Under the pieces are notes generated by a model. That model saw only the letters and a program-made list of their open reading frames with translations. It ran no database searches and had not been told where the DNA came from. Both the position numbers and the translations under genes were made by a program. Shown piece by piece: positions 1-64,000 of a stretch of 64,000 nt of DNA. The first letter of the stretch is position 1; each line of letters opens with the position of its first letter. Source of the stretch: Mobula hypostoma (Eukaryota); NCBI RefSeq assembly GCF_963921235.1, contig NC_086097.1:54872001-54936000 (forward strand), given 5' to 3'.

Positions 1-860
1 GGTTTAATTTTAGAGTTTTTCCTAAACAGCAGAACATTGGCTATCCTCCAATCCTCTGATACTTCACCTGTCATTAAAAATGATATAAGTATTTTTGCTA
101 GGGTCCCAGGAATTTCTGCATGCCTCCCATAGGGTCTGAGGGAACAGCTTGTTAGGCCCTGGGGATTTACCCACCCTCATTTGCCTCAGAACAGCAAACT
201 TGTAATCTGTATAGGGTCCACAAAATTGATGCAGCTTTGCGTTACTTCTATCGACTCTGTGTCTATCTCCTGAGTTGCAAAAAATGTATTTAAGATCTCC
301 CCATCTCTTTTAGCTCCTCACATGGACTGCCATTCTGATCTTCCAGAGGATCATTTTTGTCCCTCGCAGACCTTTTGCTCTTAACATATCCATAGAATCC
401 CCTGGGATTCTCCTTCACCTTGTCCGGTAGGTCAACCTCATACTTTCTTATAGCCCTTCTGATTTCTTTCTTAAGTGTTCTCTTGCAATTCTTATATTAC
501 ATAAGCATCCCATTTGTTCTTACCTGCTACGCACTTCTTATTTTCCTTAACCAGGGCCTTAATAACTCTTGAAAACCTGGTATCTTTATCTTTCATTCAG
601 ACAGGCACATATAAACTTTGTACTCTCAAAACTTCACTTGTAAAGGCTTCCCACTTACCAAGTACGCATTTGTCAGGAAACAGCCTGTCCCAATCCACAC
701 TTGCCAGATCCTCTCTGATACCATCAGAATTGGGCTTTCTCCATTTTACAGAGTCAACCAGCAGACAAGACCCTTCTTTTTGCATACGTACTTGGAAACT
801 AATGGCATTGTGATCATTAGATGCAAAGTGTTCCACTACACAATCTTCTGTCATTTTGAA
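1..860 (-). mobile_element. CR1-type LINE ORF2 fragment (endonuclease-RT linker), degenerate
   Basis: Minus ORF 597-947 contains EHFASNDHNAISF...IREDLASVDW...KWEAF, typical of CR1 ORF2. The reverse complement of 1-200 resembles the KSPGP...NVLLF region. Confidence 0.8.
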
Positions 861-1089
861 GCTTTCTACGATTAAAAACAGCAGGAACCTTTTTATGTTT
901 AAGAAAAACTGTGATAATTTGTTTATCATACTCCAAAAACTGAACACAAATGCACGGTAAACTGTACTTTATGAAATTATGTCATCATGTCAGACTAGTC
1001 TCTTTAAGTGAACCCCAACTCATTGTTGGTGGATGTGAATTATGTACACTTCCATCAATTATGTTAAGCTACACAAAACTCACATGCTA

Positions 1090-1709
1090 TGGGACATACA
1101 CTTGACAGTTGTTGTGGGGAACTTACAGGAGGAGCAGGGTAATGACTCAAAGTCTGTGACATCCACAAGCTGGCAGTCCTTAAGATTGACTAATAGTCCT
1201 TGGGCACACAGGAAATCTGCACTGACTAGAGGTCTAGCCACTTTAGCCAGGATGGTTCCATGTGTAACGTCACCTACTGAAACAGAGCATCACCCACTGT
1301 GTCCTGCAAGTCTGGATACTGCTGCCTTTGGCGGCTTCCAATGAGGTTTCCTTGCTCTTTGCCTTCTCATTAATAGATGATGCCAGCAGCACACTCACTT
1401 GAGCACCCATGTCATCCTGGAAAGCTGTCTGTAATAAATAGTGGATGTCCCTGGCTGCTGGAATCCATGATGTTCACAAACTTCTGGTGTCCTGATGCAC
1501 TGGCACTGTTGAAGCTGCAAGACGGTTAGCACTTCCCAGCATCTGTACCAAAGCAAGCGTGGTAAAAACACAGGCTTAGTGTCACCTGTTTCGCAGCCGC
1601 GAGCGCCTTCATATTGGAAGCTTTGCCGACCAGGATTATGAGGAAGAGGAATGATGCACTGCTGCCCAGCTAAGTGTAAGCTATCGGCCATTTTATTAAG
1701 TTCCCTATA
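1090..1709 (-). mobile_element. Ty3/Gypsy LTR retrotransposon gag C-terminus plus aspartic protease relic (3' half)
   Basis: Hand translation of the minus strand gives YRELNKMADSLH, LCFYHACFGTDAGKC*PSCSF (gag CxYH..FG..A.KC..PC knuckle), DMGAQVSV (decayed DTGA active site), LEAAKGSSIQT and VARPLVSADFLCAQGLLVNLK. Stops and frameshifts are present. Confidence 0.8.
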
Positions 1710-1739
1710 GACGATCTCTTGAAATCAGTATTTATAACT

Positions 1740-3056
1740 CCTGGAAATTCCTGGAACTATTGACTGCGAAAATTATACAACAATCAGTCTTATGAGTCAC
1801 ATAATAAAGATTTTGTTGAGAATTGTTCTGAGTCAAATTAAAAACAAGTTGAGGTCAGAAACTTCTAAACAGCAATATGGGTTTATTGAGGATAGAGGAA
1901 CTAGGAACGCAATTTTCATACTACGAATGCTTTCAGAAAGGGCAATTGAATATCAAAATGATGTCTTTTAATGTTTTATTGATTTCACTAAAGCATTCGA
2001 CAAAGTGCAACATGAAAAATTATTTCTAATTCTCACTAAACTAAACATTGATGGAAGGGACCAACAACTGCTTCAAAATTTATATTGGAATCAAACGACA
2101 GCGGTAAAAATTGATGATAATATAAGCAGTTGGACTAAAATTCAGAGGAATTAGACATGGATGTGTTGCCTCACTGGAATTATTTAATATCAAAAGTGAA
2201 ATGATTCTTAGATAAATAGAAGACGTAGATGGGATAAAAATTGGAGGTGTTAACATCAACATTTTAAGATATGCAGATGATACCACCCTAATAGCAAGTG
2301 CTGCAGAAGACCTAAAAATCCTCCTAGACAAAATAGTACAATCAAGCACAGATTTTAGTCTAACCATCAACAGTGAAAAAAACCAAATGTATGGTAATAT
2401 CAAAACAGCAGGATACTCCCAACTGCCAATTGTATATCAGTAACCAAGGATTGAACAAAAGACCAGCTTTAGTTACCTTGGTAGCTTTATATCACAAGAT
2501 GCTAGAAGTAAAGTAGAAATAAAAAGTAGAATTGCCATCGCCAAAACCAACTTCCAAAAAATGAAACACATTTTTACCAACAGACACATATCTATGACAA
2601 CAAGGCTGAGGCTACTAAAATGTTACATATGGTCAATCTTGCTGTATGCTTCCGAAACATGGATTATAACACCAGAACTCCAAAGAAACTTAGAAGCAAC
2701 AGAAATGTGGTTTCTTAGAAGAATGCTGAAAATATCATATAAAGATAGGGTAACTAATGAGACAGTACTCCAACGTGCCCATACAAAAAGATCTTTAATG
2801 AGAACATTAAATGAGAGGAAGCTTAAATTTCTGGGCCATGGGCCATGGAAAGGGAGAAATAGAATGTCTTACATTACAAGGCCGTATACCTGGGAAATGT
2901 GGAAGGGGAAGGCAAAGGAGAAAATATATGGACACTGTGAAAGAACTAACAGATCTAAGTGCGCGATATATCATTGACGCTGCGAGGGATAGTTCGATGT
3001 GGATAGCCATGATCGCCCAAGTGTGTAATGGGCAAGGCACATGAAGAACAAGAAGA
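1740..3056 (+). mobile_element. RTE-clade LINE, 5'-truncated RT and C-terminus
   Basis: NYTTISLMSH, QYGF...GTRNAIFILR, CFIDFTKAFDKV and LRYADD (about 2265-2282). ORF 2561-2977 reads RLLKCYIWSILLYASETW...EMWFLRRML. GAA-rich tail at 3043-3056. Confidence 0.85.
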
Positions 3057-3058
3057 GA

Positions 3059-3320
3059 GTCTATCATAGGTGCATTAGTGAGGGCTATGTGAACGTGATA
3101 CGGCATTTGCTGCATGAAGAGTTCTTTAAAAATAATACAAGGATGGTGATTTCCCAGAAGAGGCGGTATGTGATCCATTAGCTCCGATGGCTTACCCATC
3201 TTTGAGGCCGGTCAAGGAGAGTAAACAGACTCTGATAGTCCTGAAGTCTGTAAAAGGTGAGTTTTCAGCGACCGGTACTTACTGTGTTCAGGTGGGTGTT
3301 CCAGTAGACTCACCACTCAC
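3059..3320 (-). mobile_element. Ty3/Gypsy gag relic (5' half of the element at 1090-1709)
   Basis: Minus strand reads LLEHPPEHSKYRSLKTHLL...KPSELMDH..LLGNHHPCIIFKELFMQQMP..IALTNAPMID. This joins in frame to YRELNKMADSLH at 1709. Confidence 0.75.
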
Positions 3321-3339
3321 AACCATTGAGTGGTTTGTA

Positions 3340-4800
3340 ATGTAGCCCCATTACTGTGGTCATACCTTCCTTCTTTCTCATTTCCACCCATCACACCTCA
3401 CTAGACGAGTTCTCCAGTCTGCCCTGACAGAGCACCACCATGATATCTTCTCTGACTAGTAACGCCACCCCTCCTCCTTTAATCCCTCCCGCTCCCACTT
3501 CCAAAACAACTGATCCCCAGAATATTGAGCTGACAGTTCTGCCCGTCCTGCAACCAAGTCTCACTAACAGCTACAACATCATAATTCCAGGTGTTGATCT
3601 ATGTCCTGAGCTCATCTGTCTTTCCTATTGAAATATACACAGCTCAGGACACTAGTTGCACCATGCAGATCCTTTTGGTTGCTGACTTTGTCTGAGGTCT
3701 TATCAATATGTGTCTCCATAAACTCTCCACTATCTGTTCTGGCACTCTGGTTCCCATCCCCCTGTAACTCTAGTTTAAACCCCACGGTGCAGCATTAACA
3801 AACCTTCCCACTAGGATATTAGTCCTCCTCCAGTTCAGGTCAAACAGTCTTTTCCGTACAGGTTCCATCTTCCCTGGAAGAGAGCCCAGTGATCCAAAAA
3901 TCTTATGCCCTCCCTCCTACACTAAATCCATAGCCATGTGTTAAACTGCATAATCTTCCTATTTCTGGCCTCAATAGCACGTGACATGGGTAGCAATCCT
4001 GAGATCACAACCCTGGAGGTCCTGGCCTTTAACTTAGCACCTATCTCCCTGAACTCCCTTTGCAGAATCTTGTCACTCGTCCTACCATGTCAGTGGTACC
4101 TACATAGACCATGACCTCTGGCTGATCACCCTCCCACTAATGAATGCTGAGGACTCGATCTAAGATGTCCCAGACATGGAACCCAGGAGACAACATACCA
4201 TCTGGGATTCTTGTTCTCATCCACAGAACTTCCTTCCTATTCCCCTAACTAACAAATCCCCTATCACCAGAGCACATCTCTTCTCCCCACCCCCCTGCCC
4301 CCACTCCTTCTCTTCTGAGCTGCAGAGTCAGACTCAGTGCCAGACACCTGAGCTCAGAGACCTTCCCTGCTAGGTCACCCCCACCTTCTCCACCCCCGGC
4401 CCCAGCAGTATTCAACTTGGTAAATCTCTTGTTCAGGGGGATGGCCACAGGGGTACTCTGCACTGGTTGTTTATCCCCTTTCACCTTCCTCACTGTCACT
4501 CAGTCTCCTGTGTCCTGCACCTTGGATATAACTGCCTTTCTATATGTCCCATCCATCACCCCTTCCCGAATGATCCAGAGTTCATCCAGTTCCAGCTCCA
4601 ACTCCTTAACTGGGAATGCTAGAAGCAGCCGGATGCTCTTCTCGCAGGGGCAGACATCAGGGACACTGGAGGTCTCCCTGCCTTACCGCAACTTGCAGGA
4701 GGAGCATTCCACTATCTTACCTGGCAGCTACTGTCCTAACTGAGCAAGTATAAAGAAGGAAGAACATTAAACAGTGGGGGGGGGGGAGCTGGAGGAACTC
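3340..4800 (-). mobile_element. CR1-type LINE 5' region (ORF1 and start of endonuclease), degenerate
   Basis: ORF 4245-4499 (TVRKVKGDKQPVQSTPVAIPLNKRFTKL) matches the ORF1 segment at 20737-21024 of the longer CR1 copy. Confidence 0.7.
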
Positions 4801-7800
4801 CACCTCCAGCTTTTCTGCCTTCTCTCACTGAAGCCTTGAAGAGCTTAAGCCTGAAAATTTATTTGCTGTTGCCAATCAATCCCAAACGCTGACTGGCCAC
4901 TGCTCAAAGTTCCAAACTGCCGTGAGTCTCTGCCTTTTCTATTCAATCGGTGAACCTGAATGAGCTATTAGATTAGATTAGATACAACTTTATTGTCATT
5001 GTGCCGAGTACAGATACAAAGCCAATGAAATGCATTTAGCATCTGACCAGAAATGCAAGGAGTAGTGTTATTTACAAAATAACTGTGAATAAAAAAAGTG
5101 CTACAGCACACAAATATAAAAGTACTGAGACAGTACAATACGGATGCAATACTGCTTAGCGCTGTGATGAGAGGTTCAGCAGTGAGCTATGTCTCCTCAA
5201 ACTTCTGATGTCCGTTTGGGTACTGCTGTAATCACGGATACAATTCAAGTATCTTTACAAAATGCAAAGTGAATTACTTAAACAACAATGTTTAATCACA
5301 CAATACATTTCAAGCAATGTTACTCAAATGTGAAATACACAACACAAGAGGACAAAAAATATTGCTTCAGCTATGTTCCCAAAGCCATCATGAATAAATG
5401 TAACACCCTAACCAAACTGTGGCTCCCTGTGATCAGCCAGAGAGAGCAAATGAGGGGCATTAAGAACAGCAGGTCTCTTTGACAGGACATGGAGAAAATA
5501 GTAGCAGAAGGGCACCAAACTCTGCCCTAGCAGGCAGTCTCAAACCCAACCCACCTCCAACCATCCTTTGGCAAAGATTACTGGGGCTCATCAAGATCCA
5601 CCAAACTACAATGGAAATACATCATCCTTGGATTTTAAACATCTGCCTAAGAGAAAACAAAATTTTAAAGTTTCCTTAATAGCATAAAATTATTAGAAAA
5701 TATCTTGGTTGAAATCATATCTAATAATTGTATGTATTATTTTTGCTACTTCTTTTGCACGGAAAGGTTTCTGGCAACAGTGATTATTTGCCATAAAATG
5801 ATGCTGTTGGGAGTTTTGAAATGCCAGTGGTGGTCTGATACAAAGAAGACATTTGTAGAGAGCAGTTAAAACTCAACCACATTGGTGTCAGACTGGATCA
5901 ACACTACCATATTTGTGTTCCAAAATAGTAGTGCCATTATTTCTGTGAGGCTGGGTGATATCTCATACCACTTGGTGCAAATTGATCTTGTCTTCTCCTT
6001 CGGTTTCCATGGTCATCATCAAACCTCAACAAATATCTTAAGTGCATTACATTTTCAAATAGATTTTCATTGTGACAACCCCTCCTGTACTATTAAAACT
6101 CGTGTTTCCTACCTTCTTAGCAAATACCTGTTTATTTTAATATGTGAATAGTTCCTTCTTTTATGATCTAAAATGAAGATGTCCAAAAAGAAAAGAACAT
6201 AAATCACTGATTTAACTAAACCAAATTGAGAAAATTTCTGTAAAAATGCTTTTGCATTAAAGGGTGCTGTAAAAGGAATGGTGAGAACTTTAGCCTGAGG
6301 AAAGAAAATATCCTTGGAAAAAAGAATGAAGGAGAATTCCAAGGCACTGTATACATAAATTAAAAACAAGAGGTATCTAGGAAGAGGGTACAACCACTCA
6401 AGAACAAGATAGGCAATTTTCGCAGGGGGCCAGGGATGTGGGTACTTTGCATCAGAATTCAGCAAGGAAAAATACATTGGAGAGCAGTGAGATTCTAGGG
6501 CATGTTGAGATCAAGAAGGAGAAGGTTTTGGACAGTTTGAAGAACATTAAGATGCATGAGCCCCCACAGTCTGATGAGATCCATCACCAGTATATAGAGA
6601 GAGGCAAGAGAGGAGATTGCTGAGGCCTTGATAAGGATCTTTGTATCCTCTTTAACTGTAGAAGAGCTCCCAGGGGACTGGAGGATAGCCAACATTGTTA
6701 CTTTTAGAAGGGCAAAAGGAACAACCTAGGTTCTTTGATGGGCTGATCCTGAAGACATGGGATCCATGGAAATTTCAAAGTTCAAAGTAAATTTCAGACC
6801 CCATGGTTCATCCGGGGCTTGGGAAGACTCTGAATGATTTTGTGAGGACACACTCTTCCACAGTGCTTTAATAAAGTCCGTTACAACCACGATGTATTCA
6901 TTCCAACCCCCCAGATGAGTCCTTGAACGTGGCCCAGTTCACTAGCTCCAAACAATCTTGCAGCCACTCCTCTGCCTACGCGATTTGGTAAATCATATTC
7001 AAAATTTGGTTGATCTGAGAGGAAATATGGTAGTAGTGGAGAGTTTTCATTCTGACTGGAGGTGCAAAAACCTTAGGCACATGTGTATATATAGTGAGGG
7101 AGCCTAGGATTTTTGCACAGTACTGTATTTGCCAACGTGGAGCAGACAGCAGAGTTGGGAATGGTGAGGGTGGAGTGCTGTGGGTGTGGTGCAGGACAGA
7201 TAGCAGAGAAGGAGTGCTGGGGTGCAGAAACACACAGCCCTGAGTCATCAGGCAAGGTCATTTAAGTCCAAACAGTTGGTTTACTGATTGTTACAGAATG
7301 TCTCTCTGGTGCTTCCTGCTCCCCTCCTTTCCTTTCCCCTATTCCCAACCATGATTCCCCTCTCCCTGACCTCTTCCCACTTTCAGTCCACAGTAGAGAC
7401 CCATATCAGAATCAGGTTTATCATCACTCACATAGTCAAGAAATTTGTTATTTTTTGCTGCAGCAGGACAGTGCAATACATAAAATTACTAAAGTACCTG
7501 CGCAAAAGTCTTGGGTACCCTAGTTTTTTATATGTACCCAAGACTCTTGCATAGGACTGAGTACATATAAATGATTTGGGAGGTGGGCTGATCAAAGTGA
7601 GGAAGGTTATCAAATGATATGCAGGATATAGATCAGTTGGAAAATGGGTGGAGATATAGCAGATGGTGTTCAATTTAGGCAAGTGAGAGGTTTTTGGGAA
7701 GTTAAATACAAGAAGGAAGAATACAGTAAATGACAAGACCCTTAGATGCACTGATGCACAAAGAAAACATAGGGTGTAAGTCCACAGCACTCAGAAAGTA

Positions 7801-8149
7801 GCAACAGATGCTGAGAGGATGGTGAAGAAGATGCATGGTATACTTACCTTTACTGGTCGGGAACTCAAGTTGGAGCTTTGTTAAACCTTTGAGCCACATT
7901 TGAGTGTTGTGTGTAGATCTGGTTTGTGCATGACAGGAAAGATATGGAGGCTTTCGAGAAGATATAGAAGAGGTTCACCAGGATGTTACCTAGATGAGAA
8001 GGAAAACTTGGTGCTTTAAAGGCTGAGGAACAACCAGATCAAAGTATATAAAATTCTGTGAGATCTAGATAGGTCAGCTCAAAAGTACATGCAGACTGCA
8101 ACGATCAAAGTTCTGAAGAAGAAGAGTATCTGGTAGTTTTGTGAGCTGT

Positions 8150-9638
8150 CTTCAACATATCGCCATTGGTTGTTGGTGCCATCCCAGGTCGAGTACTCAG
8201 GGAGCGTGCACACCAACTCACTGACATCTTCAAAACTTCACCATTCCAAGCTGTTGTCCCCACATCCTTTAAATCAGCCACAATTATCCCTGTACCAATG
8301 AACTGTACACCTTCAAAATTAAACAACTACTATCTGATGGCACTTACACCAATCATTATGAAGTGCTTTGAACAGCTGATAATGGCAACTATCAAAAACT
8401 CCATTCCTGCCACATTGGACAGTAACCAATGTGTTCACTGACAGAACCACTCTATGACAGATGCCATAGCACATGTCATGCATCTGGCCTTGACACACCT
8501 AGAAAACAAGGGCACTTATGTCAGAATGCTGTTTCTGGATTTCAGTTTAGTATTCAACACTGTTGTTCCACAGACCTTGGTAAACAAACTCCTACTCCTC
8601 AGTCTAAATATACCACTGAGCAACTGGGTGTTGGAATTCCTAATGAGCAGACCTTAGATAGTCAGGATGCAGAACCACTCCTCCCTCCCCATCGTCCTCA
8701 ACACAGGCCATGCTGTGCGTTCTTCTCACACATGACTGTATAGCCTAACACCCGAGAAATCACATCGTCAATGACACGACACGTGGTGGGGCTCATCACC
8801 AACAATGATGAGATGGCCTACAAAGAGGAGGTAGAAGATCTCGAGGCCTGGTGCCAGGCAAATAACTGCTTCATTAATGTCAACAAGACAAAGGAAACGG
8901 TTATTGACTTCAGGAAAACTCAGGGCACTCACATCCCGTTTTACATCGGCGACACAGCAGTGGAAGATGCAAGCGGTTTTAAACTGCTGGGAGCACACAT
9001 CTCGCACAACCTCTCAAGGTCCCAGAACATATTCTGCACAACACAGAAAGCTCGCCAATGTCTGATTCTGAGGAGGCCGAAGAGAGCTGGACTTTGCACA
9101 TCCATACTCACATCATTCTATAGCACGCAGTAGAAAGCATCCTGACAAGCTGCTTCACTGCTTGGTATGGAAACTGCACTGCGACAGACAGGAAAGCTCT
9201 ATAGCGGGTAGACAAAACTGCCCAATGCAACAGAGGCACCAGCCTATGCACCATCAAAGACATACAGTATATACAGAAAAATGCTGGGAAAATGCCAGTG
9301 ACATCATGAAGGATCTCTCCCACTCTCTTCATGGACTTTTTGTCCCACTCCCATCAGGGAGAAGGCCACACAGCATTCATGCCAGGACCACCAGACTCAA
9401 AAACAGTCACTTCCCCCAAGCAGTAACACCTCCACCCACTAACACCACCACTACCTTCCCATTTTCTCTCAGTCACTTTATCAATCTATGTATCTTATGT
9501 AGTTATATTTATTGTGTTTGTAAAATATTATTGTGTACTGTATGGGTTTTTTGTGTTATATTGGATCCAGAGTAACAATTATTTCATTCTTCCTACACTT
9601 GTGCACAGGAAATGACATTAAACAATCTTGAATCTTGA
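8150..9638 (+). mobile_element. Rex1/Babar-type LINE RT and 3' end, degenerate
   Basis: [57 protein letters not shown] and PLPSGRR...RTTRLKNS. Short tandem tail AATCTTGAATCTTGA at about 9624-9638. Confidence 0.85.
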
Positions 9639-9779
9639 GTAAAAAGGAGTTACTTAAGCTGACTTAAACATGGATAAATCCCCAGGACTGCATGGGATTC
9701 ATCCTTAGCTGTTACTGAAGGCAAAGAAAAAGAATGCTGGCGCACCGGCTGAAATTTTTAAATCTTCACTGGACATAAG

Positions 9780-10455
9780 GCTGGAATTTCTGGAAGCAAT
9801 TGGAAGGCACAAGATATGTACATCCCAAAGAGGAAGATGTATTCCAAAGGCATGATGACACAGCCATGGCTAACATGGGAAATCAAAGCCATCATAAAAG
9901 CCAAAGAAAGGGCATATAATAGAGCCAAAATTAGTGGGAAATTAGAGGATTGGGAAGTTTTTAAAAACCAACAGAAGGCAACCAAGAAGGTCATTACGAA
10001 GGTAAAGATGGAATACGAAAGTAAGCTAGCCAATAATATTGAAGAGGATACCAAAAGTTTCTTCAGATATATAAAGTGCAAAAGAGAGGCAGGGTGGATA
10101 TCGGACCATTGTAAAATGATGCCGGAGAGGTAGTAATAGAGGACAAGGAAATGGCAGATGAACTGTAGATGTATTTTGCATCATTCTTCACTGTGGAAGA
10201 CACTAGCAGTATGGTGGAATTTCCAGGTGTGAGGGGTCATTCTGTGTGAAGTTAATAATAAGAGAGATAGCCCTTGAGAAATTGAAAGGTCTGAAGGTCG
10301 ACAAGTCACCTGGACCAGATGATGTAGAACCCAAGGTTCTGAAAGAGCTGACTGAAGATATTGTGGAGATGTTAGTAATGATCTTTCAAGAATCACTAGA
10401 TTCTGGAATGGTTCTGCAAGACTGGAAAATTGCAAATATCAGACCACTCTTCAAA
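9780..10455 (+). mobile_element. Older CR1 LINE ORF2, 5' part (interrupted by a younger CR1)
   Basis: QPWLT.EIK..IKAKERAY...KSFFRYIK, then LKVDKSPGPD...DWKIANIRPLFK, ending at about 10455. Confidence 0.85.
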
Positions 10456-11757
10456 GTCAGCATGGATTTGTGAAAGGAAAATCATGTCTGACGAATCTCA
10501 TAGAATTTTTTGAGGATGTAACTAGTAGAGTGGATAGGAGAGAACCAGTGGATGTGGTATATTTGGATTTTCAAAAGGCTTTTGACAAGGTCCCACACGG
10601 ATTAGTGTGCAAACTTAAGCACACAGTATTGGGGGTAAGGTATTGGTGTGGGTGGAGAATTGGTTAGCAGACAGGAAGCAAAGAGTGGGAGTAAACGGGA
10701 CCTTTTCAGAATGGCAGGCGGTGACTAGTGGGGTACCGCAAGGCTCAGTGCTGGGACCCCAGTTGTTTACAATATATATTAATGACTTGGATGAGGGAAT
10801 TAAATGCAGCATCTCTATGTTTGCAGATGACACGAAGCTGGGTGGCAGTGTTAGCTGTGAGGAGGATGCTAAGAGGATGCAGGGTGACTTGGATAGGTTG
10901 GGTGAGTGGGCAAATTCATGGCAGATGCAATTTAATGTGGATAAATGTGAAGTTATCCACTTTGGTGGCAAAAATAGGAAAACAGATTATTATCTGAATG
11001 GTGGCCGATTAGGAAAAGGGGAGGTGCAACGAGACCTGGGTGTCATTATACACCAGTCATTGAAAGTGGGCATGCAGGTACAGCAGGCTGTGAAAAAGGC
11101 GAATGGTATGCTGGCGTTTATAGCGAGAGGATTCGAGTACAGGAGCAGGGAGGTACTACTGCAGTTGTACAAAGACTTGGTGAGGCCACACCTGGAGTAT
11201 TGTGTGCAGTTTTGGTCCCCTAATCTGAGGAAAGACATCCTTGCCATAGAAGGAGTACAAAGAAGGTTCACCAGATTGATTCCTGGGATGGCAGGACTTT
11301 CATATGAAGAAAGACTGGATGAACTGGGCTTGTACTCGTTGGAATTTAGAAGATTGAGGGGGGATCTGATTGAAACGTATAAGATCCTAAGGGGATTGGA
11401 CAGGCTAGATGCAGGAAGATTGTTCCCGATGTTGGGGAAGTCCAGAACGAGGGGCCACAGTTTGAGGATAGAGGAGAAGCCTTTTAGGACCGAGATTAGG
11501 AAAAATTTCTTCACACAGAGAGTGGTGAATCTGTGGAATTCTCTGCCACAGGAAACAGTTGAGGCCAGTTCATTGGCTATATTTAAGAGGGAGTTAGATA
11601 TGGCCCTTGTGGCTACGGGGGTCAGGGGGTATGGAGGGAAGGCTGGGGCGGGGTTCTGAGTTGGAGGATCAGCCATGATCATAATAAATGGCGGTGCAGG
11701 CTCGAAGGGCCGAATGGCCTACTCCTGCACCTATTTTCTATGTTTCTATGTTTCTAT
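10456..11757 (+). mobile_element. Young 5'-truncated CR1 LINE (RT plus C-terminus)
   Basis: Uninterrupted 338-aa ORF 10643-11659 with GVPQGSVLGP, FADDTK, LVRPHLEYCVQFWSP and SLEFRRLRGDLIE. (TTTCTATG)n tail at about 11735-11757. Confidence 0.95.
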
Positions 11758-13100
11758 AAACTAGTTAGTCTGACCTCACTGGTTGGGAAGATAGTGAATT
11801 CAATTATTAAAGATGAGGTCTCAGGGTACTTAGAGGCACAGGATAAAATAGGTCATAGTCAGCATTGTTTCCTGACAAATCTGTTGGAATTTTTTGAAGA
11901 AGTAACAAACAGTTTAGACAAAGGAGCATTGGTTGATGCTGTGCACTAGGATTTTCAGAAAGCCTTTGACAAGGTGCCACACACATGACACTGCTTATCA
12001 AGCAATGAGCCTATGGTATGACAGGAAAGATTCTAGCATGAATAAAGCAGTAGCTGATTGGCAGGAGGCAAAGAGTGGAAATAAAGGGAGCCTTTTCTGG
12101 TTGGCTGCTGGTGACTAGTGGTGTTCCAAACGGGTCTGAGTTGGGACAGATTCTTTTTATGTTATACGCCAATGATTTGTTTGATGGAATTGATGGCTTT
12201 GTTGCAAAGTTTACGGATGATATAAAGATAGGTGGAGGGACAGGTACTGTTGAAGAAGTAGAGAGACTACAGAAGGACTTAGACAGATTAGGAGAATGGG
12301 TAAAGAATGGCAGATGGAATACAGTGACAGGAAGTGTATGGTCATGCACTTAGGTAGAAGAAATGAAAGGGTTGACTAATTTCTAAATGAAGAGGAAATA
12401 TAAAAATCTGAGGTACAAAGGGACTTGGGAGTATTTATACAGGATTCCCGAAAGGTTAATCTGCAGGTTGAGTCTGTGGTGAGGAAGGCAAATGTAATGT
12501 TGGTATTCATTTCGAGAGGATGTAAATATTGAAACTTTACAAAGCACCAGTGAGGCCTCATTTGGAGCATTGTAAGCAGTTTTGGGCCCCTTATCTTAGA
12601 AGGAATATACTGAAACTGGAGAAGGTTTAAAGGAGGTTCACAAATATGATTCCAGGATTGAATGGTTTGTCACAGGAAGAACATTTGATGGCTCTGGGCC
12701 TGTATTCGCTGGAATTCAAAAGAATGAGGGTTGACCTCATCGAAACCTATGGAATGTTGAAAGGCCTCAATAGAGTGGATGTGGAGAGGATATTTCCTAT
12801 GATGGGAGAGTCCAAGACCAGAGGGCACAGCCTCAGAATAGATGGGCATTCTTTTAGAACAGAGATGAGGAGGAATTTCTTCAGCCAGAGAGTGGTGAAT
12901 CTGTAGAATTCTTTGCCACAGGTGGCTACGGAGGGCAAGTCTTTATATATGTTTAAGGCAGAGGTTGATAGATTTTTGATTGGACAGGGCATGAAGGGAT
13001 ACGGGGGAAGGCAGGAGATTGAGAGAAAATTGGATCAGCCATGATGAAATGGCAGAGTAGACTCGATGACCAAATGGCCTAATTCTGCTCCTATATCCAA
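11758..13100 (+). mobile_element. Older CR1 LINE ORF2, 3' part
   Basis: Resumes at YKLVSLTSLVGK, the NYRPVSLTS motif expected after PLFK at 10455. GVPNGSELGQ, FTDD and a CR1 3' UTR follow, with many stops. Confidence 0.85.
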
Positions 13101-13434
13101 TGAGGTGCCAGATGACCAGAGGACAGCAAAGATGGGCTCTCTTTTCAAGAAAACCTGGTTAACTATAGACTTGGGAAAAAAATGCTGAGGGAGAGGATTA
13201 ATGATTACTTGGAAAGGCAGGAACTAATCGGAGATAGCCACCATAGCTTTGACAAGGACAGGTGACATCTGACTAATTTGATAAAATTCTTTGATGTTCT
13301 ATCAAAGTGTTTTGATGAGAGCAGGGCAGTAGATGTGATTTACATGGACCTTAGCAAGGCTTTTGACAAGGTCCCACATGGGAGAGTGGTTCGGAGGTAA
13401 GGACCCATGACAGAAAGAGCATGGGGATCAGCTA

Positions 13435-13625
13435 GGTAGTACGGTAGTAGTTAGTGCAATGAGTTCATAGCAATCACCAATCATTGTTCGATTTTCACTG
13501 CTGACTGTAAAGAGTTTGTACATTCACCCTGTGACTACATTGGTTCCCTGCAGATGGTCCAATTTCCTCCCACATTTCAAAGATGTATGGTTGGGGTTGG
13601 GGTTAGTGATTTGTGGACATGTGAT
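13435..13625 (+). mobile_element. V-SINE (HE1-like) relic
   Basis: Core GAGTTTGTACATTC.CCCTGTGAC...TTTCCTCCCACA resembles the conserved V-SINE central domain. Similar cores lie at about 24300-24480 (-) and 46025-46100 (+). Confidence 0.55.
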
Positions 13626-13716
13626 TTTGGTGATTTCTTGCATAGATTGGTGCTCAGACTTTTTCTGCAATATACATGAATGACTTGGAAATGGACCTGG
13701 AATGCATGATCAGTAC

Positions 13717-14308
13717 AATCAGAATCAGTTCTATTTTGATTTGTTGTTTTACAGCACCGGTACAGTGCAATACATAAAATATACTATAAACTACAATAAA
13801 AATACCGGTATAGTAGATAAATGAGAACTAAGTGGTGCAGAAGGAGAACAATATAGTCAGGGGTTCATTGCCCATTCAGAAATCTGATAGCAGAGGGGAA
13901 GAAGCTGTTTCTAAAACACTGAGTGTGTGTTAACCTCCTATACCTACTCTGATGGTAGTAATGAGAAGAGGGCATATCTTGAATGGTGGGGGTCTTCACC
14001 GATGGATGCTGCCTTTTTGAGGCATCTCCTTTTGAAGATGTCCTCGACGGTGGGGAGGCTAGTGCCCACGATAGAGTAGGCCGAGTTCACAACTCTCTGC
14101 AGCTTTTTCTGATCCTGTGCAATGGCCCCTCCATACCAGACAGCTTCAATGCTCTTCATGTTACATCTGTAGAAATTTGCTCGAGTTCTTGGTAACATAC
14201 CAAATTTCCTCAAACTCCCGATGAAATATAATCGCTGGCATACCTTCTTCATCAATGAATAAATATGCTTGGTCCAGGTTAGATCTTCAGAAATGTTGAC
14301 ACCCAGAT
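13717..14308 (-). mobile_element. Rex1/Babar-type LINE 3' fragment
   Basis: ORF 13944-14255 reads QRLYFIGSLRKFGM...KAASIGEDPHH...LFSLLPS. Confidence 0.8.
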
Positions 14309-14309
14309 T

Positions 14310-15230
14310 TTAAGCCCAAGTTTGTGGATGACAGAAGATTGACAGAGTTGTTGATAGTGTGGAAAATAGAATTAGGCTCCAAAGAGATATCAATGTGTTT
14401 GTAAAATGGGCTGAAAAATGGCAGGTGAAGCTTACTCTAGACACATGCATCATCATCATTTTGGGAGTACTAATAAGACAAGAGTATACACCATGAATGA
14501 TAGGGTCTTCAGGAGTACAGAAGGAAAGAGGAAGTTTGGAGTACAAGTCTAGGTGTCTTTGAAGGTGACAACACAGGTAGATAGTGTACTTAGACGGGCA
14601 TACGGAATACTGACCTTCATTAGTCATGGCAGTGAATACAGACGTGGTGATGTTACACTGCAACGTGATGCGACTGTGATCAGAACTCAGCTGTTGTACT
14701 GCATGACACTCTGGTCATCATGCTACATGAAGGATGTGATGGCGCTGAAGAGAATGCAGAGGAAATTTCCCAGGACGTTGCCTGAGATGGAGAAATTCAT
14801 TTATAAAGGAGGGACTGGAGAAGTTAGGTTTGTTGTTCCTGAAGAAAGAGGCTCATTGGGGACACAAGTGAGCAAAGTAAAATAATAAGGGCTACAAATA
14901 CAGCAAATTGCTAGAAACTTTTCCCCATACGAGGTGGATAAAATGAGAGAACACAAGACAAGGGGCAAGGGATTTAGAGGGAACCGGAGAGGCAAGTCTC
15001 TGGAATGTACTGCTTGAGAGATTGGGTCTGTAATAGCATTTTAGGAGCATCTAGATGAGCACTTGAGTCACTGACATAGACGGCTATGGCACAAACAGAG
15101 TAGAAAGTTATAGGCACGGCCCAAGTGCTAGGAGAAAAGATTAATATGAAAGGGTGTTCATGAGTGAGCATGAGTGAGTTCGGCAGATGAGACGGGCAGA
15201 GTGGCCTTATCCATGTTACAGGATTCTAAC
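14310..15230 (+). mobile_element. Old CR1 LINE 3' fragment
   Basis: ORF 14553-14885 (SLKVTTQVDSVLRRAYGILTFI...KDVMALKRMQRKF) is a degenerate CR1 C-terminus. Confidence 0.7.
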
Positions 15231-17084
15231 AGAAAGACGTGGATTGTAAATTGACATAATTTGTAGGCAAGTGATAAAATCATGGGGAAGTTGATGGAAA
15301 TGTGGCAAAAATCAAATGGGAGAAGTGTACGAACAGTATTAAAGGGTAGCTATATGGCTGATGTATACTCAATGGGCTTAGGGCCTATTTTTATGCTTTA
15401 TGAATCCAAGTGAATATTTCAGTTCAAAAGCAACATTGAGGTTCAAATTCAAAGAACTGAGAGATTATTTTTCAGTATTACAACATTTCAGGTTAAACAT
15501 TCTTGAGTCATCAGTCAGGAATTAGCAGGAGTTCCAGGACTAACAGCAAGATGAATTAGGAACTGTTCACAATTTTAATATGCCTCTGTGACTCAGACCC
15601 TCAGACGATCTTATTAAACCATAGCAAGTAAGTTTTAGTGACTAAAATAAAGGACTCATTTGAGAAAAGGCCTTTAGAGTTTTGCAGGCTTGGCAACAGC
15701 AACCTTTAACCGCAGCAGTAGAAATCCTACTGTGCTAAACTTTGGCAGATTCAATTTAACATGGTATACAGACCAACAAAGTAACGTCTGCGGCAGACAC
15801 CATCTCCCTGGGTTGACACTCATCTCTGTAGCATCTGGACAATAAAGACACCAAAGTTAGACTATTGTTAAATTGGCATTTTAGAGAGAGAAGGGAAATC
15901 TGGTTGAATGATACCACAACAGCAACCTCTCACTTAACATCAGCAAAATCAAAGAGCTGATCATTGACTGTAGGAGGAAGAAACTGAGGGTCCATGAGCC
16001 AGTCCTTATTGGCTTTTATCAGGCTTTGTGTGCAATTTTTCATGGATTCTATTGTATTTCTTTGTTCTACTGTGAATGCCTGCAAGAAAATGACTCGCAG
16101 GTTTGCAAATGGTGACATTTCGGTGTTTTCATAATAAATTTACTCTGAACTTTGACTGCAACTTCAATGCTACAATTCCATGGAAGTTTAATTGCCAGTC
16201 TCCAAGTTCTGGGAGCCAATACCTTCCTGACCAGCAGATAGCAATCGGTAAGGATAAGCAGCACACTTCTGCCAGAATAATCCTCAGCACAGGAGCTCCA
16301 AAAGGTTGTGTCTTCACCCTCTACTCCCTAACAGTCCTGACTGTGTGGCCACATTGTCCTCAAACTCCATCTACAAGTCAGCAGATGACACCACTGTAGT
16401 GGGCTGTATCTTAAATAACAATGAGTCAGAATATAGGGAGGAGATAGAGAGCTTAGTAACATGTTGTCGTCACAACAACCTTTCCCTCAGTGTCTGCAAA
16501 ACAAAGGAGAACAGACTCCTGTTTTCAACAACAATGTTGAAGTTGAGAGGGTGAGGGTTTCAAGTTCCAAGGAGTGAACATTATAAACACTCAGCCCTGG
16601 TCCAACCATGTAATCAATGTTTAGCTGATTTAGCCACTGAGCCAGATTTAAAAGATAAACTCCTTGAGGCTGAGAGCGGAAAATGAACTAGTGTTCAGCT
16701 CACTACTCCATGACAGCCAAGATTCCCCACCTGAGCCCATGCCATCTGCTTGGACTTGACCTGTCTCCCTCTCTTCCCTCTACTACCGTTTGGCGGGTGG
16801 TGCAGGAGTCTGGGGTCCATGCTGCCCTGCAACCATCGGGCTCCTGGACCAGCTTCACTCGCCGCAGCGCTGAACTGGTGCCGCAGCTGTGGACTCGCTT
16901 TTGAGCAATCTGCAGTTCATGGTCTCTATTATTTGCTTACTTTCTCACTATTTGCACAATTTGTTCTTTTTCACACATTGGATTTCATTGGACTTTGTTG
17001 TGAGTGGTTTCTCATGGATTCTATTGTGTTTCTGTTTTGTGGCTCCCTGCAAAATGATGAATCCAGGTTGTATATAGTGTACAT

Positions 17085-17939
17085 TGTTACGAGAATACAC
17101 ATAAAATTAAGATGTTTGCTGGCCTGGGCTAGCATCAGTGGCATCAGCAGTTGGTCTGCCACCTGCCCTCAGGGGAAGGAGAGATAAGGAACAATGGAGC
17201 AGCGTCTGGAGATGTGTAATGAAGGGATGTGGGAGAGGGAGCTGTCTGGAGCGGCTCCCCCCTTTGAACCCTGAACTGTTTGAAGTGATGGACAGGCGAT
17301 ACCCCAGCAGGGGGATAAAAAGGGACAGGTTCGCTAAGACAGGCACACACGCCACCCGAGGTAACGAGACCCTGGAAGCGGTGCGCCTCTCACGAGTGGG
17401 TGAGAAGTACCAGACAACGACCAGGGTGGAAAGGTACGATCAGCGGGAACCCGGTGTGTGTCCGCCCTTGCCTGGGTGCCGCGTTCACTGCAGAGGATCG
17501 ACCGCATCTGGAGGAGGGGTCACAGTCGGTGACCTCAGGTGACATCACCAAGGACCCGCCCAAAAGTTGCTTATGAGCAATCTCGCCGGTCTGTGAGTGA
17601 AGCAGTGTTCTGAATGATCAGTTGTTCCTGTTCTATCTCTCTCTTCCCCCACGTTGTCCATCGCCATGGCAACGATTACTGCGAACTGAACTGGACTGAA
17701 CTTTGAGTCATTTTGAAATTTGGTCATTTACCCCTAGACAACGATAGAGCTTGATTGATGCTGTTATCTTAATCCTGTGCACATGTGTGTTTATCATCGC
17801 TGAACTGTTGCATTTATTATCCTTTCGATTACTGTGTTGCTTGTTTCTTTAATAAAACTTTCTTAGTTCTAGTACTCCAGACTCCAACTGAGTGATCCAT
17901 TTCTGCTGGTTTGGCAACCCAGTTACGGGGTACGTAACA
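17085..17939 (+). mobile_element. Solo LTR (855 bp)
   Basis: Termini TGTTACG...CGTAACA form a 7-bp inverted repeat (TG..CA). Exact 4-bp TSD ACAT at 17081-17084 and 17940-17943. TATA-like GATAAAAA at about 17314 and AATAAA at 17851. Confidence 0.9.
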
Positions 17940-17959
17940 ACATACATACACAATAAATT

Positions 17960-20900
17960 AACCTTTAGGGAATCCTGCACAAGAACACCCAATTCCCTTT
18001 GCACCTAAGATTTTTGAATATTCTCTCCATTTAGAAAATAGTTTACACTTTTATTTCTTCCTCCAAAGTGCATGACTGTACACTTCCCGACACTGTATAC
18101 TATCTGCCACTTCTTTGTGCACTCTCCTGTTCTGTCCAAGTACTTTCGTAGCCTCTCTGCTTCCTCAACAATATATATCTCTCTACCGTTCTTCACATCA
18201 TTTGCAAACTTTGCTACAAAACCATTAATTCCATCATCCAAATTATTGACAGAAAACATAAAAAGAAACACTCCTAACACAGACCCTTGTGGAATATCAC
18301 TAGTCACTGGCAGCTAGCCAGAAAAGGCTCCTTTTATTCCCATTCTTTGCCTCCTGCCACTCAGCCAATCTTCTATCCATGTTGGTATCTGTCAGGTATT
18401 ACCACAAGCTCTTAAACTGTTAACCAGCCTCATGTGTGACACCTTATCAGAGGCTTTCTGTAAATTCAAGTACACAACATTGACCAATTCTCCTTTGTCT
18501 ACCCTACTTGTTATTTCTTTAAAAATTCCAACAGATTTGTCAGGGAAGACAATCTCTTGAGCAAATCATACCGATTTCAGCCTATTTTATCATGTGCCTC
18601 CAAGTACCCCGAAACCACAATCTTAACAATCAACTCTAACATCTTTCCAACCACTAATTTCCTTTCTTCTGCATCTTTCCCTTCTTGAAGAGTAGAGTAG
18701 CATTTACAATTTTCCAGTCCTCTGGAACCAAGCCAGAATCTATTGATTCTTGAAAGATCATTACAAATGCCTCCATGATCTCTTCAGCCACCTCTTTCAG
18801 GACCCTGGGGTGTACACCATCTGGTCCAGGTGACTTACCTATCTTCAGACCTTTCAGTTTCCCAAGCACCTTTTCCCTAATAATAGCAACTTAACTCGTT
18901 TCTTTCCTCAGACACTCTTGCACTTCTGGTGGCATACTGCTAGTGTCTTCCACATTGAGGACTGATGCAAAATACTTATTTAGTTCATCCACCATTTACT
19001 TGTCCACCATTGCTACCTCTCCAGCATTGTTTTCCAGCAGTCCAATATCTACTTTATCCTTTCTTTTACATTTCATATAGCTGAAGAAACCTTTGGTACC
19101 CTTTTTAATATTATTGGCTAGCTTACCTTCATATTCCATGTTTTCCCTCTTTATGACTTTTTAGTTGCCTTTTGAGGATTTTTAAAAGCTGACCAAATTT
19201 CTAACTTCCCACTGATTTTTGCTCTATTATAATCTCTTTCCTTGGCTTTGACCTCCCTTGTCAGCCAAAGTTGTGACATCCTGCCTTTAGAATACTTCTT
19301 TTTGTGATATGTCTATCCTGCAACCTCCAAATTGCTCCCAGAAACTCCAGCTCTGCCATCAGCCCTGCTAGTGTTCCCTTTCAATCAACTATGGCCAGCT
19401 CCTTGCTCATGTCTCTGTAATTCCCTTTGCTCCATTTTAATACTGATATATCTGACTTTAGCTTCTTCCTTTCAAATTGCAGGGGGAGTTCTATCATATT
19501 ATGATCTTTGCCTCCTAAGGGTTCATTTACCACACTCTCTCTAATTAATTCTGGTTCACTACACAACACCCAATCTGGAATAGCTGACCCAACCATGAGG
19601 TGGGCTCAACTACGAGCTGCTCTGAAAAGCCATCTTGTAGGCTTTCTACAAAATCCCCATCTTGGTATCCAGCACCAACCTAATTTTCCCCAATCTACCT
19701 GTATATTGAAATCCCCATGACTATCATAACATTGCCCTTTTGACATGCATTTTTTATCTCCCATTGCAATTTGCAGCCGATATATTTGCTGCTGTATGGA
19801 GGTCTGCATATAACTCCCATCAAGGTCTTTTTACTCTTGCAATTTCTTAGCTCTACCCACAATGATTCTACACCTTCTGATTATATATCACCTCTGTCCA
19901 AGGATTTGATTTTATTCTTTACCAACAGAGCCACGCCGCCCCCCTGCCTAACTGCCTGTCCTTTCAATTTAATGTGTATCCTTGAATGTTAAGCTCGCAG
20001 CTATAATCCCCTTTCAACCATGAATCAGTGATGCTCATAACATCATACATGCCAATCTCCAAGTCTGGTACAAGTTCATTCCATATGCTGTGTGCATTCA
20101 AATATGATACCTTCAGTCCTGTATTCATCAGCCTTTTTGATTTTGTCTTCTTTTATGTTACAGCTCATCTTGTTGACTGCAATTTTGCCCTGTCACCAGC
20201 AGGTCCTTGCTAGCAGTCTCACTACACAGTACTTCTGCTCACATACCAACTGTCCCATCTTCAGCCCTATCACTCTGGTTCCCACCCCCTGCCCTATTAG
20301 CTTAAACCCTCCCAAACAACTCTAGCAAATCTGCCCATGAGAATGTTGGTCCCCTTCAGTTTCAGGTGCAACTTATCCCTATTGTACTGGCCATACCTTC
20401 TCCAGAAGATATCCCAATAATCCAGAAATTCCATCCCCCTGCCCCCTGCACCAGTTCATCAGCTATGCATTTATCTGCTGTTCTTACCCTCACTGGCATA
20501 TGGCACAGGCAGCAACCCAGAGATTTACTATCCCGGAGGTCCTGCTTTTTAGCATTCTACCTAGCTCCCTAAATTCTCTCTTCAGGACCACCTCACCTTT
20601 CCTATCTAAGACATTGGTACCAAAATGCACCGAGACTTCTGGATTCTCACACTACCCGTTTAGAAGGCTGTGGACTCAATCCAAGGCACCCCTAGCACTT
20701 GGGAGGCAACATACCAAACGGGTGTCTCTATCAAGTTCACAGAATCTCATCTCTGTTCCTTTTACTCCTTTCACTACTGTAGTCCTCTCTTCTCTTCCGA
20801 GCCACAGCACCAGACTCTGTGCCAGAGACCCGGTCACAGTGGCTCCAGCCTGGTAGGCCATCTCTCCTAACAGAATTCAATACAGTGTACTTATTATTGA

Positions 20901-21120
20901 GGGGAATATCTACAGGGGTACTCTGCACTGGCTGCCCATTTCCTTTCCCTCTCCTGACAGTCTCCCAGGTACCGGCCTCCTGCAACCTTGGGGTGACTAC
21001 CTCCCTGTAGCTTCTATCCATCACCTCCTCAGTCGCCCTTATGAGCTAAAGTTCACTGAGTTGCAACTCCAGTTTTTTTAAAAACGCATTCTCAGAGGAG
21101 CTGCAGTTTGGCACATCTTG
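17960..21120 (-). mobile_element. Long degenerate CR1 LINE (ORF1, endonuclease, RT)
   Basis: Collinear minus ORFs: 20737-21024 (ORF1), 19381-19596 (EPLGGKDHNMI), 18654-18869 (KSPGPDGVHPRVLKE) and 18005-18307 (DIPQGSVLG, KFAND). Confidence 0.85.
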
Positions 21121-22359
21121 GAGGCTAGAGATCTCCCAGAATTCCCCACATCTTGAACAAAGAACAAAATGCAGCCCCAGGGGCCATTTTCATTGCAATA
21201 ACCATACACTAACAGATGAGGAATGAAGAATAAAAAAAAACCTGCCAGATACTTCCCTCACCAAAGCCACTATAACACTGACACAATGGCCACTCTGTTT
21301 GCCCCTGCCTTATTTTTATTCGCCGTTGCACATGAATCCCATTCATTGATTGGCCAGTTCAAACTCTGAAAGCAATTGTGAAGTGCTGATTTTTTAATCT
21401 TCAATTGCAAACTTTCCATCAGGCAGAAAATATAAAAGCCTGAAAATGCATACCAGCAGGTTTCAACCCTGCTGTTGTAAGACTATTGAACAGGTCCACA
21501 ATACAGTGAGGTAGACTCAACCTGGCATTTTAGTCTGTAATGATCTTGCAGTTTATTGTCTACCTGCACTGCACTTGCTCTGTCACTGTTGCACTTTATT
21601 CTTCATTCTGTTGCTGCTCACCTTGTATGTCAATGCACTGTGCAATGATTTGATCTGACCAACAGTATGCAAGACAAGCTTTTCAGTCTACCCCAGTACA
21701 TGTAATGATAATAAATCAATTCCAATTATTTTTTGAAGCAGCGGCATCTTACAAATCTATCAGCAGTGCTTGTTCAGCTTGGTTTTCAGGTTATTATAAT
21801 TATTTATCAGTTTACACTTTTACTTGCACTCATTTGAACAGAAATTCCTTAATTCAGATCTTATCCTGGACGCTGTTTCTTTGTTCTGTGATTTTTGGAC
21901 TGCTGAAACCTCTGTAATCAGTATAAACCCTTCTAGCTGTTATACCATTTAATGAATACAATCGCAATTTTACATCTAATTTTTTTTTAAGTTGGCTATG
22001 TAAAAAGTTGTCTGTTTCTCTCTATAAAAATGCGGTTCTTGCCAGTATTTTCTGTTTTATTTCTTGGGCTGCATTGCTGTTACGACGCCCTGCAGTCATA
22101 ATGGGTGTGGTACAATACAGAGAGAAAAGGCCCTCGGTTAATTTGGCTGGTTTGGGACTTTTGGCATGGACAAGTTGGGGGCAAAGGGCCCGTTTCCGAA
22201 TTGTGTAACCCACTCCAAGTAGACTACTGAAACTACTCGGCTCTCGCTATTCCAGTCATCTGGTTTTTGTGCAACTATTCCACATGACCATTCACCTACA
22301 CTGCAGTTGATTTACAATTTACCTACCAACCAAATGCAAATATTGCTCTTTTGTCATTT

Positions 22360-22821
22360 CCAGCTCCGTCGCCCAAAGCTGGTCACATCAAAATTTCATC
22401 CGCCTATCAAAATAAGGGGATGTCTGAACGGTTCTGCAACTCCACCCTGATCATGTGAAGGGCGAGGCTATGCGATGACTGTTCTGAGGGCGTCACTGAA
22501 GTTTTAAAGGCTCCAGTAAGTGGATTTGTGATTAAATTACAGGTAGGACTTGGGCCAGGTTTTCGAACAGTTTTTAAAAAAAAATCCCACTGATCGTGCG
22601 GTGCGTGTCTTCGAGTCGAGGTGAATGGGTTTCGGGTTGGTGTTTTTGGGAACGATTTATGAGCGTTTTGCCGTCCTTCCGTTACTTTAACGTGATCGAA
22701 CGGCTGGAATCAACAGCCCAGGCCGGTTGGCTGAGTCCAGCTCCGCGATTTCTCTTTCTAAACTCGGAGCCCCCATCCCCTCGCCAGCACTGATTCGTTC
22801 GTTGCTCCTTTCTTTCTGTAG
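22360..22821 (+). promoter_or_regulatory. lgals3: Probable lgals3 promoter, 5' non-coding exon and first intron region (CpG-enriched)
   Basis: Visibly CpG-rich and TE-free compared with the flanks. CGTCA followed by TTTTAAA at about 22491-22508. Candidate donors GTAAGT (22516) and AG|GTAGGA (22543) lie upstream of the acceptor at 22821. The transcription start cannot be determined from sequence. Confidence 0.5.
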
Positions 22822-22850
22822 GTTTCCTCTCCGACTGCATCAACAAAATC

Positions 22851-22853
22851 ATG
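22851..22853 (+). CDS. lgals3: Galectin-3 coding exon 1 (start ATG only; exon 22822-22853)
   Basis: Acceptor CCTTTCTTTCTGTAG ends at 22821. Kozak-like AAAATCATG is followed immediately by donor GTAAGA at 22854. Phase 0 joins to DELS. Confidence 0.8.
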
Positions 22854-24168
22854 GTAAGAAATTACAAATCTTTATATTCCTATTATAATGGAAGTGGTCT
22901 TTCTCTAACACGGAAGCTATCAATTTAATATCGTTTCTCTCCTGCGGAACACAAGCCAGTAGTTTCACAAAAGTTTGGTTGTCAATTGCGCTGGCCCCCT
23001 TCTACTGCACTCCCAGCACATAGCTCCCACGCCACCTCCATCTCCCCCATCTGGTCCAATCCCTTTACCGCCCCGGCACATTGCTTGCTCCCTCCCTCCA
23101 GATCGCATCTCCTCCCACATCCCGTGTCACTTCTTCACCAATTATACTTACATCATTGAAGTAAATGTCCTCAATGTGCTTTGGTTGTCGAACTGGTGTG
23201 GATTTAAAAAAATATCTTAATACAGTATATTGTAAAATAGTGCAATTGTGATTGTAGATAGCTGTAGTTTCTGCTACTATAGAAACTTTATATGCTAGTT
23301 TACATAGTTCTACTTTTTCTTTGTGGTTGAAAAGAACCTGGTGTAATGTAGAGTTACACGTATTTATGGATTCACTTTTACACACCCATAATAAGTATAT
23401 GATCCTTCCCACAATCCAGAAATGTTGAAGACTTGCAAAAAACATGATCACGAGCTTTGCCTAACTAAATCTTTTTGGACGCAAACTAAAGTTCTCTACT
23501 TAATAATATAATTAAAATTGCTGCCTCTCTCTCACACACACCTGCATTATTTCTCTTGTGTATAATGTATGTTTAGATGTAATTTGTATTCTGTGTGTTG
23601 TCTGTACCCATGTACCTGTGATGTTGCTGCAAACAAGTTTTTCACTGTATCTGTACATGAGGTCATGTTAATGCTGGAAGATGAAATAAGGGAAAACGAA
23701 GAGGAAACTTCTTCACTGAGGGTGGTGAGAGTGTGGAACAAGCTGCCTGTGGTAGTGGTGCATGCTCGCTTGATTGCAACTCTCAAGAGAAGTTTGCACA
23801 AGTCCATGGATGGGAGGTCGACAGAGAGCGATGGTCCAGATTTGTGTTGATGGGACGAGGCAGATCAGCACGGGCTAGATGGGCCAAAGGGTCTGTTCCT
23901 GTGCTGTAGTGCTTCATAATTCTGTGACATGATAATAAATTCAGCTTGACTTGTCTGGAAATTTCTCAGCTAAAACTTTGATGTATGAACCAATGAATGA
24001 ATGAACAATAGTTATTAAATTCCAGTATGACACATGTAACTTCTCCCCTTCCAATCACCATCTAGAGGCAGATGACTTAAATAATTTCCTTCTAAAAGCT
24101 AGTATTTAATATTTAGTTATTCCTTGCTTGCAATAATTCATTTGAACATAATCTCTTTTGCTTTACAG

Positions 24169-24180
24169 GATGAATTATCT
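24169..24180 (+). CDS. lgals3: Galectin-3 coding exon 2 (12-nt microexon, DELS)
   Basis: TCTCTTTTGCTTTACAG|GATGAATTATCT|GTGAGT. Gives MDELS-LEDAL, matching mammalian MADNFS-LHDAL. Confidence 0.85.
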
Positions 24181-24520
24181 GTGAGTATGAAACTATTTTT
24201 GACATCAGAATTTTTATTAATACTTTTCAAATACCCGCATATTTATTGAGATATAGAGCCGTGTCGCCCAGTTAACCCTAGCCTAATCATGGCATGATTT
24301 ACAATGACTAATTAACCTAGTAACCGGTACATTTTTGGACTGTGGGAAGAAACCGGAACGTCTGGAGAAAACCTACGTATTCCACAGGAAGGATATATAT
24401 ATGGACTCCTAACAAATGATGTCAGAATTGAATTCCTTTGCCCTGACCTCTAGTAATGTCACGCTAACCTCTATGCTAATGTGGCAACCCTATTCAACAA
24501 TCCTGTTGTTTAGATTCTGT

Positions 24521-26586
24521 CGGGGCTTAAAGTCCCATAAAATATCATTCTATGCTGATGATTTACTTTTATATATTTCTAATCCCCAAAAATCCATCCC
24601 GGCTGTTTTGGAGCTATTAGCACAATTTGGTCTTTTTTCAGGTTATAAATTAAATCTTACTAAGAGTGAACTCTTTCGATTAATAAACAACTTCCCTTAT
24701 ATTATAAATTTCCATTTAAATTGATTAATAATTATTTTTCATATCTTGGGATTAAAATTACTTGTAAATACAAAGATTTATTTAAGACTAACTTTTTACC
24801 ATTAATAGACCATATTATTCAACTTTCATCTAAATGGTTTCCTTTATATTTAACTTTGATTGGTCATATTAATGCAGTTAAGATGATTTTTTTTTGCCAA
24901 AATTTTTATATATATTCCAGGCATTACCAATCTTTGTTCCAAAATCTTTTTTTGACAAAGTCGACTCTAAAATTTCTTCATTTATTTGGCAGAATAAAAA
25001 CCCGAGACTGGGTAAAATACATTTACAGAAAGCTAAGAGAGATGGAGGCTTAGCATTACCTAACTTCAGATTTTATTATTGGGCAATTAATATTCGACAT
25101 ATGAAATTCTGGTTACTTGACCAGGATATACTATCCATTCCTAAATGGGTAGCATTGGAATTACAATCTGTTCAGGGTTTTACACTTGGCTCTATTTTAG
25201 GTTCCTCTCTTCCTTTTGATTTGAAACGCCTCAAACAGGTGTCTAACCCGATAGTTAAATATACCTTACGTACTTGGTTTCAATTTAGAAAATTTTTTGA
25301 TCTTAATCAATTTGGGTTAGCGATTCCTATTTTAGGTAACATATTTTTTCGTCCCTCTTTTACGGATCGTGCTTTTCAAATTTGGAAGACTAAGGGTATT
25401 TCACGGTTTTTGGATTTATTTTTAGATGGTTCCCTTATGTCTTTTGAACAATTATCTAATAAATATAACTTATCAAGAATACATTTTTTAGATATCTACA
25501 AGTTAGAAATTTCCTAAGTACTATACTTTCTTCCTTTCCAATGCTTCCTCCTACATACATTTTAGATACTATAATTAACCTTAATCCATGTCAGAAAGGT
25601 GCATCGGCTATGATTTATAATATTATTATGAAACTTAGGAAAGCTCCATTTGATAAGATTAGGGTAGATTGGGAACAGGAATTGGGGTTTATCATTTCCG
25701 TGGATGACTGGGGGCAGATTTTACAATTAGTCAATACTTCCTCTATCTGTGCTAAACATTCCCTAATTCAATTTAAAGTTGTTCATAGAGCACATATGTC
25801 CAAAGATAAGTTAGCGCGCTTTTATGCTCATATTAATCCTTTTTGTGATAGATGTCCGGGGCAGATAGCCTCCTTAACTCATATGTTTTGGTCTTGCCCT
25901 ACTCTGGAAACTTTTTGGAGAGACATTTTTAATATTATCTCCAAGGTATTGAATATAGATATCTCTCCTCACCCTATTACTGCTATCTTTGGACTACCTA
26001 AAATTTCCAGTAATCTTTCCCCTTCAGCCCATAGAATGATTGCATTTCTTACTTTAATGGCGAAAAGATGTATCTTACAACATTGGAAAGAGCTTAATGC
26101 TCCAACTACCTTTTTTTGGTTTTCTCAGACGATATTATGCTTGAATTTGGAGAAAATTAGAAGCAATCTTTATGACTCCTCATTTAAATTTGAACAGACT
26201 TGGAGATCTTTTATTCAATATTTTCATTTAATGTAATATATACCCTTCTTGTTTTTTTTTACTGTTTTTAATGGAGGTCGGGATTGAGGACGTGATTTTA
26301 AGTTTTTTAACTCTGTTTGGTTTCAAGTTAGCCCATTGCTTTGCTTTGCTTTTAGTTAGTTGCACGGTGGGTTTTTTTTTGGGGGGGGGTTTCCTTTTCT
26401 CTATTGATATATATATAAAAATTAGTATACTATTATGTTACCTTGGTATGTTATATTTAAATTACATTGTAGTATTTTTTTGTATTAATATCTTCTGTAA
26501 TTTTATTATATTCTAACAGTGTATTAGTGTCTATATGGCTTACCTTTTTGTATACTTATTCAATAAAAAGATTTAAAAAGAAAGAA
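24521..26586 (+). mobile_element. 5'-truncated L1-clade LINE in a lgals3 intron, sense orientation
   Basis: FYADD at 24548-24562, GGLALPNFRFYYWA, and C-terminal knuckle CDRC...HMFWSC. AATAAA at 26562 and an A-rich tail. Exact 9-bp TSD AGATTCTGT at 24512-24520 and 26587-26595. Few frameshifts. Confidence 0.95.
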
Positions 26587-27720
26587 AGATTCTGTTCTAG
26601 CAGGGTTATAATCAAATATTATTAATCATTGGTTTGATTTCCTTCTTCAATTTATGTGCCCATCCATTCATGCTTCACAGTTTAGAGGCTACATTTTAAA
26701 TATTGCTTTGTTTCCACTGTCCTCCAGCCTAAACTCAATACCGTATATTGCCAGGTTATAGTCTGTGGATCAAATGCTAATTGTATAAGGTGTTGAAAAT
26801 GTTCTACTAGGTAAAAATGGGAATATTAATTTAATAAGTAGCATTAGCCATCGGCGAATACACAGAGATGGGGATGAAATCACCAAAAGATGAGAGTGCA
26901 AACCAGAACAAGTAGTAAGCCAGATATTATAACATTCTCCAAGTGGTCTATATACAATTTAGCTTCAGTCAAAAGATTTTATTGTGAAGTTTATAGTGAT
27001 TTTTTAAAGTCAAATTCTGGTTTGATTACCTGAGGTTGCAGGGTCTTAATATACTGTTGTTCTTTTGTGCTGCTTTTATGCATTATTTCAATTAAATTAG
27101 AAACAAGCTGTTTCACTTATCAATGAACACATTTTATTCTTCAGTGTTTGGAATAGATGGGCCATAACATTTTCCATACCTATATGTACATCCTCTCTTT
27201 ATTCTTAAGGATACTTTTTATATCTCTAACTCTGGTAATCTTTCACACGTAGAGCTTGTTTTCTCTTTTGGGTTACTCAAAGGTTCCCTGATAATTACTA
27301 GCAGCTTTTCTCTTTCTCTTTCCCTCATATTGCCTTTGAAAGGTCCATAGCTCTTTATTTTCCCAATCCAACATGTACTTTGGTCTAAGTTGAATTTGTT
27401 AGCCTATTTATTGTCCAAGTTAAATGACTTGGCTCCCTGTGGAACAATCTGAAGTCTGTGCGATGTGCTCTGAAAGCATATTGTGCAGTGCCTGTAGAAG
27501 AATTGGGATCACTGGCATACTGAATGTCATGAAATTCGTTGTTAACGATTATTAGCTAAGTCCCTTTTTGACTGTAATTTCATGCCTTTACTTTCAAATG
27601 TGAATTTTGATTAACTATTACTGCTAACCATACTTATTAGCCCTATCAAGATCTTATTTTTATATTTTGTCGATCTTTATTTTCTTATATTTATTTTATA
27701 TATTAAAAATATCATTTTAG

Positions 27721-28119
27721 TTGGAAGATGCACTGGGTCCTGATCCTTCAAGTGCTGCCAAATTGAATGCAGGTGCCACAGATCCACAACCAGCACAACC
27801 AGGGCAGCCAGGACCTTGGCCACAGCCGGGACCTTGGCCTGGGCAGCCGGGACAGCCGGGACCTTGGCCTGGGCAGCCGGGACAGCCGGGACCTTGGCCT
27901 GGGCAGCCGGGACAGCCGGGACCTTGGCCTGGGCAGCCGGGACAGCCGGGACCTTGGCCTGGGCAGCCGGGACAGCCGGGACCTTGGCCTGGGCAGCCGG
28001 GACAGCCGGGACCTTGGCCGGGGCAGCCGGGACAGCCTGGACAGCCGGGACCTTGGCCGGGGCAGCCAGGACAGGCGGGACCTTGGCCGGGACAGCCGGG
28101 ACCTGCTGCTGGACCATTG
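27721..28119 (+). CDS. lgals3: Galectin-3 coding exon 3 (Pro/Gly/Gln/Trp N-terminal repeat domain, 133 aa)
   Basis: ATTTTAG acceptor; [10 protein letters not shown]...([10 protein letters not shown])n...PAAGPL; GTAAGT donor at 28120. 399 nt, phase 0/0. Ends in AGPL, like the mammalian exon. Confidence 0.95.
27802..28103 (+). repeat. Coding minisatellite, 30-nt unit GGGCAGCCGGGACAGCCGGGACCTTGGCCT
   Basis: Six consecutive units at 27841-28020 (five identical, the sixth with one substitution), flanked by variant units. Confidence 0.97.
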
Positions 28120-28695
28120 GTAAGTGTTGATCTTGTTTGAAATTAATACATAATACATGCATGTTCAATGATTTCCAGGCCTTATTTTAGGTGTCAACCC
28201 TGTAACTGAACTAAGATTGCATATCTTAAAGGTTTGAAGATTTTGCACTGTTGTAACATTGTGTTGTAAATAGATCAAATTTTGTTCCATGCTATGGTTA
28301 TTTTCAGACATACATTACAATAAACACTTGGCCTTTACAAAAGAAACCACAGATCATCAAAGATATAAGTAGTTGGTTCTCTGATATTAAGTAAATCAAA
28401 GAGCAGTGAAGTAAATGAAAATTGAAAATTAAAAATAAACTGCAAATGCTGGAATTTTGAACTGTAAGCTAAAAAATGGTGTAGGCAATGTTGACAAAGG
28501 CTCCCAAAGTGTAAAGATTGTTTCTCTTTCCAGCTACTGAGTGTCTCCAGCATTTTATATTTTACTTTCAGATAAGGTAAAGTTAGGAAAGGTAGCAAGA
28601 TGGAAAACCTCTATTTTGTGAATATCTTAAATGGAGATGGAGAGGTAGAAAGGATAATTCCAAAATGGAATTCAATATCAAACGCAACAATTTTA

Positions 28696-29616
28696 GGCTA
28701 CATCCACACTAGACCGGATAATTTTGAAAACGCTGGTTTCGAGTAAAAACGACAGGTGTCCACACTAGGCGTTTTTCAAAATATCTCTGTCCACATTAAA
28801 ACGGATATTTGGGTGAATCTACTCCTACCGGGCATGCGCAGATGCATCTACAGAAAACAAGCGAAGGGGAAACGGTATAATATTTACGTTTCTGCGGTAG
28901 CGTTGTGCTATTTCCATTGGTCAAAAACTAGAGTACCAACAATAACAGCGAAAGAAAGTTTTCAACACTGTCTTTGAGGAATACAAAGAAAACCTCCACT
29001 GGAAAACTCAGACCGGACTTACTTGTTTAGACAGACAATGAAGTCGAGCTGTTTCTGCGAGTTACAAATGACTACAAAGTCAGCAAAGCAGTGGAGAACG
29101 TGGAGATGTTTTTAACTCCAAACAAGCTATTAACGTAGACAATAAAGTAAACAATACACGCATGTAGCCGTCCTCTACCCGAGATCAACAAGAGAGTGGA
29201 ATCTTCTGCCGCCAGACCTGCGCAGTATTTCTGACATTAATATTTTTAAAGATAGACTCAATCAAATCAATTTAGGGGATCTAGTCAAAAAAAGCTCACT
29301 TTACAATTTAACTCTCACGCCGTTCACACCGACTGCGCATTATAACAGTTGTCCAGCAGTGCTTGCGCAGTACCAAGCAGAAGCAGAAAAAGCATTGTTG
29401 TTGTGGTGTTGTCATGACAGCGTTTTTAAGTATCTCCGTTTACCCCGTCCACACTACAATGCGCAACAATCGTTTTCAAATTTACACACTCTGGAGAGTG
29501 TTTTAGAAAACCTCCGTTTTCGGGGGATGAAAACGCCATTTCAGTGTGGATGGAGGGTCAAAACGAAGAGAAAAATCTTCGTTTTCAAAATTATCCTGCA
29601 TAGTGTGGACGTAACC
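28696..29616 (+). mobile_element. Non-autonomous PIF/Harbinger DNA transposon
   Basis: TIRs GGCTACATCCACACTA..GGATAATTTTGAAAACG and (reverse complement) GGTTACGTCCACACTA..GGATAATTTTGAAAACG. TTA TSD at 28693-28695 and 29617-29619. Myb/SANT-like remnant (W>*)TDNEVELFLRVTNDYKVSKAVENV at about 29028-29105. Confidence 0.85.
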
Positions 29617-29640
29617 TTAGTTAACTTGTTTAACTGCTCA

Positions 29641-30110
29641 TATAGACATAGACATACTTTATTGATCCCGAGGGAAATTGAGTTTCGTTACAGCAGCACC
29701 AACTAAGAATAGAGCATAAATATAGCAATACAAAAACCACAAACAATCAAACAACAATATGTAAACTATGCCAGATGGAAATAAGTCCAGGACCAGCCTA
29801 TTGGCTCAGGGCGTCTGACCCTCCACGGGAGGAGCTGCAAAGTTCGATGGCCACAGGCAGGAACAACCTCCCATGACGCCCAGTGTTGTATCTCGGTGGA
29901 ATATGGCCAGAGTCCAACAGCAAAAAGTTCAATATCCGGGCTACAAACACGTTCCTCGATCGTAATATGAGCAGGATTGCACCATCCGCTCTTAACCAGA
30001 ACAGCAAGCCCCCCAACTCCTTTACGCTTACCGCTCTCAGTGCACTTCCAGTCAGCCCGAACTGTCTGGAAGCCCTCCATGGAAAAGTTTTGGTCGTGCA
30101 TTAGAATTCC
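29641..30110 (-). mobile_element. Rex1/Babar-type LINE remnant, internally deleted (endonuclease piece fused to 3' end)
   Basis: ORF 29766-30101 has GFQTVRADW..ESGKRKG.GGLAVLV..WC (endonuclease) joined to a PRYNTGRHGRLFLPVAI 3' end like that at 37440-38118. Confidence 0.7.
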
Positions 30111-32170
30111 GCTATAAAATTATCTAGTTGTAATATTAAAGGTTCATTTATTATTGAAGCATATCCCTATATGACTTCAAAATTTGTCTTCTCCAGATAG
30201 CCACAAAATAAAGAACATGAAATTAATTCAGAGAGAAACATCAAACCCCCCCCACTGTACAAAAAAGGAACAGCGTTACGATCGTCAACCACCCCCCCCC
30301 ACCCAAAATGGAACAGGAACATCGACCGCCCAAAAAGCAACCCCTCCCCCACATAAAGCTAGCAGAACATCAAATCCCCAAACACACTCTCCTCGCACAA
30401 CAAAACAGAAAAGGAATGAGCGATTTTATAAAAAAACGTAAGTCTGAAGAAGTCCACAGTCCATAAACGCAATCGTCCAATCTGTAAACGTAGAATCAGG
30501 ATGCCACAGTGAGCCACACAGCAAAAGGCCACTCACAGACTCCTTCACTGGCAATGATCAGAAGGCAGGCAGTTGGCATGAAACTCACGCTCATCCTCTG
30601 CATTTGCCTCGATGTTTCAATCGGCCTCGACGCTTTAATTGGCAATTAATGGACCCTTTAAATGGCAAAAAGGAGCTGAGCGTTGCTCGCACCCCGATTT
30701 GAAGTCTCTTTGCATTGAGGCCAAGCATGTGCTTGCATCCCGGAATCTTCTTGGAGACAGTAAGGCACTGGATCACCCAACCGATCTCCAAACAGTAAAT
30801 CACAGGCACTAAGAGTTCCAGAAACACATTTAAGGTGAAAAATGGAGGAAAAGAAGCAAAAAAGATATTTTTGTTTGCTATCTAAAAGATGTTGACCTAG
30901 AGAGTGTTGTACACTGGTGCCAGCTTGACCGTGGTGTTAACCAGCATCATCTTGATCGGTAGAACATTAACTCAGGATTTCTTCATCCGTGGATATGGCT
31001 AAGTACTTAAAACACCTTCCTTTTGATTTCAGGTTCTGCAAGAGCTCTGACCTTCATTTCACATCTTTACTTGTCTCTGTTTTCTCTCTTCCTCTTTTCT
31101 AACTGCCCATTTGTTCTTTTAACTAGATGGTTCTGTAAACATTGGTGCCACCCTGAGCACATCCCATCAGAAGTATTCTCTTTGCCCTCTACTTCCCTCC
31201 ACATAAACCAAACTTGTTTTTGATTTTGTAGTCATGAGAGAAGAGTCTCTGATCTGAACTTGCTAAGTGTTTTCAGCATTTTTGGTTTTCAGATTTTTGG
31301 CATCCACAGTTTTTGATTTTTCATTTACATATGAAAATGGAAGGGCATCACAGCATAGTCAGAAAGGGAGCTTATATAAGCAAAATTTGAATAGGTGAAT
31401 GCATTCAAATTAGAGAAAATTTGTAGATTTGGAGTCTCTACTAGTTCACCGATGTGAAGAAAATAGAAAAAGTTGTAGATTCTGGAAATCAGAAACAAAA
31501 ACAAAGCAGAAATGATCAGAAACACTCAAAAGGTGAGGCAGTATCTTCTCAAACAGTTCCTGCTCATAATCTAACTTCTGTAGAGCGACAGGAATCTGTA
31601 AATTTTGCTGATGGTATAAAGTTAATAATTTTGAAAAAGTATTAATGGATTGTGGACTTGTAAAGTTTAAACAAATGTTAGCCTAAAGTTTGAAACATAG
31701 AAAGCCTACAGCACAATACAGGCCCTTTGGCTCACAAAGCTGTGCCAAACATGTACTTTAGAAATTACCTAGGGTTACCCATAGCCCTCTGTTTTTCTAA
31801 GCTCCATGACCCTATCCAGGAGTCTCTTAAAAGACCCTATCGTATTTGCTACGATCTTATTGATTAAATGGGGATAAGTTCAGGCTCAAATAAAAACAAA
31901 TTCCCCTAAAACACAAGTGGAGTTAGATAAAAATCATAAGCAAATTTAATTTTAGGTTTACGATAGTCCAAAGAGGATGGCCCAACAATCCTCTACAGAT
32001 TTGCCATGTGCTGCTCTATCACCTCACTTCACACTGCCCTTTTATCCCCAGGCTCACACTGGCCGTCTCCAAGTAAGGAAACGGAGGAACCAGATTTTAT
32101 TTGGTATTTATATCTCAGGGTTCAACAACTTTCTCTCTGCAGTAACTAGGTGTTAAGCAAGTATCCCTTT

Positions 32171-32271
32171 CAACACATGCAAAATGCTGGAGGAACTCAG
32201 CAGGCCAGGTAGCATCTATGGAAAAGAGTAAACAGTTGACGTTTCAGGCCGAGTATGCCCTTCATCAGGAT
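32171..32271 (-). mobile_element. Short Penelope-type terminal fragment with a hammerhead-like core
   Basis: Reverse complement reads CTGATGA-AGG-GCATACTCGG-CCT-GAAAC-GTC, followed by the same GATGCT.CCTGGCCTGCTG tail as other copies. Helix I is weak. Confidence 0.7.
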
Positions 32272-33379
32272 CCCCTTTGACAGTCTTGAAATATCCCCTT
32301 GTCAGCCAGTGATCTGGGCGAAGGCTTTGCCAGTTATAAAAGCAAAATGATTTTATAAAAACATTTTTCAATATTCAGTGACATTTAAAATCTATTGAAA
32401 TTGAAGTGATTTTTTTTGAAAAGTCATTTTGTTGAAGTCTAAAACACTGATATTTCTGACGTTTTCAATTATTTAAAAAAGTTACTGTAAGCTTTGGTTT
32501 TTTGGAAGTAGACAGGATCTGGAGATTTGTCCAGGGACAGGATTTGAAAGTGATTCTCCAGCTTGCTACAGGGGGAGGACAGCAAGAGATGCTCGTCACT
32601 GGAATGTTCACCCCAGCCAGACTTGATGGGTAGAAGAATGATTTGGTGCTTTAAAGAAATTCTGAGCCAGTGTGGTCATGTCCACACAGGGTTCTGGGTC
32701 CTGTCAAACAATAGGACTGAAGAGTTTGTTCAATTGGTAGCATGCAAGATTGGACCCATAAGCCACTTGAGAGCCCATAAATAGATCACAGAACGAAGAC
32801 CATCATCCTCGACCTCGAGGGATAGCCACGACTACGAGCACGCTATTTGAACCAGGAAGTAATTAACATTAGTTAATAATTGAAATTTAGGTCAAATTGC
32901 ATACAGGAAAATAAATGCAAAGGGAAAAAAAAGGACAAATAGAATTTACACTTTTTAATCGAAAAGCATTTTTATCTCCAGCTACAGCTAAGATCTGACT
33001 GAATAAATTCCACAATTAGAGTTGGTTTTCAGTTTCAGAATGATTTTTGACTGTAATTAAGACTTATGTTGCCTCTTAAATATTTGTTTACAATGAAATG
33101 AGTAAGATTTTTTTCGACCTGGTTGGTATATATTACACAAATACAACAATCAGGCATCTTACTATGCATGTTAGGACAGTCTCTCTCAGGCTTACAGCCT
33201 TGCAAACCTGGTGTTTTGCCTACCATAGGGAAAAGGCAATTTAGTATGTTTCTCATCACTATTCTAGTAAAATCTATCATTATGAATGAAAAATATACAT
33301 GTGGATCCACTCAGGATGAAAATAATGGACTAGAACATGCTCTTAACTGGGAAAACTGTTGACAAACAGTAACGTGATC

Positions 33380-35100
33380 AATGGCATGTTTCTGAGCTTC
33401 CACTCTATAGCAACGTAGTCAGAATAATGCTGGAGGTGGATGTTAGTGGAACAGTCGTGCCTTGCTCTTGTTCTCCTGACCTGGAACATTTAATGATTAA
33501 GTGCAAACCTTTCTACTTACGGAGGAAGTTTTGTGCCATGATCCTGACTGTAGCTTACATACTGCCAAAAGAAGATGCCAAGCAGGCACTTGTATATTGA
33601 GTGCCATGATTAACAAATGAGAAATGGCCTACCCTGACACCTTTCGCACTATTGCTAAGGACTTAAATCAGGCTAACTTGAAAAAAAATCTCCGCTCATC
33701 ACATCACCTGCAGCACTAGAGGACCCAACACACTCGATCACCGCTACACTACCATAAAGAAGACCTACTGTTCCATCCTTTGACTGCATTTCAGGAAATC
33801 TGACTATCTGGCTGCCCTCCTACCTGCACTTAGGTAGACACTAAGGAGCAGGATGCCAGAGTCAGGACAGCAAAATGGTGCTCATGGGGGGACTGCTTCA
33901 AGTCGGTGGACTGGACCATGTTTGTGAACTCACAGAGGACCTGAATGAATACACCACTATTGTCATGACCTTTTAAAAGACACTGATAGATGAGTGTGTC
34001 TCCAGAAAGTCATTTAGTCTTCTTCAACCAGAAATTCTGGATGTACCAAGAGATTCAACATTGCTGGAAGCTAGATCAGTGGAATTCAAGATTGGTGATC
34101 CAGGAAAATATAAGCAGTCCAGCTATGACCTCTGGAAAGTCACCTCACATGCAAAGTGGCAATTCCAGACTAACTGACGACAGTTGACCAAATTCAAGGT
34201 GGTGACAAATTGGCATATGGGGGGAAACTGAAAATCTAACTGAATGGTGCCACAGAAACAACCTCTCACTCAATGTCAACAAAACTAAACAGCTGATTAT
34301 TGACTATAGGAAGAAGAAGGTGTAGGTCCATAAGCCAGTCCTCATAAGGGGATCGGAGGTAGAGAGAGTCGGTAACTTTAAATTCCTTGGTGTTACCATA
34401 TCAGAGGATCTGTCCTGAACCAGCACATAAGTATATCACAAAAACACACAACAGCATCTCTACTTTCTTAGACTTTGTGTAGATTTGGCACATCACCTAA
34501 AACTTTGACAAACTTCTATAGATGCACAGTGGAGAGTATCCTAACTGGTATCATCATGGCCTGGTATAGAAACACCAATGTCCAGGGATGAGAAAGTTTT
34601 CAGAAAGTGGTGGACACAGCCCAATATATACAGACAAAACTCCCTGCCATTGTGCACATTTACATGGAGTGCTACCATAAGAAAGCAGCATCCATCATCT
34701 AGGACCCCCTCCCCACCATCCAGGCCATGCTCTCTTCTCGCTACTACCATCAGGCATGAGATACAGGAGCCTTGGGTCACACACCAGTAGGTTCAGAAAC
34801 AGTCTTTACTCTACAACCATCATGCTCCTGAACTGGTATGGATAACTTCACTCATCACAACTCTGAATTGATGACACAACCTACAGACTAACTATCAAGG
34901 ATGCTACAACTCGTATTCTCAGTATTATTTACTGCACCGTTTGTTTCCTCTCACACTTTGGCTGTTTGTGTCTTTGGTTATGTATAGATTTTTTATAAAT
35001 TTATTGCAATTCTTTCTATTCCTATAAATACCTGCAAGAAAATGAATCTCAAGGTAGGTTATGGTAATATATTTGTACTTTCATTAAAAAAATACTTTGA
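33380..35100 (+). mobile_element. Degenerate Rex1/Babar-type LINE (endonuclease remnants plus 3' end)
   Basis: Remnants CSPDLEHLMIKCKPFYLRRKF, NLSLNVNKTKQLIIDYR and NFYRCTVESILTG. Confidence 0.75.
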
Positions 35101-35805
35101 CTGGCCCCTTGCTCCATCCTTGACCTTACTAAGAGATAAGAGGTGTTATGTAAGTTACTGAGCAAAAGGACGAGATACATTTTATATGTCGCCTCTCAGC
35201 TTTATGCCAGTCATACCTGGCAAATCTAGCAAAGTTTTTAAATAACAGCAATTAAATGTTTTTCTAAATTATTTTGATTTTAGATATTTTTGAGTGTATC
35301 ATATTTTTGGACTTTGTTAATTCTTTGACTGGAGACATTGGGAAACAACTGCGAGACCTAGATGAGAGCACTGTGTGTGGAAGGCCTTCAGCTGATACGT
35401 GGTTGGGGCCTTACTTTCCATTGCTTGTATCCTAGTCATTACCTATGGACTGCTCCACTGAAATGACTGAAGAAGCAACACTGCTAAGTTTGCAGAACTA
35501 AAAGTAATGCAACGCTGGGACTAGCATTTGCAGCGACTAACTTCGAGCAGGATCGATCAACGTTTTTAAGGAGTGGGATTATTTTCATTAAGTTTCCTGT
35601 GGCTTAGAAGTATAAAATTTAAATGAGAAGCCAATTTGAGAAAGCTTTAAAAATCGTTTATTTTTCCCTTCCTAAACCTTTGCTGAAGTATAAATGAGGT
35701 CATTTTAGCATCTTGAAACTACTTATCATTCAGAATTATTTCACTGGAGGTGTGTATATCTTTTACTTCATATTCTTAGATTTTATTTTTACTTGGCACT
35801 TACAG

Positions 35806-35894
35806 ACACTACCTTTTGAAATTCCTACTCAAGGAGGTTGGATTCCAATGAAATTGCTGACAGTTGAGGGAACTATCAATATGAATATTGACAA
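35806..35894 (+). CDS. lgals3: Galectin-3 coding exon 4 (CRD start)
   Basis: CACTTACAG acceptor; TLPFEIPTQGGWIPMKLLTVEGTINMNID(K); GTAAGT donor at 35895. 89 nt, phase 0/2. Aligns to [30 protein letters not shown]. Confidence 0.93.
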
Positions 35895-36067
35895 GTAAGT
35901 TTTGGTGTTTTACCATGTTTCAAAACGTATTTAATATATGACATGATGTTTTCAACTTCTGTATGGATATTGATCAGTTGTTTGCTGTTCATTGGGACAA
36001 ACACCACTATATGCACCTCGCTCAAACATGTGGCTCATCCCATTTCTACAGTATTTCTCAGCCTCTG

Positions 36068-36440
36068 AAACTGGTAGAAGGCCTTGACAGAGTGGGTGTG
36101 GAGAGGATGTTTCCTGTGGCGGGAGAGTCTAAGACCAGAGGATGCAGCCTCAGAGTAGAGGGGCATCCTTTTAGAACAGAGATGAGATGGAATTTCTTCA
36201 GCCAGAGAGTGGCAAATCTGTGGAATTTTTTGCCACAGGCGGCTGTGGAGGCCAGGTCTTTATGCGTGTTTAAGGCAGAGGTTGATGGATTCTTGATTGG
36301 TCTGGGCATGAAGGGATACAGGGAGAAGGCAGGAGATTGGGGCTGAGAGGAAAATTGGATCAGCGAAGATGAAATGGAGGAGCAGACTTGATGGGTCAAA
36401 TGGCCGTATTCTGCTCCAGTCTCTTATGCTGTTACATACT
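36068..36440 (+). mobile_element. CR1 LINE 3' end
   Basis: GLDRVGVERMFP..GESKTRGCSLRVEGHPFRTEMRWNFFSQRVANLWN, plus a 3' UTR similar to 12760-13100. Confidence 0.85.
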
Positions 36441-37435
36441 TGATGAGATTAACTCTGCCACATGTCACCAACAGAGAACAATTCAACCTTTGTGTGTTTC
36501 CTTACTGTTTGGTCGAATGGTTAGTCCAATTAATCTCTTTCACACCCTGAAAGTAATGGGAAGCTGTTATCTTCATTTTGATAGTAATGTCTAGAAGCCA
36601 ATGCATTGCTACTTCTCTTCCTTCTGCTACCTCCAATGCCAGATGCACCTCTCAAATGCATTGACTGGTCCCTTCACTTCTCGTTCAGATCAGTGAATTA
36701 AGTATATGGGAAATAACACAAACGAGGCCATGATTGTACTGCATGGTAGGACGTGCTCGAGGGGCTGAGTGGTCCATGCTTGCTCCTGTGTTGGGGTCCA
36801 CTACAAATCCAATGAAGCTACCACCCACTTCATTAACATCTGCACAAAGGGAAAGCTTTTCTTGTGTTTAAAATGAGTTGTAATTTTGAAGAAGCTGGCT
36901 TATTTCTGGCCCTTACATTTAGCTGTGCTTCTTCTTTAAAATTCTTTTCAAAGATCCAACTTCAAAGTCGTCTACAGTAACTTTCTGATCAGTTCTCTTC
37001 ACTGCTGAGAACTTGCAGCTCATTCATCTCCCATTGTTCTATGATTCACTGTTGCTATGTCATTTCACCTACTGCAAGGAATGGTGGTATCTGAGTGCGA
37101 GTGACTAAAAAGAGTGATACTGAGTTCTGGCCCAGAGAAATGAGAGAGAATTCACCTACCAGAAACTCAAATATAACATAAAAGACATAAAAATTAGGAG
37201 CAAGATAGGCAATCCAGTTCTTTTAATATTGGCTTACTGTTCATCATGAGTAATTTTCTACCCCAGTGCCATTTTCTGCATTAAACCCTAACCTTTGACT
37301 CCTTTAAATATTTTGCAATCTATTTACATCTGATTTGAATGAATTCAATAACTGAGCAGTCCTCCAAGGCAGAGAATTTTCTAGATTCATCACTTCGGAG
37401 TGAAACGGTTTCTCCTCCTTCTCAGGCTTTGATTA

Positions 37436-38118
37436 GTCATAGTCATAGTTGTAGTCATACTTTATTAATCCCGGGGGAAATTGGTTTTCGTTACAGTTGC
37501 TCCATAAATAATAAATAGTAATAAAACCCTAAATAGTTAAATAGTAATATGTAAATTATGCCAGGAAATAAGTCGAGGACCAGCCTATTGGCTCAGAGAG
37601 TCTGACCCTCCAAGGGAGGAGTTGTAAAGTTTGATGGCCGCAGGCAGGAATGACTTCCTATGACGCTCTGTGTTGCATCTCGGTGGAATGAGTCTCTGGC
37701 TGAATGTACTCCTGTACCCAACCAGTACATGTAGTGGATGGGAGACATTGACCAAGATGGCATGCAACTTAGATAGCATCCTCTTTTCAGACACCACTGT
37801 GAGAGAGTACAGTTCCATCCCCACAACATCACTGGCCTTACGAATGAGTTTGTTGATTCTGTTGATGTCTGCTACCCTCAGCCTGCTGCCCCAGCACACA
37901 ACAGCAAACATGATAGCACTGGCCACCACAGACTCGTAGAACATCCTCAGCATCGTCCGGCAGATGTTAAAGGACCTCAGTCTCAGGAAATAGAGACGGC
38001 TCTGACCCTTCTTGTAGACAGCCTCAGTGTTCTTTGACCAGTCCAGTTTATTGTCAATTCGTATCCCCAGGTATTTGTAATCCTCCATCATGTCCACCCT
38101 GACCCCCTGGATGGAAAC
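37436..38118 (-). mobile_element. Relatively young Rex1/Babar-type LINE 3' fragment
   Basis: 170-aa ORF 37585-38097 (YKYLGIRIDNKLDW...KGQSRLYFLR...FYESVVASAI). (TGACTA)n-like tail at 37435-37460. Confidence 0.85.
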
Positions 38119-38383
38119 ATCGACTACTTATTTTGAGTTTATGACCCTAGTTTGAGACACCTTGAATGGGAGAAACACCATGAGCCTCCATACTGTGCCT
38201 TGTCAAAATCTCTATAATTATCAAAGAAGACAAGTTCCATCTATGCCTACTTCTACAGTGGGTTTGCAGAAAGGGAAGCTACGAGCTTAGAAAAAGGGAG
38301 TATTTCCTTCTTGGAACATGACATTCAATGTAGGTTAGAGCCTTGTGCCTCTGTGCTCCTTCCTACTAGTGAATTAGTGGAGA

Positions 38384-38435
38384 TGTTCGGCTGAGCCATT
38401 TCGTGTAGGTGTTCGGCTGAGCCATTTCGTGTAGG
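38384..38435. repeat. Exact 26-bp tandem duplication
   Basis: TGTTCGGCTGAGCCATTTCGTGTAGG occurs twice in tandem. Confidence 0.95.
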
Positions 38436-38999
38436 AAGAGCAGAAATGGAACAGGTTCATGATGTTCTCTCTTCCCAGAACAGTAACCAAGAAATCCAGC
38501 TTTGTCTAACTTTTGTTTCTTATAATACCCAATAAGGGTTAGGTCAACAATGGTGGTTGAAATTTATGCAGCACAACTACAGGGCCAGTACATGGAACGT
38601 GTGGGTTGTCTTCTGCAGAAAGATAGGACTGGCCAAGCTTGTCTTCCATGGAGTTTAAAAGACTGAGAGGAGTTTGATTCCTGAGGGATCTTGGCACGAT
38701 AGATATTTATACAAGGAGTCAGTTCCTTGTAGGAAAATGTAGAATGAAGCATCCCTGGTTGAAAGGGATCACTCATTTAAGACAGAAAAGAAGGGATTTT
38801 TTGCCCCTTAGGGGGTCATCAATGTTCTTCCTCAAAAGACTGTGAAAGAAGTCTGAATGACATTAAGGCAGACTCTTGATTAGCAGCAGTTGAAAGGTTA
38901 GCAGGAGTAGAGTTATACAGCACAGGAGCAGGCCATTCAGTTGACTGTCTCTCTACTGACAATTATGCCAATCTATTGTAATTCCGCATGCCTGCAATA

Positions 39000-41760
39000 A
39001 TTCAGAATCTGAATCAGGTTTAATGTCACTGGCATATGTATTGAGATATGTTGTTTTGCAGCAGCAGTACAATGCAGTACATAATTAAGAAGCTATAAAT
39101 TGCAATAAGAAATGTATATTAAAATTTTAATTAAGTAGTGCAGAAAGAGAGCAAAATAAAAGGAAAAAAAAGCGAGGTAGTATAACTGGGTTCATTGCCC
39201 ATTCAGAAAGTTGTGGGAAAGAGAATGGGTGTGTCTTCAGGCTCCTGTATCTCCTCCTTGATGGCAGAAATGAGAAGAGAGTGTGCCGTGAGTGATAAGG
39301 GTCCTTCATGATGGATGCCGCCTTTTTGAGGCGTTATCTTTTGAAGATGGCCTTGATGCTGGGGAAGCTAGTGGCCGTGATGAAGCTGGCTGAGCTTGTA
39401 ACTTTCTGCAGCTTTTTCTGATCCTTGCAGTTTCCCTTCCATACCAGACAGTAATGCAACTAGTTAAAATGCTCTCCGCGATGCATCTGTGAAAGTTGCT
39501 ACAGTCTCTGGTGACATACTAAGTCTCCTCAAACTCTTAATGAAATATAGCAGTTGTCGTGCCTTCTTTGTAATTCCATCAATACATTGGGCCCAGGATA
39601 GATCGGCAGAGATGTTGACACCCAGGAACTTGAAACTGCTGACTCTTTCCACTGCTGATCCCTCAAGGAGTACTGGTGTGTGTTCTCTTGAATTCCCCCC
39701 TCTGAAGTCCACAATCAATTCCATGGTCTTACTGACTTTGTATGCAAGGTAGTTGTTGGAACACCACACAACTAACCTCACTCCTCTTCACTGTCTAAAA
39801 TTCTCCCAACAATAGTTGTCATTGGCAAATTTATAGAAGCTGTTTGAGCTGTGTGTTTTTGCACAGTGATGGTTGTTATCGAGAGCAGAGTAGTGGGCTT
39901 AGCGCGCATCCTTGAAGCTTGCCCATGTTGATGGTCAGTTATTTCCGATCCGCACTGACTGTTCTCCTGATGAGGAAGTCAAGGATCCATTTACAGAGGG
40001 AGAAACGGAGGTCCAGGCTTTGGAGCTTGTTGATTAGTACTGACAGTATGATGGTGTTAAACACTGACCTGTAACCAATAAACGGCAGCCTGATGTGGGT
40101 ATTACTGCTGTCCAGGTGGTCCAAGGCCGAGTGGAGAGCCAGTGAGATTGCATCTGCTGTAGACCTGTTGCAATAGACAAAACTGTACTGAATCCAGGTC
40201 CTTGCTTAGGCAGGAATTGATTCTGGTCATCACCAACCTCTCAAATTTCTTCATCTCAGTAGATATTCACCACTGGACAATAGTCGTTGAGGCAGCTCAC
40301 CCTGTTCTGCTTGGGCCCTGTTATAATTGTTGCCCTTTTGAAACAGCTGGGAACCTCTGACTGCAGCAGTGAGAGGTTGAAGATGTGCTTGAAGACTCGG
40401 GCCAGTTGGTTGGCACAGGTTTTCAGTGCCCCACAAGCTACACCATCAGGTTCTGACACCTTGTGAGGGTTCACCCTCTTGAAAGATGTTCTGACATTGG
40501 CCTCCGAGACAGGGATCACAGGGTCAACAGATGCCGCAGGGATTCACACAGGTGTACTTGTATTCTCCCTTCCAAAGCATGCATGAAGGGCATTGAGCTC
40601 ATCTGGGAGTGAAGCATCACAGCCATTCATGATGTTAGGTTTCGCCATGGAGAAAGTAATGGCCTGTAAACCCTGCCAGAGGCTGACGTGCATCCAATTC
40701 CATCTCTAACTTCAATTGGAATTCTTAAAATAGCCCTCCCAAGGTGTTCCTGGACTTGTTGCATTGTTGTGGACCACCAGTCTTAAATGCCACTGATCTA
40801 GCATTCAGCAGACTACGTATCTTCTGGTTCATCCATGGCTTTTAGTTTGGGTATGTCTGGTATGTTTTCAAAGGCACACACTCATCCACAGAGGTGTTGA
40901 TGAAGTCAGTGACAATTGTGGCATACTCATTCAGATTCAAAGATGAATCCCTGAGTGTTGTCCAGTCCACCAACTCAGAGCAGTCCTGTCAGCACTCCTC
41001 GCCTCCCCTGACCATGCCTCCTTGGTCCTCACCATTGGTGCTGCAGTCTTTGGTCTCTGCCTGGTCACCAGGAGTAGCAGTACAGCCAGGTTATCAGATT
41101 TTCCACAGTGCAGTCGTAGGAGGCACAGTAAGTGTTCTTGATGGTGGTATAGCAGTGGTCAAGTGTGTGTTGGCACCTGTGGTTCCACAGGTGATATGTT
41201 GGTGGTTGGCTGTCTGAGACTTTTTCTGGTTGAGATGCCAGGAATGATGGGGAAAAACATCGGGGTGCGCCGTTTCGTGACCGCTGATCATGGTGATCAG
41301 CTCCTCCAGTTCCTTGGCCGGGGTGGAATGTACACCGCTACCAGGATGATGGCAGAAAACTCCCTCGGCAGATAGAATGGACACGTTCCAGGTCGTGTAA
41401 GCAGGAATGAGACAGAACTGCCAAGTTTGTGCAACACAATGAATTAATCATGAAGCATACTCTCCCTCCTCTACCTGTAAAAGCTCAGCATTTCTGTCTC
41501 TGTGGTGGATGGCAAAGTCCTTGGACTGCAGTGCTGTGTTCAAAATGGTGGGGGCGAGCCATGTTTCTAACACAGAAGTCCCTCATGTCCTTCAGGTGTT
41601 CCAATCTTGTTCTGAGGTCTCCAGAGACTGTACATTTGCAAGCAGAATAGTGCAGAGTGGGGGTTCGGGAGTTCTGCATTACAATTGTACTTGCTTTCCT
41701 CTCTTCCCTTTTCTTAAAGGGGAACTGCACTCGTAACCTGATTTTGCTGTCCGGGGTCCG
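39000..41760 (-). mobile_element. Long degenerate Rex1/Babar-type LINE (endonuclease plus RT)
   Basis: Collinear minus ORFs 41094-41384, 40256-40519 (RVNPHKVSEPDG..LKTCANQLA..SLLQSEVPSCFK), 39939-40124 and 39464-39781. Confidence 0.85.
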
Positions 41761-43562
41761 CCTATTTTAAGGATGAATAATTGCTTACTGAAGTACATAG
41801 TGCACAGTGTTGCTTACTGTGGATTTCAGCTGCAGTCATCCTAAACGGGAATATTTGATGATTCCCTTTCGAGCTGCGTGCAAAGCATTATCGCTGCCAT
41901 TTTGTAATAATATTCCTTGCTCATTCGAGTACCTGTCCAGATGCTTCTTAAATATTATTATTGTTCCTGCCGCTACCATTTCCTCTGGCAGTTCTTTCCA
42001 GAAAATAACTACTCTCTGTGTAAAGAACATTTATGGAGATATTCAACACCTCCCTTATGCAGTCTGAGGTTCCTATCTCTTCAAAAAGGCATCCATTGTA
42101 CAGGTACCCAAGAACAGCATGGGGATCTATCCCAATGACTTCTGTCTAGTAGTGATTACAATAACTGAAATGAAGTGCTTTGAGAGATTGACTATGATGG
42201 AAATTAGTTCCTGTATCTCAGAGATGATCTGGATCCACGTCAATTTGCCTATCCCCACAACAGGTCAAGAGCAGATGTGATCTCTTTGCTCGTCACTCTG
42301 CTCTGGTTCATCCAGATAACTGGAATGTAGTATTTCAAGAATAGCTACTTCTAGTCAACCATTCCATTCTTGAAACAACTGCCACAAGCATGATTACTAG
42401 AGTTTAGCAACACTATGACCACTTTGATCCACCGGGAGGAGCACAGCAGGTCAGATGACATCCATGGAGATAACATCTTCGTTTTCGTGTGCCTCCTCAG
42501 CCGATGATGGCAAGCATGCTGTACGCCTTCAGGACGGCCTCTGTTTTCAGAGAAATGTGTACTTCTACGCCATGGTCTCTCTGCTCAACAACTTTCCTCA
42601 GTGCTCTGCTATTTCCTGTAAATGCCCTGGCCTGGTTTAAATTTCCAAATGCATCACCTTGTCCAAGTTAAATTCCATCTGCCATTTTGCCCACTTTCCT
42701 GGTTGACATAATTGCACTGTAACCTTGGACAACCTTCTTCACTGTCTACTGTATCACCAATTTTGTTGTCACATGCAAACTTGGTAATCCTGCTATTTAC
42801 ACTCTCATTCAAATCATTAACACATAAGGCAGACAACAATGGACTCAGCACCAATCCCTGTGGCATGTAAATGGTCACTGACCTCCAATCTGGAAAAACA
42901 GCTCCCTCCAACCACCTTCTGCCTCTTACCACCAAGCCAGTTTTGGATCCAGTTTTGCTAACCTGCCCTGGATTCTAACCTCTGGGTCAGCCTTGCACAG
43001 GGTCTGAGATGCAGAGTGAAGATAACAATCAGCAGGCTTGAGAGACTGAAGGAGTTACTCATTCTTTTTCTTCTTCTACTGGGGCATAGGCTGCCAGCTT
43101 CCACTTTCACAACACAACTTCATACGTCTTCTAGAAGAAGATTCCTCTTGTCCCAGAGATGAGGTCTTTGGAGCTTCTGCTGGGTGTTTCTGTAGCTCTG
43201 GGTTTTATGGGATGGGGTTGCAAGCACCCTCCTTTCACAGTTGGTTTTGGGACTGTCCATGGCAGAGGTGCCTGCTCCTAATTTATGCTAGTAGGCGTGA
43301 CTGTTACACAGCTCCAGTAAGCAGTGTTATCTGAGTTAGACTGTAAGACCATAAGACTAAGGGGCAGAATTAGGACATTTACCCCATGGAGCCCTGGTCC
43401 CAACATATCAATGTGGTTATAAAGAAGGCAAGACAGCGGCTATACTTCATTAGGAGTTGAAGAGATTTGGCATGTCAACAAATACACTCAAAAACTTCTA
43501 TAGGTGTACCGTGGAGAGCATTCTGACAGGCTGCATCACTGTCTGGTATGGGGGGGGGGGTG

Positions 43563-45382
43563 CAGGGCTGGATTTAGTGGAGTCGGGGCCTTCATGGGCC
43601 CCTGCCGACACCATAAGATGCTGCTGTACCAAGCAAAAAAAAAGCAAGAACAAGAGCAAAGGTCGTACTGGTCTAAATATCAAAGCTGTGGACCAAGATA
43701 TTGGTTTAGTACAGTACGTAGGCTATAAACTTACAGACCTTGAGGGAGGACAGAAAGTAATGCAGATTCTTAGTTTGAAGGACAGCATCTAAAGCACTCA
43801 AAAATTGACCTAGGCTTAGTTGGCTTAGTAAAGTTATGAGGGAGACGAAGTATGATGTACCCAATCTTAAATCTTCATTTAGCTATTGCTGCACATACCA
43901 TAGGCCTTATTTCTCAAACAATGCCAAAGCATTTTTATCCAGGTATTTTTCTCAACCGTGTGTTCTGAGGAAGTAAAATGGAAATGAGAGACAAAAAGGC
44001 CAAGAGAGATGGCACTATGGCAAACCAGGAATCTTGACAATACTCCAACAATCTTTTTGAAAAATGAGATCTAGCACATACTAACCTATTGCTGTACTGT
44101 GTGGCTTGCAGAGTAAAGACCATTTATTACTTACTAAGTTTGTAAACAGTCAACTACTATCCTATTGCCACAAAAACAGGAACAGCACTGACACACAAGC
44201 CTAGATATTTACAAAGTCAGATGCTTGTTTTTCAAAATTAAAGCCTAGTTCTTCTGGCTTTCTTCACAGCAAGGTCCTTGATCAAATCACTAAAATCCAA
44301 TTTCCGAACAAAATCACTTTCAAGTGACGTCAGAGTAAGTTGACTCAGCCTGTCCTGTCCCATTGTGGATCTGAGCCTATGTAGTTGCCATTATCAGGCC
44401 TGCCAAGTATGTCACTGGAGCCTCAAATAGCCAGTCCCCTCTCGACCAAAAACTTCACAGCCACCAACACTCTTCTCAATACGTCGGTCCAGTAGACACA
44501 CTCTGACTAGAACTGTTTTTGCAGTTCTGTATCTATTCTTCCGCTGTCAGATGCTAGTGTAACGTAGGTCAGTATCGTTTTCCTGCGGTGTTTGCTATTT
44601 TCATGCTCTCCTATGCGCTCAGCGGCATGTTTCCAGTCGCTAAAGCCAGTTTCGAAGATGGACTGACAATTACCATCACTGAAGATGTGGCATGCAAAAC
44701 AAAACACACAGCTGGTGGAAGGGGAATACAAGAGCCATTGCCTTGATATGTACTCACCATTTACGAGCTTGCGTTTGAAGTGAAATTTGGGAAAAAAAAC
44801 GTCTGCTGTTTGTATACTCGTTCCAAAGTTTTGATATCTGCATCCTTATTCTGGCAGGACTCCGGCCCTTTCTGAGCCCAGTATGCTCGGACTGAATCAT
44901 CTAACGTTTCCTTTCCCCAGCGAGCAGGATCAGTGCTGTAAGGATCCTCAGCAGCGGTAACGTTATCATTAATGGCGACCCGACTTGGTTGTTCAGAAGC
45001 CTCTGTGGTCGGGAATCCCAAAGTCATGCTCTCTGCCTCTTCAACGTTAGCTGACTGTGGCAAGGACGGTGGTCCTGTGCTAATGCTGGTGCTAGCGCTA
45101 GCTGTTGAACAAGTCTCCATTTGTCCACCGGTCTCAGATTGTGACAAGAGCGATGGTACTGCTGCATCATCGAGAACAGGTTTAAAAAAATTCTGTCAAT
45201 TTTGATGTCTTTTTTAATGCTTCTTTCTCATGGCCCTCTTTTTCTTGTTTCTTCTTTCTTTTCTGTGCTCCACTGTCACATTTTTTTTGTCTGCCATGAT
45301 GATAGCTACCTATTTTGGGCCCCTCTGCAGCTCAGGCCCCTGGGCCACAGCCCAGCCTAGCCCTGCCTAAAGTCCGGCCCTG
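43563..45382 (-). mobile_element. Internally deleted hAT transposon (TTF-type zinc finger and hATC remnants) inserted in a Rex1-type LINE
   Basis: TIRs CAGGGCTGGATTTAG and (reverse complement) CAGGGCCGGACTTTAG. ORF 44507-44731 reads YSPSTSCVFCFAC..F...GFSDWKH..ERIGEHENSK. LRSTMGQDRLSQL..LESD at about 44320-44376. The host LINE (43390-43560) resumes at about 45400. The TSD is obscured by G-runs. Confidence 0.85.
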
Positions 45383-46387
45383 GGCGTGGGGGGTGGGGGG
45401 AGGGCTACTGCACAGGACTGAAAGAAGCTGCAGAGGGTTGTAAATCTAGTCACCTCCATCTTGGGCACTAGCCTATAAAGTACCCAGGGCACCTTTAGGG
45501 AGCGGTATCTCGGAAAGGCAGCGTCCATTATTAAGGACCTCCAGCACCCAGGGCATGCCCTTTTTTCATCAGGTAGGAGGAACAGAAGCCTGAAGGCACA
45601 AACTCAGTGATTCAGGAACAGCTTCTTCCCCTCTGCTATCTGATTCTTAAATGGACATTGAACTCTTGGATGCTCCCTCACTTTTTTTTGAATATACAAT
45701 GTTCCTGTATTTTTGCATGTTTTAAAAAATCTATTCAATATACGTATACTGTAATTGATTTATTTATTGTTATTTTTCTTCTATATTATGTATTGCATTG
45801 AAGTGCTGCTGCTAAGTTAACATATTTCACGTCACATGGCGGTGAGAATAAACCTGATTCGGAATCTGCTCCAACATTCCATCATGGCAGATCCCAGATC
45901 CTACTTAACCCCATACACCTGCCTTCTCGCCATAACCTTTGATCAGGAAACTATCAACTTCCGCCTTAAATATACACATGGACTTGGCCTCCACCGCAGT
46001 CTGTGGCAGAGTTCTGGTGCTTTTTTTGTGTGGAGTTTGCATGTTCTTCCTGCAACCAACTGGATTTTCTTGCAATACCTTGTTTTTCCTCCCACAGTCA
46101 ACAAGATAAATTAAGTAACCACTGTAAATTGCCTCATGATTGTGAGTGGTAGGAGAATTGGTAGGCCAGTTTATCTGAGAGAGGATAGGTTATACTATAA
46201 CCGTTTTAGGGAAATAAGTAGAATTAAATGAATAGGATTGTCTGAGAGGCAGCATAGATTTAGTGAGCCAAATAGCCTTCTACTTCATTTGAAGATATGC
46301 AAACATACCTCAAGTTGAATGACTTGCTTACTGGTGCACATAAAATAGAAAGCAAAACAACTTTTTATTCACCTTTTCTTTTCATAG

Positions 46388-46559
46388 GTTTACCATTGAT
46401 GTTTTCTCCGGCCAGAATATTGTTTTCCATTTTAACGTTCGCTTCAGGGAAGGTGGCAATCATCAGGCTATTGTTCGAAATAGCAAGATCAATAATGTTT
46501 GGGGTAATGAGGAAAGAGCTATACCAAATTTTCCATTCAGGAAAGGAGAACATTTTGAA
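46388..46559 (+). CDS. lgals3: Galectin-3 coding exon 5 (carbohydrate-binding core)
   Basis: CTTTTCTTTTCATAG acceptor; FTIDVFSGQNIVFHFNVRFREGGNHQAIVRNSKINNVWGNEERAIPNFPFRKGEHFE; GTAAGT donor at 46560. Contains the galectin signature H-x-N-x-R...N...W-x-x-E-x-R. 172 nt, phase 2/0. Confidence 0.97.
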
Positions 46560-47435
46560 GTAAGTAGAATATACTATGTATCTTCCTCTTCTATGGACGA
46601 TTAGTTTCTTTCCCCCCCCCCAAAAAAAAATATTGTGGCATGCTAATAGGAAAATACTTTTTAAAAACTTTTAAAATTATTTGATTTTAACTAATTAAAA
46701 ATGGTTAAAATGATTTGATGCTTTGGATATGGAAAATTCCCATTCTCACAGATCCATGTCTTCCTGAGCAACCTTGATCAGCAGTTTCCTGGGTAGAAAG
46801 CTGATGCATAATCACAGCAGGTTGCTGGCAGGATTCCTGAAGTGAGCATGAAGAAGGGTTTCTACTGACTTGGTAATGTGGCATGGGCACCAAGAAAATG
46901 GAGCGATGCAGGACGGAGGCCTTGTTTAGGGCCTAAGAATAAGCAGAAAGGCTGATGTGTTGTCCTGTGCATCCGTTTACCACCACACATTGGAAATCTG
47001 AACCCAATGGAGCTGACTGTAAATATTATGAAGTACTTAATATAACAGATTTTAGTGCCTCTGTCATCTATTTAACTGGTCAGTTGCTTTTAATACAACA
47101 TAGTTGTATTTTTGAGGCATCATACGTCTGCTTGATAGTCTTGTATTTTGCCAGTGTTTGACGCAGGTAAGAAGAAAATTCGTGCTTGGGGACATATTCA
47201 TATTGGGTCTGGGTACACAACTCCCTCAAGGTCCTCTAATACTGTTTCCCATTTCATAGCCTTCAATGATGTTGCCCTGTTATTTGAATATGATTGTGGC
47301 TAATATCTACAAAACCCTGACATTCTTTTGCTCTGTGATGGGTCCTGGTTTCTTTTCATGATTGGTTACTTTGTCCCTCTCATTTACACATGCAGATAAT
47401 GTGTCTTCAACAGACACAAATGATAGTTTCCTTCA

Positions 47436-48820
47436 TCTATATACTACTAGAACTCTCATGTTCCGTCTGTTTGTGACCTCCAGTTAGCGCAAATGGTGCA
47501 TTACAGCACTTTTTTTGGCTAAATTGAATTTAAATGCGCTAACTTACAGAATGCAGGCAAAGTTCAGGGTTATATATTCGTATAAAGTTGCTCATTCTCC
47601 ATAAATCAACAGGCTGGTTTTCACTCGAGACCCGATCGGCCATCATAGAAATCGGGACGCGACAGCCGGACACATGCATGGCCAGCCTCAGCAGCCACAC
47701 CTACTGGAGCAAAAGGGTAGGGCAGCTCTATTTCAAGGGGACACATTCTGCTAATCACCATCAGCATGTGCAGGATTGGGACAGATCTAACTGCCACCCA
47801 TCAATAAGAGATAATTAAATCTTATTGTAATGACGTACTTAGAGACACCCATAAAACCCTTTGCTGCAGTCAAAGGACAGCGGTGACTATATCACGTCCA
47901 TTTAGGAGAGCGCCAACCACATCATCAAGAATAATCAGCATCCTGGAGGCTTTGGTGTTACTGCTTCGTATCTTCTATCCAGCATTAGGGTAAAAAAAAA
48001 TGGTCAGCCTAATTATGCCGCGTGAACAAGGAAGGGGGACATTATGGTCAAGAGATGACGCCAAACGTCGTCGGGAAGCGGCAAGGAGAGGGGAGAGAAC
48101 AAGAATCGGATGAGGACAGGGCCGCACGACTCCAGGATCAAAGAGTCAGGACAAAAAAAGATGAGAGAAGAGGAGACAGGAGGAGAGGCATGCATGTCTC
48201 CAAGATCAGAGATAAGCAACAAACAGCAGAAGAGATGAAGAGACGGGGGATGAAAGGACTGCACGTCTCCAGAATAACAACAAGAGGCTCAAGGGTGGCA
48301 GATAAAACAGAAATGATGCCATCGAAAGTGTCCTTCGTTAAACAAGGAGGAGTTATATTTGCTTTGCTATGCATCGTTCTTCTTTAATAAACTGGGGTTT
48401 TCTACTTAAGTTTCCAAAGCAAAGCGATAATAATAGCATTCAGGAAAATTTAATGTTCATTCTGGTCACATCAGACTGCACTACCAAGAGGGAGGGATGG
48501 GCCTCCTGTCCCATGATCCTCTCATATCCCCTTTGCCAATCACCTGTCCAACGCTTGGCTCCATCCCTCCTCCTCCTGTCTTCTCCTATCATTTTGGATC
48601 TCCCCCTCCCCCTCCCACTTTCATATCTCTTAATAGCTCTTCCTTCAGTTAGTCCTGACAAAGGGTCTCGGCCTGAAACATCAACTGCACCTCTTCCTAG
48701 AGATGCTGCCTGGCCTGCTGCGTTCACCAGTAACTTTGATGTGTGTTGCTTGAATTTCCAGCATCTACAGAATTCCTGTTGTTTGCGAACTATGTGAACA
48801 CCTGGGTACATTAAGTAGGG
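47436..48820 (+). mobile_element. Probable non-autonomous Helitron
   Basis: Starts A|TCTATATACTACTA. Charged N-terminal remnant MPRE...AKRRREAARR/GREQESDEDRAARLQDQRVR at about 48015-48150 resembles RepHel N-termini. The 3' CTRR end is not clean. Confidence 0.5.
48502..48787 (+). mobile_element. Penelope-type element 3' fragment with a decayed hammerhead core
   Basis: Pyrimidine-rich tract, then TTAGTC-CTGACAA-AGGGTCTCGGCCT-GAAACATCAACT (48649-48686), ending CAGAATTCCTGTTGTTTGCG. Confidence 0.75.
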
Positions 48821-49485
48821 TGAAATGTCAAAGTTCTTTCCATCCTATCTGCTATAAAATACACGCAAAATGTTATTGAAATATTTTTCTAATTGATATA
48901 GGGGGCTTGTGAAGTCCTCATCCCAACCTTAATGAGCGTTACCTATGCATACTCTTCTCTCACAAAGCCACTTAGATGTTAATCCGAGAGCATGCTTGTA
49001 TTTGACGTCTGCCAGAAATACATAGAGCAGGTAAAATGTGACATGAGCAGAAATGCTAATTAGATACAACCACAAACGTTTTGACACAGCATGCTGTACC
49101 CAAAACCCTCTTAATCTCAGAGCTGAGCACATGCTGAACATAATGAAAGGCCAGTCACACTGTTATTAGATAGAGGGCTCTTCAGCCAGGTTTGTTATGT
49201 TCTACACATTTTTGTTGTGGAGTTATTTTTTGTTTTAGAAGCTGTGCAGGGGCTGGTGAAGCAAGTGATGAACTGTTTTTCTTTTGTTGACCTTGGGGCT
49301 TTTGTAACACTGACACAAGAAACTGCAGACACAGGGACAAGGATCAATAAGAAAAAGCTGCTTGAAGAATTCAGCAGGCCAGGCAGCATCTGTGGAGGCA
49401 AAGGGATAGTTGATACTTTGATCTAAGATGTTGGCTATTGCTTTGCCTCCTCAGATGCTATCTGACCTGCTGACTTCCTTCAATA

Positions 49486-49648
49486 AAGAACACACATAAA
49501 AGTTGCTGGTGAATGCAGCAGGCCAGGCAGCATCTCTAGGAAGAGGTGCAGTCGACATTTCAGGCCGAGACCCTTCGTCAGGACTAATACCAGCAACTTT
49601 TATGTGTGTGTTGCTTGAATTTCCAGCATCTGCAGAATTCCTGTTGTT
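49486..49648. mobile_element. Short Penelope-type insertion with an inverted hammerhead segment and 15-bp TSD
   Basis: TSD TGACTTCCTTCAATA at 49471-49485 and 49649-49663. Minus-strand AGTC-CTGACGA-AGGGTCTCGGCCT-GAAATGTC-GACT (49550-49585) is joined to a plus-strand 3' terminus. Confidence 0.85.
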
Positions 49649-49691
49649 TGACTTCCTTCAATAGCTTGTTTTTGCCTCTAAAAACAACACT

Positions 49692-49863
49692 TGCTGTATT
49701 GAAAAGGGATTCCTTCTTAAAGTTGTACATTTAGAGCAGGGGTCTCCAACCTTTTTTGACACATGGACCCTTGCTTAAAGGTATAGGTTCATGTGTGAAA
49801 AAAGGTTGGAGACCCCTGCTCTAAATGTACAATTTTAAGAGGGAATCCTCTTTCAATACAGCA
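49692..49863. repeat. 172-bp foldback palindrome centred on hAT-Charlie-like TIRs
   Basis: Arms 49692-49769 and 49786-49863 are 78 bp with 6 mismatches. Inner CAGGGGTCTCCAACC TIR-like motifs start at 49737 and end at 49818. Confidence 0.92.
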
Positions 49864-50081
49864 GGTCTAAGGCAAATGAACAGAGGCCACTCACTTTAGT
49901 ACAAGCTCCTGGAAGAGAGAAGAAAAAGTTCTGGGAAGATGGAGTAACACTCTAATCTCATCATTAGAGATAATAGATTAAGATGTCTGCATTCAACTGA
50001 AAAGTAGCCACTGAAGGCAGCACGAACACTAACCTCAATAGGCAGGTTCTTCAGGGACTAGCAGTCTGTTGTCTGCAGATA

Positions 50082-51705
50082 CAGTGGCATGCAAAAGTTT
50101 GGGCATCCCTGGTCAAAATTTCTGTTACTGTGAATAGCTAAGCGAGTAAAAGATGATCTGATTTCCAAAAGGCATAAAGTTAAAGATGACATTTCTTTAA
50201 TGTTTTAAGCAAGATTACTTTTTTATTTCCATCTTTTACAGTTTCAAAATAACAAAAAAGGAAAAGGGCCTGAAGCAAAAGTTTGGGCACCCTGCATGGT
50301 CAGTACTTAGTAACACCCCCTTTGGCAAGTATCACAGCTTCTAAACACTTTCTGTAGCCAGCTAAGAGTCTTTCAATTCTTGTTTGGAGGATTTTCACCC
50401 ATTCTTCCTTGCAAAAGGCTTCTAGTTCTGTGAGATTCTTGGGCCGTCTTGCATGCACTGCTCTTTTGAGGTCTATCCACAGATTCTCGATGATGTTTAG
50501 GTCGGGGGACTGTGAGGGCGATGGCAAAACCTTCAGCTTGTGCCTCTTGAGGTAGTCCATTGTGGATTTTGAGGTGTGTTTAGGATCATTATCCTGTTAT
50601 AGAAGCCATCCTCTTTTCATCTTCAGCTTTTTTTACAGATGGTGTGAAGTTTGCTTCCAGAATTTGCTGGTATTTAATTGAATTCATTCTTCCCTATACC
50701 AGTGAAATGTTTCCCGTGCCACTGGCTGCAACACAAGCCCAAAGCATGATCGATCCACCCCCGTGCTTAACAGTTGGAGAGGTGTTCTTTTCATTAAATT
50801 CTACACCCTTTTTTCTCCAAACATACCTTTGCTCATTGCAGCCAAAAAGTTCTATTTTAACTTCATCAGTCCACAGAACTTGTTTCCAAAATGCATCAGG
50901 CTTGTTTAGATGTTCCTTTGCAAACTTCTGACGCTGAAGTTTGTGGTGAGGACGCAGGAAAGGTTTTCTTCTGATGACTCTTCCAGGAAGGTCATATTTG
51001 TGCAGCTGTTGCTGCACAGTAGAACAGTGCACCACCACTCCAGAGTCTGCTAAATCTTCCTGAAGGTCTTTTGCAGTCAAATAGGGGTTTTGATTTGCCT
51101 TTCCAGCAATCCTATGAGCAGTTCGCTCAGAAAGTTTTCTTGGTCTTCCAGACCTCAACTTGACCTCCACCATTCCTGTTAACTGCCATTTCTTAATTAC
51201 ATTACGAACTGAGGAAATGGCTACCTGAAAACACTTTGCTATCTTCTTATAGCCTTCTTTTGCTTTGTGGGCATCATTTATTTTAATTTTCAGAGTGCTA
51301 GGCAGCTGCTTAGAGGAGCCCATGGCTGCTGATTGTTGGGACAAGGTTTGAGGAGTCAGGGTATTTATAAAGCTTTGAGATTTGCATCACCTGGCCTTTC
51401 CTAATGATGACTGTGAACAAAGCCATAGCCCTAACAAGCTAATTAAGGTGTGAGACCTTGGTAAAAGTTAGCTGAGAGCTCAAATCTCTTGGGGTGCTCA
51501 AACTTTTTCATGGTGCTCCTTTCCTTTTCCCCCACTCTAAAATTGTACGAAACAAAAATAATACACTAATCTTGCTTAAAATGTTGAAAAGAATGTTTCA
51601 TCTTTAACTTTATGACTTTTGGAGATCTGTTCATCTTTTACTCACTTAACTATTCGCAGTAACAGAAATTTTGACCAGGGGTGCCCAAACTTTTGCATAC
51701 CACTG
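50082..51705 (-). mobile_element. Full-length Tc1 (IR/DR type) transposon, transposase inactivated
   Basis: TA|CAGTGGCATGCAAAAGTTTGGGCA ... TGCCCAAACTTTTGCATACCACTG|TA, with long TIRs carrying inner direct repeats. Transposase 51323-50300 has GRPRKL, WTDE, QDNDPKH and SPDLNIIE. Lesions: TAG at 50694-50696, a +1 in an A-run near 50630, and TAA before QDNDPKH. Confidence 0.97.
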
Positions 51706-51859
51706 TATATAAAGGATATCACAAATGTTTTTAGTCCATTTTATTGGATAAACAGTGTCACCATGTGCTGGGCATTAAGAGGCAAACTATAGAATAGTTC
51801 CATAGAATAGAATGGTATAGAATAGAATAGAACCATTCTATTTCTATTTTACCCTACTC

Positions 51860-52195
51860 TAGCCTCTTACTTCTTAACTGCCTATCATGACCTCTGGATC
51901 CCTTCCTCCTTTCCTTTCTCCTATGGTCCACTATCTTCTCCCATCAGGTTCCTTCCTCCCCAGACCCTTACCTTTCCTATCCACCTGGCTTCACCAATCA
52001 CCTTCTAGTTTTTCTCCTCGCTCCCCCCAACCTTTCTATTCTGGCATCTTTCCCCTTCCTTTCCAATCCTGTGGAAGGGTCTTGGTCTGAAATATTGCCT
52101 ATTTATTCTTTTCCATAGATGCTGCCTAACTTGCTGAGTTCCTCAAACGTGTTGTGTGCGATGCTTTGGATTTCCAGCATCTGCAGAATTTATCG
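51860..52195 (+). mobile_element. Old Penelope-type 3' fragment
   Basis: Pyrimidine-rich tract, decayed CCTGTGGAAGGGTCTTGGTCTGAAA, and tail GATTTCCAGCATCTGCAGAAT. Confidence 0.6.
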
Positions 52196-53529
52196 TGCTT
52201 ATTGCTTGTTTTCTTAGCTGGCTGCACATTCTGACTCCTGAGAATATATTGCTTATTGATATTTTGCTGACTCTGCCCCAACTTGTTACCCAAAACTCTT
52301 GTTTTTGTGGATCTGTACTAATTCCAGGTTACGAAACTCTTTGATTATGAAGTTGACATTCTTCGTTTTAAATCCTTACATATTTTCAATTTCCTGTGCT
52401 TTTGCAGCCTTTCAAATTATTTGTAGTGCTCCAGTTTTGCCTATTTCATACATAATTTTAAATTAGTCCACTATTCTGCTTGAAGTTTCAAAGAGACTAA
52501 ACCAGAACCCTCTTCCTCAGCAGCTCTCTTCTACATCTAACACTCAAGGAGTCTGAGCTATGACTGTAAATGTACCCTTTTATGGTCAGTGTGAAATTTG
52601 ATTCTAGTTCTGTCTACTTATTTACTTCTGTTGTGGTTGGTCATGATACCTGCCTAACACTGAATAGCATCAGCTAATAGTACATCATGATCCTCTACCT
52701 GCTTTGTCCCTATACAATTTTGTGTCAATGCAGTTCATATGGATTGCTTTGTCAAAATCTTGATGTTTTTATCTCAAGCAATATATTTATTACTTCTTTG
52801 TGGGAATAACTCCACTTCCCTGGTTGCGTATTCAGTTTTACTGGATTTTTTTCCCTATCTTTTGGAAGACCTGCACTCCATAGCAATTCAATTTAAGGGT
52901 AAATTGTTACTGACTGAGAATGGGGGCTTTTGGGGGCAAAATGGAGGGCATGGTGTTTGCTTCTGGAAAGGAGTTGTACGGCATTTAGATATTTCTCTGG
53001 AGTTTTCAACATCTGTTTATCTATCTGCTATCTAGTAATTGATCTAATTTCTATTAAAAGGAAAGTATTTTAGAATAAGTGGTTCTTCTCCCTTTGCTCC
53101 ATCTTCACTGTAGTAAATATTTGAAAATTATTTGTTTCATAAAGCCTTGTCCAATTTACTGATTTTCAGGTACAGCTTAAGCATTTGCCTTTGAATTTAA
53201 TCTGAAAATTTGAATCAGCAACAGTTTATAATTTGAAATTACAATTTGTTGAGAACGTTTACTATCATCTTGAAGAAGGGGTCTCACTGATCTATTAAAA
53301 CATACAGGGAACCAAAACATACCTCACTTCTTTTTTTTTGTTTCTTCCCATTCCCTCAAAATGCCCCACAAGTATCCTTACTGTTTTGAGGCAAATTCCC
53401 AGGGTCAGACAAGGTGTTTCCTTGGACCTTGTGAGGAAGCTCGTGCAGAAATTGTATGGGCAGAGGTACTTAAAACATTCTTAGCTGTGGGTGGAGTGCT
53501 GGATGATTGGAGGACAGATAATGGGTTGT

Positions 53530-54430
53530 TCAGAATCAGGTTTAGTATCACTAGCATATGTTGTGAAATTTGTTCTTTTGCGGCAATATATTGCAATATA
53601 TAATTCAAACCTATAAATTACAATTCAGTTACTGTGTGTGTGTGTGTGTATATATATGTGTGTGTGTGTGTGTAAATTAAATAAGTTATGCAAAAAGAGA
53701 GGGAAAAACACTAAGGTAGTGTTCATTGTCCATTCGGAAATCTGATGGCGGAGGGGAAGAAGCTGTTCATGAAGCTTTGAGCATCTTCAGGCGCCTTTGC
53801 CACATCGATGGTAGCAATGGGAAGAGAGTATGTCCTGGGTGTTGGGGGTTCTTAATGATGGATGCCGCCTTTTTGAGACATCACCTTTTGAAGGTTTCTT
53901 CGATGCTGGGGAGGCTATTGTCCATGATGGAGCTGACTGAGTTTACAACTTTCTGCAGCTTATTTTGATCCTGTGAAGAGCCCACCCCCCATACTAGATG
54001 GTGATGCAACCAGATAGAATACTCTCCATGGTACATCTGTAAAACATTTGCGAGTGTCTTTGGTGACATACCAATTCTCCTCAAACTCCTAATGAAATGT
54101 AGCTGCTGTTGTGCCTCCTTTCTAATGTTGGATCCAGGCTAGATCCTCAGAGATGTTGACACCCAGGAACTTAAAACCGCTCACCCTTTCCACTTCTTAT
54201 CCCTTGATGAGGACTAATATGTGTTCCCGTGACTTCCTCTTCCTCAAATCCAAAATCAATTCCTTGGTCTTACTAACACTGAATGTAAGATTGGCAAATT
54301 TATAGACAGCATTTGAGCTGTGTCTAGCCACACAATTGTGAGTGTAGACCGAATAAAGTAGTAACGTAAGCAAGCATCCGTGAGGTGCACCAGTGTTGAT
54401 CCTCAGCAAAGAGGAGATGTTACTTTCAAT
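53530..54430 (-). mobile_element. Rex1/Babar-type LINE 3' fragment containing a (GT)n/(AT)n microsatellite
   Basis: ORFs 54197-54436 (INTGAPHGCLL..LLYSVYTHNC) and 53881-54084. Microsatellite at about 53633-53673. Confidence 0.8.
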
Positions 54431-54762
54431 CCACAAAGACTGTGGTTTGAGAAAGGCTCATGGAATAAGCTAAGAAACGATAGGCCTGTGAGCGTGAAGT
54501 CAGTAGTGGGTAAGTTATTAGAAGGTATTCTAAGGGACAGGAATAGACAGGGACTAATTAAGGACAATCAGCATGGCTTTGTGCGTGATAGATCATGCCA
54601 AACCAATTCTATACAGTTTTTCAAGGAAGTTACCCAGGAAAGTTGATGAAAGAAAGGCAGTAGATGTTGTCTACATGCCTTTGACAAGTTTCTATACGGA
54701 AGGTTGGCTGAGAACGTTAAGTTGTTGGGCATTCAGGATGAGATAGTAAATTGGATTAGACG

Positions 54763-54877
54763 CAAACAACAGGAATTCTGTCCTGACGAAGGGTCTCGGC
54801 CTGAAACGTTGACTGCGCCTCTTCCTATAGATGCTGCCTGGCCTGCTGCGTTCACCAGCAACTTTGATGTATGTTGC
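54763..54877. mobile_element. 115-bp Penelope-type insertion with a 17-bp TSD
   Basis: TSD GTAAATTGGATTAGACG at 54746-54762 and 54878-54894. An inverted terminus CAAACAACAGGAATTCTG is followed by a plus-strand hammerhead segment. Confidence 0.9.
54780..54813 (+). ncRNA. Minimal type I hammerhead ribozyme motif (Penelope-type)
   Basis: GTC-CTGACGA-AGG(GTCTCGG)CCT-GAAAC-GTT-GAC contains CUGANGA and GAAA boxes, helix II AGG/CCT, a loopless palindromic helix III (AACGTT), a GUU triplet and helix I GTC/GAC. Confidence 0.7.
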
Positions 54878-57188
54878 GTAAATTGGATTAGACGTTGGCT
54901 TTGTGGGAGAAGCCAGAGAATGGTAGTAGATAGTTGTCTATCTGACTGGAGACCCCCTAGACCTGAGTCAACGTAGTAGTAGTAGTAGTAGTCGTCTCTG
55001 ACTGGAAGGCTGTGACTAGTGGTGTGCTGCAGGGATCAGTGCTGGTTCCCTTGTTATTTGTTATTTATATCAGCAATCCAGATGATCAGCAAATTTGCAG
55101 ATGACACCAAGATTGGGGGGTATAGTGGACAGCGGAGAAGGTTAGTAGAGCTTGCAGTGGGATCTGGACCATCTGGGAAAATGGGCTGAAAAATGGCAAA
55201 TAGAACTTAATGCAGACAAGTGTGAGGTTTCGCACTTGGAAGGACAAACCAGGGTAGGACTTGCATAGTAAGAGGTGCGGTGCTGAGGTATGCGGTAGAA
55301 AATAATGATCTGGCAATACAGATCTATAATTCCTTGAAAGTGGTGTCACAGGAAGATGGGGTCTTAAAGAGAGCGCTTAGCATATGGGTCTTCATAAATT
55401 AAGTACTGAATACATGAGTTGGGATGTTATGTTAATGTTGCACAGTATAAGACATTGGTGAGGCCTAATTTGGGAGTATTGTGTACAGTTCTGGTCACCT
55501 ACCTATGGGAAAGATATTAATAAGTTTGCAGAGATTTACAAGGATGTTGCCGGGACTTAGGGCCTGAATAAGAGAGAAAGGTTGAATAGGTTAGGACTTT
55601 ATTCCATGGATTGTAGGGGTATGAGAGAAGATTTGATAGAGGCATACAAAATTATGAGGGGTATAGATAGGGTAAATGCAAACAGGCTTTCTTCACTGAG
55701 GTTAGGTGAGACTAGGACTAGAGGTGATAGGGTAAGGGTGAAAGTTGAAATGTTTAAGGGAATCTTCTTCATTCAGAGGGTGCTAAGAGTGTGGAATGAG
55801 CTGCCAGTGGAAGTGGTGGATGCGGGTTCGATTTCAACATTTACAAGAAATTTGAATAGGTACGCAGATTGGAGGGGTATGGAGGGCTGTGGTCCAGGTG
55901 CAGGTTGATGGAACTAGGCATAATAATAGTTCTGCACGGTCTAGATGGGCCAAAGGGCCTGTTTCTATGCTGTAGTGTTCAATGACTTGAGAAGGAAAAT
56001 ACTTGAACTCTTAATTGGTGTCCCTATCTACAGGGAATTTTATTTATTTTTTTTTAAAAGACTTCAGATTCTGGAAGATCATTTTCCAGAATTGACCTTA
56101 CAAAATCTTGGAGTCAACCGTGTGCTATTTTTTGCCCTTCATGTAGCAAAGATAGTGTGCTTGTGGACATATACAAGATTGATCCCTATTTTTAATTAAT
56201 GAAGAATTTGCAAAAAGTTGAACTAGATTTCTCTTTAGCAACCGTAACGAGTTAGTGCAGTAACAATTTACTGGAAGAACTCATTGTGTTGAGCAGCATC
56301 TGCGAGAGGAAAGGAATGATTGACTTTTCAGGTCAAAACCCTGCATCCGCACCAGTAGTGCAGTAACCTCAGAAGGAAGACTCCCATTTATGGTTGGTTC
56401 ATGCACCAGTGATTTCAGGGTTAAAATGATTAGGAAGAGACTTGGGAGGATTTTTCCTTTTTGTAGTATGTGGTTATTATCTGGAACTCATTGTTTCTGG
56501 GGTTGTGGAAATAATCAGTTCTGAAGATGGAAATGGATGGTCACAAGGGAATCAATTTGTGGAGAAAGAATAATAGAATGGAACCGACTGGATTGCTCCA
56601 TAAAAAGCTGGCATGGATCTTATAGCCTCCTTCTGTAATGTAACAGTTTCTGATTCTTATAGAGTCAATGTTGCATTGAAACAGGTTTTTCAGCCCACTA
56701 TATCTATGGTGACCTTTATTACCATCTATCATTTGCAGTACAAGGTCTGTACCCTTCTTTGCCTTGCCTATTCACGTATCTGTCCAAATATCTTCTTATA
56801 CTGTTTGGTTGATGCTTAATTGACTAAAAGACTAGCAAACCACTCGGTTATATTAAACTACTACATTCAAAGTTGAGATTTAATTTTCATGCAGAAAGTT
56901 TTGGCGGTGGGAGAGAATATCATCTAGGGTTTTCCTCCTAATTACAAAAGAATATCTATGCGTAGCTGGTCAAAGAGGAATTGAAACTGAAAAAGCAGCC
57001 TGACAACTAAAGTAATGAAGGTTAATGATATTACTGAAGTTGTCATTTGTAACTTTAGAACATTTATTGGCTTCCATCAGTTTACAGATTGGGACTTGGA
57101 AATTGGTGAAGCGAAAAACCTTTCCAAAGTCTTAAGAGTATTTCAAAGGAGCAGCTGGAGAATTGTGCCTGAGAAAAAGAGCTGAGTA

Positions 57189-57930
57189 CAGTAGATTCTG
57201 TTTAATTGGGACTCATTGGGACCAGTACATTTAGGCCCAATTAAGCAGCAGCCCCAATTTGCCGAAGTTTCAGGAAAATAATTAAAAAGGTATTAAAAAA
57301 GCCAAAACTACCATTTAAATGGGTGACAAATCATATATTTAAATGAAATACAGAACAAATTAGAACACAGACCAATACTACTACAGTACTATAAAATTGT
57401 GTATTAGTTCCTAATAGTTATCACCAGAGGAATTCATCCAGTGTTTCCTGCCATGTTCTTTTCATTGTAAATGAATACACTCAGCGCAGACACAGTGCAG
57501 ATAATGGACTACCTTCATACAATGCTTTCAACAATTGCATCCTCCAAATCTTATTTTTCATTTAAACATTGAAGATGATTGTTGATACCTTCAAATTCTT
57601 TGTATTTCCTAACTTGTTGAAGTAGTGACATCATTTCATTTTCATTCCCAGTTGTTTCTGGCATATCCAAGCCTCAATGCTTGAAACCACAGTAAGCAAG
57701 ACTGTTCTGAATTGTCATATTGTTTATTTCTCATCAACTAACAGTGACAAAAATGACTACTTTTTTGGACGGACGGACACACACACACAATGCTATTTAA
57801 AAACTGTTTGTTCTAAGCATGGTGTAGTGCCTAATGACCACACAAGTGTGTGCAACTGTTGCTAATTAGAAACTGTTCAGCAACAGTCTCATGTCCCAGT
57901 TAAGTAGCAGTGTCCCAAATAAACAAAGGG
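57189..57930 (-). mobile_element. Tigger/pogo-like non-autonomous relic
   Basis: Starts TA|CAGTAGATTC..TTAATTGGGAC with TGTCCCA..TAA repeats at the other end. Acidic transposase C-terminal remnant (EFEGINNHLQC...LEDAIVESI) on the minus strand. Confidence 0.55.
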
Positions 57931-58245
57931 GTGTTTAAGATAATTTAATATTCCAACAGAAAATGTTATTTGTAGCTGATAATGATGTATTTAGTATTTT
58001 CACTGATAGTTAATCCATTTCTATTATTAAATTATACCAGTCTAATAGTATATAATTTATTAAGTAGCATTTAAACCTTAAGGAAAACAATTTTTTTCAT
58101 AAAGAGTGATAGCACTTCAAAATAGTTAGCTTTGTAGTCAAAAATACTGTCTAAATGTAAATTTGTACTTCATTAGAGTAAATAGAGTTAGAACTGAATT
58201 TAATAATTTGCATGAAATAAATTAATTTATTTTTAAATCCTGCAG

Positions 58246-58395
58246 TTACTGATTCTTGGTGAACCAGAACAATACAAGGTGGCTGTGAATAAACAACATT
58301 TTCTTGAATTCAAACATCGATATAAGAGTTTGAGAGAAGTGACCAAAGTCAGCATCTACGGCGATATCACTCTTCATAAGATGTTTATGGTGTAA
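58246..58395 (+). CDS. lgals3: Galectin-3 coding exon 6 (CRD C-terminus and stop)
   Basis: ATCCTGCAG acceptor; LLILGEPEQYKVAVNKQHFLEFKHRYKSLREVTKVSIYGDITLHKMFMV-TAA. Aligns to [43 protein letters not shown]. Confidence 0.97.
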   Translation, partial: LLILGEPEQYKVAVNKQHFLEFKHRYKSLREVTKVSIYGDITLHKMFMV

Positions 58396-58889
58396 ACTCG
58401 GGATACTCTTACTAAAGTGACCGCTAGTATTTGGATATATGAAAATTTGAGCACTTATTACTAACTGGTAAACTTTTATCATACTACTATACTAGAACCA
58501 CCAGATCAGTCTCGGAATTAATTACATTGTAAAAGTATGGAAACAGACTATTCAGCCTATCAAGCATCTGGTAGTTTTACCATTTGACCCATATTGCCCC
58601 ATCTCATTTCTTGCTTACATGCCTTATTCTTTTTACCACTTTAAAATTGCTTTTAGAATAATTCATGGACTTTTCTTAATGATTGAGAGTTCTTCACTTC
58701 TAAGAATTGTATCCTACCCTCTCATTTTTGCATGTAAGGTTGTGTGGAATTATTACCTAACATTATTTTAACTCCTTAAAATATGTTCATAATAGCAAAA
58801 TGCCACATGGAAGAAAATTGACAAAAACTTAAGGAATATTATATGTAAATTACCTGAGCTTTGTATTTCCTTATATTTTGGGCACTTTT

Positions 58890-58895
58890 ATTAAA
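58890..58895 (+). terminator. Candidate lgals3 polyadenylation signal (ATTAAA)
   Basis: ATTAAA about 500 nt after the stop codon in an AT-rich, TE-free 3' region, followed by a T-rich tract. Confidence 0.4.
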
Positions 58896-59499
58896 TATAT
58901 ATGTAAACACCAAATGCATTTTATTTCAATAATTCCATTGGCTAAAAATTCGTTTGTCCTGAATTGGTGAACCTAACCATCTTCATCCGCTTTATCAATG
59001 ACTTATTTCTGTTCATAAGATCAGAAGTGGAAATATTCACCAATGAATGCAAGATTGTCAATTTCAGGTGTAACATTTGGTGAAAAGAAATATCCTTACT
59101 GGCTGAAAACAAAACATAGACAACCAAGTAGTTATCATGATTATGGTGCTGCACAACATTATATCTTTTGCATTCATTGAAATTATTGTCTTGTACCATT
59201 GATCAAAAACGCAAGTGGACCAGCCATATATGTTACATAAACAGATCAGAGATTGGGTATCTTGTGAGAAGTTCATCTTCGGCCATCCTAACTTTTTCAA
59301 TAACTTAAGTGTGAGAAAATACTCTCCAGAGGAGTTTAGGCCTAACAATATTTAATATTTACATTTTATTAGCACTGCATGCACTGCTGCTAGCTACAAA
59401 ATGCATGGGAATTATTTGCCTGGGCTACTACAATAGCATTAAGCTGCAGTTTGAATGAGCTTAAATGGAATGAGCTAAGCTTAGAATAAGTTTTTGAAG

Positions 59500-60499
59500 A
59501 GCTGACCAAGAGGTTAATAGAGGAAGGGAAGTAGATGATGTTTACATGAACTTTAGCAAGGCCCTTGACAAGGTCCCATATGGTGGGTTGGTCTACAAGG
59601 TTAGAATGCATGGGATCCAGTGAGTTAGCAAATGATATATAAAATTGGTTTGTGAGTAGAAGGCAAGGGAGGTAGGAGAGCATTTTTTTTTATATCAGAT
59701 AAGACACTGGTGACCAATATTGTGCCATAGGACTCTATGCTGGATTACTGTTAATCATATAAATTGATTTGAAGTGAACATTGGTGGCATGATTAGTAAG
59801 TTTGCAGATGACACCGAAACTGGTGGCATAGTGAACAGCGAAAGTTTTCTAAGGTTACAGCAGAATATAAATCGAATGGGAAAGTGTGCAAGGGAATGAA
59901 AGATGGAATTTAACTCAAGACGTGTGAAGTGAGGCTCTTTGGGAAGTTAAACCTGGACAGAACGTACATAGTAGGGCCATGGAGTGATTTTGAACAGAGA
60001 AGCCATGGGAAATGAATAAATAGTTCCCTGATAACTGGGACTGGTAAACAGAGTAATGGCAAGAATATGGCATGGGATCCAAGTTGAGTTAGCAAATTAT
60101 ATATAAAATTGGTTTGTTGACATGCTTGCTTTCAATCACAGCGGCAATGACTAAGATTTGGAATGTTATGTTACAGCTGTACAAAAGATTGGTTTAGACT
60201 ACACTTGGCGTATTGTATGCATTTCTGATTGCCACATTACAGAAAAGATGTGTTTAATCTAGAGTGGATGCAGAAAAAAATTCACAAGGAAGTTGTTTGG
60301 TTTGCAGAGTTTGAGTTTTAAGGAAATATTGAGTGGTCCAAAGGAATAAAATACCAGCATATGCAGTGTACCCCTGTCTCCATTAAATAGGCTAGGTTTC
60401 ATTTTCACTGGAGTGAAGAGACCAAAACATGACATGACAGGGGTATATAAAATTAGAAGTAGCATAGAAAGGATAGAAGGCCTGACTCCATTTCTCTAG
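59500..60499 (+). mobile_element. Old CR1 LINE fragments (continue at about 63066-63320 after the Tigger element)
   Basis: DVYMNFSKALDKVP and SKFADDTE remnants. The CR1 3' sequence resumes as GTCTAAAACCAGAGGG after 63065. Confidence 0.7.
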
Positions 60500-60989
60500 T
60501 ACAGGTTTCCCCCGCTATCCGAAGGTACAGCGTTCCTATGAAATGGTTTGTAAACCGGAATGTCGTAAAGTGAAGAAGCAATTACCATTTATTTATATGG
60601 GAAAAATTTCTGAGCGTTCGCAGACCTAAAAAATAACCTACCAAATCATGCCAAATAACACACAAAACCTAAAATAAAAGTAACATATAGTAAAAGCAGT
60701 AATGATATAATAAATACACAGCCTATATAAAGTAGAAATACTTTTCTACAATCATTGTCGCACTGTTCTCCGTAGCAAAACCATCTCACGCAAGCGCTCT
60801 CGGCAGAAACACTCTCTCCAGTAACCTTTAAGCTGCCAAATCATACCAAATAACACATAAAAATACATAGCCTATATAAAGTAGAAATAATGTATGTACA
60901 GTGTAGTATCACCTACCGGAATCGAGAAGACAGCGCCGAGCACACTGATGACGGTGTGTTAGGCTGAGTCGTCAGAGGTTGGGGTGGTG

Positions 60990-61320
60990 CAGTGGTCCCC
61001 AACCTTCAGGCTGCCGACCAATACCGATCCGTGAAGTATGCGGTGGAGCAGTGTTGGCTGGGCCACACCCAACACATCTTTAAGAAAAAAGCCGAAATAA
61101 ACAAGCTAATTAATTAGGTGCCGCTCGGCACATAAATGTCGGCCCAGATCAGAGGTGATTGTGCGTCGCCTCTGATCTGGGTGGACATTTACGTGCCGGG
61201 CAGCACCTAATTAATTAGCTTGTTTATTTCGGCTTTTTTCTTGAAGATGTGTTGGATGCGTCCTGGCTACCGCTGCATTCTCCACGGCAATGTATCGGTC
61301 CGCAGCCCGGGGGTTGGGGT
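60990..61320. mobile_element. Palindromic hAT-type MITE inside the Tigger element
   Basis: Starts CAGTGGTCCCCAACC. Near-perfect hairpin arms at 61069-61158 and 61166-61255. GGTTGGGGTGGTG is duplicated at both ends. Confidence 0.75.
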
Positions 61321-61874
61321 GGTGGGACACTGGGGCGTCATCTCATCGTCGTCTGTTTCCATCAGGGCAGGCAGGTCATCTTCTAACTCTGCCTGCCTCA
61401 ATGTCAAAGGTCGAGGTTCGTCTGCTGTGGCTGATGTGGAAAGGTTTGAAAAACAGTATGCTTGACTGCTAGCCTCGCCCATTTTTCTATCATACAGTTC
61501 TTTGTAAGCACTCAAACCATCCTGCAAATGTGCCCTAAAGCTACGTACCCTTTCAAAATTAAAGTCATACTTTTCTGCAATCATTGCAGCGAAAATCTCA
61601 GGCAGTTGCTTCACGTTCAGTTCCTGGATGACTTCACTTTCGGTCCGTTTGCTACTGCATTTGGTTTCGATTGTTATCCTTTCCTCTTCCAATTGCATCA
61701 ACTCTTCATCTATCAGTTCTTGGTCATGGGATGCCAAACCTCTTCAACATCATCTTTGCCAACTTCCACAAGCCAAACTCACTTCGTCCTTACTTTGTTC
61801 ACCACGATCGAAACGCTTAATTATGTCTAGTTTTACACTAAGTGTAACACCTTCACGAGCTCTTTTAGGCTTTT

Positions 61875-62820
61875 AGAAACATAGAAAATAGGTGCAGGAG
61901 TAGGCCATTCGGCCCTTCAAACCTGCACTGCCATTCAGTATGATCATGGCTGATCATCCAACTCAGAACCCTGTACCAGCCTTCCCTTCATACCCCCTGA
62001 TCCCTTTAGCCACAAGGGCCATATCTAACTCCCTCTTAAATATAGCCAATGAACTGGCCTCAACTGTTTCCTGTGGCAGAGAATTCCACAGATTCACCAC
62101 TCTCTGTGTGAAGAAGTTTTTCCTAATCTAGGTCCTAAAAGGCTTCCCCTTTATCCTCAAACTGTGACCCCTCGTTCTAGACTTCCCCAACATCGGGAAC
62201 AATCTTCCTGCATCTAGCCTTTCCAATTCCTTTAGGATTTTATATGTTTCAATAAGATCCCCCCTCAATCTTCTAAATTCCAAGAAGTATAAGCCTAGTC
62301 GATCCAGTCCTTCATCATATGAAAGTCCTGCCATCCCAGGAATCAATCTGGTGAACCTTCTTTGTACTCCCTCTATGGCAAGGATGTCTTTCCTCAGAAT
62401 AGGGGACCAAAACTGCACACAATACTCCAGGTGTGGTCTCACCAAGACCTTGTACAACTGCAGTAGTACCTCCCTGCTCCTGTACTCGAATCCTTTTGCT
62501 ATGAATGCCAGCATACCATTCGCCTTTTTCACCGCCTGCTGTACCTGCATGCCCACTTTCAATGACTGGTGTATAATGACACCCAGGTCTCGTTGCACCT
62601 CCCCTTTTCCTAATCAGCCACCATTCAGATAATAATCTGTTTTCCTGTTTTTGCCACCAAAGTGGATAACCTCACATTTATCCACATTAAATTGCATCTG
62701 CCATGAATTTGCCCACTCACCCAACCTATCCAAGTCACCCTACATCCTCTTAGCATCCTCCTCACAGCTAACACTGCCACCCAGATTCGTGTCATCTGCA
62801 AATTTGGAGATGCTGCATTC
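61875..62820 (-). mobile_element. Young 5'-truncated CR1 LINE, same subfamily as 10456-11757
   Basis: ORF 62128-62598 is nearly identical to the matching part of ORF 10643-11659, with the same 3' UTR and TTTCTATG tail. It splits the Tigger N-terminus. Confidence 0.95.
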
Positions 62821-63329
62821 TTCCGATACCTTAGAACTCATCTTGCTAACGGATGCTCAAAATAAATCAACATAAAGCACAGATGCTCACAGGCACATGC
62901 TTAAGCAATGCCGGCTAGAATGCAGTTCCAGGGGAGGTGCCTGGCTGCTTGGGGCGCGCGCTGCCTTTTTTTCGTAACAGTGAAAACACCTTCTGTTAGT
63001 GAAAACAGGTAACTAATGTAGGTCTTTCGTAACAGCGAGGTTTCGTAAAGCGGGGGACACATGTAGTCTTGTCTAAAACCAGAGGGTATGACCTTAAGGT
63101 GGGAGGGAGGAGGGGATCTTGGGTATAAATTTTTTGTACATGGAATATTTGGTTTCTGGAATGAGCTGTCTGATTAGATGGTGGGGGCAGAAATGAAACA
63201 TTTAAGTGGTATCTTGACAGGATGCTGAGGAAATTGGAATTTCTGCAGATAAATGGGATTAGTACAGATAGGCTTTATGATTGCCATTGACAACAGTAGG
63301 CTGAAGAGCCTGTTTCGGGAGACCATATC

Positions 63330-63880
63330 TTTTATGGACATCAACACATTTCCGGGCATCAGTACCTCAGAGGTTCTATCCTCGGCCTAATATATTGATG
63401 CAATCATGATGAGGTAGTTCCAGTGGCTGGTATATTACTTAACATGAGTAAATTTCTACTGATGTATGGTGGTGAGCAATCTGATTGGCTGCATCTTCAC
63501 CTGATACGGAAGCTCCAGTGCACAGGGTCAAGAAACACTGCCGAGGATTGTAGATTCAGCCATCTTTATCATAAGCACCAGCCTCTCCACCATTAAGGAT
63601 ATCTTCAAGAGATGCCTCAAGAAGGCTGCATCCATCATAAAGGACCTTAACCATCCTGGGCATGCCCTCTTCTCATTACTATCATCAGGGAGATGCACAC
63701 TTTATTTTTTTGGAACAGCTTCTTCCCCTCTGCCATCAAATTTCTGAACAGTCAATGAACCCATGAACACTACCTTGCTATTTTGCTCCCTTTTTTGTAC
63801 CGTTTATTTTTAGATTTCTTACTGTAAGCTATGGTCCTTTTTATGTATCGCACTCTTCTGCTGCCACAAAACAACACATT
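63330..63880 (+). mobile_element. Rex1/Babar-type LINE 3' fragment
   Basis: CLKKAASIIKDLNHPGHALFSLLSSG remnant at about 63612-63690. Confidence 0.75.
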
Positions 63881-64000
63881 TCAGAAGCAGAATCGGGTTT
63901 ACTATCACTGACATATGTCGTGAAATTTGTTGTTATGTGGCAGCAGTTCATTGCATTACATAATAATAAAAACAGTGAATTACAGTAAATAAATACATAA

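Follow-up and report, generated by a model that had tools for sequence, protein, structure and literature searches.

A short insert in an intron of a galectin gene carries all the letters of a hammerhead ribozyme core. An initial annotation of the locus described it as a recently retrotransposed, ribozyme-only unit of the retrozyme or SINE type. The question is whether the insert is such a mobile unit, a ribozyme that acts on the transcript of its host gene, or a by-product of the insertion of a longer element. The locus was analyzed within a 64,000-nt stretch of DNA (the window), and the features are collected in Table 1.

Table 1. Features of the insert, its host gene and related family copies in the window
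Feature	Position	Strand	Remarks
Galectin exon before last coding intron	46388..46559	+	PF00337, E 4e-13; splice sites
Last coding galectin exon, stop codon included	58246..58395	+	PF00337, E 2e-10
Decayed host LINE reverse transcriptase (RT) region, insertion target	54440..55300	+	limits set by the tested stretch
Left target-site duplication, 17 bp	54746..54762	+	last 2-3 nt also fit the element's own 3' end
Tail-bearing direct copy, only last 18 nt of family 3' tail left	54763..54780	-	sequence identity
Inverted 5'-truncated arm, 98 nt	54780..54877	+	from helix I edge to tail-less end
Minimal type I hammerhead motif	54780..54813	+	sequence; layout follows consensus of PMC4209133 fig. S3; predicted cut 54810/54811
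Right target-site duplication	54878..54894	+	direct repeat, 17/17 identical to the left one
Copy A, contiguous family 3' end with full tail	48510..48787	+	pyrimidine-rich upstream part; hammerhead with mutated core; 5' limit approximate
Copy B, architecture as in the insert	49471..49664		arm 49489-49587; 62-nt tail-bearing piece 49589-49650; 14-15-bp duplication
Copy D, solo tail-less arm, older subfamily	32173..32270	-	both ends nearly as in the arm of the insert
Copy E, old, core dead	51980..52201	+	tail and upstream extension present

The insert lies in the last coding intron (46560-58245) since the galectin exons on its two sides give contiguous coverage of the Pfam domain (positions 29-85 in exon 46388-46559 and 87-130 in 58246-58392). 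The hammerhead motif lies on the strand of the gene, which agrees with the annotated sense orientation in the last intron, and judged from strand it would also be sense within the galectin pre-mRNA, as had been proposed. The name lgals3 is putative and is based on a Pro/Gly repeat exon (27721-28140) together with one carbohydrate domain, against which the solved domains of galectin-9, -5 and -3 score about equally. The Pro/Gly/Gln/Trp repeat encoded by this N-terminal exon is long and highly regular. In the interval from 28140 to 46388, the opening exon of the carbohydrate domain (Pfam positions 1-28) was not found. The window also holds two young LINE RT copies (10803-11748 and 61874-62819) that are 94.6% identical over 946 nt and lie in opposite orientations on either side of the galectin gene. 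A Tc1/mariner element (50079-51708) has inverted terminal repeats of about 215 bp and a transposase frame at 50694-51386 on the minus strand (PF01498, E 4e-20).

The two direct repeats that bracket the insert are identical at 17 of 17 positions (54746-54762 and 54878-54894) and enclose 115 nt (54763-54877); both the exact 17-bp duplication and the 115-bp length given by the initial annotation are therefore correct. By a rough estimate, the chance that the 64-kb window holds any exact 17-mer repeat within 200 nt is 7e-4. The segment is a genuine insertion because, once it and one repeat are deleted, its flanks read as one RT-like host frame that is unbroken across the site. The host is a decayed LINE, presumably of the CR1 type. 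Its left flank matches RVT_1 weakly (E 0.034, which does not reach the curated cut-off), and its right flank is 76% identical over 74 nt to an RT copy at 10706-10779, the frame of which matches RVT_1 at 3e-14. Among the 15 joints listed of about 5,960 in the sequencing data there is no empty-site joint, and no listed contig spans the insert. The last two to three bases of the left repeat may be derived from the element, because the consensus of the flanks that leave the family in one sequencing run (X6) begins with CG and copy A likewise continues with CG. The net duplication may therefore be 14-15 bp.

The insert consists of two 5'-truncated pieces of one repeat family, placed head to head, because the contiguous copy A carries both pieces in one unit (48652-48785, plus strand), which comprises a hammerhead, 64 more nucleotides and a 36-nt end. 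The arm (54780-54877) corresponds to positions 1-98 of this unit and stops 36 nt before the family 3' end. It is 92% identical to copy A (48652-48749; 8 differences) and 93% identical to copy B (49489-49584). The other piece (54763-54780) reproduces in reverse the final 18 nt of the unit and is identical at 18 of 18 positions to 48768-48785 and to 49633-49650. It had been described as an inverted terminus; it has no inverted counterpart within the insert and is the tail of the family turned round. The two pieces share a single base (54780), and on the family map they are separated by a gap of 18 nt. Nor is the insert essentially a hammerhead ribozyme, as first stated, since the motif covers 34 of its 115 nt. 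The claim of a retrotransposed insert holds. The tail, which is 36 nt in the insert and 38 nt in copy B, is present at one end only, and there is no poly(A). The window holds five motif-bearing copies, most of them decayed. Copy B interrupts an arm of F (49345-49690), an older head-to-head copy, where it duplicated 14-15 bp, and is thus a nested insertion into a repeat of its own superfamily.

The insert probably arose by a single, two-ended, target-primed insertion of a Penelope-like element (PLE), with the hammerhead as an inert passenger at this site. The geometry and orientation of the two pieces and their identity with the family are observed directly, and from these we infer the order of events. 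The nuclease of the element would have made two staggered nicks in the old LINE. The top-strand end would have been primed at the end of the RNA tail, with two to three matching bases, and synthesis would have stopped after 18 nt. The bottom-strand end would have been primed at a second start site 36 nt upstream, where, in this one case, pairing with the template was possible for six of the first seven target bases (one of them as a wobble) but not for the terminal base. The bottom-strand cDNA would then have been extended by 98 nt, across the uncut hammerhead and as far as the helix I edge, and the two cDNAs would have been joined at the one shared base. The arm extends 31 nt past the predicted cut site, and the template was therefore uncut or religated.

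This arrangement resembles published PLE insertions. The layout reported for PLEs in the Naiad/Penelope scheme is an inverted 5'-truncated copy beside a direct copy, with a tail of 30-40 bp at one end (PMC8557442), and the rotifer element Pen2a_Av has a 31-bp tail and a 9-10-bp target-site duplication (PMC3846280). In the Poseidon element PAc of Anolis, RT starts at two internal sites about 111-118 nt beyond the point in the hammerhead where the ORF begins, and the spacing of these sites gives the tail. Cutting and extension take place on both target strands, with uncut RNA as the main substrate (PMC11167929). The insert shares with the endonuclease-bearing PLEs described in these three papers (PMC3846280, PMC8557442 and PMC11167929) the head-to-head inverted 5'-truncated copy, the target-site duplication, a tail of 30-40 nt on one side, 3' ends that lie about 100-135 nt beyond the hammerhead and an uncut template. 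It differs from them in that its tail-bearing copy is only 18 nt long, an extreme truncation. Its duplication of 14-17 bp is also longer than the 8-10 bp of the rotifer examples, and it has short primer-template matches at both ends, whereas PAc was primed without homology in vitro (PMC11167929). Twin or dual priming of L1, as described in PMC2837659, likewise leaves two fragments in inverted orientation, separated by an internal gap and bounded by target-site duplications, and includes cases in which the first RT dropped off within the tail. Unlike L1, the insert has no poly(A), and its two priming sites have set places in the element. The pieces of copy B overlap, which differs from L1 twin priming on one template.

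The family to which these pieces belong is abundant. Depth was taken from the contigs of four sequencing runs at a likeness of 85, and summed depth in these data is not a copy number. Summed contig depth in run X1 was 1.8 million for the insert, 2.3 million for copy B and 3.2 million for the copy A bin, and 10-22 in five unique bins. Upstream of the ribozyme in copy A (48551-48633), depth in the same run was 1.5-3.0 million at five listed sites. The upstream part belongs to the abundant repeat too because this depth is like that over the motif, and the family extends at least 100 nt 5' of the ribozyme at like depth. At the tail end, 78 contigs of run X6 leave the family into unlike flanks. When the upstream parts of copies A and E alone were aligned locally, the score of 27 was no better than that of shuffled sequence (shuffle maximum 28, n=200). 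Just 5' of copy A is a separate repeat (48300-48500) with an approximately 50-100-fold lower summed depth (17,000-39,000 in run X1), and an open frame at 48013-48387, also 5' of copy A, has no Pfam match.

The family is likely a Penelope-like element, a putative assignment made from structure because the searches found no parent RT or GIY-YIG frame. A motif scan of all six frames of the window gave no match to the telomerase-like RT and GIY-YIG nuclease expected of the parent. A protein search with the frame that runs through the hammerhead and the tail, against longer proteins only, returned 10 candidates, none of them at E 0.001. Family pattern scans of viral, metagenome and prokaryote collections each gave 0 loci. 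No description of this family in cartilaginous fish was found in the literature; a 2026 preprint sampled one such species, and its supplements may name the family. The family is also absent from the rows of fig. S3 of PMC4209133 that were compared, among which there is no cartilaginous fish.

The hammerhead itself was annotated accurately in most respects. The 5' strand of helix I occupies 54780-54782 and is followed by CUGACGA (54783-54789), GAAA (54803-54806), the ACGU palindrome (54806-54809), H17 (54810) and the 3' strand of helix I (54811-54813). All core boxes are placed as first reported, and the motif is letter-complete (CUGANGAH, GAAAN, palindrome, NUH and a helix I of 3 bp). Helices II and III and the short helix I are present as described, but the register of helix II is better drawn as a bulged A with GGGU/GCCU (-5.6 vs -4.2 kcal/mol for the pairing originally given), which is also closer to the published layout. 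The G.U that replaces the usual G10.1-C11.1 closing pair is found in copies A, B, D and E as well. No letter disqualifies the motif because, in the alignment of PMC4209133, GUU triplets and 3-bp helices I are present in published minimal hammerhead (min-HHR) families and G.U stands at 10.1-11.1 in several rows. The letters and layout thus fit the published min-HHR consensus, in keeping with the proposal of a Penelope-type minimal type I hammerhead. Like the min-HHRs that Cervera and de la Pena (2014) described there from metazoan PLE pLTRs, the motif has the CUGANGAH core, a bulged base before helix II, GAAA-CGUH, a loopless palindromic helix III, a 3-bp helix I and, in copy A, a U-rich upstream stretch; in both cases the motifs are mostly dispersed single copies from truncated elements. 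It differs in having G.U rather than G-C at 10.1-11.1 and in standing without a parent ORF in the window. The recommended covariance-model and descriptor searches gave a divided result. An Rfam scan of 54000-55600 returned no hammerhead family match (one chance miRNA match only), whereas a min-HHR descriptor matched twice in the window (54780-54813 and, in copy B, 49581 on the minus strand), against a background of 0.01 matches per shuffled window in 200 shuffles.

An intact core that is sense to the gene raises the prospect that the intronic hammerhead works and cleaves the galectin pre-mRNA, either by itself with the help of a protein or in trans, or that the copy is a retrozyme monomer. This is highly improbable. 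The hammerhead in this lone copy is predicted to misfold and would have no dimer partner in the pre-mRNA. The modeled pairing probability in four sequence contexts is at most 0.003 for helix I and 0.004-0.16 for helix II (about 0.2 for both helices in copy B, for comparison), and a competing hairpin made by the junction forms over helix I and the core with a probability of 0.2-0.35. Unconstrained folding of five pieces gave z-scores of -0.35 to +0.97, and cofolding of the motif as a homodimer yielded a non-hammerhead duplex instead. Single min-HHRs did not cleave in vitro and dimers cleaved poorly in the experiments of PMC4209133. Abundant family transcripts could act as partners, but the gene itself contains no intact sense partner motif, since the cores of A and E, the other sense copies in the gene, are broken, and the intron holds the 92%-identical antisense arm of copy B. 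The insert also belongs to no tandem array, its arm spans the cut site, and its four changes from the majority of three copies, one of them at a CpG, resemble ordinary decay. The folding results are predictions, and the motif may yet be active, because it is letter-complete and the Anolis PLE motif cleaves in vitro only with its protein (PMC11167929). The predicted duplex between antisense copy B and the arm in the same intron is about -185 kcal/mol, and that between A and B is similar. Copy D lies on one side of the 46.4-kb exon, and A and the insert lie on the other; such a sense/antisense layout could favor editing or back-splicing.

The passenger reading also has to be set against the proposal of a ribozyme-only unit. 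In animals, retrozymes consist of tandem 150-450-bp units that carry canonical type I motifs (PMC7229834), and they have been argued to derive from PLE pLTRs (bioRxiv 10.64898/2026.07.22.740005). Like the non-LTR retrozymes of these two sources, the insert is non-coding and has a type I hammerhead and a long target-site duplication. Unlike them, it has a single minimal motif, no tandem unit, a length of 115 nt and an inverted junction. The retrozyme-type canonical motif combines a 6-bp helix I, loop contacts and a 150-450-bp unit, and here helix I is 3 bp and the insert 115 nt. No tandem array with two or more complete hammerheads was found in 48000-56000. Pol III promoters can be recognized by A and B box patterns, and no such pattern and no tRNA was found in the insert. 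The idea of a ribozyme-only retrozyme or SINE unit is therefore mostly not supported, since the insert is made of two truncated pieces of a longer family that extends upstream, with neither a tandem array nor a Pol III head. The insertion was also called recent, which the sequence does not show: compared with the majority of A, B and the insert, the arm has changes at 4 of 98 sites, and at 4% decay the probability of an exact 17-bp repeat pair is 0.25.

The 5' ends of the family copies bear on a different relation to short mobile units. Nine arms were counted (two each in the insert, B and F and one each in A, D and E, with the limits of E and F set by eye). Three of these start no more than 4 nt from the helix I edge (0/+1 in the insert, -3 in B and +1 in D), and the same three end at about nt 96-98; this edge is thus shared by three of the nine, and the others extend upstream or start later. 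Random truncation accounts poorly for such a clustering of starts. The arm of the insert may accordingly have copied a discrete short RNA that begins at the helix I edge, by a start site or a splice acceptor, and was primed at two sites in the tail, although this is unlikely. Such an RNA would need no defined 3' end because Penelope RT primes internally, and a discrete short template would explain why the arms of the insert, B and D share nearly both ends. In copy A, an 80% pyrimidine tract is followed by two AG dinucleotides whose ends fall precisely at -3 and +1, as a splice acceptor at the edge would have it. What we take to be an initiator-like word overlaps the helix I edge bases of copy A. 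An Inr-like site is known in a pLTR (PMC3846280), and in D. virilis Penelope the end of the intron coincides with the start of helix I on its 5' side (PMC4209133). Head-to-head junctions at the helix I edge of other copies make up 4 of the 15 joints listed of about 5,960, with depth up to 404 (X1) and 362 (X5), but their sides are only 21-26 letters long and the evidence is weak.

Several observations argue against a discrete short template. Six of the nine arms start elsewhere, and the clustering of arm starts (P 0.06 if any 5-nt cluster is allowed and 0.0005 for this one fixed interval) was tested post hoc against a uniform null over an arbitrary range. In copy A, taken as the parent context, a hairpin spans the helix I 5' edge (48625-48675; -7.6 kcal/mol) and could by itself make the RT stop or fold back. 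The junctions hold no letters of an upstream exon (0 extra nucleotides in the insert and 1 nt in B), and the upstream sequence is as deep as the motif. The same hairpin would hide the core. Some head-to-head joints of other copies use a matching 5-nt word, which suggests fold-back priming of cDNA. A cut at the GUC of the helix I 5' strand was considered as the cause of the 5' edge and rejected, since it would give ends at +3 and would lack a helix I partner. The extension of the short-RNA idea, in which mini-copies of 100-135 nt form a non-autonomous class mobilized in trans and come near the SINE-like proposal, is equally doubtful. It is similarly improbable that a short RNA from the Penelope terminal repeats of this genome, starting at the hammerhead 5' edge, has been copied in trans to give thousands of ribozyme-headed mini-elements of 100-135 nt, the insert among them, by a SINE-like route from PLEs to retrozymes.

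Two-ended insertion of a truncated Penelope-like element thus remains the preferred explanation. The insert shows neither a new mobile unit nor a working intronic ribozyme. It is a small, clean case of a known pattern, in which both start sites of the Penelope RT were used once on uncut RNA, and the use of both sites in one event agrees with in vitro work from 2024. If the shared 5' edge is a real RNA end, it would tell how Penelope RNAs arise and what the hammerhead marks, and also how retrozyme-like units come from pLTRs.
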